A stretch of DNA of 63,322 nt, filler included, from Folioceros fuciformis (taxonomy: Eukaryota), in assembly GCA_049999805.1 (NCBI GenBank). It is 8 parts of 8 records of this genome, joined end to end, with 100 filler letters (N's around TTAATTAATTAA, not from the genome) between each part and the next. Parts side by side here need not be neighbours in the genome. Positions count along the whole stretch, not along the records: positions 28,974 to 36,216 come from JBNGIO010006029.1; 7 more parts are not named here. One strand, written 5' to 3'. A program made the translations under genes and the position numbers. The notes under the pieces are model-generated. The model worked only from the letters and a program-made list of their open reading frames with translations, had not been told where the DNA came from and did not search any database. Position 1 is the stretch's first letter. The number at the start of each line of letters is the position of its first letter. Positions 1 through 63,322 of the stretch are shown here, piece after piece.

Positions 1-2234
1 TCAATAGAAGCATCATCCCTTGTTGTTTCTTCTAGGGCCACTGTAAAGTCATCATCATCATTCACAATAGACACATTTGGAATCTTAGTGATAGCAACTC
101 CATTTTCCTCAAAAATCACATCCCTACTAATTATGACACGCTTCGCTCCCTTGTCATACAATCGAAAAGCTTTTCTCTCCAAGTCATAACCTACAAAAAT
201 ACACTCCACTGACTTTGCCTCCAACTTGGATCTTATCTCCTTGGACTTATGCACAAATGCCTTGCACCCAAAGACATGCAAATGAGCAATGGAAGGCTTC
301 CTTCCGGTCCAACACTCTTCAGGTGTGATGCCCTCCAATGATGCAGTCACACTCCTATTTGTTAGATACACAGCAGTTGCAATAGCCTCACCCCAAAACT
401 CATATCCTAATTGTCCATGGTGCAACATACTTCTTGCACATTCTACCAAAGTTCTATTTTTGCGTTATGCAACTCCGTTTTGTTGAGGACTATAAGGTGC
501 TGAGAATTGATGAACAATTCCGTGCTCCTTGCAAAACATCTCAAATTCCTTGGACATGTACTCCCGTCCATTGTCACTTCGTAGAGTCTTGATCTTTCTC
601 CCAATTTGGTTCTCCACAAATGCTTTGTACTCCTTGAATTTGGAGAAGCATGCCTCCTTGGATTTCAAAAAATACGCCTTCGTATATCTAGACTTATCAT
701 CCGTGAAGGTAAGAAAATACTTCGCACCTCCTATGGATGTAGTCTTCATGGGACCACAGATGTCTGTATGCACCACCTCTAACAAATGATTGGATCTACT
801 TCCTTGCTTTAGAAATGGAAGGCGGTGTTGCTTACCCATAATACACCCTTTGCAAACGCCAATGTCTTTGTCTTCACCAAGATCAAGTCCTTGCACCATT
901 TTCTTATGATCCATGAGCTTGATGTTTTGAACGCCAAGATGTCCTAGCCTTTGGTGCCATAAGAGCAACTTGTTAGTGTTCTTTTGTACCACATTTGCCT
1001 CCTCAATGCTCGACCTCGGCATGACAACGCTCCCACTCAAGCAATAGAGCTTGCCAATCTTTTCTCCTTGTGCCCTCACTTCTCCGTGAGCATTAGTGAA
1101 AGACACATTAGATCTTTCAAATCTCACTACCAATCCTAGAGAGGTGGCTGCACTCACGGAAAACAAGTTCTTCCCCAAGCCTGGTACGTATAGCACCCTT
1201 TTCAACATCCCACGCACTACTCCGTTAGGTGTGGTCATAACCATTGCCACAACACCTTCCCCCTCACACATTTGGATTGAATTATCACCCAAATAGATCT
1301 TGGTAGCAGGAATGGACTTGAAAGATTGGAACCACTCACGCCTATTGGTCATGTGCTCCGTAGCTCCCGAATCAATGTACCATTCTTCGACTTGCTTGGA
1401 GGGATGATGTGTGCACACAAAAGCTTCCTCATACTCTTCCACGAAGTTTCCTTGACTCTTTGCCTTCTCATCTCGATCTCTCTTGAAGCAATTCCTTGCA
1501 AAATGTCCAACCTTGCCACAATAATTGCAAGTGAGATTAGATCTATGATTTCTCCCCGTGAATGAAGAGGCCTCGGTTTGTTTCACAAGGTTGGCTGATC
1601 CGTCGCCAATCTTCTTGGTCACAAAGGCTGATTCTTCCGATGTCTTCCCCTTCTCCTTTTGTTTGGTCTCCTCATGGAGTAGTCTTCCCACAACAACCTC
1701 AAATGTAAGAGCATCTACTCTTGATTCTAAAGCTACAATCAAATTGTTGTATGACTCCGGCAAGCTTGCAAGAAGAGTCATCACAAGGTCATCATCCGTC
1801 ACGGGAGCTCCAATGACTGCCAATTGTTGGGAAAGACTCCTCACCTTGTCTACGTGTTCAATCACACTATCACTCTCACCCATTTGAATGGAAAAGAATC
1901 TACGCCTTAAGAACAAGCGATTCACAAGGCTCTTGGTCTCATACAAAGCCTCTAATTTCAGCCAAGCCTCTCTTGTTGATTTGCAAGTGGTCACATGCAT
2001 CAATTGTGCATCTTCTAAGTTGAAACAAATATTTGCAAAGGCCTTGCCTGCAAGCTCATCCCACTTGGGCTGTCTCTCCACTTCATTTGGACGCTCCTCG
2101 GTCCCCGACACAATTCCCCAAAGGCCTTTTCCAGCCAACAACATTTGCATCTTGAACTTCCACAAGTTGAAGTTGTCACCTCCAAACTTTGAGATAACTT
2201 GTAGAGTGACAGTCCCTTGGGTGTGTGGGCCCAT
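1..2234 (-). mobile_element. Ty1/copia gag-protease-integrase, 5' part of polyprotein, truncated by window edge
   Basis: ORF 465-2234 has the CNYCGKVGHFARNC zinc knuckle, WYIDSGAT protease, WHQRLGH/CKGC integrase Zn domain, VHTDICGP, LRSDNG and PQQNGVA; integrase sequence continues past a premature stop toward position 1. Confidence 0.95.
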
Positions 2235-2238
2235 AACC
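2227..2238 (-). promoter_or_regulatory. Primer-binding site of half-tRNA-iMet type (GGTTATGGGCCC)
   Basis: Minus strand reads GGTTATGGGCCC directly after the LTR end, matching the Drosophila copia-type PBS. Confidence 0.85.
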
Positions 2239-2618
2239 TATTGAGATGTCACCCCCGCCATGCTCAAAAGAGGTTAAAACAAGTTAGTTGAAGTAAGATG
2301 CAGAATCCCAAAAATAAGAGCACTATAACAAGGCTCTTAAACTCAAATAAAAGGAGAATTACAAAAACAACACAATACAAGTGAAGAGGGAGTTAGACTA
2401 CGAATACTAGGTGGGTTCATCCCTTCTTTTATGGACCTATGGGTGGCACTCTCATTTCGTGCCCAATATGGGATAAATGACCCCAAACCCTACAATACCT
2501 TTTTGCCTAACATAACAAAGTCTAATAAGGTATATATATATTAATCATAACCTTAATCACTCTTACCACTAATTAGTACAAACTCAATAAACTGGATTAG
2601 CTTTAATTAATCTCAACA
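2239..2618 (-). repeat. 5' LTR (380 bp) of the Copia at 1-2234
   Basis: Minus-strand ends TGTTGAGA...TCTCAATA (inverted termini, CA mutated to TA), abuts the PBS. Confidence 0.85.
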
Positions 2619-3350
2619 TTAATCATGCTTAACAACTACCTCCCATGACCTTCTTTGAGTTAGTGGGAGCACTTCTTCAAGAAGAAGCCACAAGAGGTGG
2701 ACCTAAGCATGGGAAACAGCAAGCACTCTACACCTCAAATAAGGGTAGAGGAAATAAACCATACCCTAGAGGCAAAAATACTACACCTGTTGCAGGGAGC
2801 TCACAGGGAGCTTCCTCACAAAAGAAACCCAAAAAGACCGGGAAATGCAACTGGTGCAAAATTCCTGGCCATTGGGAAAACGAGTATCGTAAAAAGCAGG
2901 CTGGCATACCTCGCAAGGAGGGGGCAATGCGAATACTGAAACACACATCGTAGTAAAGAAGCAATCCTCCCCTTCTGCCCTGACAGTAGGGCTAAGGGAG
3001 TTTGATCAACCTCTAGTCTTTCCCACATGCTTACATGCAATAGCGGAGTCTAGACCATTTCAAGAGTGGTACTTAGACATAGGTGCAACAACGCACATTT
3101 GCTTTGATAGCAGTGCCTTCGCCACCTACAGGCAAGTAAAGGATCAGTTTGTCCATTTAGGTGATGACAAGGCATTGGTATCTCCAGGTAAGGGCACAGT
3201 GTTCCTTCCTGTTCCTTCAGGGCTAAAATTGTCCCTTACCAATGTTTACTATGTGCTTGGAATGACTAACAACCTCATTTCTGTCAGGCAATTAAACATA
3301 GACAACAATAGTCACATTCTGTTTACCACTACAGAGTGTTAGATCCTAGA
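2619..3350 (+). pseudogene. Copia gag C-terminus and protease fragment
   Basis: GALLQEE, decayed knuckle CNWCKIPGHWENEY, WYLDIGATTHIC, NLISVRQL; frameshifted. Confidence 0.85.
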
Positions 3351-3864
3351 TATCCCTTCACCACCACGTATAGGTTTGGTAGGGAAGGGATCCACTTGTT
3401 CTTCAACTTGAGGTTCCTTCCCTACGTAGGGTGAGGATGTTCCCTTCGTAGGTAGGGAGGGTCCCTAGTGCTCCCTTCGTAGGTAGGTTCCCTATGCCTC
3501 CTCTCGTAGGTAGGTTCCCTACCATTCCCACCCACTGTCGTAGGTAGACAGCCTACCCCATTGCCGTAGGTGGGGTGTCTACCATATAAGTACCTTCCCT
3601 ACTTACGTGAGTATCTTCCATTTTCCCCACATAGGTGCTCTCTCTACGTATGTAGGTAGACATCCTACTATGTAGGTATCTTCTTATTCTAACCTACTAG
3701 AATAGAACTAAAAAACTCCATAAAAACCTTCACTAGTCGATCACTACCTACTATGGGCACTTGCCCCAAAACCTACCTTCCACATGCCTCCCTTCGAACT
3801 ATTCTGAACAAAAAGAAACCAAGTTAGACTTTCCTAGACTGATTACCAAGCTTTTCCGTTCCAC
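3351..3864 (-). mobile_element. Deleted fragment related to the 23961-28240 element, lying where the host Copia integrase is missing
   Basis: 3351-3450 is the reverse-complement homologue of ~27080-27175; 3745-3784 is homologous to the 23961 terminus (…TTCCACA); host RT resumes at 3865. Confidence 0.7.
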
Positions 3865-5342
3865 AAATGGCAATTGGGAACTCGCAAAATTACTTCCTGG
3901 ACGCAAGATGGTGTCCTGTAAATGGGTATTTAAATTCAAGGTTAAAGCAGATGGTACCTTTGACAGGTACAAAGCCAGGCTCGTTGCTCGTGGCTTTTCC
4001 CAAGTACCAGGTCTGTATTATCTGGAACTTATGCTCCTGTGGTGAAGCTAGCCACGTTTTGTGTCCTCTGTGTAGTAGCAGCACACCATGACTATGAGTT
4101 GGAAATGTTTGACGTTAAAATAGCCTTCTTACATGGCAAGCTAGATACTAAAATCTATATGTAGTAACCAACGAGCTATATAGTGAAGGGAAAAGAGGAC
4201 CATGTCCTTCCCCTAATCAAAACTCTGTATGGTTTAAAACAGTCTGCTTTTGAATGGAATGAAATCTTGGATGAGGAACTGCGAGCTTTAGGCTTTATCA
4301 AATGTGTTTCAGACAGTAGCCTGTACGTTTACAGCGCTGGGGACACTGTATGTTACCTTGCTGTGTACGTGGACGACTTGATACTCGCATGTAACAGTCC
4401 CTCATTCATCATAAAGATTAATGGCCTAGTATCTAAGAAGTTTGAGATGTCAAACTTAGGAGCTTTACAAAGCTGCCTTGGCATTCATATTTAGAGAGAT
4501 TGAAAGAAGAGAGTCTTAACTCTCACTCAACCCAGATACCTTCTTGATAGTGCAAACCAGCTTGGACTCAAAGCTGCGAAGCCTGCAGTCACACCATTAC
4601 CAAGTGGACTTAAGCTCAGCAAATCCATGAGTCCACAAACGCAAGCTGAAAAGGACAAGATGCTTCCTATCCCTTACCACGAAGCAGTAGGAAAGCTCAT
4701 ATATGCAGCAAACACTACTCGTCCTGAAGTGGCATATTCCACAAGTGTGCTTTCACAATACTTAGAAAACCCTGCACAGGAGCATTGGACTTGTGTTAAA
4801 AGGGTATTACGATACTTAAAGGGGACATCACAGTATGGAATCGTTTACAAATAAAACCTGATGCCGCTCTTGAATGAGATGTATGTACCGATTCAGACTA
4901 CACTGGTGACATAGATAGTAGAAGATCTGTCTCTGGATATATCGTCATGTTTACTGGGGGACCAATCTGTTGGTCCAGCAAGAAGCAACCAACAGTTGCC
5001 CTTTCAAGCACAGAAGCTGAGTACCGTGTCCTCACAGCCGCTACTAAAGAAATTGCTTGGTGTAAGTTGCTTTTCAGTGAGCTCGGACTACCTCTCCCCA
5101 CCTGCACAGTGATCAAAACAGACAGTCAGGGCTCTATAAACCTTGCACAAAACCCTGTGCATCACTCACGGACAAAACATGTTGAGGTGGAGTATCATTT
5201 CATCAGAGATTTGATCAAGAGTGGACAGGTTATACTCAAGTATGTGCCAACAATAGAAAATCCAGCATACGTTATGACAAAAGCCCTAGGTAGGGAGTTG
5301 CACGAGAGGAGGATGAAATGTCTTGGAATGGGGAAGCCTAGT
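3865..5342 (+). pseudogene. Copia reverse transcriptase and RNase H, decayed
   Basis: CKWVFK, YKARLVARG, LYGLKQS, YVDDL, WSSKKQPTVALSSTEAEY, HSRTKH; several stops and frameshifts. Confidence 0.95.
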
Positions 5343-5669
5343 TGTAGGATCACTAGAGGAGCATGGTGGAGGAGAGGAGAAGAGGAGGCAGAGAGGAGAG
5401 GAGAAAAAGAGGTCACATTGAGAGTGGTTGGCAAGGGAGCTCAAGGGGGTATTTATACCCTCTAGAAGAGCTCCCTAGGAAGCTTCACAAGAAGCTCACA
5501 AGAAGCTGCGCAAGAAGCTTCCTACAGATTAGCTTAAGCTAATCTAAACTAATGATACTTAACTAGACACTAATCTTAGACTAAACACATTAGTCTAAGC
5601 ACATTAACTAGACACTAATCTTAGACTAAACACATTAGCCTAAGCACATTGGGCTTTAATAACCCTACA
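5343..5669 (-). repeat. 3' LTR (family A, 327 bp) of the Copia at 5712-8507
   Basis: TGTAGG..CCTACA termini; preceded on minus strand by PPT AAGTGGGAGGT (5670-5680); near-identical to 55473-55844 and related to the LTRs at 19537 and 22093. Confidence 0.92.
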
Positions 5670-5711
5670 ACCTCCCACTTAAAGGCCAATTTACCTTCAT
5701 AAGAGAGTGGT

Positions 5712-8507
5712 CTAGCTCATGCCCATGAGTGTCCGAGTTTGTGCGAATTGCTCCGTAGAGAGACCCTTGGTAAGAACATCTGCAGGGTTCTGACTGGTGT
5801 GAACTTTGACAAGTTGTACCCTCTTGTCTTCCAACACCTCTCGAATGAAGTGATACTTCACTTCCACATGTTTGGTCTTCGCATGAAACACTGGATTCTT
5901 CGCCAACTGGATAGCACTCTGGCTATCACAATGCAACACTGGCAGCTCACCCTTGATCCCCAAATCTCCCACTAAACGAGCAAGCCACCTGGCTTCCTTG
6001 CAAGCCTCAGTTGCTGCAACATACTCGGCCTCTGTGGTAGATAGCGTTATGCACGATTGCAAACGAGATCGCCATGAGACTGCCCCTCCAATGCACATGA
6101 AGACATAACCTGATGTGGACCTCCTTTTGTCCATATCCCCTGCATAATCAGCATCCGTATATCCCACTACAGATGCATCTTCACTACCAAAACATAAGCA
6201 CAAAGCTTTTGTACCATTCAAATACCTCATAACTCCTTTCACTGCCTCCCAATGCTTCCTGCCAAGGTTTGACATGAACCTGCTTACCACTCCCACTACA
6301 AAAGCAATGTTAGGACGTGTAGCAATCATTGCATACATCAAACTCCCTACAGCTGATGAGTATGGAACCTTCTCTATTTCAACTTTATCCTCCGCAGAAC
6401 TTGGGCAATCCTTGCTCGAAAGTTTCACATATGGAGGCAACGGAGTACTTAAGACCTTCCCCTTCTCCATATTGAAACGTTGAGGCACCTTGTTAATGTA
6501 TTCTGTCTGAGACAAGTACATCAAACGTTTCTGTCTGTCTCGACGAATACGCATGCCAAGAATATGGCTTGCCTCTCCCAAGTCTGTCATGTCAAAGCGA
6601 CCATTCAACTTTAACTGCAACGTTGAAATCTCATCACTGTTAGTCCCAGCAATTAGCATATCATCCACATAGAGGACTAGAATGAGCAAGCTTCCATCCT
6701 TAGCTTGCTTTGTATAGAGGCAATGATCCATATCGCTACGCTTGTAGCCTTGAGAAAGCATAAATGAGTGGAACTTGAAATACCACTCCCTGGGTGCCTG
6801 CTTCAAACCATAAAGGCTCTTCTTTAACTTGCACACCAGACTCTCTTTGCCCTTCTCAATGAAACCCTCTGGTTGTTGCATGTATACCTCTTCCTGGAGA
6901 TCACCATGCAGAAATGCCGACTTCACATCCATCTGGACAAGTTCCATGTCGTTCCTCGCAACCAGACCAAGAACACATCTCAAGGTAGTCATTTTGACAA
7001 CTAGTGAGAAAATCTCATCAAAGTCAATACCTTGCTGTTGCTTAAAACCTTTAGCAACCAATCGTGCCTTGTACTTGGGTTTGCCATAATGGGGTATGTC
7101 CTTCATCTTATACACCCATTTGCATGGCAACGCCTTCTTGCCCTTAGGCAACCGAACCAACTCCCAAGTTTGGTTCTTATGGAGCGAATCCATCTGCGAC
7201 TGCATCGCCTTCTCCCACTTGTTTTTGTCAGTCACTGACATGGCCTCTTGGTAACAAGAGGGCTCCCCACAATCCGTCAGCATGACATAATCAAGAGATG
7301 CAACATACCTGTCAGGAGGACGTGAGATCCTTCCTGACCTACGAAGCATTGGCGCCTCGACCGGAGCTGGTTGCACTCTCTCCTCGTCTACAAGTGGAGG
7401 AACTTGTTCCTGCACATCATGATGTTCAGCCTACGCGGGACGGTCAAGTCCATCTTCTTGGAAGACCACCCGTCGCACCTCCACATTTGGAGTAGGCTTC
7501 TTGTGCATCTTGGTCTCATTGAAGAACACATCATTGCTGCGAACCATCCTCTTTTCTTCTGGATCCCACAGACGGTATCCTATCTCACCAGATTCACCAT
7601 AGCCAAGAAAAATACATTTTCTTGACTTAGAAGCCAACTTGTCGCGAAACTCCTTCGGAACATGATAGTATGCCTCGCAGCCAAACACTCGTAGATGTTT
7701 GTATGACGGCTTCTTTCCACACCACATCTCCTCTGGAACCTGTTCATCCACAGCCCTATTAGGAGATCTGTTAATAAGATGCACTGCCGTAACCACCGCT
7801 TCCCCCCAAAATCCGTTAGGCAATCCAGAGTTTGACAACAAACTACACATCCTCTCCTGGATGGTCCTGTTCATCCGCTCAGCCACACCATTCTGGGGAG
7901 GAGTATACGGTGCAGTCAATTCTCTCTTGATTCCCTTGGAATCACAGAATGACTGGAAAGCCTTCGAGACATACTCTCCCCCATTGTCTGTCCTTAGACA
8001 CTTCAGCCGGAGGCCAGACTCATTCTCCACAAGGGTGACGAATTTCTGAAACACTGTCAGAACATCATCCTTTTTCCTCAAAGGATAAACCCACACCTTG
8101 CGTGAGAAGTCATCAATGAAAGTGACAAAATAAGATGCACCGCCTAACGACACAGTGGGCATAGGTCCACAAATGTCATTGTGAACCAATTCAAGAGGTT
8201 TACTTTTGTGTTTACCTCTTGCTCCATGTGGTGACTTCGTCTGTTTTCCATACAAACAGTGCTCACACACGGAGAAATCGGAGAAGTCAAGAGCAGGGAC
8301 GTAACCAAAACAAGATAAGATCTTCATTCCTTTCTGAGACATGTCCTAATCGACTATGCCACAAGGAAACACTTGGCTGTTCCGCTACACAAATCACATG
8401 ATCCTTGGCAGTGGTTACCTGAAGTGAGTACAAAGTGCCACACTTCGATCCACGAGCTATCACAAGAGAACCTTTGGAGATCTTCCAAGAACGATCTCCA
8501 AACCAAC
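5712..8507 (-). mobile_element. Copia integrase-RT-RNase H (Tnt1/Tork-like), truncated by spacer
   Basis: ORF 7431-8342 (CEHC, DICGP, RTDNGGEY, NGVAERMN) and ORF 5712-7415 (YKARLVAKG, YVDDML, LSTTEAEY, ADVLTK); Tork-like assignment inferred from motif style. Confidence 0.95.
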
Positions 8508-8607
8508 NNNNNNNNNNNNNNNNNNNNNNNNNNNNNNNNNNNNNNNNNNNNTTAATTAATTAANNNNNNNNNNNNNNNNNNNNNNNNNNNNNNNNNNNNN
8601 NNNNNNN
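8508..8607. other. Artificial contig spacer 44N-TTAATTAATTAA-44N
   Basis: Identical linker with stops in all six frames recurs at 15242-15341, 28874-28973, 36217-36316, 40784-40883, 46557-46656 and 60584-60683. Confidence 0.98.
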
Positions 8608-11600
8608 GATGTATTGCTTCCTTGTCCAGCGAGTAGGTGGACGAATCGGCCCTACAAAGTCGATCCCCCACTTCTCGAACGGAGCCAACGGCAAAATGTA
8701 GGTCAACGGCCACCTGGTTGTCAATGTGGGTCTCCCTACCCTTTGACAAGCATCACACCTTCTTACAAACTCCCACACATCCCTCTGCATGGTAGCCCAC
8801 CAAAACCCAGTATCCAAGATCTTCTTGATGGTAATGGGGACTGAATAGTGGCCTCCTACCTCTTCCGCATGCAAAGCTTTGGTCACCACAACACCTTCAT
8901 TCACTTCCAAACAACGCCTCACCTTACCATCTGGGCCTAGTTTGTACAAGACCCCTTGCTTCAAACAATATGGGCCTATCTTGTGCAAGAACACTGCCCT
9001 ACCCTCGCGGCTCAATCCAGCTGGCATGATTCCAAACTCCAAAAATCTCCTCACCTCGGCTGGTAGCAATTGCCTAGCACAAGGCCTTCCCAACCTGTCG
9101 CTACGGCAGCTTCTCTTCCTTCGAGCCTGGCTGACCTTCTGGCTGCTCTCAACCCTTGTAGAGGTTGCTCCTCCCTTACTGGCAACCTGTTCATTGAACT
9201 CTCCCTCTTCTACCATATGTACAGCAGCAATCAACTCCTCATCAAGAAACCTGTTATCCGTTTCTCTAACCTTCCCTTTGGTTTTGAGTCTAGAAACAAA
9301 GTCAGCATTAACATGGCTCTCCCCTGCTCTTGTTTCCACCTCAAAATCAAACTCCTGCAGCAAGAGAATCCACCTAGCGATCCTTCCCGATAGGTTAGGC
9401 TTGTTCACAAGATACTTCAGAGCAAAGTGGTCCATATGAAATACTACCTTGCAAGATAGACGGTAGTGACGGAACTTCTTACAAGCGTAGATGATGCCCA
9501 AAGCCTCTCTCTCCATTGTGGAGTAGTTCCTCTCCGCATCCGTGAGTTGCCTTCCGGCATAGAAGATAGGGTGGTCCCTCTTCTTGTCATCTTGTTGGCT
9601 GAGGATGGCCCCTATAGCATAGGCTGACACATCCACATACACATGAAAGGTCTTCTCCCAATTTGGTGGGCTCAATGTGGGTGCTGCCACCAAACTCCTC
9701 TTCAAGTCCTGAAATGCCTCCTCCCTCTCCGGGGTCCACTCATACGACACATCCTTCTTCGTTAGCTGGGTCAAAGCTGTAGCCTCCTTAGCAAAATCCT
9801 TGATGAATCTCCTGTAGTAGCCCACCAACCCAATGAAGGCTCTAACCTGTCTCACGCTCTGAGGTGCATCCATCTCCGAGATGATCTTCACCTTTTCCAT
9901 GTCGACTTGCAACCCCCTGGCTGAAACTCTGTGGGCTAGCAAGATACCCTCCGTCATGCAAAAGAAACACTTCCCCGGATGCAACTTGAGGTTAGTCTCC
10001 CTACACCTCTGCAAGCACTTCCTCAGCTGTTCCAAGTGTAGGTTCCTCCTTCCAAAGACACAAGTCATCCAAGAACACCTCCATGAACTTCCGAAGGAAA
10101 TCCTTGAAAATGGTATTCACCACCCGCTGGAAAGTTGCCGGAACGTTGCAGAGCCCAAAAGGCAGCTTGGTGTAGGCGTAGGTCCCCCAATCAGTTGTGA
10201 AAGTCGTCTTGTCATGATCCTCCTCCCGCAGTGTGATCTGATTGTAACCTGAATACCCATCCAGAAAACTATAAATCTCATGTCTTGCAACCGTGTCCAG
10301 CACACTGTCCATGAAAGGGAGTGGATGATGGTCTTTCTTGGTCGCCTCATTGAGCTTCCTGAAGTCCTGGCAAACCCTCACCTTGCCAGCTTGCTTCTTA
10401 GGCACCACCACAATTGGAGCTACCCACTCACTAGTTAGGACATGATAGATGACTCCAGCCTCCAAGTACTGATCCAACTGCTCCTTCACAACCATGGAGT
10501 ACTTTGGGTTTAATCGATATTGCTTCACCCGAACCGGTGTGCTTCCCTCCTTGAGATCTATCCTATGAACACCCAGCTCCTCCGGAACACCTGTCATGTC
10601 CGTCACCTTGAAGGCAAACACATCCAAATATTCAGTCAACAGTGCCTTCAAACCTACCTTCTCCTTGGGTGTGAGGTACTTGGACACCTTGACCTTCTTC
10701 CCTAGGGCGAACTCCATGTCCTCGACAACATCTGGATCCACGTAAACTCCTTCGGGACTACTCCCTACACTTGTTCCTGATCCATCTTTCGGGAAATCGT
10801 AGTCATAGGCCTTCCCCTTCCAAAAGGCAGCTCCTTCCCTTTGCTCTTCATCCCCCTGTGGATCTTCATTCTCCACCACTTCAGTATGGAAACAAGTCAC
10901 CTCTTGACCCAAATCCACCATCCTGACAGTATGCCCTACTCCCTTGTAGGCTCCTGTACTACTGGAAGTGCTACCTCCAGCAGTACCGGATGTGTACCCG
11001 GGGGATGGTCCTGCTGTTTCTCCCCCATAGAGAGCTTTGCTCCACGAGACAAATGAAACTTCTGCAGGTCCTGTAGGTTTAGACCTAAAGGTCACACCTT
11101 TCCTGCCAAAATCAAACACACAAGCTGTCCTGTATAACCACGGCCTCCCAAGGAGCACCTTGTACCCTAGGTCAGACACTAGCCTCATGACAATGTAGGT
11201 CAGCTTGAATGTGATCCCTCCTATCACCGTGGGCACATCCTTCAACACTCGTAGAGGCTTCCTCTTGGTCTGGTCTGCCATCCAAAGGTACACGCGAATA
11301 GGGTCAAACTCCGTGAACCCCAAACGATGGGTTGTGTCCTCCGTCATGAGATTGACACCAAACCCTGTATCCAACGGTACATCCGGCACCAGACAACCTG
11401 CAATCTCCACCTCTATTTCAGGAGCTCCACAATCAGCTAACTCCACTGAACTCATCCAGGTCAAGACTGTCTTCCCTTCGAGTGGCTCCGGTATCCCTCG
11501 GATGGCCTCCTTCACGATCTTCCTGGCCTTGGGACTAACGGACAAGAGCTGTCTCAGGCTCACCACAAACTCCTGGTCAAGCAAGGTGTCAGCAAATCCA

Positions 11601-13250
11601 GCAACCTTCATGGCCAAGGCCTCCCTTGCTGTTGTTGTCTTAGGAGGATTGATCCCTCCATCCTCCTCACTTCGATCAACCTTCTCTCCTTCCTATTCCT
11701 TCTCCAAGGGACTTGCACTCTCCACCACCCCTGTCACAAGAGGGTCTGCAAACATGACCTTCTTAGACCGGTGCATCAGCCTAGTCAGCTCTTCCTCCAG
11801 CATTGCAGCAACCTCCTTACTGATGTCGGGTGGGAATGCTGATTCTTCAGCCTCTCCTTCAGCTAGTTCACCTTCCTCTCGATGAGGTGGATCAACCTCT
11901 TGCCTAGTCGGCACATCATTCTTCCCTTGCTGGACGAGTGGTTCCTCCCTTGCCTGTGGTGGTTTAGGAGTGTTGTCACGTTCTCTCCTCCTCCTCTTCT
12001 CTTCCTTCTTCGTCCTCTCCCTATAACAACGTTCGGAACGAGTGGTGACCCTGGCCACCATGACTTCTTCACCATCGCTAGCTTCGCTTGAATATCCCTC
12101 CTCCACAATGCCAGAAAATGCTTGAGAGTCAATCAAAGGCTCCTCCTCAGCCTCCACCGACAACACAGGTGCGCTTGTCACCGGAGCTGCTGTCTCCACC
12201 ACAGGAGGAAGTCCCTCTTGTGGTGCCTCCGTGATCCTCACCCCGGATCTAGGCAGCACATGTCTAGGGATGCCCGAACACCTTGGGTCCCCAGCCCTAT
12301 GCCCTGGATCCTTGCACACCTGACAAAACGGCACAAATCCAAGTTGCCGACGTGGCTCTGTGCACTCGTTAGCATAGTGTCATGACAAGCCACAATTAAA
12401 ACAACAACCTGCTGCCACCACTTGTGGATGCTGGGACGGATCTGGCCTCCAAGGTCCTGGAGATACCGGACGAGGACCATACCTCATTCTAGGAGGTCCT
12501 GGTGGTTGGAAAGATGGCCGAATGGACTGTGGTGGTCGAGGAGCAGTCACAGCCTATACTTGATAGGAGTCATCCACGTACCAATAGTCTCCTGGTAGGT
12601 AGGCGTCAACTTGGTTGACGGCATGGCGTGGAGCCCTAGTGCACTCTTGGTGAGTGTGTCCTGATTGGTGACAAATAAAATAGTACATCAGCTGCCTACC
12701 CGGTGAAGGTGACCTCCTTGGTGCTTGGTTGCGTACAGCCTTCACCTCCAACTCGGCCAGCCTCCTCGTCAATGCCTCAACCTGACTAGTCAGTCCTCCA
12801 CCACTTGAGGACGGCTCACCTCTCTCCATCCTATAGGATCCTTTGCCTCTCCTGTCCTTCTCAGCTCGACGATCCTCATCCTCCTCACGCCTCTTGCGTG
12901 CTTTCTCCAGATCCTTCCTCATCCTCTTCTCATAAGCCCTATCGGACTCCTCATCACTGTAAGGATCCGACACAAGGCTGTCATAATCCGAATCAGAGTG
13001 AGACAGTGACCTAGACCTTGAAGAGGAAGATGGGATGTGATGCCTCGACCTCCTATGATGCCCATACTTCCGGTTCTGCTTCCTCTTCTCTCTGCTCAAC
13101 TCCAACAGCTCAAAATCTTCAGCAGCCTTCAAAGCCTCCTGCAAAGTGGTCACACCTCTTGTGCAGTAGGTTGCCATCCGATCGGGTAGTCCTCCAGCAA
13201 ACCAATCCAAAGCTTGAGCATCTGTGTACCCTGGAGTACTCGGACCTCCT
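8608..13250 (-). mobile_element. Ty3/gypsy gag-pol (non-chromovirus-like), decayed, both ends missing
   Basis: Order gag (WFAGGL, zinc knuckles), PR (LDTG), RT (QDFRKLN, LDGYSGYNQI, FLDD), RNase H (DVSAYAIGAILSQ, LLQEFDF), INT (H..H..CDAC, WGIDFVGP). Confidence 0.93.
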
Positions 13251-14960
13251 AGAACAACTGGCCTGCCACGTGGGATCCTGTCCAAGTGGGATCCTGTCCA
13301 GCTTGGGCCTCTGGGAAAGCAGCGGCAGTAGGCTGGCGGACCGGCTGTAGGTGGACAAGCCATGACGGCCCGACTAGCCGGTAGGCGAGTTCGAGGCGGA
13401 TTAAGGGGCTGGCTAGGTGGAATCCAGGCAACGGCCTGACTGGCTGTCGTAGCCAGGCAGTCGCCCGGCCTGTTGGCAGCGGGATGGACCAAGATGGCAG
13501 GCAGCTAGCGGCGGCAGTGGGGCTGGGTGGCTGGCTGGCCGACTCCGGAGCCGGGCTGGCTGTGGCTAGTCCAACCCGGCACGGCCAGGCCAAGCAGGCT
13601 AGTTGCTGGCGGATCCGAGGAGGCCTAATCCAGGCCAGGCCCAGCTGCTGGAGATCAGGTAGGCTGGCTGGTGATGGCAGCTCCGGGCAGGCACAGGCGT
13701 TCGGTGGGCAGACCAGAGCCGGTCAGGTGAGGCTGGGCTGAATCTAGCAGGCAAGAGCGGATCAACCAGGGGCGGCGCTGGATTCGCCTATGCTAGCTGG
13801 TCGATTCGGGGGGCCAGGAGGGGAGCTGGCTAGCAGGAGAGGCCCCAGTTGGGGGCAGGCGCTCCGGCGGAGGCAAGCCGGAGCGGATCATGCATGGCAG
13901 CTGGCCAAGTTGGGCTGCTAGCAGGCAGGCCGCCTGGCTTGCACAAGCTAGCTGGGGGGGACTTAAGCTAGGCAGCCAGGCCAAGCAAGCAGGTAGCCGC
14001 TGCAAGCGGGCAGCCAGGGCGATCGCAGTGCCGGGTGGACAGGGTTGTTGGCTGGCGTGCGAGTTTGGATCAAGGCAGGAGGCCAGCGTGTGGCCTCTGT
14101 GCTGGCGGTCTAGCTAGTGCTGAAGGCTGGTTGCACGGGAGGTGGGGCTCCAGACGGTTGGGGCTGGATTCGGAAGCAGGCTAACTGGCCAGAATCCTGC
14201 AAGGAGTCAGGCACGCAGGCAGGTTGGCCAGATCCAGGCCAAGAGGCTGGAGGTGAATTTGGGGCGGAGCAAGGACGGTGCCTTGCCGGATCACCAGGCA
14301 ACGCTGGCTAGCTGAAGCAGCAGACCCACAACAGGCGGGCTGGGCCGCGGCCAGGCAACCAAGCAAGGCAGGCTTGCCAGTCGACTCCAATCGGCTTGCT
14401 AGCTGGCCAGATCCGGAAGGTAGGTAGGGTGGCTGGTTGGCAACGAATCTAAGTCTGGCCTGGATTGCGTTTAGTAGGCTGGACCGGGAAGGTTGGTTGG
14501 CCGGATCTGGCCAAGCATCTAGCAGGCGCGGCGCAGGTGGCCTTTGGGCAAGCGGCCTGGTTGCTAGGCTAGCCGATTTGGCCGAAAGATCCGGAAGGCT
14601 AGAGGCAAGCCGCCGGGGCCGCATAGGGAGGCCGGTAGGCTGCCTAGCGGCAGTCGGAGCCAGGCCAAGTGGGTAGGAGGAGGCCGGATCGCCAAGGTGG
14701 GCAGTGGCCGGTCCAGTCATAATCCATGCCGCGCAGCCAAGCAAGTGGTGGTATCCGGACTAGCTGACCAAGCGAGCTAGGTTGTAGCTAGCGAGTGAGC
14801 AGGTTGGATCAAGATTGGCAGATCCAGGTGCTGGCTAGGGCACGGCTGGCAGACCAATCGGGGGCAGGATGCGTCTCTTGTGACTCTGGAGGAAGCATGG
14901 GCTGGACCGGGGTGGAACAGCAGCCGGGTCGCAGTAGGGAGGAGGACGGCTGGAATGGGC
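13250..14960. repeat. GC-rich degenerate repeat tract (GGCTGG/GCCAG/CCGGAT-type units)
   Basis: Abrupt compositional shift from the flanking pol/gag sequence, many short reiterated motifs, only low-complexity ORFs. Confidence 0.7.
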
Positions 14961-14963
14961 ACC

Positions 14964-15241
14964 TGTAGAGGGAAAAATTATTCGCGAACCCCTTTTTGAG
15001 TGACAGATTTGGTGGATTTTGGTTTTTTTGTGTGAAGTGAAGGAGAAAGCGGCTTGGGTTGAGGATAAAACCAAGGTATTTATACCCAAAGTCTCCTTGG
15101 GCCATGGTACTTTGGGTGAATCGGTGGCCAGACCAAGTGTATGGGGGTGGTTGGTTGTCCTTGGCCTTTGGCGGAGAGGGGGGGGTACCGCGAGGTCTAT
15201 ATATGCACCCTCCCCTTAAAAATAAGAAATAAGAAAGGGGC
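14964..15241 (-). repeat. Putative LTR 3' end (…TTTTTCCCTCTACA) with TATA-like motif
   Basis: Reverse-complement homologue of 16560-16828; GGGTATAAATACC at ~15075-15087 on minus strand. Confidence 0.6.
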
Positions 15242-15341
15242 NNNNNNNNNNNNNNNNNNNNNNNNNNNNNNNNNNNNNNNNNNNNTTAATTAATTAANNN
15301 NNNNNNNNNNNNNNNNNNNNNNNNNNNNNNNNNNNNNNNNN

Positions 15342-16235
15342 GCTGTCTCGCTTCCCCTTCTGGTGACATGCCCACCAGTCCGTCTCCTTTTGGCAGGAGT
15401 CCTCTTCCCTGTCCCCGCCTTCCTTTTCTGCTTGGTGGGGGTTTCCTCTTCCGAACTGTCCGTGCCTCCCGACTCCCAGCTGCTGGAGTCAGCCTCCTTT
15501 GGCTCTAGGGGTTTCCACTTGACTTCCCTTAGCGGCTTCCACATATGCAAGGATGCAACCACCTCCACTTTAGGCAAGAGGTTAGCATAGCAGTAAGTAT
15601 GCACAAGGAAAGGGGAAATCATCGAAGGCCGAGGAGAGGCTGAGGCCAAATTCTGCCTCTCCTCGTTCATCCTATCATAAAGGATTCTTCCCCAGTCCAC
15701 CTTGCTGCCCTTGATGACCTCGTGCACAAACAAGAGCATCTGGTTAGAAAGATAATCCTGCTTCCGAATCTGCAGGAAACTTAGAAACCACCTCGCTAGG
15801 CCATCAACGGGCCATGTCCCGAATTAGCCACCCATTGGCCTCTCGTCCTGTGCCAGTTTTGAACAGCGCTGCAGCGGCTACTGCGGTGCTGCGCTTCTTC
15901 AGGGACTCCAGCACGAGGACACCTTCTTCCCCCTAGCCGCGCCCGTAAATGCGCCGCACCAACTCGAGGTTCCAGTCCTGAGGCCATCCTTGGATTCCCT
16001 CTTCGCGGGCTGGCACCCTCATTCTCTGAGCACACTCCCTAACCAGTTGCGTAGCTGCGTGGTTCCACCTCTAGGTCATGAACCCGAGGCCTAGCTCGTC
16101 GACTAGCCCTCGAGCTCTGACCCTCCAATGCTCCATGTTTGGCCAGAAGGCCAAATCGATACTCGGGGAAGGAGGTCCCTCCTCCTCCCCAATCGCCGTC
16201 ACTCCCATGAGCGGCGCCGCAACGGTCCTCATCAT
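15342..16235 (-). pseudogene. Retrotransposon accessory ORF, N-terminal part, decayed
   Basis: LGLGFMT*RWNHAATQLVRE…DYLSNQMLLFVHEVIKGSKVDWGRILYDRM…SPFLVHTY; near-identical to 50743-50994 and homologous to 24596-27126. Confidence 0.75.
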
Positions 16236-16559
16236 GCTTGGTCGCCTGCACGCTCCCGATCGCCGCCACTCTCTAGCGCCTGCTGATCACCCATCTTCCG
16301 CTCCGCTGCAGTTGCGCCCGCTTCACTCCTGGTCAAGGTCGCACTCCACTTCTACTTCCGCTCCCGCTCCTCGACTCGCGGTCACGCTCCTGTTTGAATC
16401 CCGACTAAGTCCCCCTGACTCACCAAGGGTTTTATACTGGCCGTTCCCATTCCACTACAGCCCGTTGCCCTTCCACGACGGTGGTTCAACTTCCACTACC
16501 GTCGCTGAGTCACAACATCCCGATTTTTCTAGCTTAAGTCCACAACTACCTTTGCCTAG

Positions 16560-16828
16560 GACCCTTTTCTTTTTTTGGGGGGGGGGGTGCATATATAGAC
16601 CCCTTGGTACCCCTTGACCACCAAAGGCCAAGGACACTCTCGCTCACACCCATCCTTGGTCATGTTGCTCAGTCCAGTCAAAATACCAAAGTCCAAGGAG
16701 ACTTTGGATATACATACCCAAGTCTTATTCTCAAGGCTATGCCGTTTCACTTGCACTTTCAAAAAAAAATCAAAGCCTGCGTATTCTGTCTCTCAAAATG
16801 GGAGTTCTGAAAGTTTTTTCCCTCTACA
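16560..16828 (+). repeat. Putative LTR 3' end, second copy (…TTTTTCCCTCTACA)
   Basis: Homologous to 14964-15241; terminus lies ~600 bp upstream of the oppositely oriented accessory ORF. Confidence 0.6.
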
Positions 16829-16952
16829 GGTTGCTATATGAACAGTCACTTAGAAAGAATTTAAACGATTTTGTACTCTCATTTTATTGTTCTGTTTTAT
16901 GCTTTTGCTATTCTCTCGCGTCCTCTCATGTTTTGCACATGGTATCAAAGCC
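16829..16952 (+). promoter_or_regulatory. Remnant 5' LTR end plus tRNA-iMet PBS (TGGTATCAAAGCC, 16940-16952)
   Basis: …GCACA followed immediately by the canonical plant PBS. Confidence 0.85.
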
Positions 16953-16983
16953 ATGCTCTGTTTCTTAATACAATTCCTGGAAG

Positions 16984-17573
16984 ATGCAGAGAGTGGGTGG
17001 TTCAACTAGATGTCCGAGTCGTTGTGGGATCTCGAGACACTCCTAGCAAGCAAGACACCCACCAAGACAAACGGCACCGCCACAAATCAATATTGATACG
17101 GTGCTGAACATCTATGAATAGAACTACCCCACTCATTGGCTGCAGAGGCTTGCTGAATCACGTAGCAGAAGGGGAGCATCTGATTTTCATTTAAACAAAA
17201 ATCGAGAGGTTGATCACCTCTACAGAGAGCGTTGTTACAAGAGAGCCAAAACGCAACAGCCTACAACAACAAAGGCCAAAGTTAGCGTTAGCCCCTGCAC
17301 TGGATTTGGAAGAGGATTCGGCATGAGGATAGAATCTCTTCTAATTAGAGTTTAACAATTGCTATCATACGTAATTACAAACCAGGAATTATTGAAGAAC
17401 AGAGTTCCGACACGAAATCCTAAATTGAGCAAGCAGTCGCTGAGAGCACACAAGAAATCTCAAGAGACATCAATGACGTATATGATTTTCTGAAATTGAG
17501 TGACTTGAGGCTTCAGGAGCGAGAACAGGGCTGCCCTCATTCAGGATCAAGCTCGATTGTTCGAGCATTGTGA
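16984..17573 (+). pseudogene. Extra ORF between PBS and gag, copy 1, decayed
   Basis: Manual translation gives DTVLNIYE*NYPT, LLIRV*QLLSYVITNQELLKNR and QEISRDINDVYDFLKLSDLRLQEREQGCPHS, which align to the ORF at 33691-34281. Confidence 0.8.
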
Positions 17574-19536
17574 ATCTTCCACTGCTGCAAAGCGGGGGTC
17601 ACACACGCGCAGGAGTGCTCCTCCTGCATCCTGATATGAATCAGTGCATTCTTCCCCTACACCTCTTGATTAGACAGCATTCTTCAGCACACATTGGTCC
17701 ACTTGTACCTGTCGCTTTAGTAGACAGTCATGACGGTTAGGTTTTTGCTTTTAACCTAATTTTCAAAAAGGCTTGTCATGAACCGTTATCCAAGTTAGGG
17801 TTTGCGGGCATGGACACGACCTTTCACAATAGGCATGCTCGAACGGCATGCTAAGGAGCTCAGCAGGAGCTGATCCTAGCAATCCTGGCTAGCATTTTTT
17901 CCAGCTGAGCAACCCAGCACTCCATTCCTACATGTATTGGTTAGTGTTTTCTACAAATCTAAGTGCGGTGCATGAATGAAAACTTAGCTGTATTAGGAGA
18001 AACCATAGTTCTTCTCAATCGTCTAGTTTTTCATGTCCGTTGAAGCCCAGTTGAACACCCTCATTAATAACTTTAACAATCTCAAGTTACAACTTGCAAA
18101 CCCACTACTCCAACCACCCATCATGGCTGCCCTCTTCTACATCTTACACATCATATGTCAAAGGCAAGGACCGCTTCAGTGGGACTGGTTACCAGGTCTG
18201 GAGAGTCCGAATGAAGGTTGTTCTTGTTGCCAGAGGTGTTTGGACAAGTGTTGGTGGGAGGTTTCAGAAGCCTTACCCCAAAACAAAGCCGGATGAATAC
18301 GCTAAGTGGGAATACCACAATAGTGTGGCCATGGCTTTGCTCATCAATGCTTTAACTATAGACCTTGTCCCTGATGTTGAATTCTCGACATCGGCCAAGG
18401 AAATTTGGGATCAATTGGAGACCACCTACCACTCCACAAACATGATGTTACTATCAGGCGTCAGGATGTAATTCTACTCGTTGAAAATGAAGGAAGGAGA
18501 GAAGATAGCAACTCACACAAGCAAGTTTCGGCAATTAAGAGCCCAGATCACGTCGTTGATTGGCAACAAGATGCCTGAAGTCGAGGCTGTGTCCCAGCTG
18601 CTCATCAGCCTCCCTCCTTCATACCAGAATTTCATCACCAGCCAAAATGCCTCCATCAAACCTAGTGCAACTGCTGCCAACGCCCCCACTATTGAGGAAG
18701 TGATTGGAGCACTCTACCAGGAAGAGCAAGAAAGGCTGCTTCATGGCTCTGCTGTTTCTAAAGCAGCACAACCCGAGAAGGCCTTGGCTGTGAATTTTAG
18801 ACCTCCTAAAGGCAAGTCTAAATTCCGAGGGGGAAACCAAGGTGGAAGCTCTTCTGGTCGATCTGAATCTGCCAGCCCTTCCACCAAACGTTCCGGCACT
18901 TGCAATTGGTGTGGAACTCCTAGCCACTGGGCACGAGAGTGCCGCAAACGCAAGGCGGGTGAGCCACAGAAGCAGCCACGTGCCAACGTTGCTGTAAAAG
19001 AGAAGCAGAATGTTGACAAGGCACCAGTAAAAATCCTTACCGTTTGCTTGTCAAGTTCTCTTCACAATGATAGCTGCTGGTATCTTGACTCTAGAGCTAC
19101 AACACACATCTGTAAGGATAGGGAGTTGTTCTCCACCCTAGACCTTGTGCATGTCCATGACAAGGTGCTGCTAGGTGATGAGCAAAGTAAGTCCAGCTTG
19201 CACATAGAAGGCAAAGGCACTTATGTCTTCTGACTGCATGACAACACAGATCTCATGTTAGAAGATGTGTTGTGTGTACCCATCATGGCCAAGAACCTCA
19301 TGTCCATGAGTAGGCTGATGCAATTACGTACCTTTTGTATGCGTGCTGACTTCAACCACTATTCGTTCTACAGGAAGGCATACCCTGAAAAATGTGTCTT
19401 CAAAGGCATACTAGATCATGGCCTTTACAGATTGAATATAGTGTGTCGCCAACCACTTACTCCCAAGCATGCTACACACTCCCCTGCCACACAAACGCTT
19501 AGTGCTAAGCAGGAGGCAGTCCTATGGCGTGCTAGG

Positions 19537-22378
19537 TGTTGAAAGATCGCTCCAGGAGCTACATGGTGAAGGAGGAGAGGAGGAGGCAAGGAGGAGAGGA
19601 GAAAAGAGAGGTCACACTCTCATAATAGAGTCTCTCGCTAGCAAGGGAGCTCAAAGGGGTATTTATACCCTCTAGAAGAGCTCCATAGGAAGCTTCACAA
19701 GAAGCGCGCAAGAAGCTGTGCAAGAAGCTTCCTGCAGATTAGCTTAACCTAATCTAAACTAATGATACTTAACTAGACACTAATCTTAGACTAAACGCAT
19801 TAGTCTAAGCACATTCAGCTTTAATAACCCTACAAGTCAATTATCCAATTAGAGAATAAGTGACTCTCCACGGCTGTCAGTTGTGCAACACAGATCAGAA
19901 GGAAGAAGAGATAAGAACATCTCCATCGTCAACAGAGTTCACATCATCATGCTTGTTACTCGGAGTTGCCTTGTCGCTCTACTTCTTCTCCTTTCCTTTA
20001 TCCTTCTTGAACTTCTCGCAGTCCTTCCTGATGTGACCCTTCTTGTGACAATGGTAACACTCAACATTGTTACGACTACGAGATTTGCTACGGGAAGAAC
20101 TTCGCTCCTTGTACTTCTCCTTTGAAGTGGACCTTTCTCTCACCATGAGGGCATTGGAACCTTTCGAAGGTTCCATATTCTTCCTGTTTACCTCCTATGT
20201 TAACAGGCTACCTTCTACATTTACAACGGTAAGACCACTAGCAGGAGCAAAATTACTCAGAGCTGTACGAAAGGTGTCCCAGCTCTCTGGTAATGTGACC
20301 AACAGAAACATAGCTCTCACGGAATCTGGGAACGAGATACCTGAAAATGAGATGAGAGCTGGCTGAAAATGAGATGAGAGCTGGCTGNNNNNNNNNNATG
20401 AGATGAGAGCTGGCTGAAAATGAGATGAGAGCTGGCTGAAAATGGTATTAAACTCATTCAGATGATCGGACATCCTCGTCCCTTCCTTCATCTTCTAGTC
20501 CACTAGCTGTTTCAACTAATACACCTGAGAAGCCGCACTTTGCTTTTCATATAGGTCACACAACTTCTGCCACAGCTCGAAACTTGTGGTCTTGTCTTTC
20601 ACGTTGAAGTAGACCGACTTGGACAATGTTAGCATGATGGTAGAGCTAGCAAGCTCATCTAGATCCTGCCACTCATCCTGAGTCATGCTAACGGGTTTCA
20701 CTCCTAGCAACTTGATGGGCTTGATCTGCTTCTTCTATACTAGAACATTATACACTTGTTCTTTCCAGAACGGGAAGTTAGTACCATCTACCTTCTCGAT
20801 ATTGAACATGACGTTTTCTGAGGACGCCATGTTTTAAAATCGATGCAAATGAAGCAAAAGGCTAGAAAACAGTTGGAATGTAATGTAGATTTTAAAAGTT
20901 ACCCTCACAACGAAACGGCTGTCCACAATTTAGTCTTTGGTCGTTCACAATTGGAATGTCTCCCGTCGTCTGATCGAGATCCTGACTTCCATGGTCGGGG
21001 GCAGTTCAGCGCCTGTTTGGCGCACTCGGTGCCCGGCCAGATCCTCGCCCACTGGCGCCCTGCTGGCGAACGGCTGCAGCCAGGGTGACACCTTGCTGGC
21101 GCCTTAGTGGCGCCCCACTCGTGCCTCGATGGCTCCCAATTGGCGCCTCGCTAGCGCCCGGGTGGCGCGCAGGTGGCGCCCCACTAACGCCCAAGTGGCG
21201 CCTCGTTGGCGCTTGGGAGGCACCCCAGTGGCGCTCGGGTGGTGCCTCGTTAGCTCGTAGGTGGCACCCCATTGGCGCTTCGTTGGCACCCAGGTGGCGC
21301 CTCGATGGCGCGCCCTAGCCGGCAGCTGCGCTCTAGCCATCGCCCTAGACATCGCCCTAGTCGGCGGCTGCGCCCTAGCCATCGTCCTAGCCAGTGGCTG
21401 CACCCTAGCTGGCGGCCTAGACGATGCCCTAGCCATCGCCCTAGCCAATGCCCTAGTCGCCGCTCTAGCCTACGCCCTAGCCCCAGCCAGCGCCGGCCTA
21501 GAGCCCTAATCGCCGCCCTAGCGGCCTGGCGCCCTAGTGCCCCTGGCCGGGGCTGGCTCCCCTAGCGCCCCCGATCGGGGAGGCCGAGGGTTGGTGCCTC
21601 GGCAGGGGGCCCGGTGCCCCGCGCAGCGGAGCGGCCGGGTCAGGTGCCCCCCCTGCTGGGGTCTGCTCGCTCTCCGCGGGCTGGTCGGGGCTGGACCAGC
21701 GCCCAGGGCCCCGGCACCCTGGCCGCGGCCTGCGACTGCGGCGGTCGAGGTTCTGACGGCACCCGGGGCTGGGGGGCCTTTCATCCGCCCCGCCTAGCGG
21801 CGCCTGCGCCCCGGGAGGCCTGGCGCCTCAGGTGCCCCGCTCACCGGGCGCCCTGCGCCTCTTTGCTGTGGCGCTTGGTGTGGATGGCGCCCTGGGGTAG
21901 AACCCCCTCGCGGTGCGGCAGCAACCTCCCGGTGCCTCGCGCTCTCGGCACCCCGAGCTCCAAGCTCCCTCACTCTCGGAGCCTCGTGCTCCTCCTAGAT
22001 GCCCTTCCTCACGGGCCTTTGTCCGTGGCACCTGCAAACATGAGCATCTCGCTTCACAATTTGAGCTTCACAACCTGCGCTTTGATACCAATTGAAAGAT
22101 CGCTCCAGGAGCTACATGGTGAAGGAGGAGAGGAGGAGGCAAGGAGGAGAGGAGAAAAGAGAGGCCACACTCTCACAATAGAGCCTTTCAATAGCAAGGG
22201 AGCTCAAAGGGGTATTTATACCCTCTAGAAGAGCTCCCTAGGAAGCTGCGCAAGAAGCTTCCTACATATTAGCTTAAGCTAATCTAAACTAATGACACTT
22301 AATTAAATACTAATCTTAGACTAAATGCATTAGTTTAAACGCATTAGTCTAAGCACATTGGGCTTTAATAACCCTACA
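19537..22378 (-). mobile_element. Nested gag-only Copia derivative with both family-A LTRs
   Basis: TSD CTAGG (19532-19536 / 22379-22383); LTRs 19537-19834 and ~22093-22378; PBS TGGTATCAAAGC 22079-22090; decayed gag ~19880-20830 with CYHCHKKGHIRKDC; no pol. Confidence 0.92.
21000..22030. repeat. GC-rich tandem-repeat leader (GGCGCC and CGCCCTAGCC units)
   Basis: Reiterated TGGCGCC motifs ~21015-21310 and (C)GCCCTAGC(C) motifs ~21310-21570, located between PBS and gag. Confidence 0.85.
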
Positions 22379-24595
22379 CTAGGTTAGGCCACATCAATAA
22401 AGCCAAGCTAATTGACATGCCTGTTACTAAATGCCAAAGAGAACCCTTGCCGAAGTGCTTCAAAGACTTACCTGTTTGTGAGTCTTGCATCTTGGCAAAG
22501 CAAAAGGAATCCCCATTTCCTATTGCCCCTGCACATAGAGCTATACAAGTGCTGGAATTAGTTCATGCTGATATATCTGGAAAGATACAAGAGCCGTCCT
22601 TAGGAGGATCTCATTATTTCTTCACCCTAATAGATGACTTCAGCAGATACACATGGACGTTCCCAATGCAGCTTACAAGTGATACCTTCAGCATTTTTAG
22701 AGACTAGCTCTTTACAGCTCAAAGACAATCTGGCATGCTTCTGAAAATACTAAGGATGGATAATGGATCGGAGTTTGTAAACTCATCTTTTGATGAGCTG
22801 CTCCAGGAACATCGCATCCTTCGCCAGCTAACAGTTCCCTACACACTACAACAGAAAGGTGTATGTGAGAGCAAAAATCAGACACTGCTCGGCATGACCA
22901 GAAGCATGCTCATTTGGGCAGGCTTACCACAAGGGTATTGGGCCGAGGCAATTGTAGCAGCCACATACATCTTGAACAGGGTTCTCACGAGCTCTGTCCC
23001 ACAAAAGACACCATATGAGGTGTTCTGGAACATGAGACCTAGCTTGTTACATCTAAGGGTATTTGGCTCATGTGCATTTGCATATATCCCCGTTGAAAAA
23101 CGAAGGAAGCTGGAACCTCGTGCTCAAGGACTGATTTTTGTCGGTTATAGTGAGCATGTGGAAGCCTATAAGCTGTACAACCTATCACAAGACTGTATGT
23201 TGCTTGCCCGAAGTGTGACTTTCGTGGAGCCTAATTCACCAGTTTCTAGTACAACACAAGGTGTTCTACCCATGACAGCAAATGACTATGACACCACATC
23301 AGCTGATCTTGCTGAATATCCCTTGGAAGACATGGAACTGGTTGATATTCCACCTATCATCCCTACAGCTGCTGTTGTTGAAGCACAGGAGCATGACCTG
23401 GAACCTACAGTGGACCTACAGGCCGACCACCAGTCAGATAACGATGCACAAGATGACGAAAACGAGAGAGTTGCTGCAGAACAAGATGATGGAGCTGAGG
23501 ACGATTTTTTGGTTGATGACTTACCTGTCCAAGATCATGAGGGGGCTGAAGCTGCAGACCTAGCTGATGACCTGGACCTGTTTGTCAATGAACCAGTAGA
23601 GGACCCACCTGCACCTACCTTTGAACCTAGACGATCAACTCGCTATCGTCCACCTCCTTTCGAATGGGCAAAGCCTAGATACCAATCTGTGGACTTTAGG
23701 ACCAACCTCGCCTTTAAGACCACTTTGCCGGATGAGCCCACTAGCCTACAGCTGGCCTTCAATGGGCCTGAATCTAAACAATGAAAAGCTGCTGTCGAGG
23801 ATGAGTACCAGTCTGTTGTGAAAAATAAGACCTGGATCCTGACAAATCTACCACCAGGGCGCAAGGCCATCTCCTGCAAGTGGATTTTCAAACTTAAGTT
23901 AAATGCCAAGGGTGAGGTGGCTAGATTCAAAGCTAGATTGGTTGCACGAGGGTTCATGCATGTGGAATGCGGGTTTTTGGCAAGTACCCGCAGTAGGTAG
24001 GGAGCGGCTAATAACATTTTCAGTTTTGTTTGGTCTTGGTTTGGTAGGTTAGATGAGTGGCAATAATAAGGGGTAGAATTGTAAAGAAGTTACCTTCTTT
24101 TGGATGGCTACCTATAGGGAAGTATGGCCACATAGGGAGGATATCTATGTGGGAGGTAGTACCTAAATAACAAATATAGTTGTGAAGGGCAAGCTACCTA
24201 CAGAAAAGGGGACACCTGTGTAGAGTATCTATTAAGGGTAGTTACTACATATAGAAGTATACCTACGACAAGAGGGTATTTAAAGGGGTCCCTACGTAAG
24301 GTGTCCCATCAACGAAGGGTGCTCACCTCCACGTAGGGAACTACATCTACCTACATAGCGGGGAACTAGGAAGTAGCTGTGTGACAAGACACCTATGTTG
24401 GGGACCTACTTGTTGTGACCAAGCGGACACAGAGCAAGAGAAAGGGCTTTGCTATGGTGAGAGCCATAGGGAGGAACGATGCAGGGGACGTGAAATCAAC
24501 TCGACAGAAGCTGGGAGCAGTTGCCTATGGAGGTAGGGGTATAAACTTGCGTAAAGGAGGGCAATCGACGTTCCTGGGGTCTTGTTCCATCAACT

Positions 24596-27126
24596 ATGGC
24601 ACGGACCTCCAACAACACTCAAGTGGCTTCCGGCAGTAGGGGACGACCCCCGAGGGCAGCTAGCTCTCCCCGAACCAATGTTCCGTCCTTTTCCTGCTTT
24701 GGGGGCCAACTGAACTCAAGGGATTTGATAGACCTACGGACTTCGGCATGTGACGCAAACATCCAGCTTGACTGGATATATGGTAGACACTGGTCGTATG
24801 TTCATGAAGGCTTGGTGCAGGAGGGCTATACCAACCTACAGCAATCGAAGGAGGAGTTGGAAGCCCTACCTAAACGAAGCGCGAGGACTGACCCTCGTTG
24901 TTGGACTGTCTAGAGCATCCGACAAGTGTACGGTAGGTCAGAAGAGGAGAGCGATGGTATTGGGATCCTGGGGCACTAGAATTGCTGTTGGGAGGGGAGC
25001 TAGCAAGAACTAAGATGATCAAGGATCTCAAATGGCGGTTGTTCACTAAGGTGGTTCTTGGATTGGTGAACTATCAACGCACCTCATATTTCAGCAATGC
25101 TTTCCTCCACTTCCTTTGGAGAGTGACTCAAGGAGCAAAGCTAGACAAGGGGTTAATTATGTATGAGGCGTATACCTACCACGGGGAGAAGTTGCTCAAG
25201 CTGAACAGTAGGGAGGGGGGAGTGCACTTCCCTGCTACCTATCGACTTACTTGGTGCACTTATGGAAGACAAAAGGGTTGTTAACACTAGAGGAGTTGGA
25301 GGAGGCGGAACAACCTTTTGTAGTTGTCCCATTGCAAGGGAAGGCTTTTATTTCCGATGGAGTGTCGACCCCTCTTACGAATGAGGAGTCCCCACTTGAT
25401 TCTGAATCAACCATGGCAGCCTATGATGAGTCTGATGAAGATGACACCCCATTGATACGGAGACCCAGGGAGCAGCAAAGGGACCGAAGGCTACCATCAG
25501 TCACCACCCCCACAGCCCTAGATTCCACCCCAACTGAGATGGAGTCAGTGAGGGATCTTGGACCAAGCCAGCCAATAGTTGAAGTAGGGTACCAGGTAGG
25601 GTATTTGGCGATGACACCAGTAGTGCAAGCACAGAGTGGAGCACCAAATTTGGGGAGAAGGAGCCCAATGAAATGGGAGGCAGCCCGGGGAGCACATGCC
25701 ACGAGCCAAGGTAATGACACTTCATTGGGAGTGTGGAGCAACATCATTCGGTGTGGCCAACAGCTACAAAACATCAATTGGGGAGAGGCCCGTGTAATGA
25801 TTGCAGCCCTACTACAGAAGGACATAAGCCGGGATGCAAACTAGGCACGACTAGAATCCAAAGTGCAGGAATTGGAAAAGGAGCGAGAACAATATCTCCT
25901 CAAGGATGGTGAGCAAAGGCAAGCACTGGAGAAGTTGACCCAGCAGGTGAGCACGTTGTAGACTTCCCAACAAGGTTTATCACATGAGATCATTGCATGT
26001 CGAAGGGACCTCGCCCAGTCTGAGGAAACTAGGAAGGTGGTGGAGGAACAGCTACGGGAACAAGTCTACCTTGCAAAGGATTTACAAGGCAAGCTAGATG
26101 AGTTGGAGGCACAGAATGCTAAAGTGAACTAGGAACTCCAGCAGCGCCTTGAAGCAGGGCAAGGAGAGCGAGTGGAGAGGGAACAATTGACCATCCAATT
26201 AGAAGTCCTTCGGCAGGAGAAAGCACAACAAGAAGCTGAGCACCAGACCAAGATTCACAAGATGCTAGTGGTTCGAGCTCGTAGGTTTCGTGCTGACTAT
26301 GCCTACTTGACGGGGTGCATGACCAAGCTTCATGCAACTCATCAAGAAGACCTTGACCTACAGTTGAAGGTAGGGCCGATGGAGGTTGAATGGGATATCT
26401 ACAAGAGTAGATGCGAAGGTGGGGATTGGGTTGTTGACATGGATACCATAGATCTAGCTCAACAGAATCGCAACCTCCACCGACACCAACGTCTACTCGC
26501 TCATCTTAAGGAACTGGTAGCATTGGTAAGGCGAAGGTATCTTGGGCCACATGATGACGACCGTGAGGCCTTGGAGACAGTGCCCCTTGTCAATAGGATC
26601 GACTCCAGTCTACGTGCAAGTGTAGGAGAGGAGAGGAGAGAAGAGAGGGTGGTATTGGTGATCACAACCATGAAAACAATACACATCACCACTGTCTTAC
26701 TATGGAGGTCCGAGGTCTCCATTTAAGTAGTACATTTAGGGCTACACAACTTCCAGGTTCAATATGGGATAATCTACACTATCCTAAGTTCACTAATAAC
26801 TAGAACTAGTCTAGTATGAACCCAACTAGGATAACTAACACCACATGAGTTTAGCTCATATAGAGCTTGATAACTCAACACCCCTACCAACAGACTTTCA
26901 AGAGAGCAGCAGTATGGACCTAGAGAGCTCGCAATGGGAACCTGAGGAGCTGCTATGGGCTAGGAAGAGCACGCAACAAGGGGTAACTACTCTCGTACGG
27001 AACCTACCTACGAGAGGAGGGGAAGGAATGGTAGGGACCCTACCTACGGAGGGAGCAACAGGTACCCTACCTATGGAGGGAACATTTCCACCCTATGTAG
27101 GGAAGGAGCCTCAAGTTGAGGAATAA
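24596..27126 (+). pseudogene. Accessory ORF, ~740 codons after removing the nested LTR; conserved N-domain, acidic linker, coiled-coil-like region
   Basis: Collinear ORF pieces at 24596, 24982, 25251, 26172 and 26886-27126; SYFSNAFLHFLWRVTQGAKLDKGLIMYE aligns with 15342-16235. Confidence 0.78.
26588..26880 (-). mobile_element. Solo LTR (293 bp)
   Basis: TG..CA with TSD CCCCT (26583-26587 / 26881-26885); shares GTTCAATATGGGATAATCTACACTATCCTAAG with the LTRs at 54980 and 60360. Confidence 0.88.
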
Positions 27127-28602
27127 GGGGATCCCTGCCCTACCAAACTTGTAGGTGGTGGTGAAGGGATAGCCCAAGAGAACCATACAGAGGATGGTAC
27201 GGTGAAAGCTTGTGGATCCAAAAGAAGGCGAATCCCAATAATGGAGGGGGGCCCAGTGGCTCAGCCTTCAGACTCGGCCTCCCTTCAGGAGCCATCCTAA
27301 CCACACCTTTTTGAAAAGGGGGTCAACAATTCTTCTATGGCAGCACCGACAGTCCTAATCTTCATCGGCTCGCACTGCCCTAGCAATTATTGGTAGGACT
27401 TAGCCTCTTGGTAGGTATGCGTAGTTAAAGCTGGCCGCGGCTAGTGGTAGGTAGGAAGCCGTCTGCCATCCTATATAAGTAGAATGAAGAACTTGAGCCA
27501 GAGGGCCCCGTTCTTTGATTGTAAGTGTTTCGTGACGAATATAGAACCAATTTTCATAAGCCTGCGTGGACATCCTGGCAGAAGGAGGAGCTGCGAGTGC
27601 CCTTTCTGTTGCCGATCACAAAGGTCCTTGTGATGTCTGGTTGGGAGTCTGGAACGTAGGGAAACACGGAGTTGGATTATGTAGAAGGTGTTGTGAGGAG
27701 ACTTGTGGGGAAAGGTGCTGGGTGTAGGTAATTGGAAGTTGGTAGGGGGAGGTACTTGGGCCCTTCCAAGTGAAGGAATGGTGCCTTCCTACTGACTGGA
27801 GGTGTTGAAGGTATGCGCTAGGGAAGGTTGAATGTCGAGGGTGAGCAATAAACACAGTTGGAGAGAGCGGAGCAGGCTCGGAGGAAAACTTGGTCGCTGG
27901 GTGTAGGGAGACGAGCAGCTAGATTGTGGGTAGAGGAAGGTGTTGTAGGGAGCCTTATGAGGAAAAGGTATTGAGTGTAGGGAGGTAGAAATCGGTAGGG
28001 CCTCCAGAGGTACTGGGGCCCTTGTAAGTGAAGGAATGGTGCCTACCTACTGACGGGACGTGTTGTAGGATTGGTAGGTACGTGGTTGGGAGAGTTGACT
28101 ATTGTAGGGGAGCGATAGACGTAGCTGACCAGGCTTAGAGGGGAGCGATTCCGGGGAAGCCTACAACGACCGTGGGATTGATGTGGCCATAATACATGTG
28201 AGTGGGTGCCTGGTAGGGATACCACACCCGCTTGCCCACAATGCAAGTTGAGGGTTTGGACTACCAAGAAACATTCTCACCTGTCATGAGAACAGAATCC
28301 ATTCGAATCCTCCTTGCTTATGCCACAGAACATGACCTTGATCTACACCAAATGGATGTTTGCACAACGTTCTTGTATGGAGCCTTAGATGAGGAGCTTT
28401 ACATGCTCCAGCCTAAAGCTTATGAAGACCCTGCACACCCAAACAAAGTGCTCAAGCTCTTGAAGTGTATATACGGCTTGAAATAGAGTGGGAGAGTGTG
28501 GTATTTAACCACGCATCTCTACTTAATCAACATCGACTTTGTGCAAAGTGTAGCAGATATGAATGTCTACAGGCTTACTCGTGGCTCTTCTCTTGTCCTC
28601 CT

Positions 28603-28803
28603 TGACAATCATCAGATGCGATGTAGTCACGGTAGTAGGCCCAAAGATAGTTGAATACATTATGGCAGTTACACACTCCGGTGTCATGTGTACGCGATGG
28701 ACGGTTATTGCCGTTACTAGGTCACTTAACCTAAGACCTGTACGCCTATCTATATATGTATAGTTAGATATTTATATATATATACCTATTCTCACTCCCA
28801 CTT
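28603..28803 (-). repeat. 3' LTR plus PPT of another element interrupting the host RT
   Basis: TGACAA..TTCTCA (28603-28794) followed by CTCCCACTT (PPT complement); host RT breaks just before its YVDD motif. Confidence 0.7.
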
Positions 28804-29019
28804 TGGTTTTCAAGGTTAGTGGGTGCTAGGTTATAGAGTCTGTATGTATGTTAGCTAAGAAACGAAACGCGAGNNNNNNNNNNNNNNNNNNNNNNNNNNN
28901 NNNNNNNNNNNNNNNNNTTAATTAATTAANNNNNNNNNNNNNNNNNNNNNNNNNNNNNNNNNNNNNNNNNNNNAATTCGATTCTCAATTCTTTCCTACGC
29001 TATCGATCCTATTTACGCT

Positions 29020-32000
29020 AGAGCACAAGAGTGGGCTTCTCCTGAGGTTGTCCCAAGTCCTAGAGGAAGCTGCATTCCCACTCGGCCTCTTTTGCTGCTT
29101 TTGTTAAGGATTTATACTTGGCTTCAGAGGAACTGAAAGCAACAGACACTTGTTTTTTACAGCTCCATGTAACAGCTGCTGAGCCCAATAGATAGCAATA
29201 TGTGGAGAGACTCCTACGTGCGTCTGAATCTAAGGCCTAGTCATCATCTGTGAAGCCTCTCAGAACAAGTTTTTTTTGCCCTATGCTCTTGTACATGAGT
29301 CCATATTTATGCGTTCCTCTGCGATAACGGAATATCCTTTTTATAGCTGCCTAGTGTACCCTAGCAGGACTTTCCAGAAACTGCGAGACTATACTAACAG
29401 CATATTGTATGTCAAGCCAAGTCCAGTTCGCAACGAATATCAGAGACCCAACAGCATGCTGGTAAGGTATATTCTGCATATCCAGTTTTTCAGCCTGTGA
29501 TTGTGAGCACTGATTCCTAGTCAACATTGTGCCAACAGCATAAGGAGTGGCAGCTAGCCTGGCCTCATCGAGGTGGAACTTCTTGAGTATTTCATTTATG
29601 TATTTGTACTCATGGATAAATGGTAGTCCTTCTTCCCTTACACGAAGTAGTTGGATTCCCAAACAAAATTTCAGCTCCCCTATGTCTTTCATGTCGAATC
29701 TGGTGCTGAGTTTGTCCATCACACTTGCTAACAGTTTTTGATCGTTTGTGGCAAATATAACGTCATCCACATACAATGCTAGGATGACGATTGATGCTCC
29801 TTGAGTGAGCTTGTACACATTGCTATCAACTGCATTTTGGACGAAGTCAATACTGAGCACATATAAGTGCATTATAATGTACCATACACACCCGCTTTGT
29901 TTAAGGCCATATATGCATTTCAAAAGCTTTAACACTTGGTTAGGATGCTGCTTGTCTTCGTAGGCTTCAGGCTGCAACATATAGATCTCCTCTTTGAGAG
30001 TACCATACAAAAAGGCAGTACAGACATCCATCTGTTGCAGATCAAGATCAAACTTAGTGGCATATGCAAGGAGAATTCTAATGGACTGTGTACGAACAAC
30101 AGGCGAGAAGGTCTCTTGATAATCGAGGCCTTCCACTTGGGTAAACCCAAGAGCCACGAGCCTTGCTTTATATCGGGCCACTTGTCCAAGTGCATAGAGC
30201 TTGATTTTAAAAACCCACTTGCAGCTAATGGCCTTCCTTCTAGGTGGGAGGTCTGCAAGTACCCATGTCTCGTTTTGAATGAGAGACTGGTACTCGTCTT
30301 GCACTGCAGCCTTCCACTGTTCACTCTGTGGACCACTGAAGGCCTGTTGTAGAGTGGTAGGCTCCTCTGGAACTTCCGAACTTGCTGCAGTCAAGACAGC
30401 AGCTTTGGCAAAAGAGGTTTGCTAAAAGTCAATAGATTGGTAACGGGGCTCTGCCCATTGATCAGGAGATGGCATGTGACGTGCAGAGCATCTAAGTATA
30501 GGCTCTTGTTCAGGTGGCTCATATGTAGGGGCTATGTCATATGGAGTATTATGTCCGTGTGCAGTGTCCCCCTCTTGGTCTGAAATGGGGGTAGTTTCCC
30601 CCTCGTGAATGGGGAAATGGTTATTGTCCAAAGCATAAGGCTGATCGTCTTGCAGGCTCAAGTTATGTTCAGGTTCACCATCAGGCACACCAGGTGCTAC
30701 TGGTGGAAGGTCTGCCAACACGGCATCATCGCCATGCTCGTCAAGAAGATCATTGAAAGTTTGAGGATCAGCAGGATCCATATCATCGAGAGGGTAAGAG
30801 GCTAGGGCTCCATGTGTTGCATCTATTTCCAATGGATCTGGACATTCTTCTTCAACAGTGTGTTGATCCTGCGATTGAGTTGGAAATGGCTGTGTGGCAG
30901 GAGTCCTAGGCTCAAGAAAGGTGACACTCCGAGCAAGGAGGATGGCACCAGTCTTAGAACTATAAAGCTTGTAGGCTTTTGTTCTTTCACTATAGCCGAC
31001 AAAAAGTAATCCCTGTGCTCGGGGATCCAATTTCTTTCTTTTCTCAACAGGTATGTAGCCAAAAGCTTGTGCTCCAAAAACTCGCAGATGTAGGAGGCTT
31101 GGCTTCTTATGCTAGAACACCTCGTATGGCGTCTTCTGTGGGACAGAGCTTGTTAATACCCTATTCAAAATATATGTAGCTGTCACCACAGCTTCTGCCC
31201 AGTATCCTTGAGGCAACCCTGCCCAGATGAGCATACTGCGCATCATACCAAGTAGGGTTTGATTTTTCCTTTCTGATACTCTGTTCTGCTGTGGTGTGTA
31301 GGGTATAGTAAGCTGCCTTAGCACTCCATGTTCCTGAAGGAAGTCATCAAATGTGACATTGATGAATTCTGTCCCATTATCAGACCTAAGTATTTTTAAC
31401 AATTTTCCAGATTGCCTTTGAGTAACGTAGAACCAGTCTCGGAAAAAGTTAAAAGTGTCACTCTTCAAACGCAGGGGGAAAGTCCAGGTATATCTATTGT
31501 AATCATCCGTTAGGGTGAAGAAGTATTGAGAACCCCCTAGGGAAGGCACATGAATTTTTCCCGAGATACCTGCGTGCACTAACTCAAGAACCTGAGTTGC
31601 TTTGTGTGCAGCTGCTTTAGGAAAGGGAGATTCCTTTTGCTTTGCCAAGATGCAAGACTCACATACAGGTAAGTTTTTGAAGCACTTTGGTAATGGTTCC
31701 CTGTGGCATTCAGTGATAGACATATCAATCAACTTTCCTCTGTTCACATGTCCTAATCTTGCGTGCCACAACACCGCCTTCTGCTCAGCAGTGAGCAAGG
31801 GAGTAGTAGTGGAATGAGCTACATGCTTATTAGTTACCATATGTGTACAGACAATATCCAAGCGATATAACGAGTTATCAAGGATGCCTCTGAAGACACA
31901 TATGTAAGGAAGTGACTTCTTGTAGAACGAGCAATGTTGGGAGTCAGCCACCATTGTGAAGGTACCTAGATGCATAAGCTGGCTCATAGACAAGAGGTTC

Positions 32001-33247
32001 TTTGCCACGCTAGGCACGAAAAGAACATCTTCTAGTATTAGGTTTGTGTGATCGTGTAACCTGAACACACGCTGACCCTTTCCTTCTATATGCAGGCTAG
32101 TCTTGGATTGCTCACCACCTAAAAAGACCTTGTCATGGACATGAGCAAGGTTGAGGGAAGTAAACAATTCCCTCCTTTTACATATGTGCGTGGTAGCTCC
32201 AGAGTCAAAGTACCAACTCTCTTAAACATATGTAGAACTTGACAAACATATGGTGAGGATCTTGACTGGTGCCTTTTCAACAGGTTTGTCCCTCACTGCA
32301 ACACTTGCAGCAGGCTTTGCCTGTTTTTGGGGCTCACCAAATTTACGTTTGCGGCACTCACGTGCTCAGTGGCCAGGGATGCCACACCAGTTGCATGTGC
32401 CTGGTCGTTTTGAATTTGAAAATTCAGTCCTATACGTGGGCTGTCCTCGGGAAGTGCCCCCTCTGAATTTGCCCTTTCCTTTAGGGCGAAAATTCACAGC
32501 TAATGCCCGTTCTCCTTTATATTGTTTGTGCAAGCCGGCTGATGTTAGTCGGGTCTGCTCTTCTTGGTAAAGAGCTCCTATTATGTCTTCCATTGTAATA
32601 GCAGTTGTCTGAGTTCCTCCTAATGCAAAAGCTGCTACAGGGCCATTCTGATAGCTTGTGACAAAAGATTGATAGGAGGGTGGCAGACTAGTAAGTAGCT
32701 GGGAAATAGCTTCAGACTCTGTCATCTGTGTTTTGGTGATAGATTAAATCTGAGCTCGAAAGTGACGAAATTTGCTGGTATGTACAGCCATTTTGTCACC
32801 CTCTTTCATACGCAGTATATAGAACTCCATACGTACTACTGACAGTGTGGCCATCGTGGTTGTGTGATAGGTTTTCTCCAACTGGTTCCAGATATCCTTT
32901 GCCAATGTGAGAAATTCCACATTGGGAATAAGGGCAGCATCCAGCCCATTGACGATGACAGCCATCGCTACACCATTATTGTGCTCCCATTTGGCATATT
33001 CGTCAGGTTTGGTTTGTGGGTCAGGTTTCTTGAAAGAACCATCAACACTGGCCCATACACCTCGAGCTATGAGGATTGTCCTCATTCACACTCGCCAGAT
33101 AGAATAACCGGTACCTTTAAACCTATCCTTATCTTTGACAGCAGAACTGGAAGAAACATGGGTTGCCATGTTTGTGTTGAATGCAGGCTGCAAATTGAGG
33201 TTGTTGAAACTATTTATCAACGCATTGAATTGTGAGGTTGTGGTTAT
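29020..33247 (-). mobile_element. Copia gag-pol (family B), decayed
   Basis: ORF pieces 32744-33085, 32366-32725, 31112-32167, 30422-31030 and 29351-30394 with knuckle, WYFDSGAT, WHARLGH, RSDNG and YVDD. Confidence 0.95.
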
Positions 33248-33690
33248 AAGGTACTTATGGCATCAGGAACTATGGTTTCTGATGAACAGGTAAGTACACT
33301 TATACCTACACTAAATGGATAACTAGTGTAGTTTCAAGGAACTTGATGAAACTAACCACTAAGGAGTGCTATAGGGATCAGCAAGGAAGAACCAGCAACA
33401 AGGGTACAAAGCCCTGTACACACTGACCTCCTAAGCATGCCATTCAAGTCTACAGTGACTAGGTACATCAAAACCCTAAAACTTAATGATATTTCATATT
33501 CAAGAAAACTTGCTCAAGGACAAAACCCTAACCGTCGTGTCTTGTCCATGTGAAATGACAAGTTAGGTACACCAATCACAAAGCTACATGAAAGTTTGAT
33601 GGAGGAGATGCAAGTAAGAAGGCACCGCTTCAGATCTGAATAGGTATTGCTTCCTGCTACTCTCGCTCCGCTCCTTTGCAGCGGAAGGAT

Positions 33691-34294
33691 TCATGGCGCT
33701 ATGAGATCTGATACAGAATGAGAACATCCAACCTCCAAACTTCGCAACTTAGCATCCATTAACCTCAGAAGATCAGCAACTTCGTTGATGTCTTTCTGGA
33801 TGTCCTGCTTGCATTTGGTGATGGATTGCTCAGTATCAGAATCCAAACTATCCAGTCTGTCTTTGAAGACCTTTTGATTGGAGATGGCAAGGGAGAGTGC
33901 TTTCTCCACCTTGAATAAAAGAACTTGTGTCTCATGAACAATAATTTCTTGTAATTTGATGGCGTTTCTAATATATATTTGCTTTGGCTGTGATACAGAG
34001 TGCCGAGCAGGTGGTAATCCCTCAGCTCTGAGGTCACGCTCACAATTAAAGTGTAATATGACCAAAGGGTCAGATGATCCAGATGCCTCCAGTGGATCAG
34101 GGTTTTGCCCCCTCCCCACACAGCGCTCGATATAGGGGCAATTTGTTAGCCGAATAGTAGGGTAGCTATATTCATAGAGGTCCAGTACTGAATTACTTGG
34201 TAAAGGTGTTGAATATCTTGGTGGACGTCCTCCATGACGAAATTGTCTCAGGTCCACCACAACAAGGACCTCTAGAGCCACCCTGCCTCGGCAT
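33691..34294 (-). CDS. Extra ORF between PBS and gag, copy 2; unknown protein with coiled-coil-like C-terminus
   Basis: 196-aa open frame 33691-34281; probable true ATG at 34294 (MPRQGGS.., like MQRVGGS.. in copy 1) with an early frameshift. Confidence 0.75.
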
Positions 34295-34327
34295 ATTGTT
34301 CAAGCCTCATTGATAAAGCAAAAGCAT

Positions 34328-34475
34328 GGCTCTGATACCATGAGTAAAACGAGCGTAAGCGAGAGTATGCAAACAAATTTCATAAGAAATAATTAGTTAC
34401 AATCTTAGTGTCAAAAATATTTAAATACTGTCTATGTGCCTTTTGGCTAGACAACCTTAACCCGGTAACCTAATC
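34328..34475 (-). promoter_or_regulatory. PBS TGGTATCAGAGCC (34328-34340) and short 5' LTR (34341 to ~34475)
   Basis: Canonical tRNA-iMet PBS abutting the …TACTCA LTR end; outer LTR boundary tentative. Confidence 0.75.
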
Positions 34476-35889
34476 ATAATAAAATGTGCGTTAGGTTTAA
34501 CTTCCATCCTAGCATAGTATTGCCTAGAGATAACTCCAAAAGTAGCATCCAATTGCTAGCCCGTAAGAATACCAAAAGCAAAAGACACACCTTCTCCATA
34601 CAACAAGTTTGCAGAGTGCAAGTCTCCAACAATCGCTGTTTCTCCACTTCCTTTGCACGCAACGATAGAAAACTTGGTTCTCTCTGCCATGTGCAGTGCA
34701 AGTTTTCCCTTTATCTCCTCCACCTCCTTCTCAACTTGCGCCGGAAACTGGCAAAGTTTCTCATCAGTGAACTTGTGGGTCTTTGTGAGATTCCACTTGC
34801 ACTTAAGCAAAGATTGTTTGCCACTGTCCAAAGCCTCTTGTGCCTCAGCGCCACATGTGCCTTCAGCCTCCTCTGCTTCTTCTCTCGCTTTTCTTTCCTA
34901 CCCTATTTCAACACCTTGTCTAAGCTCCTCTTGAATTGACGGTTTTATAACTGTCAACAACGTGCTCATAGGCTCCTCACCAGTGTTGCTCTCTTCCTAT
35001 CAGGAGGAACTATATTCAAGCAACTACGTGCTCCCAAACCTTGAAACAAGTATCACACCCTCACACACTACGCTGCCCAAAGATTCTATTTGCTCCATTG
35101 TTGGCTCACCCACGAGCGCTTCTTCCTCCTCCACCTCGTTCGCTGTTGAAGGTGGGCCCACACTCACTTCCTGGCTGATTTTGATTGCTCCTCTATCTCC
35201 CCTATTGAAAATGCACTCGTGCCCATGCATGCTCCCTTTCTTGGTGGTTTTGGCTCCCCATCAAACTTCTCTGCTGGGAGCGCACTCGCACTCACATTCA
35301 GTTCCCTTCCTGTTAATTTTGACTCCTCCTCAAGTTTTGTTTTTGCTGGAAATGCGCTCACACCCATGTTTGCTCCCTTTCTTGTTGCCTCCTCTGCCCT
35401 TTCTTGATCGTGTCATTTGGTAAGAAGAACGCCTACTACCTCTCCCTCACATGGCTTGCCCGTGCTTGCTCCCCCACGTACTTGCAGATCCGATCCTCCC
35501 AACCCTTGTCCTCTGAAAGGGTCTTTTCTCCTCTTGACCTTTGTCTTCCACTTCTCCACCCCTTTGATCACTTGTGCATCCAACACCTCCTTAGACCTTT
35601 CTTGGATTGAATTGCCTCTTGCTCCTAGACCCTACAAGTGGCCAAGCCCCAAAGGTGGAGGAAGAACGGGCGTCCCACAAATGTGAGTTACAACATCCTT
35701 CAACCACTCGAAGACAAGGTTAGTGTTCTCCTTGAGCTACTCCAACTCAGCAGGTTGCTCCTGTTATTGTTGAAGAAGCTAAGCCTTGGTAAGCCTGTGC
35801 GCTGACGAACCTTGGAGCTATCTTTGACGCGCCCACCAGCTTGAGCCCTAGAAGACCTTGCAGAGCTTGCCTTGTCCTTCCTCTTGCCT

Positions 35890-36216
35890 GCCATAGCCGC
35901 AGCCAGCCCTTCACTCCACTCGTTTTCTCCAAAATTCTCCTGTTTTTCTTGTTTTTGCTAGTCGATTTATCTATTTTCACTAGGGCTATTCTTGGCACGT
36001 CTTCTTGGTTGCGCTTAAGAAGACCCTGCACCTTTTTCCTTGTGTTTGCCATAGCTGTAGCCCTTCACTCTGCTCGTTTTCTCCAAAATTCTCTCGTTTT
36101 TTCTTGCTTTTGCTAGTTAATTTATTTGTTTTCACTAGGGCTATTCTTCGCACATCTTCTTGGTTGCGCCTTGGAAGATCCCCCACCTTTTTCTCTTGTC
36201 TGCCATGATCATAGCT
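35890..36216. repeat. Tandem repeat, ~157-bp unit, at least 2 copies, runs into spacer
   Basis: GCCAT…TTCACTAGGGCTATTCTT…TTGGTTGCGC unit starting at 35890, 36048 and 36202. Confidence 0.85.
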
Positions 36217-37477
36217 NNNNNNNNNNNNNNNNNNNNNNNNNNNNNNNNNNNNNNNNNNNNTTAATTAATTAANNNNNNNNNNNNNNNNNNNNNNNNNNNN
36301 NNNNNNNNNNNNNNNNGCGTGCACCGCTTATGCCACGAGCAATCCATCACCTCATCTGTAGAGCACAACTTGTTTAGTTAAGGACCTCACATCACCTGTG
36401 CAACTATACCTAGATGAAGCATCACTAGACAGCAAATCAGGTTAGCAGCAAGTCATTGACACGCACCTTTTTAGGCAGTAGCTAGGTGCACTCAGCTTTG
36501 AAGGCGAGAAGGAGCTCCACATCTGTCATGGATGTTCTATCATGGAATTCAGGCAGTTCCCTTTTTCCCTAGTTGTAGCGCGCACACCTCTCCCCTCACC
36601 TGGGCGCTCTTTGGTTTTCACGGATCTGCCACAGATGGGTGTGTTATGCGCCACGTTTTTGGCGGTGTCAGGATCAAGGGAGCAGGTATAACAGCGAGGA
36701 TAAGCTCAAATACGTGGACAACAAGCTTTAGGTTTGAGCTCCAAGCCATCGCTCGTCTAGATCAGGCGCAGCCCTATTACCCGAATCCGCCGTTGCCATG
36801 TACTAGCAACAAATCACAACCATGGAACAGTCCAGGGACATTAGTGAGACTGTAAGTGGACAGGGTTGATTGCTCAACGTCTCTCTGCTCAACTTCACTA
36901 GCTTGGACAGCTCACACTTGGCATTTCACTACTAGCACGGATAGCTCACACTTGGCGTTTTATGTTTTCTATTCATATGGTTCTATTTAGCATTACTCAA
37001 TATTATCGAGTTAGGTATGAGAGAGGATATTAAGATATATTTGTTTAAATATCTTTACAGCCCTAACTGGATAGGGATTGAAATCTCAGTTATTAGATAA
37101 ATACTTTTAGGGTTCTTCCACACCAAAAATGGTTACAACACTCTCTTGTTTATAAGACACTTTCTTGACTATAAGGTATATACTCTTCGTGCATTGTTGT
37201 CTCCTCTCGACTTGTGTCTGGTCGTGTGCAGGTAGATTTGTTTTACGAAGATCTGTCCACAAGTCGCAAGTGGTGACCTGAACCGTTGGAGGGTAGGAGT
37301 GATAGTCCTAACCTGTCTACAGTTGGCAGCGTCGAAAGTTGAGTAGTACCTATGACCAGAGTAAAAGGCTTGAGATAGGATCGAGAGGAGGGTTTACAGA
37401 AGAAAGGATGGATTTTTGATGAGGACTGTGTGGCCGCTTTAAAGTTGCGGGGACGCCGCTTGATGGCGTCCCGTGAC

Positions 37478-37628
37478 TTGTGTCGGTTATGTATTTAGGG
37501 TCACGACCCCCCCAGGGGCATCTTCAGGAATCTAACGATTCCTATCTGGTGCCCCTATTTAATATGCTAATAAATATAATTAAAAATAATGCTGGCTATA
37601 ATAATTTAACCTACTTTTACTCCCACTT
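37478..37628 (-). repeat. Putative short 3' LTR plus PPT
   Basis: AT-rich block ending before CTCCCACTT (37620-37628), downstream of an RNase H end; left boundary tentative. Confidence 0.5.
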
Positions 37629-37935
37629 AGCCAGTATTACGCCCTACTACTACGTAGTAACTCCACAGTCTTACGCCTGGGTTGTTGCAAGCTCTGGAGA
37701 TGGCGGGCTGCGAATTTACTGACAGTGGGAGGTAGATCATCAAATATGGTTAGTTGATTCTCCGTTCTTCATTGGTTCTCCCACTGCCTGAGTGCTCCCT
37801 GGCTGTCATAGGTCTGACTGGCGCGTTCACTGATGCAGAGCCTTGGTACATGTGCTCCACAAGCATGCCTTCCAGACGGTTCCATGCAGCTTGAGGGACA
37901 TTGCAGAACGTGCTACTAGCTAGGTGGTGCAGGTT

Positions 37936-38541
37936 TTATGCATCTGGTTCTAGCACTAACCCCATTAGCTTGGAGAAATTTTCATGCTTCTCTCGGGATA
38001 GCGGTTTTGTGAACAAGTGAGCTATGTTGTCATGTGTGGACACAAACTGGAGATTTGCATGCCCGTCTGAAATTACCTGCCTAATAAAATGGTCCTTGAT
38101 GTCAATATGTTTGGTCCTAGCATGCATTACCGGATTCTAGGCCAGAGCTATAGCTGACTGGTTGTCGCTTAGCAAGAGAGTTGGAGCAGGTTAAGGTTCA
38201 CCGAGGGATGCCAGCAGCTCCCTGCCGTGAAATAAGGTACTGCATTGTTACAGAGGTAAGGTCCTCGTCACCTGCAGGAGGAGCTTGTGGGTATGACATG
38301 GCATCTCCTACTAGGGTACGGCTAGGTGAGGGGTTGAGCAGGAGTTGCTCGTTAAAGAATACACTCCGTGCATGTGTTATGGCTCTAGTCTCGGGGCCTA
38401 GAAGTTAATACCCTTTGATCCCATTAGTGTAGCCTATGAAGGTGTACCATTTTGCTTTGTAATCTAGCTTAGCTTGCTGTTTTTCTCCTACATGTGCATA
38501 AGCAGGGGATCCGAAGATCCGTAGATGGTTAATATGTGGCT
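37936..38541 (-). pseudogene. Copia remnant: integrase C-terminus joined to RNase H end, RT deleted
   Basis: HLRIFGSPAYAH near 38500 and SDNQSAIALA…HARTKHIDI near 38130, only ~350 bp apart. Confidence 0.85.
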
Positions 38542-38787
38542 TGTTTCAGATTAAAGAAAAATATGCAGAAACATATTTACATTAATTGACTATATTACAT
38601 TACATTCATGCTTGTCATGTGTATGTATTCTTGATAAATAAGCCCAACTTAAACTACAGCTACTTACAAAACGGTACACCCTTTTGCTAAGCGGTGTAAC
38701 CCTAGCGAACGGGTAAGTTAAATTATTTTAAACTATAATAACTAGCCGCAATTATTAATTAGCACATATTATCCAACACTCCCACTT
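38542..38787 (-). repeat. 3' LTR (38542-38778) plus PPT
   Basis: TGTT..AACA termini, then CTCCCACTT; interrupts the integrase remnant. Confidence 0.78.
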
Positions 38788-38887
38788 GCTGATAATAATT
38801 CGGTGAAGTACACAACGACTTGTACCCCTTGCTGCTGACTCCCAGTGAGGAACTCGAACAGAACACATACTCGATTACGTTCCAGCT

Positions 38888-39758
38888 GTGAGCATCGCCA
38901 GTGAAGATGCCACCGCCTGGTACAGACACCTGTATGAAAGCTCCCGAGCTAAGGTGCGCTGCTGCAATCTGTTTCTTGTTCTTGATCACCAGGTTCCTTT
39001 GCGAACTCATACAACGGCGGATTGGAAACCTGGACGGCCGCTGGGAACTACCAAGGAGTTTCTGGAGCGCAACAAACGCGGTGTGGTGCAGACTGTTTCC
39101 AACATGGCTGGTCCCTCTGTGCCTCAGTGACGGCCATCACCACCCCCTGCGCCTGTAGAAGAAGAAGAGTTCGTGGTTTCGCCCTTTACCAGAGTGCTCA
39201 ACTTGGATGTGGCATACTACAGTGACGGCTCCAAGAGCCGCATCCAGGTACGCCTGCCAAAGCCCAAGTGTCGTGGTGAAGAGACGAAGGTTGTGACCTA
39301 TGGCACCCTGGAGTTCCCTTGCTCTCCGATCTGGTACAAAGCTTGGGTTGACTCGGAGGAACTGACGATGAAGAGAGTGAAAGTCCTCCGCTGCAGATGC
39401 TTTCCTGGGCATGTTGTTAGTCTGTACATTAAGATTACAAACCCCGTTCACTGCTTTTCACTACTGCTGAAGTTGCTGTCTTCAAGTTGCTTGTGGTTTT
39501 ACTGACTGCTCCCACTTGCTGTGGACAGAGTCCACTAGGCGTATTAGGGAGGAGTGGAAGATGTTGGAAGAAGCGAGAGCGACTGGTGATGAAGCCAAGT
39601 ATAAAGAATTGTGCCGCCTGAAGCCTTGCAAAGACTGGGCGCCCGATGCCTCCTTCAAGACTAGAGATGAGTCTACCTTTGACACTGTTGAGGCTGGAAC
39701 TGAGATAGTATTAGACATGATATCTGATTCTGATAACTCAGTCTCCTCGGGCTTTTAG
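38888..39758 (+). pseudogene. Candidate antisense ORF in the Copia 3' region
   Basis: ORFs at 38888 and 39173 are in one frame split by a single stop; ORF 39516-39758 ends 11 bp from the pol stop. Confidence 0.5.
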
Positions 39759-39769
39759 AAGTAGATGGT

Positions 39770-40783
39770 TTACTCTGAATTGGATAGGAGTGCTTCTGCA
39801 TCTCCTATGCCCAAACGTTGCATGTGCTTAAAGTGTAATTCTCTGCTTAAGGCTTTCGTCAATATGTCTGCTGGATTATCCTGCGTCGGGACATATTGTA
39901 AATCTATTTTGCCTTCATTCACGAGCCCCCGTATGTAGTGGTATTCTACCTCTACATGCTTCGTTCTCGAATGAAGAACTGGATTTCTCGCCAAGGCCAT
40001 TAAGCCTTGATTGTCAGTATGTATAGTGATGCACGTTGGTATTTGAATACCTAGCTCCTTAAATAGCAATTGACACCAAACGATTTCCTTTGCAGCCGCG
40101 GTCAGGACCCGATATTCTGCTTCCGTTGAAGACAAAGCAACTGTTGGTTGCTTTTTGCTTGACCAACACACTGGACCTGCTGCTATGGAAATCACATATC
40201 CTGAAACCGACTTTTTGCTGTCGATATCACCGGCATAGTCCGAGTCTGTAAAGACTTCAAGGTCCAAGGGCTGTCCTTTTTTATGCTTATACGTAATCCC
40301 TAACTTAGATGTACCTTTCAGGTATTTGAATGCACGCTTAAGACTTGTCCAGTGCTATACACCTGGATTTTCCAGAAACTGTGACAATACACTCGTAGTG
40401 TAAGCAATCTCTGGTCTTGTTGTATTACTGGCGTATATCAACTTGCCAACACCCTGTCTATAGGGTATGTTTTTCACTTGTGCCTTTTTGTCTCTAGTTA
40501 CAGGTGACATGGTCTTGCTTAGTTTTTGACCCGCTGCCATGGGCGTTGATGCAGGCTTAGCATCCTTGAGGCCAAGCTGCTCGACACAATCCAAGAGGTA
40601 ACGTGGTTGAGTCAGAGTCATGACCCAAGTCTTCCTGTTCCGTTGGATGTGTATCCCTAGGCAACTCTATAGGGGGCCTAAACAGGACATCTTGAATTTG
40701 GTGGCCAATACATCAGTTATACTTGTTATGAATGCTTGGCTGTTACTGGATAGTATCAAATCGTCCACATAGACTGCTAGGTA
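39770..40783 (-). pseudogene. Copia RT C-terminus and RNase H, related to 3865-5342
   Basis: YVDDL, TRPEIAY, WSSKKQPTVALSSTEAEY, ADILTK. Confidence 0.95.
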
Positions 40784-42107
40784 NNNNNNNNNNNNNNNNN
40801 NNNNNNNNNNNNNNNNNNNNNNNNNNNTTAATTAATTAANNNNNNNNNNNNNNNNNNNNNNNNNNNNNNNNNNNNNNNNNNNNTTTGGTAAGGGCGAATC
40901 CAATGGCCTTGAATTTTGTTGACCAGCTACGGAAGTGCATAGTATGTTGGTCGACGAAATCTCCCTCTTGCGTGCGCAGGCCGAAGAAGTGTGTACGGTG
41001 TGCATAATATTATATCGTGCAATTGCTGCTAGGCAGCTGCTGCAGTGTTTGTGTTTTTGATTTGTTGGACATTCCCATGACGCATAGCCTGGATGATCAC
41101 GTTGTGTGCTTGTTGATTGGCGTCTTCCCAGTCCTCCTTTTCTTTTGCTGTTCCGTTGCTTGGGTAGGCTATGGGAACAGGGGGGTTGCTGACAAAATAA
41201 AATAATGCAGCATAAAATCATATAAACACTCTCATGATATTAATTGTATATATTCAGTTCCAAAAGAAAGTTACTATATATGCTTGTCCTTCATCTATAT
41301 TTTTGTTACATGTAGCTGACCTTAAATATTGCCATGACCTAAAAAAAAACCAAAAGACACACCCCTTTAATTTCTTAGCGAGTATCGGTTTATTTTATAC
41401 ACGCTTTCACACTCCCTCTTAAACCAAAACGAGCGGTGTACCACGGATGAGAAGCTTGCCATTACTGCCCAGCTACTCCACAAGTGGAAATAATCACTGC
41501 GTTCTCATCGTGAGCGCGATGGTGCCAAGGCACTGGCTTCCACTAGAAATACCGGCTGCTATCAAGATGTTTAGCGAAGGCGCGCATCTTCACGAGCATC
41601 AAGATGACAACCAAGAGCGAGGAACGTTCTCATGCCAAGGGCAACCATCACGGCAAAAAACGGGCAGTGAGGGAGGAGGAGCCTGCAAGTCCAAACCTTG
41701 TAGTGCGGCTATCACAGTTGCTGCAATCAGGTACGCCATCACCAAAGAAAAAAAAAAATTCCAGCTACAGTTGTTCCACAATAGGTGATTAAATATCTAG
41801 CTTCAGCTTCATCCACGTGCTGTGGAAAATCAGTCTATGCCATGGTCCCAACATGGCTTTCTGCTTCATGTGTAATTATGCTCACAAAATGGTGTCTTGT
41901 GTCACAAAAAAAAAAAACAATGATGCCGGGCCTTCATCCAAAAACAATTTCCAGGGCACGACTTCAAGTCCTTGTGACACACTGCTCTCAAGAACAAAAG
42001 TAGGCACCATGTCTTTTTCTGCTCTTGTACTCCCTATGCTCTACGGCTTGTAAATCATTTGGATAGCTTCTATATAACAAAACCAGCTGGCTGGGCTCAG
42101 GGAAGGA

Positions 42108-45100
42108 CTAGGTGCTGTGAAAATAACTGTAAAAATTAATCAGGCCTAGGCCCTCCATGTGCTGATAGTGTTTAGCCTTGGGAAGGCCTTTAGTTAATAT
42201 GTCAGCTGTGTTATCATCAGTGGGAACATAACCCACTGAAGCTATTTTCCTTTCAACCACATCTCTAATATAATGGTGCTGGATTTCGATGTGTTTGGTT
42301 CTGGCATGATATTTAGGATGAACAACTAAATCAAGGGCGGACATGTTGTCACATAATAGGGAAGTAGGTTCTTCTTGGCATTGTCCCAAATCAGCAAGAA
42401 AGGTTCGTTCCCATTCCAGTTCCTTTGAAGCTTCTGTTAGGCTCTTGTATTCTGCCTCAGTTGATGACAAAGCAACTGAGGCTTGTTTCTTACTGCTCCA
42501 GCTGACAGCAGCAGAGGAGAGCAAGAAGCAATAAGCAGAGAGGCTTCGTCTTGAGTCATTGTCTGATGCCCAATCGGCATCTGTAAAACTTGTAAGGGTA
42601 AGTCGGCCTGTTCCTGTTGATTTATATGCTAAACCATAAAACTCTGTTCCCTTCAGATACCTAAGCACCCTCTTGGTTGCTATCCAGTGCACCCGACCAG
42701 GGTTTTCAAGAAATTGTGATAATGTACTAATTGCATATTGTATATCAGGGCGCGTCCAGTTTGCGATAAATAGAAGGCTTCCTACAGCCTGTCTATATGG
42801 GACTGTCGCCATCTCCTTAATTTCATCATGTCCTTGTGGACACTGCAGACTGGTGAGTTTAGTCCCTAAAGCTAAGGGGGTTATTGCTGGACGTGCTTGT
42901 TCTAACTTGAAACGTATCAGCATCTCTTGTATATACTGGTATTGATGTATAATTAATAGCCCTTCAGATCTGACTCTAAGTAATTGAATACCAAGACAGA
43001 ATTTGAACTCGCCAATATCTTTCATTTCAAATTTGCTACTAAGCATTTCCTTTACATGTGCTAATAATGACTGATTATTTNNNNNNNNNNNNNNNNNNNN
43101 NNNNNNNNNNNNNNNNNNNNNNNNNNNNNNNNNNNNNNNNNNNNNNNNNNNNNNNNNNNNNNNNNNNNNNNNNNNNNNNNGCCATGTACAGGTCTTCGTC
43201 CAAAGCACCGTAAAGATAAGCTGTACATACATCCATTTGCTGTAGATCGAGGTCAAACTCAGCAGCCAGTGCGAGTATCATCCTTATGGACTGCGCTCTA
43301 ACAACAGGAGAAAATGTTTCCTGGTAGTCCAAACCCTCAACTTGAGTAAAACCTCGTGCTACGAGCCTTGCCTTGTACCTTGCTATTTCACCTTTAGCGT
43401 TCAATTTCAGTTTAAAAACCCACTTACAGGATATTGGTTTCCTTCCTTTGGGCAGGTCAACAAGGGTCCAAGTGTTATTTTTGACGAGCGAATTGTATTC
43501 ATCGTCAACAACAAATTTCCACTTATCTTTCTCAGGTCCTGAATAAGCTTCTGTAAGTGTCTTGGGCTCCAGATGAATTGTGCTAGAAGCTGAATTACAT
43601 ATTTCAGCATATGATGTTCGAAAATCAATTGAATTATATCTTGGTTCCCTCCACTGTTCAGGAGGGGGTCTGTGTCGAGTAGAACGTCTCAAAGGGGGAT
43701 CTGGATCCGTATCGGGAGTGGCTTGCATGGGTTGAGGTAAATCCTGCACTTCATTTTCTGGAAATAACTCCTCTCCCTCTGCAGCTGGAACTCCCTCTGC
43801 GGCTAGAGCAGGAGCATTATCCTCAAGATGATCTTGGTGTTCTACTGCAGGTGGTATGGGTGCAGCAATTTCCTCATCAGGAGGTTGCTGAATGTCTTGA
43901 TTATCCCGCAGAGATGTCAGGACAAGGGTGGAGTCGTCATCATTAGCATCATCAGAGGGATAAGTAGCATCAGCAGGATCTGCAGCGGAAGTAGAAAAAG
44001 GTATTTCTCCTGAGGGCGTGTGATGTAGCAACTGATCTGAAAAAGTTGGTTGTGTAGTCTCAAGAAATGTAACAGAACGTGCTAACACCGCTCTCTTATT
44101 TACAGGGTCATACAGTTTGTATGCCTTGGATTGCTCGCTATAGCCCAAAAAAATTAGGGCTTGGGCTCGAGGATCCAATTTACGACGTTTCTTCCCCGGA
44201 ACGAGAGCAAAAGCCCTTGAGCCAAATACTCGAAGGTGAAGTAAACTTGGCTTACGACGCCACATGGCTTCATATGGAGTCTGAGAAGTGAGTGAACTGG
44301 TAAACAATCTATTTAAGATGTAAGTTGCAGAAACAATTGCTTCGGCCCAGAAGGTCTGTGGCAATCCAGCCCACAACAACATACTTCTGGTCATAGCAAG
44401 TAATGTCTGATTTTTCCTTTCGCCAACTCCGTTTTGTTGAGGGGTATAGGGAACAGTGAGCTGACGTTGAATCCCACGTTCCTGCAGGTAGGAATCAAAT
44501 GCGTCACTCACAAATTCTGTCCCGTTATCAGAGCGGAGACATTTAAGTTGTTTGCTAGTCTGTCATTCTACCATCTGCAACCAGTCTTGAAAAATTGTGA
44601 AGGTGTCATTTTTCAGGTGCAATGGATAAGTCCATGTATATCTGGAGAAATCATCGGTAATACATAGGTAATAAATTGCTCCCCCTAGTGAAGCAACCTG
44701 AATTTTCCCAGAAATATCAGCATGGACCAGTTCTAAAACTTCTGTAGCACGATAGGATGCTGTTGATGGGAATGGTTGTTCTTTTTGCTTGGCCATTATA
44801 CAGGCTTCACAGGTAGGCATCTCCTTGAAGACTTGAGGTAACCTTTCCTCATGGCAATCTTGTAAAGACATATCCAATAACTTACGTTTATTGATGTGTC
44901 CTAATCTTGCATGCCACATGACAGCAAGTTGCGCAGATTGCTTGGAAACAGCAGCAGCCTTGTGCTGAATAGTAGAGACGTCTAATTTGTACAGGCCATG
45001 TTCTAGCACACCTTTGAACACTGGAAAGCCAGGTTTAAGTGTGTGATAGAAGATACAAACCCTTTCAGTGGCTTGCATCTCATATTTACTTGTCTGCATG

Positions 45101-46386
45101 AGTTTGCTTAAGGAAAATAGGTTCTTAGCCATGGATGGGACATAAAGTACATCCTCCAAGGTAAGCATAGAACCATCATGCAACATAAATTTGCAAGTAC
45201 CACTACCCTGTACAGATAGACTAGTCCTGTTTGTTTCATCACCCAACAGGACCCTCTCATTTGTGTATGCAGAAGTAAATTCATAGAACTGGTTTTTATT
45301 TTTGTAGATGTGTGAAGTCGCTCCAGAATCTAAATACCAATTATCCTCTGGAGGAAAAATATGGGCCGAACAAACTGTAAGGATCTTCACTATTGGTTTG
45401 GTGTCACCTTGAGTTTTAGGTTTGGCTGATACAGTTGCTACAGTCTTTTGTACACGTTGTTGCTCACCTGCTTTTTTCTTTCTGCAGTCTCTTGCCCAAT
45501 GCCCTGCAACTCCACACCAGTGACAGTTACCAGGGCGTTTTGTTAATGTAGAAGGTCGACTGTTAGAACTGGTAGACATCTTCCCTTTGCCTTTAAAAAA
45601 TCTTTGATTAACTGCTAGTATTTTTTCAGATTTACTCTTAGGAGTACCCTGTGAGAATACACGGCTTTGCTCCTCCTGGTACAGAGCCCCAATCACGTCT
45701 TCTAACGTGATTGTACTTGTACTTCCAGAGGCTGCTGAAGCACTAGCCTGGCGTATCGGGCCATTCTGGCTAGTTACAAAAGACTGGTACGATGGGGGAA
45801 GTCTCGTTAACAACTCTGCCACAGCATCAACTTCAGACATTGAAATGCCTGTCAAGGAAGTTATCTGTGCCTTCAGGGTCCTGAATTTACTGGTAAATAC
45901 AGCAACCCTGTCTCCTTCTTTCATTCGAAGATTATAGAATTCATGTTTGAGAGCGCATAATGTCAAAACATTCTTGACCTGGTATGTCCTCTTAAGCTGA
46001 TCCCATATGTCCGATGCATTTGTTAGGAACTCCACTTCAGGTACTAAATCAGCATCCAGTCCTGCTACTAGGAGAGCGACTGCAATGCCATTCAATTCCT
46101 CCCATTCTGCTATTTTCTCAGCTGTTGGGGCAGGTACCATATTTGGGTCTGGTTTCTTGTATGTACCATTCACTATACTCCAGACATGTCTAGCAGTCAA
46201 TGTGGCTTTCATACATATCCGCCAAACAGGGTATTTGGTACCGTTGAAACGGTCTTTTTCTTTCAGTTCTGAAGTGTAGGTTGCCTTAGGTGTACTTGCC
46301 ATATTAATAGATGCAATTGGATTCAGTGTCAAGCTTTGTCAGCTGTGAATGACAGAATCTAACGCATTTATGAATCCAGTGGTCAT
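42108..46386 (-). mobile_element. Nearly intact Copia gag-pol (family B)
   Basis: ORFs 44563-46332 and 43075-44511 are in frame across one TGA; RT/RNase H continues across the 100-N gap to 42108; PPT complement CTCCCTCTT at 41412-41420 with an AT-rich LTR-like block to its left. Confidence 0.95.
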
Positions 46387-46896
46387 AAAGCTTAGGACAA
46401 ATACAACTAGAAACTATGGTTCCTAATCTTTCGGATGTTCTAGTCTATCAGCAGGTTTCTAGGGAAAACATTCATTGGAGGGGTCAGGCTGGTGAGAGAA
46501 CGGCTCACAGGAGCCTCGACCTCAACTTCCTGACCTTCTCACTGAATTTTACCCCTNNNNNNNNNNNNNNNNNNNNNNNNNNNNNNNNNNNNNNNNNNNN
46601 TTAATTAATTAANNNNNNNNNNNNNNNNNNNNNNNNNNNNNNNNNNNNNNNNNNNNACCCTATGGCCTGGTACCGAACCTAAACCTTCCCAGGTCTGGGA
46701 CCAAACCTATACCCACTCTTATAACCAAACCAACTATTTCCTAGTCAATTAACCTAATTAGCACAAAGAAAATAGGAAAAATGACCAGAAAATCAAGGAA
46801 AATTAGGGAAAATAAGGTTAAAAAGAAAACCAAACCATACCACTATTAACCCTTTTTCAACCAAAACAAACTACTACCCCAAACTTTGGAGGTTCA

Positions 46897-47197
46897 TATT
46901 ATCTTAAGACTAACCTTGGAGCGGTATCCTCAAGATGATGAAGAGATTGAGGCCCTGTCTACAGTTCCTTATTGCCATGTCCTTGGGTCCCTGAATTATG
47001 TTAGCTGCTGGACTCGTCTCAACATCCAAAAGGTTGTCAGCATAGTCTCACAGCTCTTGGAAAAACCTAGCAAGAAGCATTGGAGAGCTTTCAAGCGTAT
47101 CTTGCATTACCTCAAAGGAACCTCAACATATGGATTGTGCTTTAGAGGAGATTCATCAGCTTCACCAATCACCTTGCAAGGCTATGTTGACACTAAT
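46897..47197 (+). pseudogene. Copia RT/RNase H junction fragment
   Basis: VPYCHVLGSL, WTRLNI, HWRAFKRILHYLKGT, LQGYVD. Confidence 0.88.
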
Positions 47198-47407
47198 TGT
47201 AAAGCAAGTGCGGATCATTAAGGGGCACAAGCGGGTACGAGCAAAAGCATGAGAGAGCAGTAGAGAAGAATGAAAAACGGTTATTATGTTCACTAGAAAT
47301 CACTAAATATATACAATGGTGATAAGTTTGTTGTAACTATTCATAAAAGTACTAAAGCACATTCAACCTAACGTATAGGTGAATTAACTATTTCTTCACT
47401 CCCTCTT
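47198..47407 (-). repeat. 3' LTR (47198-47398) plus PPT
   Basis: TGTAAA..CTTCA then CTCCCTCTT; truncates the RNase H fragment. Confidence 0.72.
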
Positions 47408-49119
47408 AGTTGCAATGAACAGACTAAGGTAGAACATGAAGATAATAATATTGTCTTAAAAACAAGAACCCTGATTCGGGTTCAGGACAAAACTGAAAAG
47501 GAATCTACTTGAGATTCAATGTGCCATTTGTTCCTTGACCGCCTGCTCCTCATGACCGGCAAGTTGTTACACTCCTCGCTCCTCTATCTTCTGGCCTGCC
47601 TGTTGCGCTCCAAAATTCAGCTACAAATACCATGGCGCTCCACACCTCCATCTTCAAAGTCTGTGATCTAGCTGCTGTCCTCCTAGGTTGGTTTGCAATC
47701 TGCCTCATATGGATTTAGCTGCTAGGCTATAAGCACTGCTGCTTACTCACTGATGAACCTCTGACAAAGGTTCCCAATGGAGTTGAGTGCATTCACTATG
47801 GAAGGGAGTGGATACCTACTTCCAAATACTCTCCTTGACACTGGACTCTACACAGCTCTATTTGCCAGCACCCACCTACAGACATCGACACTCCCAAAAC
47901 AGCAGAGCAGCAAGCCTTAAAGGGCTACAACAAGGTATACTTGAAGACCTGGACACCAGCTGGCGACAAGGTTCAGCCTTACGGTCGTCACTCTCCACAC
48001 CTGGGCCTTATGACATTTCTGCACATGCCAAAGCCAGCCATACCGATGGACTCCATAGCTCGGCCACGCTCAGCCACCGTCGCGGTCTGTCGACAATTGT
48101 TCAGCACTCTTCCACAACCTGACTTCAAACAACCCTTCCCACAGTGCGCACACCACGTAACTTACCTGGCACGTGCAATTGTTCCACATATAGGCACTTC
48201 TCCAGGCCTCAGTCACACCACACACTGGACTTCCCCGGTCACTCACCATTCCCAACTCGTTCACCCACAGGCCACTCGCGACGACTCTAAGCTTCGCCCA
48301 ATTTCCAGACACTCACACACAACACCTTTCGCCACAAACTCAACAACCTCCACGCGCACCTCCACACACAGGCGCTGACTCTGGCTAGCTCTTCTCACGG
48401 CTCACATACACACGCATACACACACTCTAGTCTCAACGTTACTCACCTATGCCACCTCGCGCAGGTACTCATCATCCGCCCCACAGCTTGGTCACCACTT
48501 CGGCTGTCCTTCAGCCTCGCCACCCCCCTGCAGCCACCTTGCCATGGTTTCATCCTTCCACTTCTCACCTCTAGCTTACACATGCTCTTCAACTTCGTTC
48601 TCCACTCACTCTCATCTTCAGTCACTTCGTCTCAAACTCTCCTCCTCTCAGCGCACTTCTCCACTCAACTTCCTCCTCTTCTTTGCAACACACTTCACTC
48701 CTCAGTAGTATAAGTGCGGACCCGACGTCAGGGAATAAGGGAAGTGAAAGCCCCTTCCACTTTGCAGTTGGCGGATTCGTCCCCTTCCACTCTCACCGCA
48801 CACACAACGAGTTGGTACCAGGGATAGCAAGGAAGACATCTTCCACTCGGTGAGGGTTCTCCTCCCGATCCGTCCCCTGAGCCTCTTTGTCGTGGAGCAA
48901 CCAAACCACCATGTCACCACTTAGGAATGTTGTGCGCACTCAATTGCTCGGATCTCCCTATCTGGCAGCGGTTGTCACCAGCCTTCCTCAAGTCGGGAAT
49001 GTCAATTTTTTGCTACGTTGTGAGGCGCCAACAAGCCTCTTGTACATGCTGGTGGCCGGTCCACTCTCGCCATTAAGTCCGGTCTATGGCAGTAGGCGCT
49101 CTTAATTATGAGCGGCATT

Positions 49120-50994
49120 AGGTCCAAGAAAAAGCATCTTCTAAGGATTCTAAGGAATTCTATTATAGGATGCATTTACTCTCGCCTCTCCTTGCAGCAC
49201 TTGCCTCCTGCTTGGCCGTCGTGCTCCTCCTCTCGCTTTCCCGCCTCTAGCTCTCCTAACTTGCCGTTGGTCAGGCAAATCTCTACCCCACTGCTGCTGC
49301 TGCTAGGTGCTCCCAACGGCGGTGTAGGTGGGTCTCGTCACGGGGAACGCCTTCCCTCTTCTCGTCGCTTGTTGCTGAGGATGAGCATCGGCTCCCGTTC
49401 GACCCACGCCTACGCCTCCTCCTCTATCAGCTCCACTAGGACTACCTCTGAGTAGAAATGAGGCAATCCCCACACTCGCTGGCAGTAGTAGTAGGACCCC
49501 TTGCGGGTCCTCAGTTGTAAGCCGTAGCCCCTCGTCCCTCCTAGGCCCACATGCACATATAAAATCTGCTTTAGAACACAACTCCTTCCACATCGAGGCC
49601 AGGCACATAAGTGGCCTCCTCCTCATAGTGCAACACAATCCCACCCTCTGTTGCAAAGGAAGCGCTTACCCCCTCCTCCCGTGGGCTACTTCGGGCTGCC
49701 TGCCCTCTGCTCTCTAGGGGCACTAGAGGATCTTCCATCCCCCCAGCTACTGCTCTTCCTTGCTTAGTCCTCCTAGTGCGGGTTGCCCTTCCAGACCGGC
49801 GGATTGCAGGTCCCCCCACAGTTGCCTCTTCAACTACCGGGGTCGGGCCTTCCTCTATCGGCATTGTTTCTCTCCTACCGGTAGTGTCTTCAGCTACCTC
49901 TGTTGTCGCTTGACTACCTCGCCTAGCTCTGCCCTTCCCCTTCACCCAATTCCGGGCCTCGTCTTGCTGCCGCTTGTACCTTTCAGCCAGCTTCCACACT
50001 TGCTTCACCGCAGCCGCTTCTTGTTCCTAGGCCCTTACTAGCTCATGTTGCATTTCTTGGTTAGTCTCATGGGCCTCTCTCACTTGAGCTAGAAGCGTCT
50101 CCTACTGCTCCTTCAATGCCTGCACTTCTTCTCTCACTTGACGGGCTTCCTCCTCTGCTCGTTCCTTGGCCGCGCTTAAAGTCTGTCAGACTTCCTCCAG
50201 GTGCTGCCGTTCCGCTTCAGACTCGGCCAAGTTCTCCCTGGCTTTGGCCTCCTTCTCTGCCTGCATGCTCAGCCAGGTTAGTGCCCTAGCAGCCTGATCC
50301 AGCATATGTACCTTGGCCTACACCATCGCTGAGGTCAGGCCTAGCAGGTCGACTTGCTGCGACTCCCCCATAGGAGCCATCCTCCTGTCCAAGATCTGCC
50401 TCCCTAGCAGCGCCCGTAACCTATCCAAATCCTCCGTCTACAGCCTGGCAACCAAAGGGATTCTTCTAAAATTTTCTTCCAGGGTTCCTTTTCTCGAACG
50501 TGCCCTAATTCAACCATTACTGCAGATGGGGCCATTTCTACTTCTTGCACCCTCTCCTGAGGTGCCTCTGGTTCCTTCTCAACCCGATCCTAGACAGCCT
50601 CCTGCTATGCTGACCCACTCCCTCTCTTAGCGACCTGCCTACCAGTCGTCCTCCTTTTGGCAGGAGTCCTTTGTCTTGTCCCTGCGTTCCTTTTATGCCT
50701 GGTCGGGGTTTCCTCCTCTGAACTCTCCGTGCCTCCCGACTCTCAGCTGCTAGAGTCGACTTCCTTTGACTCCACGGGCTTCCACTTCACCTCCCTGAGT
50801 GGCTTCCACATGTGTAGGGAGGCAATTACTTCTACTTCAGGTAGGAGGTTAGCATAGCAATAGGTGTGTACCAAAAAAGGAGAAATCATAGAAGGACGAG
50901 GGGAGGCTGAGGCCAAGTTCTGCCCCTCCTCACTCATCCTGTCGTACAGGATCCTACCCCAATCCACCCGACTGCCCTTAACTTCCTCATGCAT
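49120..50994 (-). pseudogene. Accessory ORF, C-terminal part, same family as 15342-16235
   Basis: VDWGRILYDRM…SPFLVHTYCYANLL near-identical to the 15290-15739 ORF, followed by an E/R/K-rich coiled-coil-like stretch; left end approximate. Confidence 0.75.
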
Positions 50995-51174
50995 TGTAAA
51001 TATCTAGGAATAGACTAGACACTTTTGCTCATAATAGCAATTCAATTAATAATAGAACATAGTAGAGTTTAAATACTCAAAAGTATGGATAATCCTAATC
51101 AGGGTTACACCTAAGTATAAATGTATATGTAACCTAAGCAAGTTAAACTAATAAATACTTCAACAGTCCCTCTT
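50995..51174 (-). repeat. 3' LTR (50995-51165) plus PPT
   Basis: TGT..AACA then GTCCCTCTT; truncates the accessory ORF. Confidence 0.75.
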
Positions 51175-51396
51175 GACTTGTGAGGGTTACAGCAAAGAGC
51201 CTTAAAGGCGCACGCTTGACTTGAGCGCCCAACTCGAACAACTCCCTCTCGTGACTGTCGCTTAGGCTGCCTCAATAATGGCAAACGCCCTTGAAATATC
51301 AAGCTCAGCTATGGAGGGAACAACTGCAGTTGTCTTGCTTGCGATTCTAGATTCAAAGGTAGATTGTGATGGAAGAAATTTAGTAGCTCAAAGAGG

Positions 51397-51960
51397 GTGG
51401 GCGGAGTGACACTGGAGCTGGAAGCAGTCAGCAAGAACGTCGCCAGCAAGATGAAGACTCCCCACAACATACTTGGCGCCACCACAGCTCCCTCTGGATC
51501 AGTTCCTGGAATAGATGAAACAGGACCACCGACTACAGCTGACAAAGACCTATTGTGGCATCTGCACAAGACTCTGGAGAAGTGTGACAAATTGAGGAAC
51601 CTACTCAAGGCAACTAGGATGCACACTCGCGAGCTAGAGGAACTGTTACCAAACGAGCCTAAGGGCTCAAAATAATCTCGAGTAATGACTCTTGAAGAGT
51701 GCAAGGCAGTGACGAGAGAATTGGAGAGCCTTGGCTACGTCTGCAAACCTTCAGTGAACAAGCAGCGTGACATGCAGAAAGGTAAAACTTGTGGCACCAC
51801 TCACGACTTGATTCTAAACCTTTTTGCTTCATCCATTGAGTGTGCCATATCTCGAAATGCAATGTTCAGGGCAGAGAGAAAATCAGTCCTAACCTGGGCT
51901 AGCTTAGTGGGGATTGACTACTTGGACAGAACTCCTGCCCTATGGCATCAAATTGGGTAG
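51397..51960 (+). pseudogene. Candidate antisense ORF in the Copia 3' region
   Basis: ORFs at 51397 and 51685 are in one frame split by a single TAA; the final stop is 1 bp from the pol stop. Confidence 0.55.
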
Positions 51961-51961
51961 G

Positions 51962-53080
51962 TTAGGCACTGGGTGTAGGAGTGGTGAAAACCCTCAAACC
52001 CAAGGCCTGCTTGTAATGTTTCTCCTTGGAGAGTCCCTTCGTAAAAACATTAGCTGTGTTTTCATCTATACTAACATATTGCACTTGCACTATCCCCCTT
52101 TCAGCCACAGCACGAATGCAATGATGATACAACTCAATATGCTTGGTCCTTGCATGGAACCTCGGATTGGCTACAAGCGATATAGCCGACATATTGTCAC
52201 ATAAAAGAGTAGTAGGGCCAGATTGAGGTGAGTTTACTACATCCAAAAACTGCCTTTCCCACTCTAACTCCTTGCATGTGTTTGTCAGGGCCTTATACTC
52301 AGCCTCAGTTGATGAAAACGGCAAAGACATTTGCTTCTTGCATGACCAGTTCACAACACCACTTGCAAGGAAGAACACATATGCTAAGAGACTCTTTCAA
52401 GAGTCAACATCGGATGCCTAGTCGGCATCAGCAAAAGCAGATAGTGTGAAATCTTGTCAGCCAGAGGAAGTATAGTGCAACCCCAAGGTAATGGTCCCCT
52501 TCAAGTACCTGTAGATACGTTTCACTGCTGCCCAGTGGAACTTCCCAGGATTCTGGAGAAACTGAGAGACTACACTAACAGCATATGATATGTTTGGCCG
52601 AGTCCAGTTAGCCAAGAAGATTAAGCACCCAACAGCTCCTGCATAAGGAACTGCTGACAAAGCCATCTGCTCAACTTCATCAAGAGATGACTACTCACGG
52701 GTAAGCTTCTCCCCTACTACAGAGGGTGTTGACACTGACTTGGCAGCATCCAAGCTAAAACGCTTTAGTATTTCCTTTATGTATTTAGTTTGGTGCAAAA
52801 TAATAGTACCTTGTTCTCTGTTACGTAGAATCTGGATACCCAGGTAGTACTGCAAAGGGCCCTGATTAGTCATCTCAAATTCTGAACAAAGAAGGGCCTT
52901 TACTTCATCGAGCTTAGAAGGGCTGTTACTAATAGGATGGCATCGTCCACATACAACGCCAAGATCACAAATAGACTCTTAGAAGCAAGGTAGAAAACAT
53001 TGTTGTCAGCAGGTGATTGAACAAAACCATTTTTCCTTAAGAACTTCATAATGCGTTTATACCAGGCACGGGGACTCTGC
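51962..53080 (-). pseudogene. Copia RT-RNase H
   Basis: QSPRAWY, LYVDD, WTRPNI, SSTEAEY, HARTKH. Confidence 0.93.
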
Positions 53081-53298
53081 TGTTTAGAATTCATCAAAGA
53101 TACATTTTACTATGAATCAGACGTTTCCATAGCATGCGGCTGACAGTTAAAAACCATTGGCGTTCACGTTCACGTGACTATTAATATCTAGGACTATTTA
53201 TGAATATATATATATAAATAAGTAATTAGGTTTTTTTCCTATTTAGCTATCCAGGCGGCTACCCTAGACTACTCTTCAATACTTCTTTACTCCCACTT
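53081..53298 (-). repeat. 3' LTR (53081-53289) plus PPT
   Basis: Starts with TG exactly where the previous RT breaks; followed by CTCCCACTT. Confidence 0.7.
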
Positions 53299-53829
53299 AG
53301 TCGCAGCAGTAGCCATTCAGTCTTGAACTTCTCGAACTTGGCCCGGCCGCCAGCTACTGCTGACAGCTAGACGATCTCTCAGATGTTGCAATTCGATGCG
53401 CTAATCCTTTACATTCACAACTGCGGCGGCTTTCTTAGCTACATTCAGGCGTACCACCAAGCATACTTGAAAATTCTTCTCGCGTTTTACCACGCAACCA
53501 TGGTGACAGAGGGGCGTCGTCACAACTCCCACTCAAGCTCTCCACCCACGATAAGTGAAGAGAGTGCTCGCCACCAGCTTTGATTGTGGCATCGCCGCCT
53601 AGCAAAAGCTCAAGGGTTGAGTGCAGCAACTGTCGACTCATTGCGCACTCTTCCTACAACCTTACGCTGTCCGGCCATGCGGCTGACACTACACCAGCCA
53701 CATGTCTTGGATGGCGGCTCTGTGGTGATGATATTCAATTCAATGCTTCAAGTTGTGAAGTGCTAAAGGATCTACGTCTTGCTTGTTTGTGCTTTCGGTT
53801 GTTGAATCCTCTTGAGGTTGGTCAGTCCT

Positions 53830-54979
53830 AGTGCTGCTACATGCTCTTCATGCTTTGCCCTAGGCAAAGACTTGGTAAGAATGTCTGCCACGTTTTCAGC
53901 TGTCAGCACATATATTCTACCCTGATGTGCCTATCTTCTATCGCTTTCATGATGAAATGCAACTTAACGTCCATGTGACTCGTCCTTGAATGCATAATTG
54001 GATTTTTGCTCAATGCAATAGCGGACTGATTATCGCACTTGAGTATTGTGGCCTACTCTTGTGTATGTCCCAGGGAATCAAGCAACGCTCTCATGCATGA
54101 TCTCCTAGACCGCACTCACGGCAGCTATATACTCTGATTCCGTGGATGATAGCACAACGACACTCTGTTTCTTTGAGGCCCGCAATTTTTATGCAGTATG
54201 ATGTGATTGACCTTCTAGTATTGGTGTCCGACGCCCAGTCGGAGTCTGACCACGCATGCATTTCAATGATACTCTGTGATTCGCTCTGTTGTGCATTGAC
54301 TAGGCCCAAATCCGCAGTTCCTTTTAAATACCTAAGTATTTGTTTTGCTGCTACCCAGTGTGCAGGTCCTAGATGAACCAAATATTGTGAAACCAGTGAC
54401 ATCGCAAAAGCTATATCGCGCCTGGTCCAATTTGCCACCTAGAGCAAACATCCCACAAGTACCTGGTATGGAACTTGCTGCATCTGCTTCTCTTCCTCCA
54501 GCGTCTTAGGAGACTGCTCCTTATTGAGCAACGCAACTATTGCTACAAGTGTGTTCACAGGCTTAGCCTCAGTCATATTAAACTTTTCCGGCAACCTCTG
54601 AATATAATGTCTCTGATGTATCACGATCCTACTAGGTGTGGTGAGGAGCTCAGCCTGCACTCCAAGGAAGAAAGAAGCTTAGCCGAGATCAATCATCTTA
54701 AACTCTGACTTGAGAATTTGCTTAACCTCCTTCATGACTGCTGATGACGAAGATAGTATCAAAGTGTCGTCAACGTACACCGCCAGGTATGTCACTTGAT
54801 CTCCTTTTCTATAGATGTACACATAGCTATTAGAGGCACATTGAACAAATCCCTTACGAAGGAGATACTTATGTAGTCTTCTGTTCCACTCTTTGGGAGA
54901 TTGCTTCAGACCATATAGGGTTTTCAGCAGTTTGCAAGCGTCTGTAGGTCGATTTTTATCTACAAATCCCTCAAGTTGA
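53830..54979 (-). pseudogene. Copia RT-RNase H
   Basis: LYGLKQSP, YVDD, WSDSDWA, ADILTK; stops and frameshifts. Confidence 0.92.
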
Positions 54980-57900
54980 TGTTGAAATAGCACCACAGGC
55001 CTAGAAGGACTCCACAATTCCTTACTTATGGTGCACAGGATGCTACATATATAGCCTTCAAGCGGGGCAACCCTCGATAAGGTAAGCCTTAGTCTCGAGG
55101 GTGCAATATCCTAGCATATCCTGATATATCCTGTTAACACTTAGGTGATAGATAACTACGAGTTCAATATGGGATAATCTACACTATCCTAAGTGTTGTA
55201 TGCTCTTAATAACAATTCAGTTAGAGCTTGATTTCTAACACTCCCCCTCAAGCTCAGACTATTTGTAACACTCAAAGTAGTTCACGAAAGTGTAAGAACT
55301 TATCTCTACCTAGCGACTTAGTAAAGATATCTGCTACCTGGTCTTCGGTCTTCACGTGCCGAAGATCTATCTTCTCAGATAATACCGCTTCCCTGATGAA
55401 ATGATAATGTACTTCTATGTGCTTCGAACGAGCATGAAACACAGGATTAGTAGCCAACCTCATGCTACTCATTGTAGGGTTATTAAAGCCCAATGTGCTT
55501 AGGCTAATGTGTTTAGTCTAAGATTAGTGTCTAGTTAATGTGCTTAGACTAATGTGTTTAGTCTAAGATTAGTGTCTAGTTAATGTGCTTAGACTAATGT
55601 GTTTAGTCTAAGATTAGTGTCTAGTTAAGTATCATTAGTTTAGATTAGCTTAAGCTAATCTGTAGGAAGCTTCTTGCGCAGCTTCCTGTGAGCTTCTTGT
55701 GAAGCTTCCTAGGGAGCTCTTCTAGAGGGTATAAATACCCCCTTGAGCTCCCTTGCCAACTACTCTCAATGTGACCTCTTTTTCTCCTCTCCTCTCTGCC
55801 TCCTCTTCTCCTCTCCTCCACCATGCTCCTCTAGTGATCCTACACTCATGTTGTCACAGTAGATTGTAACCTTGCTGTTCACTATATTTCCAAGATCATG
55901 TAGCAACTTCTGCAACCAAGCTGCTTCACAGGCTGCCATTGCAGCTCCTCGATACTCTGCTTCTGTGCTTGACAAAGCAACTGTCGGTTGTTTCTTGCTT
56001 TGCTAGCTGATCATACTACTTCCCAGACTGAATGCATATCCACTAGTTGATCTTCTGTCATACGCACAACCGGCCTAATTAGCATCTGTATATCCTGTCA
56101 GTTCAAGATGCTTCCTATGCTCATAGAGCAATCCAAACGCAATAGTTCCTTTCACATATCTCATGATTCTTCTAACTGCATCCAAGTGCGGTTTCCTTGG
56201 GTTCTGCATGAATTGACTAATCAGTCCCACTGCATAACTTAAGTCAGGACGTGTGATAGTCAAGTAGATCAAACTTCCGACCATCTGTCGATACATAGTC
56301 ACATTTTCCAGCTTAGCTCCTACATCCATTTGCAGCTTGACGTTCTGCTCCAATGGTGTATCCATCGCTTTGCAATCAGCCATGCCATACTTCTGCAATA
56401 TATCCTTAGCATATTGTTTTTGGAATAGCCAGATTCCTTGAAGTGTAGACACAACCTCAATTCCTAAGAAGTATCTGAGTTCACCAAGATCCTTCACCTT
56501 GAACTCTTTTTGCAGATTCGCCTTGACATCTGCAATACCATCTGCATCATCTCCTGTGATGATCAGGTCGTCAACATAAACGACAAGACACACTTGTCCT
56601 ACCTTGGTTTGTTTTACAAACAGACTGTGATCTGCGTCTCCAATCACAAACCCTCGCTCCTTCAAATAGCTTGTGATACGAGCATTCCTTGCTCTAGGTG
56701 CCTGTTTGAGTCCATACAATGCCTTCTTGAGTTTGCAGATGTATGCTGGAAACTTAGGATGAACATAGCCTTCAGGCTGTTCCACGTACACTTCCTCCTG
56801 CAACTCACCATTCAAGAAGGCATTCTTGACATCCATTTGCCATAACTTCCATCCTTTAGCTGCTGCTAGTGCTATGGCTGTCCTTACAGTTGTCATCTTG
56901 GCTACTAGACTAAAGGTTTCCTCATAATCAAGACCATACTGTTGTGCATATCCCTTTGCAACCAACCTGGCCTTGTAACGCTCTAGCGTTCCATCTGACT
57001 TGAACTTCAGCTTGTACACCCACTTAGAACCAATAGGAACCTTGCCATCAGGCAATTGAACCAAATCCCACGTTCCGTTCTCAACTAATGTTGAGTATTC
57101 TTCATCCATGGCTTGACACCACTTATCATCTGTCACTGCCTCAGCAAACTTGGTTGGCTCCTTACAAGCTGTGACCCTTGTCATATACGCATAATGTTGC
57201 GCATTGTAGCTTGTATAGGTGTACCTGTCAATGGGATTCCTAACCCTCTCATATCTCCTTGGTCTTGGTTCATTTTGAACCTGCCTTGCATATTATTGCT
57301 CCTTAGCACCTGGCGTTTCCACAGACGGAATGCCAAACTCACTGTCAATGCTCTCATTACTTGAGGATTCATATCCCTCATTTCTAGTTTTGCTGCTTTC
57401 TACTCTCCCCCTCACTGACATATCCGGGTCAGTGGTCTTCGGTTTACCATTCCGCAGTCTTCCAGACCATGGATTCACCGTTGGTGATCCACCATTGGTC
57501 GCATCCTCACTCTTTGCTGGAGTACTCTTAACAGTACTCCCCCCTGTGGGTTTGTTATAGGGTAGTGTAACTGAGTTGCTATACCAGGAGGCTAACTCAT
57601 CAAATACCACATCCTTGCTTATCAAGATCTCATGTGTGGATGGCACATAACACTTATATGCCTTCCTATTTCGTGCATACCCCAGAAAAACACTCTTCAC
57701 TGCTTTAGGATCCCGCTTCCTACGCTTCTCATCAGGTACATGCACATATGCAATGCACCTAAACACTTTCAAGTGCCTAATATCCAGCTTATAGCCATAC
57801 AGTCTCTCAATTGGTGTAGCATCATGAATTCCTGCCGTAGGAGTTCGATTCAGTACATACACTGCTGTCATTACTGCTTCTGCCCAATAATCATTAGGTA

Positions 57901-60583
57901 AGCACTTCTCATTCAGCATTGCCCTTGCTATTTCCATGACTACCCTGTTCTTCCTCTCTGCAACACCATTATGATGTGGTGTGTATCTGCAAGTCAACTG
58001 TCTTTGTATACCATGATCTGCAAGATACCTGTCAAACTCATTTGAGACATATTCTCCCCTTCCATCTGATCTTAGACAAGAGATGGAGTAGCTGAATTCA
58101 TTTTCAGCATACTTTTTGAAGTCCTTGAAAGACTCGAACACTTCATCCTTATGCTTCAGTATGTACAGCCACGTGTACCTGCTGAAATCATCAATGAAGG
58201 AGACATAATAGTGGGCTCCTCCAAACGATGCATTCTGTGAAGGACCCCATACATCAGAGTGTATCAATTGCAAAGGTCTCGAGCTGTTCTGCTCGTGTTG
58301 CACAAATGGAAACCTTGACTGTTTTCCAAATTGACATGTAGAACACACATGACCAAGATCAGCATACTTGAACTTGAGCAATCCTTCCACCATGCTTTTC
58401 TGTTGCATAGATTTCAGCTTCTCTATGTTCACATGCCCAATCCTCTTATGCCATATTTCAACATCACGTATGGCACCTGCATCATTTGCAAACATTGCTG
58501 CATTTAGCTCTGGAATGGATGCATCCAGAGTGAACATCTGTCCATTCCTACTACCTTTAGCAATCAGTTTGCGCTTTCTGTCATATTCTTCAATAAAGCA
58601 TCCATCTTTATTGAATCGAACCTGCAGATTTTGTTCAGCCATCTGCCCAACAAACAACAGGCTCTTCGTAATGGTTAGAACATGCAACACATCTTGCAGA
58701 CTCTTCTGCTGACCATTCGGCATCCTAAGAGGAACAATTCCTCTGTGCTTTATGTCATGTTGTGTGTCATCTCCTGTACACACATGGCCATGGGGACTTG
58801 CATCCATCTTGTTAAACCACTCGCCATGCGGAGTCATGTGGTTTGATGCTCCTGAATCAATGTACCATCTCTCATCATTCTTCCCATCCTGTTCAGAAAG
58901 ATGTTGCTTGGCGAACAACCTATCATAGTCATTTCCAGCATTACTAAAGGAGGCATAGTTCCCATGCTGCCTTCCTTTTCCTCTCATGTATGCTTGCTGC
59001 TTATAGCAGTCCTTAGCAATATGACCAATCTTACCACAGTAGTAACACTCCTTGTCTCTATTGGAATGGTCATGAGATTGAAAAGAACCACCTCTTCCTC
59101 TTGTGGCTCTACCTGCGCCTCTAAAACTTTCAGATTCTCTCTGGCCTTGCGTATTTCCTCCACGCCAATTGTCTTGCTGATTTTGCGTGTTCCGAGCATC
59201 ACCCCGTCCTCGGAATGAACCATGACCTCAATGGCCTCTCCCATGCTGGTTAGAAAACAAAACAGTGTCTCTCCCTTGAGATATACCTGAACCTGTGTTC
59301 AGACCAAGCTTAACTTCCTCATGCAGCAACAAAGCAACCAATTCATCCCAACTTGGGAACTCAACTCTTACAAAGATTGATGTGTCAAAGGACTTGTACT
59401 CCTTGCCAAGTTCGTTCAGAGTAATTGCAACCATGTCATCTTCCGTCACACTTGCACCGATTGTAGCAAGCTGATCAGCTATGGTCTTCACCTCTGTTGT
59501 ATACACGAGTATGGATCTGCTACCTCGTGACAAGTTGTTGAACTGCTGCTTCAACTGGATTTTCCTAGCATGTGTGACATTTCCATAGTTCCTCATGAGT
59601 ATGTCCCATGCATCCTTTGGAGACTCACATCCCGTGATCTGTATGACCATAGCATCTAAAATGCTTAAGGAGAGCCAGTGTAACACTTTACATGCTCTCT
59701 CAGTCCAATGCTTGTGAGCAGTCTTTTGCTTCTATGATGGAGTACGATCCATCTCTGGTTCACTCTCATCACCTGTGCATAGGTCCCAATAGCCTCTACC
59801 TACCAAGAAGTTCTTCATCCTGAACTTCCAAAAAGCAAACATTCTTGTTATCCAACTTCTCTCGCACGACCTGAGAGATATTGTCTGATCCCTCCACATT
59901 AGCCATGATTCAGGCTCCTTTACGCACCAACACTTGTCCTGCAACTCCTTGCACTGCTGTAGAGCTCCAGCACTCCACAAGCCTCAATCAAATCTCAACA
60001 ATTCCTGAATGTGCAGCTGACTCTTCACTAAGCAAAAACAGCCTTTGCTCAAGCTTTCAAAAAAAAAAAAAAAAACACTGTTTGCCAAGTTCAGGCCTTC
60101 CTCCTCACAAATCCTGGGCTTGCTATGGCTTTCACGGCCTGGTTGCCTCCAGTAGTTGCTGCTCCTCCTGAGTCTCTCTCCCTCTCGCACCTCTCTCGCG
60201 CTCTTGCGCCTATAGCGCCTGTTGCGGCTTCCTACGCCGCTGCGCCTCCTGTGCCTCTCAATGGCTTGCGTTGCCAGCCACCTTCACGCTCACGGCCATA
60301 GCCTCAAACCCCCGCCATAGCTGCAATGGCCGCCGGCGCTCTCTCTGGCTCTGATACTATGTTGAAATAGCACCACAAGCCTAAAAGGACTCCACAGTTC
60401 CTTACTTATGGTGCACAGGATGCTACATATATAGCCTTCAAGCGGGGCAACCCTCGATAAGGTAAGCCTTAGTCTCGAGGGTGCAATATCCTAGCATATC
60501 CTGTTAACACTTAGGTGATAGATAACTACGAGTTCAATATGGGATAATCTACACTATCCTAAGTGTTGTATGCTCTTAATAAC
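54980..60583 (-). mobile_element. Near full-length Copia with both LTRs
   Basis: 3' LTR 54980-55240 with PPT 55241-55249; 5' LTR from 60360 (cut by spacer); PBS TAGTATCAGAGCC 60347-60359; gag ~59000-59900, PR-INT 57293-58987, RT 56075-57184, RNase H to 55272. Confidence 0.96.
55473..55844 (+). mobile_element. Solo LTR, family A (372 bp), inserted in RNase H
   Basis: TSD CTCAT (55468-55472 / 55845-55849); TGTAGG..CCTACA; removal restores CDNMSSMRLATNPVFH. Confidence 0.95.
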
Positions 60584-60683
60584 NNNNNNNNNNNNNNNNN
60601 NNNNNNNNNNNNNNNNNNNNNNNNNNNTTAATTAATTAANNNNNNNNNNNNNNNNNNNNNNNNNNNNNNNNNNNNNNNNNNNN

Positions 60684-62190
60684 GTCAACAATTATGCACT
60701 TGTCTCCCTTAAATAGCACATTCAGAGTGGTGTATGAAGTCAGCTTCCTTACTGATAGCAGATTCTTAGTGACTGCAGGAACGTGAAGAACGTCGTGCAG
60801 CACTAGAGTCTTCCCATGATGCAGGTGCAGGGTCACTGTACCCATCCCAACTATGGGCAGTGGGCTCTCATCACCTAAGAGTACGGACTGCATGTCCCTA
60901 TACTTCTCATACTCACACAATGAGGACCTACTGTGACAGATATGCGCAAATGCTCCAGAGTCAACAAACCATGCTGAGGTATGCGTACCAGCCGTGGTCA
61001 AGCAAAGTGTAAGAATGACTTTTGGGTTTTTCTTCTTAACAACTTACATAGTGTGCACCTCCAGAGAGCCTGCAGTTTCCTTCTTGGGCTCACCAGCTTT
61101 GCGTTTCCAGCAATCTCGAGCCCAATGACTTGGTATGCCACACCAATGGCAATTTCCAGCCTTCTTTTTACTTCCTGAAGCTTGTCCAGGAGCACTAAAA
61201 CTAGGTCTGCTGCCTCTGTTTGAGTTCCAGCCACCACGTCCTCTTTGATACGGTTTGCCCTATCTAGCACACAAGGCTTGTTGACCTTGTGTCTGCTGTT
61301 TGCCAAATCTAGAGGACAGCTGCGTGGCTTCCTCTTGCAGCATGGCCCCAACGACACCGTTAAATATCAAGGGTTATGCATCAATTTTTAAGGCTTTTGA
61401 CAGCTGGGCCTCCACCTTTGCCATCGCCTGCTGACCAGTGACAAAGGGTCCAAAGCTGGGTGGTAATGAACTCAACAGCCTGCAACTATCTTCGTAGTCA
61501 GTAATCTTTACACCCGTGGAACATAGCTTCGCTTGTGCGATTCTGAATCTCCCGATGTAATGCTCCATAGTCTCACCTTCTGTCATTCAAAGGTTGTGGT
61601 ACCTTGCTGATGTAGACATAGACGCAGCCATATCGTGGGAAGCAAACATCATTGCTAAATGATCCCACATCTCCTTTGCTGAATCTCTAGGCCCATCTGA
61701 GGCTTGTCTAATCATTTCAGGACCCAGACCTGAACGAATGAGGTTCCTAGCACGGATATTAGCCAAAGTCCATATTGGCAAGTTGGCAGAACTGACATCA
61801 GGATTCTCTATCTCTCCGCTCACAACATACCAGAGATTCTTTTCTTCAAGCGCACCTTGCATGCACATTACCCAGATGTCATATTCAGCACTAGTCACCA
61901 GACGGTCTTTCTCCTTAAACCCACCGCTGGTAAGTGACTACAATGCACTCAGCATGTCTTCTCTGGCCTTCTCCTCCTCATCCATGTTTTTACGACTAAA
62001 CAAAACTATTTCACTTTCTGGCAAGTCTATATTCACAGATGCACGGGTGGAATTTGCATCTGTACTACTAATTGACTCACTATCTGAAGACTCATCAATG
62101 TCTATAACACCGACTTCTTGCGCTAATGTCGAAGCCAGGCAGGTGTTCTATAAGGATGACTCTCGCTCATCTGTCACGGCTACCAGCATT
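60684..62190 (-). pseudogene. Copia gag-protease with acidic N-terminal extension
   Basis: KEKDRL…YDIW, LLSSLPPSF, frameshifted knuckle, WFVDSGA, KNLLSV. Confidence 0.88.
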
Positions 62191-63170
62191 GTTTGACTCA
62201 ACTTGTTTTTGTTGACAGTGAATGCAGACTGTATGGTTTTCATTAGCAGCCAAGGACTAAGTGATTTTTGTATGTTCCAGGATGTGGGGCTTAGCCAAGA
62301 CAAACAACTTCACATCCAACTGCATGTAGGATTCTAGTCTAGCAACTTGATCGGTAAGACAGTCCAGGGTTGACAGGATATGCTGGGTGCGACACAATGC
62401 TATGCAGTTAATATTATTGAGGCGTTTGAATAGATGTTAAACAGACACAGCGAGCGACTCAACTTGTCCTGTTCTCAACACTGGCTCTGAATGACACTGT
62501 GCAACAGGCTCAACAAGCTCTCGTCGACTGTATGACAGTGATCTACGATAGTGATGGATGCTTGGATTTGCAATAGCAAGGTTCGGAATCGTATGAGGTT
62601 GAGTACGCCTGTTTCTGTTCACTGAAATATTGGTCACATCAAAAGCAAGAACGAACTGGGGCATGCTCCTCTGATTGCGCTTACCAAAACGATGGCTTTG
62701 TGCCATCCTAGGAACAAGGTACACCGACCTCCCCATTTCCTTTACTTGCAGGATCTGCAATTCGAATTGCCATACTCAACCCTTCCACAATCGCTGCACT
62801 CGCTAGCAGTTGCAGGGTCCACCTACTAACCTCTAGACTGCACTATACAGGAAAATCAAGATGGTCGATGGACAATCTTGACACGCCTGTGCATGTGAAC
62901 TGCCCTCTTCTTCCGCTGCTGCTCGTTGCGCCACAGAATAGCGCTCACTGCTCGATCGATCATGAGGGCAAATTCCGGGTTCATGAATTGACGAAGGTAC
63001 AACATCCAGCCAACCCATTGATTAAGGGGAAGGCTACCCATAGCGAAAAAACGTTCTTGATTGAATAACAACTTTATAGGGCGTTGGTGCAATCCATGTA
63101 CTTCCTGTCAAAGTGACAGAAAAGATTGCGCCTCCATAGAGGGCGTAGGGATTACATCAACACCTGATCA

Positions 63171-63322
63171 AAGCTCGGATACCATGACGCTGTGTATACA
63201 AAGTTGCATCAAAAAAAGAAAAGATAGCGCACATAGTTCTTGTAGGTTCGTGTACAAGCGCGCAGGTGACACACGACAGTTATTTGTGTAACTACCTTCT
63301 AACCCTAACTACTTATTTTAGG
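63171..63322 (-). promoter_or_regulatory. PBS TGGTATCCGAGCTT (63171-63184) and part of the 5' LTR (63185 to window end)
   Basis: tRNA-iMet-like PBS following …CGTCA on the minus strand. Confidence 0.78.

What the first reader, a model, noticed from the sequence alone, without database searches (positions are those of the whole stretch)
23961..28240. Giant solo-LTR-like insertion (~4 kb) that encodes its own large protein
Seen: exact ATGCA TSD, TG..CA ends with ~14-bp imperfect inverted termini, no terminal direct repeats, no gag, pol or transposase motifs, and one decayed ~740-codon ORF starting ~635 bp inside the left end. Known: TG..CA with a 5-bp TSD is the retroviral-type integrase signature, and accessory ORFs of Tat/Athila-type gypsy elements normally sit in the internal region. 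Inference: either an LTR that itself contains a gene, or an independent non-autonomous unit mobilised by an integrase-like enzyme.
Basis: partly seen in the sequence, partly recalled or inferred. Interest (0 to 1): 0.8.

Follow-up and report, generated by a model that had tools for sequence, protein, structure and literature searches.

The report
Giant solo LTR carrying a gene
A 4.3-kb repeat inserted retrovirus-style into another jumping gene is most likely a lone long terminal repeat that unusually carries its own, now broken, protein gene with no known relatives.

Summary
Window 23961-28240 (4280 bp) starts with TG and ends with CA. Its ends form an imperfect inverted repeat (12 of 15). It is flanked by an exact ATGCA duplication and splits the reverse-transcriptase domain of a Ty1/copia element. 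Contigs from public runs of the same organism bridge the empty site and skip exactly 4285 bp (4280 + 5). More than 1300 contigs per run match the element, so it belongs to a multi-copy family.

The element has no terminal direct repeats, no PBS, and no gag, pol or transposase match. A sense ORF starts at 24596.

New here: a 293-bp copia-type solo LTR (26588-26880, duplication CCCCT) sits inside that ORF. Without it the ORF runs in frame to 27126, about 744 codons. It contains 4 premature stops where chance would give about 40. It encodes a disordered linker and a long helical, probably coiled-coil, region. No search found a relative.

The element's only strict TATA box (27472) and its only sense-strand AATAAA (27847) lie 3' of the ORF. 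That fits a U3-R-U5 layout with the gene in U3.

Best reading (about 0.6): a solo LTR of a giant-LTR retrotransposon whose U3 carries a gene. Paired copies around gag-pol could not be looked for, so an LTR-less mobile unit is not excluded.

The parts
23956..23960 (.). Left copy of the 5-bp target-site duplication, ATGCA.
   Evidence: The empty-site joint 23957->28243 skips 4285 bp.
23961..28240 (+). The 4280-bp TG..CA element, read here as a solo LTR. It was 3982 bp before the nested insertion.
   Evidence: It belongs to a multi-copy family: 1330 contigs (X1) and 1485 contigs (X2) were laid at 80% identity or more.
23961..23974 (+). 5' terminal inverted repeat, TGTGGAATGCGGGT. The terminus is conserved in a diverged relative at 3768-3784 on the minus strand.
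24060..24440 (+). 5' array of CCTAC-core motifs of the form CTACCTAYRG.
   Evidence: CCTAC plus GTAGG occur 54 times in the element, against 9.1 +/- 2.8 in 500 shuffles. Sequence.
24540..24545 (+). Weak TATA-like TATAAA, 51 nt upstream of the ORF's ATG. It is a candidate promoter for the ORF itself.
   Evidence: Sequence. It does not meet the strict TATA pattern used. Its role is inferred.
24596..24913 (+). ORF piece 1 in frame 2, from the ATG at 24596 to a premature stop at 24911-24913.
   Evidence: At 24911 and 24912 nearly all laid contigs read other letters (X1 depth 415.8 of 428.5; X2 660.6 of 660.6), so this stop is private to this copy (table 3).
24937..25213 (+). ORF piece 2 in frame 1. 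A frame shift lies between 24914 and 24977, and another lies at the G run 25210-25222.
   Evidence: At 25214 one X1 contig carries an extra letter and the X2 contigs do not (table 4).
25215..26587 (+). ORF piece 3 in frame 0. It covers the end of the N-terminal domain, an acidic/Ser/Pro-rich linker and the long helical region. In-frame TAG stops lie at 25842-25844, 25959-25961 and 26130-26132.
   Evidence: The AF2 single-sequence model has long helices at residues 190-386 of P0001 and no confident structure at residues 32-171.
26583..26587 (.). Left CCCCT duplication of the nested insertion.
   Evidence: The joint 26582->26881 skips 298 bp, with 5 letters that fit either side.
26588..26880 (-). 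Nested 293-bp TG..CA element, a copia-type solo LTR antisense to the ORF. It supplies the false ORF end at 26726.
   Evidence: It shares a roughly 35-nt core and a similar start with the roughly 255-bp LTRs of the copia at 54979-60583.
26881..26885 (.). Right CCCCT duplication of the nested insertion.
26881..27126 (+). ORF piece 4 in frame 1, in frame with piece 3 once the 298 bp are removed. The natural stop is TAA at 27124-27126. The last ~45 codons run through the second CCTAC motif array (26990-27110).
   Evidence: (ORF 26839-27126), frame arithmetic.
27472..27478 (+). The only strict TATA box in the element on either strand, within CCTATATAAG. It marks the proposed U3/R border at about 27500.
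   Evidence: Its function is inferred.
27847..27852 (+). The only AATAAA on the sense strand. It marks the proposed R/U5 border at about 27870.
   Evidence: Its function is inferred.
27656..28069 (+). Two diverged repeat units of about 160 bp (27656-27811 and 27903-28069, 76% identical) in the GTAGG-rich 3' kilobase.
   Evidence: (family D10).
28226..28240 (+). 3' terminal inverted repeat, ACCCGCTTGCCCACA.
   Evidence: In X1, 21 contigs run on past 28240 into unlike sequences with agreement 0.35 (table 7).
28241..28245 (.). Right copy of the target-site duplication, ATGCA.
22708..28486 (+). Host Ty1/copia pol. The integrase and SH3 domains lie at 22708-23781. The RT starts at 23785, is split at 23960/28241 and continues to at least 28486.
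   Evidence: (rve, SH3_retrovirus, RVT_2).
3345..3784 (-). Truncated diverged relative on another contig of the window. It has the 5' terminus (71% over the first 92 nt) and a CCTAC motif array, followed directly by the equivalent of 26995-27171 (81%). The ORF body is absent.

Best explanation
The element is a solo LTR. It is what remains after the two LTRs of one member of a high-copy LTR retrotransposon family recombined. That family has unusually long LTRs, about 4.0 kb before a later 293-bp copia solo LTR landed inside this copy.

The full element was inserted by a retroviral-type integrase into the RT-coding region of a Ty1/copia element. That step produced the ATGCA duplication and the TG..CA ends. 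This is shown.

The proposed layout is U3 = 23961 to about 27500, R = about 27500 to about 27870, and U5 = about 27870 to 28240. It rests on the single TATA box and the single sense-strand AATAAA, and is inferred.

U3 carries, in sense, an ORF of about 744 codons (24596-27126). The ORF has a weak TATA 51 nt upstream. Its product has an N-terminal part of about 230 residues, an acidic/Ser/Pro-rich disordered linker, a helical and probably coiled-coil region of about 200 residues, and a tail that runs into a motif array.

On this reading each LTR, solo LTRs included, could act as a self-contained transcription unit that uses the LTR's own poly(A) site. This resembles in layout the sag ORF in the U3 of the MMTV LTR, and is inferred.

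In this copy the gene is dead: 4 premature stops, at least 2 frame shifts and one nested insertion. At least one stop is private to this copy, so the gene was open in its source.

The protein's function is unknown. My guess is an accessory or regulatory protein of the element, like the fast-evolving extra ORFs of Tat/Ogre/Retrosat2-type elements, possibly captured into a shorter ancestral LTR.
For: Insertion.
- TG..CA ends, a 12-of-15 inverted terminus and an exact 5-bp duplication.
- An exact empty site in sister copia contigs that skips 4285 bp, plus three more bridging contigs per run.

Multi-copy family.
- 1330 of 883,303 records laid in X1 and 1485 of 1,277,711 in X2 (same sample), and 28 of 26,840 in X3 (another study).
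- Cover in all 30 bins in X1 and X2.
- The 3' end at 28240 is followed by unlike sequence in 21 X1 contigs.
- The 5' terminus is conserved in a diverged copy at 3768-3784 on the minus strand.

Promoter and terminator motifs.
- One strict TATA box (27472) and one sense AATAAA (27847), both 3' of the ORF and in its orientation. There is no strict TATA on the other strand.

Not a small two-LTR element.
- No terminal direct repeats and no iMet-type PBS.
- No gag, pol or transposase.

Length is in the published range.
- Ogre LTRs are 1.9-6.5 kb (PMC6431247, passages). Retrosat2, RIRE3 and RIRE8 have LTRs over 3 kb together with a lineage-specific extra ORF (PMC3485330, abstract and passages).

The ORF is not a chance frame.
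- 4 premature stops against 40 expected.
- The stop at 24911 is private to this copy.

Solo LTRs form in this genome.
- The nested 293-bp TG..CA element with a CCCCT duplication is one.
Against: - No paired copy, PBS or PPT of this family was seen. The window has only one full copy and one 440-bp fragment, and no genome is held.
- The 21 X1 contigs that run past 28240 show no common PBS-like continuation (agreement 0.35). Contigs collapse identical junctions, so this is weak.
- CCTAC-core motifs cluster near the 5' end and their reverse complement GTAGG in the 3' kilobase. That arrangement recalls the subterminal repeats of TIR DNA transposons.
- A review of extra ORFs in plant LTR retrotransposons does not contain the phrases 'in the LTR', 'within the LTR' or 'inside the LTR' (PMC7264820). 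A related paper places such ORFs in the internal region (PMC11963269, passage). An ORF wholly inside an LTR would therefore be unusual.
- The TATA and AATAAA are motif matches only.
- Frame shifts at homopolymer runs may be assembly errors. The window is a chain of draft contigs.
Confidence: 0.6

Rival explanations
1. An independent LTR-less mobile unit. On this reading the element is a DNA element, autonomous or not, with short imperfect terminal inverted repeats and subterminal motif arrays. A DDE or integrase-like enzyme that cuts at TG..CA and makes 5-bp staggered cuts moves it as DNA. The ORF would be its own novel protein or cargo.
For: - A 12-of-15 terminal inverted repeat.
- CCTAC motifs near the 5' end and the reverse complement GTAGG in the 3' kilobase: 54 in total against 9.1 expected.
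- Only single copies were seen.
- 21 different continuations past the 3' end.
- An ORF filling 56% of the unit, with good start context.
Against: - No transposase or integrase match in any ORF piece, and no relatives at all.
- From recall, no plant DNA-transposon superfamily combines TG..CA ends with a 5-bp duplication. Ginger elements have TGT..ACA ends and 4-5-bp duplications but are known from animals and other non-plant hosts.
- Short inverted termini are normal for LTRs. Retrosat2 has a 10-bp one (PMC3485330, passage).
- The TATA and AATAAA layout 3' of the ORF fits U3-R-U5.
Confidence: 0.15
2. A deletion or recombination derivative of a larger LTR retrotransposon. In the parent the ORF would have been an internal extra ORF, like ORF0 of Retrosat2 or ORF1 of Ogre. 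Most of both LTRs and gag-pol would then have been lost.
For: - Extra, lineage-specific ORFs upstream of gag-pol are known in long-LTR Tat-type elements (PMC3485330, abstract and passages).
- Deletion variants of this family exist: joints skip 165, 1522 and 298 bp.
- A relative lacks the ORF body.
Against: - No direct repeat links the 635 bp before the ORF with the 1114 bp after it. The best direct match is 13 nt.
- No iMet-type PBS between the left end and the ORF.
- The same structure is covered in all 30 bins by over 1300 contigs per run. A derivative without R repeats, PBS and PPT could not have multiplied by reverse transcription (established mechanism, inference).
Confidence: 0.1
3. An assembly chimera, in which a repeat was mis-joined into a copia contig and no real insertion exists.
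For: - The window is a chain of draft contigs joined by spacers.
- The best public runs hold only 0.29 of the stretch's sampled words.
- No laid contig spans the whole stretch.
Against: - The exact 5-bp duplication, the TG..CA ends and an in-frame copia RT across the empty site are what a true integration leaves.
- The empty-site contigs skip exactly 4280 + 5 bp.
- The element and both flanks lie in one gap-free stretch, 20398-28873.
Confidence: 0.03

Closest known systems
LTRs of Ogre/Tat-lineage Ty3/gypsy elements, including Retrosat2, RIRE3 and RIRE8 of rice
   Same: They have very long LTRs: 1.9-6.5 kb in Ogre (PMC6431247, passages) and over 3.2 kb in Retrosat2 (PMC3485330). They have TG..CA ends with short inverted termini, high copy number, and an extra fast-evolving ORF with no homologues outside the lineage.
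   Different: In those elements the extra ORF (ORF0/ORF1) lies in the internal region upstream of gag-pol. Here the whole ORF, start codon included, lies inside the terminal unit. No sequence similarity was found. Whether this family has a gypsy core at all is unknown.
The sag ORF in the U3 of the mouse mammary tumour virus LTR
   Same: A complete protein-coding ORF sits inside the LTR, upstream of the LTR promoter and in sense. [quoted passage not shown] The rest is recalled.
   Different: That is an animal retrovirus with an ORF of about 320 codons (recalled) and an unrelated protein. The likeness is in layout only. Membership is not claimed.
Ordinary solo LTRs, for example the nested 293-bp copia-type one at 26588-26880
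   Same: TG..CA ends, a 5-bp duplication, a single copy without an internal region, and a multi-copy family.
   Different: This element is about 14 times longer and 56% of it is one ORF.
LARD-type non-autonomous elements such as Sukkula of barley (recalled, not looked up here)
   Same: LTRs of about 4-5 kb without a recognisable gag-pol partner, and many solo LTRs.
   Different: As recalled, LARD LTRs are non-coding. A LARD has two LTRs around a conserved non-coding core, and that was not seen here.
Ginger DNA transposons (recalled)
   Same: TGT..ACA-type inverted termini and a 4-5-bp duplication made by a gypsy-like integrase acting on DNA.
   Different: They are not known from plants. They encode an integrase, and this ORF has no integrase match.

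Membership tests
LTR of an LTR retrotransposon (solo LTR) | 5'-TG..CA-3' ends with a short inverted terminal repeat | tested here: met
   The ends are TGTGGAATGCGGGT and ACCCGCTTGCCCACA, identical at 12 of 15 columns when inverted.
LTR of an LTR retrotransposon (solo LTR) | A 4-6-bp target-site duplication and a precise empty site | tested here: met
   ATGCA stands on both sides. Contigs skip exactly 4285 bp.
LTR of an LTR retrotransposon (solo LTR) | U3-R-U5 layout: a promoter, then a poly(A) signal, on one strand | tested here: inconclusive
   One strict TATA (27472) and one sense AATAAA (27847) are present in the expected order. These are motif matches only. No transcript ends are available, and no RNA holder is listed.
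LTR of an LTR retrotransposon (solo LTR) | Other family members occur as direct pairs flanking gag-pol, with a PBS after the 5' LTR and a PPT before the 3' LTR | not testable with these tools
   No genome is held. The window has one full copy and one fragment. Read laying returns no contig sequences.
LTR of an LTR retrotransposon (solo LTR) | A dispersed multi-copy family with the same termini at different loci | tested here: met
   1330 and 1485 contigs were laid. 21 different continuations follow 28240. A second 5' terminus lies at 3784 on the minus strand.
Complete non-autonomous LTR element (TRIM / LARD / TR-GAG) | Two terminal direct repeats (LTRs) within the unit | tested here: not met
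   No direct repeat links the ends.
Complete non-autonomous LTR element (TRIM / LARD / TR-GAG) | A PBS next to the 5' LTR | tested here: not met
   No match with 2 or fewer mismatches to the tRNA-iMet PBS 12-mer on either strand. Other tRNA primers were not tested.
TIR DNA transposon | Encodes, or is related to a copy that encodes, a DDE transposase | tested here: not met
   Pfam found no transposase or integrase in any ORF piece. HMMER against 1.84 billion representatives gave 0 hits.
TIR DNA transposon | Terminal inverted repeats and subterminal repeats | tested here: inconclusive
   The TIR is 15 bp and imperfect. CCTAC/GTAGG arrays lie in opposite orientation towards the two ends. Both features also occur in LTRs.
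Extra ORFs (aORF / ORF0 / ORF1) of plant Tat/Ogre/Retrosat2 elements | Lies in the internal region between an LTR and gag-pol, or between pol and the 3' LTR | tested here: not met
   The ORF lies wholly between the TG and CA ends of one unit that lacks internal LTR borders, a PBS or a PPT.
Extra ORFs (aORF / ORF0 / ORF1) of plant Tat/Ogre/Retrosat2 elements | Sequence similarity to a known extra ORF | tested here: not met
   0 hits. These ORFs are known to diverge beyond recognition (PMC3485330), so this is weak.

The most novel reading that the evidence does not exclude
The unit is not an LTR. It would be a new kind of plant mobile element: a single-gene, LTR-less unit with TG..CA inverted ends and CCTAC/GTAGG subterminal arrays. 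It would be moved as DNA by an integrase-like enzyme that makes 5-bp duplications. Its orphan coiled-coil protein would be either cargo or a new mobility factor.
Probability: 0.12. Interest if true: 0.85.

Novelty: new variant of a known kind. Interest (0 to 1): 0.5.

Why it matters
If the LTR reading holds, this family keeps a full-length gene inside its LTR. Each element would then carry two copies of the gene. Every solo LTR left after recombination would still be a promoter-gene-terminator unit scattered through the genome.

Published surveys of extra ORFs in plant LTR retrotransposons place them in the internal region (PMC11963269, passages). In my two phrase searches, the hits whose abstracts describe an ORF inside an LTR were MMTV papers. 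These searches were limited.

Such a family would be a natural system for two questions: how LTRs acquire coding sequence, and whether solo LTRs can express protein.

A relative that lacks the ORF body (3345-3784) suggests the gene was either captured into, or lost from, a backbone of about 1.7 kb. That makes gain or loss testable once a full genome is at hand.

If the LTR reading fails, the element would be a new class of plant transposon, which would matter more.

Tried and rejected
Searches of held collections
- Own-genome search: no genome is held.

Protein relatives of the ORF
- The search for homologous proteins with P0001 (near lengths), with the frame-1 piece (longer) and with the frame-2 piece (longer): none.
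- Exhaustive HMMER with P0001 against 1.84 billion representatives: 0 hits at E 0.001 or better.
- Pfam: nothing above cut-off.
- PDB sequences: best E 0.44.
- ESM Atlas with two unbroken pieces: best scores 0.88 with low recognition, so no lead.
- tblastn of the ORF pieces against the window: only the fragment at 3399-3528.

Structure
- AF2 without an alignment: mean pLDDT 46. No fold search was made, because such a model gives meaningless matches.

Metagenome scans
- With the protein and with a 22-nt family motif: nothing.

RNA and other features
- Rfam at E 0.1 or better: 0 matches.
- tRNA genes: 0.
- Tandem Repeats Finder: only three trivial short arrays.
- Bacterial promoter and terminator scan: not relevant to a eukaryote and at or below shuffle level.

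Expression
- No RNA holder is listed.
- Run X5, whose RNA label is a guess, gave 5 small contigs on 24891-25015, 26757-26789 and 27587-28089. This is too weak to use.

Ideas rejected
- A polypurine tract next to the relative's 5' terminus at 3785. The flank is copia RT-coding sequence, so this is an insertion site, not an internal region.
- The gypsy RT at 10004-11692 as the parent core. It has no nucleotide similarity to the element and lies on another contig.

Not seen
- Supplements of the cited papers were not opened.
Full report
WHAT IS THERE

Ends and duplication. The sequence reads ..GGGTTC ATGCA | TGTGGAATGCGGGT .. ACCCGCTTGCCCACA | ATGCA AGTTGAGGG... Pattern searches and a script place the element at 23961-28240, 4280 bp, with ATGCA at 23956-23960 and 28241-28245. 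My blast coordinates were shifted by one base, and this is corrected here. The two ends align as an inverted repeat with 12 identical of 15 columns and one gap.

The host. It is a plus-strand Ty1/copia element. ORF 22708-23781 carries rve and SH3_retrovirus. The frame 23785-23960 ends ..ARLVARGF. The frame after the element starts MQVEGLDYQETFSPV and matches RVT_2 positions 44-124 at E 2e-23.

Assembly context. The window is a chain of draft contigs joined by N44-TTAATTAATTAA-N44 spacers. The element and both flanks lie in one gap-free stretch, 20398-28873.

IS IT A REAL INSERTION OF A REPEAT FAMILY?

No genome is held for this window. Six public runs of one coded organism were listed, and the best two (one sample) hold 0.29 of the stretch's sampled words. 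I laid four runs on 23700-28500 at 80% likeness or more.

- Contigs laid: 1330 of 883,303 records in X1, 1485 of 1,277,711 in X2, 28 of 26,840 in X3 (another study) and 5 of 143,725 in X5.
- Cover: all 30 bins in X1 and X2.
- Identity classes in X1: 214 contigs at 99% or more, 396 at 95-99%, 460 at 90-95% and 260 below 90%.
- Summed contig depth: 283-1441 (X1) over 24022-26597, against 56 in the left copia bin. The tool warns that this figure is no copy number.
- Empty site: one contig in each of X1 and X2 joins 23957 to 28243, skipping 4285 = 4280 + 5. Three more diverged copia contigs per run also bridge the site.
- 3' end: 21 X1 contigs run on past 28240 into unlike sequence (agreement 0.35).

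X1 and X2 may be the sample the window was assembled from, so they are not independent of it. Together these results show a true integration of a member of a multi-copy family, with exactly the stated limits.

WHAT IT LACKS

- No direct repeat links the two ends. This held for the repeat finder, blastn with word 9, and blastn of the 5' 635 bp against the 3' 1114 bp with word 7, where the best direct match was 13 nt.
- No site within two mismatches of the tRNA-iMet primer-binding 12-mer.
- No Pfam family above cut-off in any ORF piece.
- No Rfam match and no tRNA gene.

The sense ORF starts at ATG 24596, the 636th base, in the context AACTATGGC. A weak TATAAA lies 51 nt upstream.

It runs in frame 2 to a stop at 24911-24913, in frame 1 from 24937, and in frame 0 from the G run at about 25214. 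TAG stops lie at 25842, 25959 and 26130.

Read laying showed family variants that join 26582 to 26881, skipping 298 bp, with five letters that fit either side. In the sequence this is a 293-bp unit at 26588-26880 that starts TG, ends CA and is flanked by CCCCT on both sides.

On the minus strand this unit shares a core of about 35 nt, and a similar start, with the roughly 255-bp LTRs of the copia at 54979-60583. That copia's own polypurine tract and PBS are visible. The stretch also has by far the highest contig depth, 12,800-24,300. I read it as an ordinary copia-type solo LTR, antisense to the ORF, that landed inside the ORF.

Because 298 = 3 x 99 + 1, frame 0 before the insert continues into frame 1 after it. 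That frame is the 26839-27126 ORF, and it ends at TAA 27124-27126. The original ORF was therefore about 744 codons, or 56% of a 3982-bp unit.

It holds 4 premature stops where the base composition predicts 40. Uninterrupted single-frame reads of the whole 843-codon span hold 18-53 stops on the plus strand and 33-45 on the minus strand.

At two letters of the stop at 24911-24913 nearly all laid contigs read otherwise: X1 depth 415.8 of 428.5, X2 660.6 of 660.6, X3 7.94 of 7.94. That break is private to this copy. At 25214 one X1 contig has an extra letter and the X2 contigs do not. This break sits in a homopolymer and could be an assembly error. For the three TAGs no row was among the 40 shown, and 496 rows were not shown.

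Of those 40 rows, 21 are places where this copy has A or T and the others have G or C. Only 6 go the other way. That is the usual decay of a silenced repeat.

THE PROTEIN

No relative was found by any of these searches:
- Word-indexed searches with three pieces.
- Exhaustive HMMER with the 504-residue frame-0 part against 1.84 billion representatives, 0 hits.
- PDB sequences.
- The ESM Atlas with two unbroken pieces, best score 0.88 with low recognition.
- Two metagenome scans.

A single-sequence AF2 model is poor, with mean pLDDT 46. It shows long helices at residues 190-386 of P0001 at pLDDT 56-80 and nothing ordered at residues 32-171. I made no fold search on it. Pfam's only sub-threshold matches are mostly to coiled-coil-type families.

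The picture is an N-terminal part of about 230 residues broken by the frame shifts, an acidic/Ser/Pro-rich linker, a helical and probably coiled-coil region, and a tail.

OTHER ANATOMY

- Motifs. The CCTAC core and its complement GTAGG occur 54 times, against 9.1 +/- 2.8 in 500 shuffles. CCTAC lies mostly in the 5' 1 kb and at 26990-27110. GTAGG lies mostly in the last 900 bp.
- Promoter and terminator motifs. The only strict TATA box on either strand is at 27472 (CCTATATAAG). The only sense-strand AATAAA is at 27847.
- Repeats. Two diverged units of about 160 bp lie at 27656-27811 and 27903-28069.
- A relative. On another contig, a diverged copy at 3784-3345 on the minus strand has the same 5' terminus (71% over the first 92 nt) and a CCTAC array. 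It then passes directly into the equivalent of 26995-27171 (81%) and has no ORF body. It is cut off at a deletion that also removed the integrase region of its copia host.

This relative shows that the terminus is conserved in the wider family. It also shows that a backbone of about 1.7 kb exists without the gene. Whether by capture or by deletion between the two motif arrays cannot be told.

INTERPRETATION

Shown: an integrase-type insertion of one member of a multi-copy family. The unit carries a once-open 744-codon orphan gene and was later hit by a small copia solo LTR.

Inferred: the unit is a solo LTR with U3 = 23961 to about 27500, R to about 27870 and U5 to 28240, and with the gene in U3. 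The reasons are as follows.
- The termini, the duplication, and the TATA and poly(A) order and orientation all fit.
- A unit of this size is within the published LTR range. Ogre LTRs are 1.9-6.5 kb (PMC6431247, passages). Retrosat2, RIRE3 and RIRE8 have LTRs over 3 kb with a lineage-specific ORF0 and a 10-bp inverted terminus (PMC3485330, abstract and passages).
- A unit without R repeats, PBS or PPT cannot multiply by reverse transcription on its own, yet the family is large.

On this reading the gene could be transcribed from its own weak TATA to the LTR's poly(A) site. It could also be reached by splicing from the genomic RNA. In layout this resembles the ORF in the MMTV 3' LTR (abstract of PMC2118998 in the listing; the details are recalled).

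What speaks against the reading:
- No paired copy or PBS/PPT junction was seen.
- The opposed motif arrays recall subterminal repeats of DNA transposons.
- The literature I could check places extra ORFs of plant LTR elements in the internal region. PMC11963269 says so in a passage. PMC7264820 has no occurrence of three 'in/within/inside the LTR' phrases. The two phrase searches returned, for an ORF in an LTR, MMTV papers and nothing I recognised from plants.

Odds: solo LTR with a U3 gene 0.6, LTR-less DNA-type unit 0.15, deletion derivative of an element with an internal ORF 0.1, assembly artefact 0.03.

VERDICT

The finding is a new variant of a known kind if the LTR reading holds. It is moderately interesting (0.5), and a single BLASTN against a long-read assembly would decide it.

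That step is referred.

Noticed in passing
window 8508-8607, 15242-15341, 28874-28973, 36217-36316, 40784-40883, 46557-46656, 60584-60683; also 43081-43180 and 20388-20397: Seven 100-bp spacers of the form N44-TTAATTAATTAA-N44 (a stop-in-all-frames linker), one run of 100 N and one run of 10 N. The window is a chain of draft contigs, so neighbours across spacers need not be adjacent in the genome.
   Followed up: yes
window 26588-26880; 54979-55233; 60359-60583: A core of about 35 nt (GTTCAATATGGGATAATCTACACTATCCTAAGT on the plus strand) is shared by the nested 293-bp solo LTR and by the LTRs of a minus-strand copia. The stretch has the highest contig depth in the laid runs, 12,800-24,300. A possibly-RNA contig of run X5 also carries it. 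It looks like a conserved LTR motif of a very abundant short-LTR copia group.
   Followed up: partly
window 19539-22378: The same host copia carries a second nested element. It is bounded by direct repeats of about 300 bp (83% identical) around a GC-rich core. The repeat family recurs at 5341-5650 and 55537-55844, and those two copies are 99% identical to each other and inverted.
   Followed up: no
window 10004-15215 (- strand): This is the only Ty3/gypsy-type RT (RVT_1) in the window. Upstream of it lie GC-rich ORFs of 126-316 aa without Pfam matches, possibly gag or an extra ORF. It has no nucleotide similarity to the 4.3-kb element.
   Followed up: no
window 3345-3784 and 23961: Both copies of the family in the window sit in the N-terminal RT-coding region of copia elements, one in sense and one in antisense. 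Two cases are too few to call a target preference.
   Followed up: no
window 28177-28241: One contig per run (X1, X2) repeats the last 65 bp of the element after a 7-letter spacer. This is a small terminal rearrangement in some other copy (tables 5 and 5c).
   Followed up: no

Follow-up and report, generated by a model that had tools for sequence, protein, structure and literature searches.

In Folioceros fuciformis, we found that two diverged copies of a Ty1/copia retrotransposon share a sense-strand region, located between the PBS and gag, that has the remains of an open reading frame (ORF) of about 200 codons. According to the explanation that we favor, to which we assign a probability of roughly 0.6, the common ancestor of the two copies carried a real ORF at this location, the C-terminal, helical part of its product was under selection, and both copies are now dead. 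In the copy referred to below as copy B, the frame lies on the minus strand at positions 33691–34299 and comprises 202 codons from stop to stop plus a TGA. Its broken homolog in copy A lies on the plus strand at 16984–17573. This is probably a lineage-specific 5' accessory ORF of a Ty1/copia lineage.

The window, that is, the whole stretch of 63,322 nt analyzed here, is composed of eight short unplaced contigs chained by seven identical 100-nt linkers (44 N, TTAATTAATTAA, 44 N; positions 8508–8607, 15242–15341, 28874–28973, 36217–36316, 40784–40883, 46557–46656 and 60584–60683). As these linkers are artificial, neighboring elements of the window are not physically linked. Copy A is found on the plus strand of the contig at 15342–28873 and copy B on the minus strand of the contig at 28974–36216. 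We detected no LTR pair in copy A or in copy B; both contigs stop within the element, that of copy B at 28974 and short of the 3' end, so that the LTR pairs are undefined.

Both loci belong to Ty1/copia, as an earlier note on this DNA had proposed. Pfam matches to gag, PR, INT and RT follow the Copia order of gag, protease, integrase and reverse transcriptase, with INT before RT, and the two copies are colinear. In copy B, gag (32222–33169, minus strand) begins with ATGGCA at 33169 and contains a full-length Retrotran_gag_2 match (33085–32744, E=8e-22). The adjoining pol (29351–32221, minus strand) runs for 2.9 kb in a single frame, interrupted by in-frame stops at 31112 and 30422, and presents Pfam matches to Pol_BBD (protease), gag_pre-integrs and rve (32221–31115), SH3_retrovirus (31111–30425) and RVT_2 (30421–29354, E=2.2e-64). 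The gag-pol region of copy A spans 18123–28603 on the plus strand and contains nested insertions at about 19539–22345 and about 23970–28240. The latter, of ~4.3 kb, is deduced from the split RT of copy A, the two pieces of which (23710–23967 and 28244–28603) match contiguous parts of the copy B RT; it displays positive GC skew and AT skew. The former is a small LTR element nested in minus-strand orientation. Its direct repeats of ~170–280 nt are located at 19539–19815 and 22092–22345, with a third related copy at 5329–5605, a PBS-like TGGTATCAAAGC is found at 22090, and its GC-rich, low-complexity interior includes a gag-like fragment (20195–20491) and a 10-N gap.

Copies A and B are 62–77% identical in gag-pol at the amino-acid level. 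In the true gag-pol frames pS is 0.70–0.85, pN 0.15–0.23 and pN/pS 0.18–0.48; given this saturation of synonymous sites, the two copies are old relatives and not recent duplicates. Across the 844 gag-pol codons that could be aligned, ~5 in-frame stops occur in each copy, a density similar in A and B. In copy B, gag has an in-frame TGA at 33086–33088 where copy A has CGA, with more breaks further downstream. We also observed an ATA at 33245–33247 (minus strand) of copy B at the site of an upstream ATG of copy A and of a more distant relative, copy C. The changes leading to TGA and ATA are both of the transition type, as expected from decay of methylated DNA, and transitions also predominate among other genomic copies. 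The ATGGCA start of gag is unchanged across all three copies A, B and C.

Upstream of gag, the two copies carry the same Ty1/copia PBS motif preceded by CA. In copy B it reads TGGTATCAGAGCC (34328–34340, minus strand), directly after the ...CA end of the LTR as located by motif search and sequence inspection, and in copy A it reads TGGTATCAAAGCC (16940–16952, plus strand; motif search). The motif is of the type that complements the 3' end of plant initiator tRNA-Met. An ATG is present at homologous positions in both copies, 46 nt from the PBS start in copy B (34292–34294, minus strand) and 44 nt in copy A (16984), in agreement with the distance of ~45 bp originally described. The ATG of copy A shares its frame with the homologous peptide blocks. 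That of copy B opens a frame of 33 codons instead of the long frame, from which it is separated after codon 15 by a 2-nt break at 34249–34250 (minus strand), where copy B is 2 nt shorter than copy A. The span initially assigned to the ORF (33691–34294) needs correction on this point: it measures 604 nt, which is not a multiple of three, and its ATG at 34294 is out of the long frame (34299–33691), in which no in-frame ATG occurs before codon 181. In two DNA runs, X1 and X2, the shortening is absent from contigs carrying 20.9 of 32.1 and 16.2 of 26.2 of the depth, respectively (~65% and 62%). Since neither copy A nor the majority of the depth shows the 2-nt difference, copy B appears as a frameshifted version of the frame begun at the conserved ATG.

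The openness of the copy B frame is unusual. When the 1080-nt leader of copy B was shuffled 5000 times with its dinucleotides preserved, a stop-free frame of at least 202 codons arose only twice, and the remaining five frames over the ORF span have 6–16 stops each. This bears on a rather unlikely alternative, in which the leader is a long 5' untranslated region with cis-acting RNA or DNA signals (tRNA-primer contacts, dimerisation/packaging, translation control), the open frame of copy B is due to chance and the similar peptides reflect nothing more than nucleotide conservation. While the shuffles and the conserved positions of start and stop in A and B argue against such a leader, it is in keeping with copy A, which has no long frame. 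The homologous path through copy A is interrupted by three in-frame stops (17044–17046, 17119–17121 and 17353–17355) and by one 1-nt frameshift between 17398 and 17427, and its longest open stretch of 78 codons is ordinary, being reached in 3108 of 5000 shuffles. The earlier proposal of a ~200-codon ORF in each copy consequently stands for copy B, with its 202 stop-free codons, and falls for copy A. Considering the stop density of gag-pol, one break in copy B or four in copy A per ~200 codons is compatible with post-insertion decay. Judging by their sequences, both window copies are dead, and their ORFs broke at rates comparable to the decay of their own gag-pol.

A similar picture was obtained from insertions and deletions. 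The stop of copy A at 17571–17573 is homologous in position to that of copy B, with a 6-nt in-frame indel directly upstream. We determined net A/B length differences between a few hand-picked sequence anchors of the two leaders. Within the ORF they amount to +5 (3+2), +6, −30, −1 and +6, all multiples of three save the two identified frameshifts and inclusive of an unalignable middle section of ~240 nt. For the spacer that separates gag from the ORF stop, they are +4, +5, +5 and +2, none of them a multiple of three. Small as these numbers are, such a contrast is what a coding frame beside a non-coding spacer predicts, and it counts against an untranslated leader. We conclude that the ORF predates the split of A and B, which are by now saturated at synonymous sites.

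The strongest signs of protein coding come from the C-terminal half (33694–33996, minus strand), with the proviso that all A/B comparisons of the ORF rest on two copies, both broken. The three pairs of peptides quoted as similar when the ORF was first noticed are present as written in copies A and B. Aligned by tblastn, the two products are 45% identical in a C-terminal stretch of 44 aa and 24% identical in a gapped alignment of 139 aa; for a search of the window, the sum E is 2e-9. In the C-terminal block (60 codons, B 33870–33691), 87 differences are distributed 27/22/38 over codon positions 1/2/3, a third-position excess with P=0.0035. By the Nei-Gojobori count, the open frame of this block has a pS of 0.85, a pN of 0.40 and a pN/pS of 0.46, compared with 0.83 and 1.00 when the block is read in its remaining frames. 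Column permutation produced a ratio that low in only 2 of 2000 cases. The value of 0.46 falls within the range of less conserved parts of gag (0.45–0.48). When codon usage was modeled on gag-pol of the two copies, leaving out stop codons, the C-terminal half scored as gag-pol-like at 0.192 bits per codon, a score reached in 0 of 2000 shuffles, and its GC content at codon positions 1/2/3 (0.55/0.38/0.40) resembles that of pol (0.54/0.37/0.43). The third-position excess, the low pN/pS restricted to the open frame and the codon usage are all difficult to reconcile with a non-coding leader. What such a leader would account for is the tblastx score of the antisense strand in the C-terminal block, which at 40.5 bits against 51 in the sense frame means that much of the similarity is visible at the DNA level. 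Taken together, these comparisons indicate that the C-terminal ~60–100 codons evolved under purifying selection on the protein.

This signature of purifying selection was seen in the C-terminal block only. The N-terminal half (33997–34299, minus strand) is open and carries no codon-usage signal (−0.064; reached in 1145 of 2000 shuffles). Its first ~150 nt, up to about 34150, match copy A at 66–69% identity, and their differences fall evenly on the three codon positions (12/9/12 and 6/3/5), without codon periodicity. This even spread points to conservation of the nucleic acid beside the PBS, not of a protein, and it is one of the observations in favor of an untranslated leader. Past ~150 nt, the N-terminal half is unalignable to copy A and the frame is kept (net −30 nt). 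The suggestion that the ORF is selected is therefore borne out for its C-terminal part, by the 27/22/38 pattern, the pN/pS of 0.46 and the gag-pol-like codons, and not for its N-terminal half. No tandem repeats were found in the ORF span, and an Rfam search of it returned a chance-level match only (E=0.62).

The spacer between the ORF stop and gag (33170–33690, minus strand) contains short conserved islands and no long frame; since these islands lie outside the frame, they too are in line with a non-coding leader. Its length is 521 nt if counted to the ATGGCA start of gag and about 440 nt if counted to a conserved stretch upstream of it, consistent with the ~450 bp reported before. We also considered whether the frame could be an upstream exon of gag, with an intron removing the stop and the ~0.5-kb spacer to yield an N-terminally extended Gag. 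The frame shares its strand with gag and lies ~0.5 kb away from it, among plant LTR retrotransposons Ogre is known to be spliced (Neumann et al. 2019, PMC6317226), and a 14-nt block conserved between A and B and ending in ...CATAG lies ~100 nt before the ATGGCA at 33169. Against this arrangement, we could see by eye no shared donor-like GT near the end of the frame (TCTGTATCA in B, TCAGGATCA in A), the stop codon is conserved in position, the 14-nt block is missing in the more distant copy C, and gag has its own invariant ATG along with its full-length Retrotran_gag_2 match. We consider a spliced gag exon very improbable.

Searches for relatives of the ORF product were negative. No match was found among 279 candidate proteins of near length (111–354 aa) or, at E<=0.001, among 1.84 billion representatives; Pfam returned a single sub-threshold hit, DUF7625 (E=0.068), the best PDB match had an E of 0.21, and scores against the Atlas were 0.80–0.88, with low recognition. 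With the ORF or a 113-aa piece of gag as query, scans of metagenomes gave pattern matches, none of which was confirmed by tblastn. The lack of homologs is weak evidence, as the element's own pol has no close database relative either: among the best 120 matches from a search of 5.8 billion proteins, the closest relative of its RT was 54% identical. By this measure, the retrotransposon family itself is missing from protein databases. An AlphaFold2 model of the ORF product, made with no alignment, had a mean pLDDT of 43, with residues 1–130 below 50 and two long helices at residues 116–151 and 157–190 (pLDDT 54–74). The structure prediction recommended for this protein thus gave a low-confidence model; at these scores the coiled coil suggested earlier is not borne out. 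Homodimer prediction for residues 105–202 (score 0.01, mark 0.32) speaks neither for nor against binding. The missing homolog and the missing confident fold would both suit a non-coding leader.

The same searches bear on another origin of the frame, in which the ancestor of A and B transduced part of a host gene or of a different mobile element; the captured piece would originally have encoded a cellular protein and then persisted under fading constraint, having no role in the element. Gene capture by plant LTR retrotransposons is documented (PMC7264820), and both the restriction of coding signatures to the C-terminal half and the broken state of copies A and B would fit a captured sequence. 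However, no cellular or mobile-element homolog emerged from the 1.84 billion representatives or from Pfam. The frame also occupies the same place in two copies with saturated gag-pol synonymous sites, and the signal of purifying selection spans the A/B divergence, that is, a time when the sequence resided in the element. Furthermore, transduced ORFs are described as usually present in one or few copies (PMC7264820), whereas the leader is found in 151 X1 contigs. Altogether, we judge such a capture improbable.

The leader occurs in many diverged contigs of this genome, which in X1 are 80–100% alike. We inspected 40 of the 665 letter differences and 12 of the 54 indels among genomic copies. Among these indels, a frame-breaking +1 at 34093 is present in 2 X1 contigs, and the changes inspected include joints skipping 13, 76 and 113 nt. 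One abundant genomic variant does not align across 33687–34275. No contigs over this region came from run X4, presumed to be RNA, a result that has no bearing on expression. Over 32700–34700, a further run, X3, departs from X1 and X2 in showing almost exclusively C>T (97) and G>A (100) differences; it resembles a bisulfite-type library made from the same sample, and its variants were left out of the copy-variant evidence.

Extra ORFs of plant LTR retrotransposons are already well known as a class, and their 5' position is unusual for Copia. To our knowledge, they are the least understood part of these elements, with thousands catalogued and almost none with a known function. They occur upstream or downstream of gag-pol, mostly between pol and the 3' LTR (PMC7264820). 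The 5' sense ORFs described in Ogre (PMC2533021), Retrosat2 (PMC4093653) and Tekay (PMC11728184) are all from Ty3/gypsy, while the SIRE type of Copia has a 3' env-like ORF (PMC4093653, PMC6317226); the account of Ogre and SIRE given when the present ORF was first noticed agrees with these reports (PMC2533021, PMC4093653, PMC11728184). Extra ORFs of at least 250 codons have also been counted in 582 Ty1/copia elements, sorted into 45 similarity groups and classed by position and orientation (Neumann et al. 2019, PMC6317226). The suggestion of a possibly undescribed Copia architecture is not established. At least in its main text, that survey characterizes no Copia lineage by a 5' forward ORF and discusses only the 3' ORF of SIRE. 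Our literature search retrieved no description of any Copia lineage in which an ORF between PBS and gag is conserved, which does not prove that none exists. The ORF described here resembles the eORF-5'F class of the survey in being upstream of the polyprotein, forward and free of tandem repeats, but with 202 codons it is shorter than the 250 that define the class, and an ORF of ~200 codons would escape the survey owing to this cut-off.

The closest likeness is to Ogre ORF1 and to ORF0 ("5' aORF") of Tekay and Retrosat2, which are also extra sense ORFs between the PBS and gag and whose proteins are, according to these reports, likewise lineage-restricted and without an assigned function. The 5' aORF protein of sunflower Tekay is described as mostly disordered with few well-predicted helices (PMC11728184), and our model looks similar. 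In contrast, the hosts of the Ogre and Tekay ORFs are Ty3/gypsy elements, with RT before INT, whereas the host here is Ty1/copia, with INT before RT, Retrotran_gag_2 and RVT_2. Furthermore, the ORF here has ~200 codons as opposed to 400–509 in the 5' ORFs of Ogre, Tekay and Retrosat2. Ogre ORFs often include a plant mobile domain, whereas the ORF here has no Pfam domain above threshold and no similarity to the Pfam families named for Ogre and Retand ORFs. The env-like ORF of SIRE (Sirevirus) is, like the present one, an extra ORF of Copia, highly divergent and without an assigned function (PMC6317226, PMC4093653), but it is larger and located between pol and the 3' LTR; the ORF here is 5' of gag, and the 3' regions are missing from our contigs.

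If the preferred reading of an ancestral 5' ORF holds, the ORF would start at the conserved ATG ~45 nt past the PBS and end ~0.5 kb before gag, and in its product, an N-terminal half that is disordered and enriched in Pro, Gly and basic residues may precede a C-terminal pair of long helices. The ORF would presumably be translated from full-length element RNA as the first long cistron, in which case gag-pol would depend on splicing, internal initiation or a second transcript, and the first ~150 nt of the frame may double as a nucleotide-level cis element adjoining the PBS. By analogy with functions proposed for Tekay 5' ORFs (PMC11728184), we speculate that the protein could act on the element's own life cycle, in RNA or virus-like particle binding or packaging, or by countering silencing.

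A broader and more tentative proposal is that a conserved 5' accessory gene is a regular part of a Ty1/copia lineage in a poorly sampled plant group, with a bicistronic RNA, and an independent counterpart of the Ogre and Tekay arrangement. With a bicistronic genomic RNA, expression of gag-pol would require splicing or internal initiation. Equally tentative is the idea that the small protein, half disordered and half helical, is a new element-encoded factor, for example in RNA or particle handling or in silencing evasion. A protein-constrained 5' ORF in a Copia lineage, if true, would mean that this architecture arose more than once, and its ~200-aa product would be a short, tractable candidate for asking what such proteins do. 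A further question is how gag-pol, downstream of so long a cistron, comes to be translated. The weight of these considerations is limited by evidence that comes from two dead copies and an orphan protein.

Other Copia elements are present in the window. Copy C (42381–46212, minus strand), with gag from 46212, is a more distant relative with an amino-acid identity to copy B of 54% in gag, 55% in PR-INT and 62–66% in RT; its contig stops 344 nt upstream of gag, short of the expected ORF position. In the 1.4 kb upstream of a distant Copia at 61862–60696 we found no similarity to the ORF, the only tblastn match being on the opposite strand (E=4.2). Finally, a compact Copia element (54979–60583, minus strand) has gag, PR-INT and RT matches at 59512–56186 and is flanked by repeats at 54979–55213 and 60359–60583 that are 97% identical and 5.4 kb apart.
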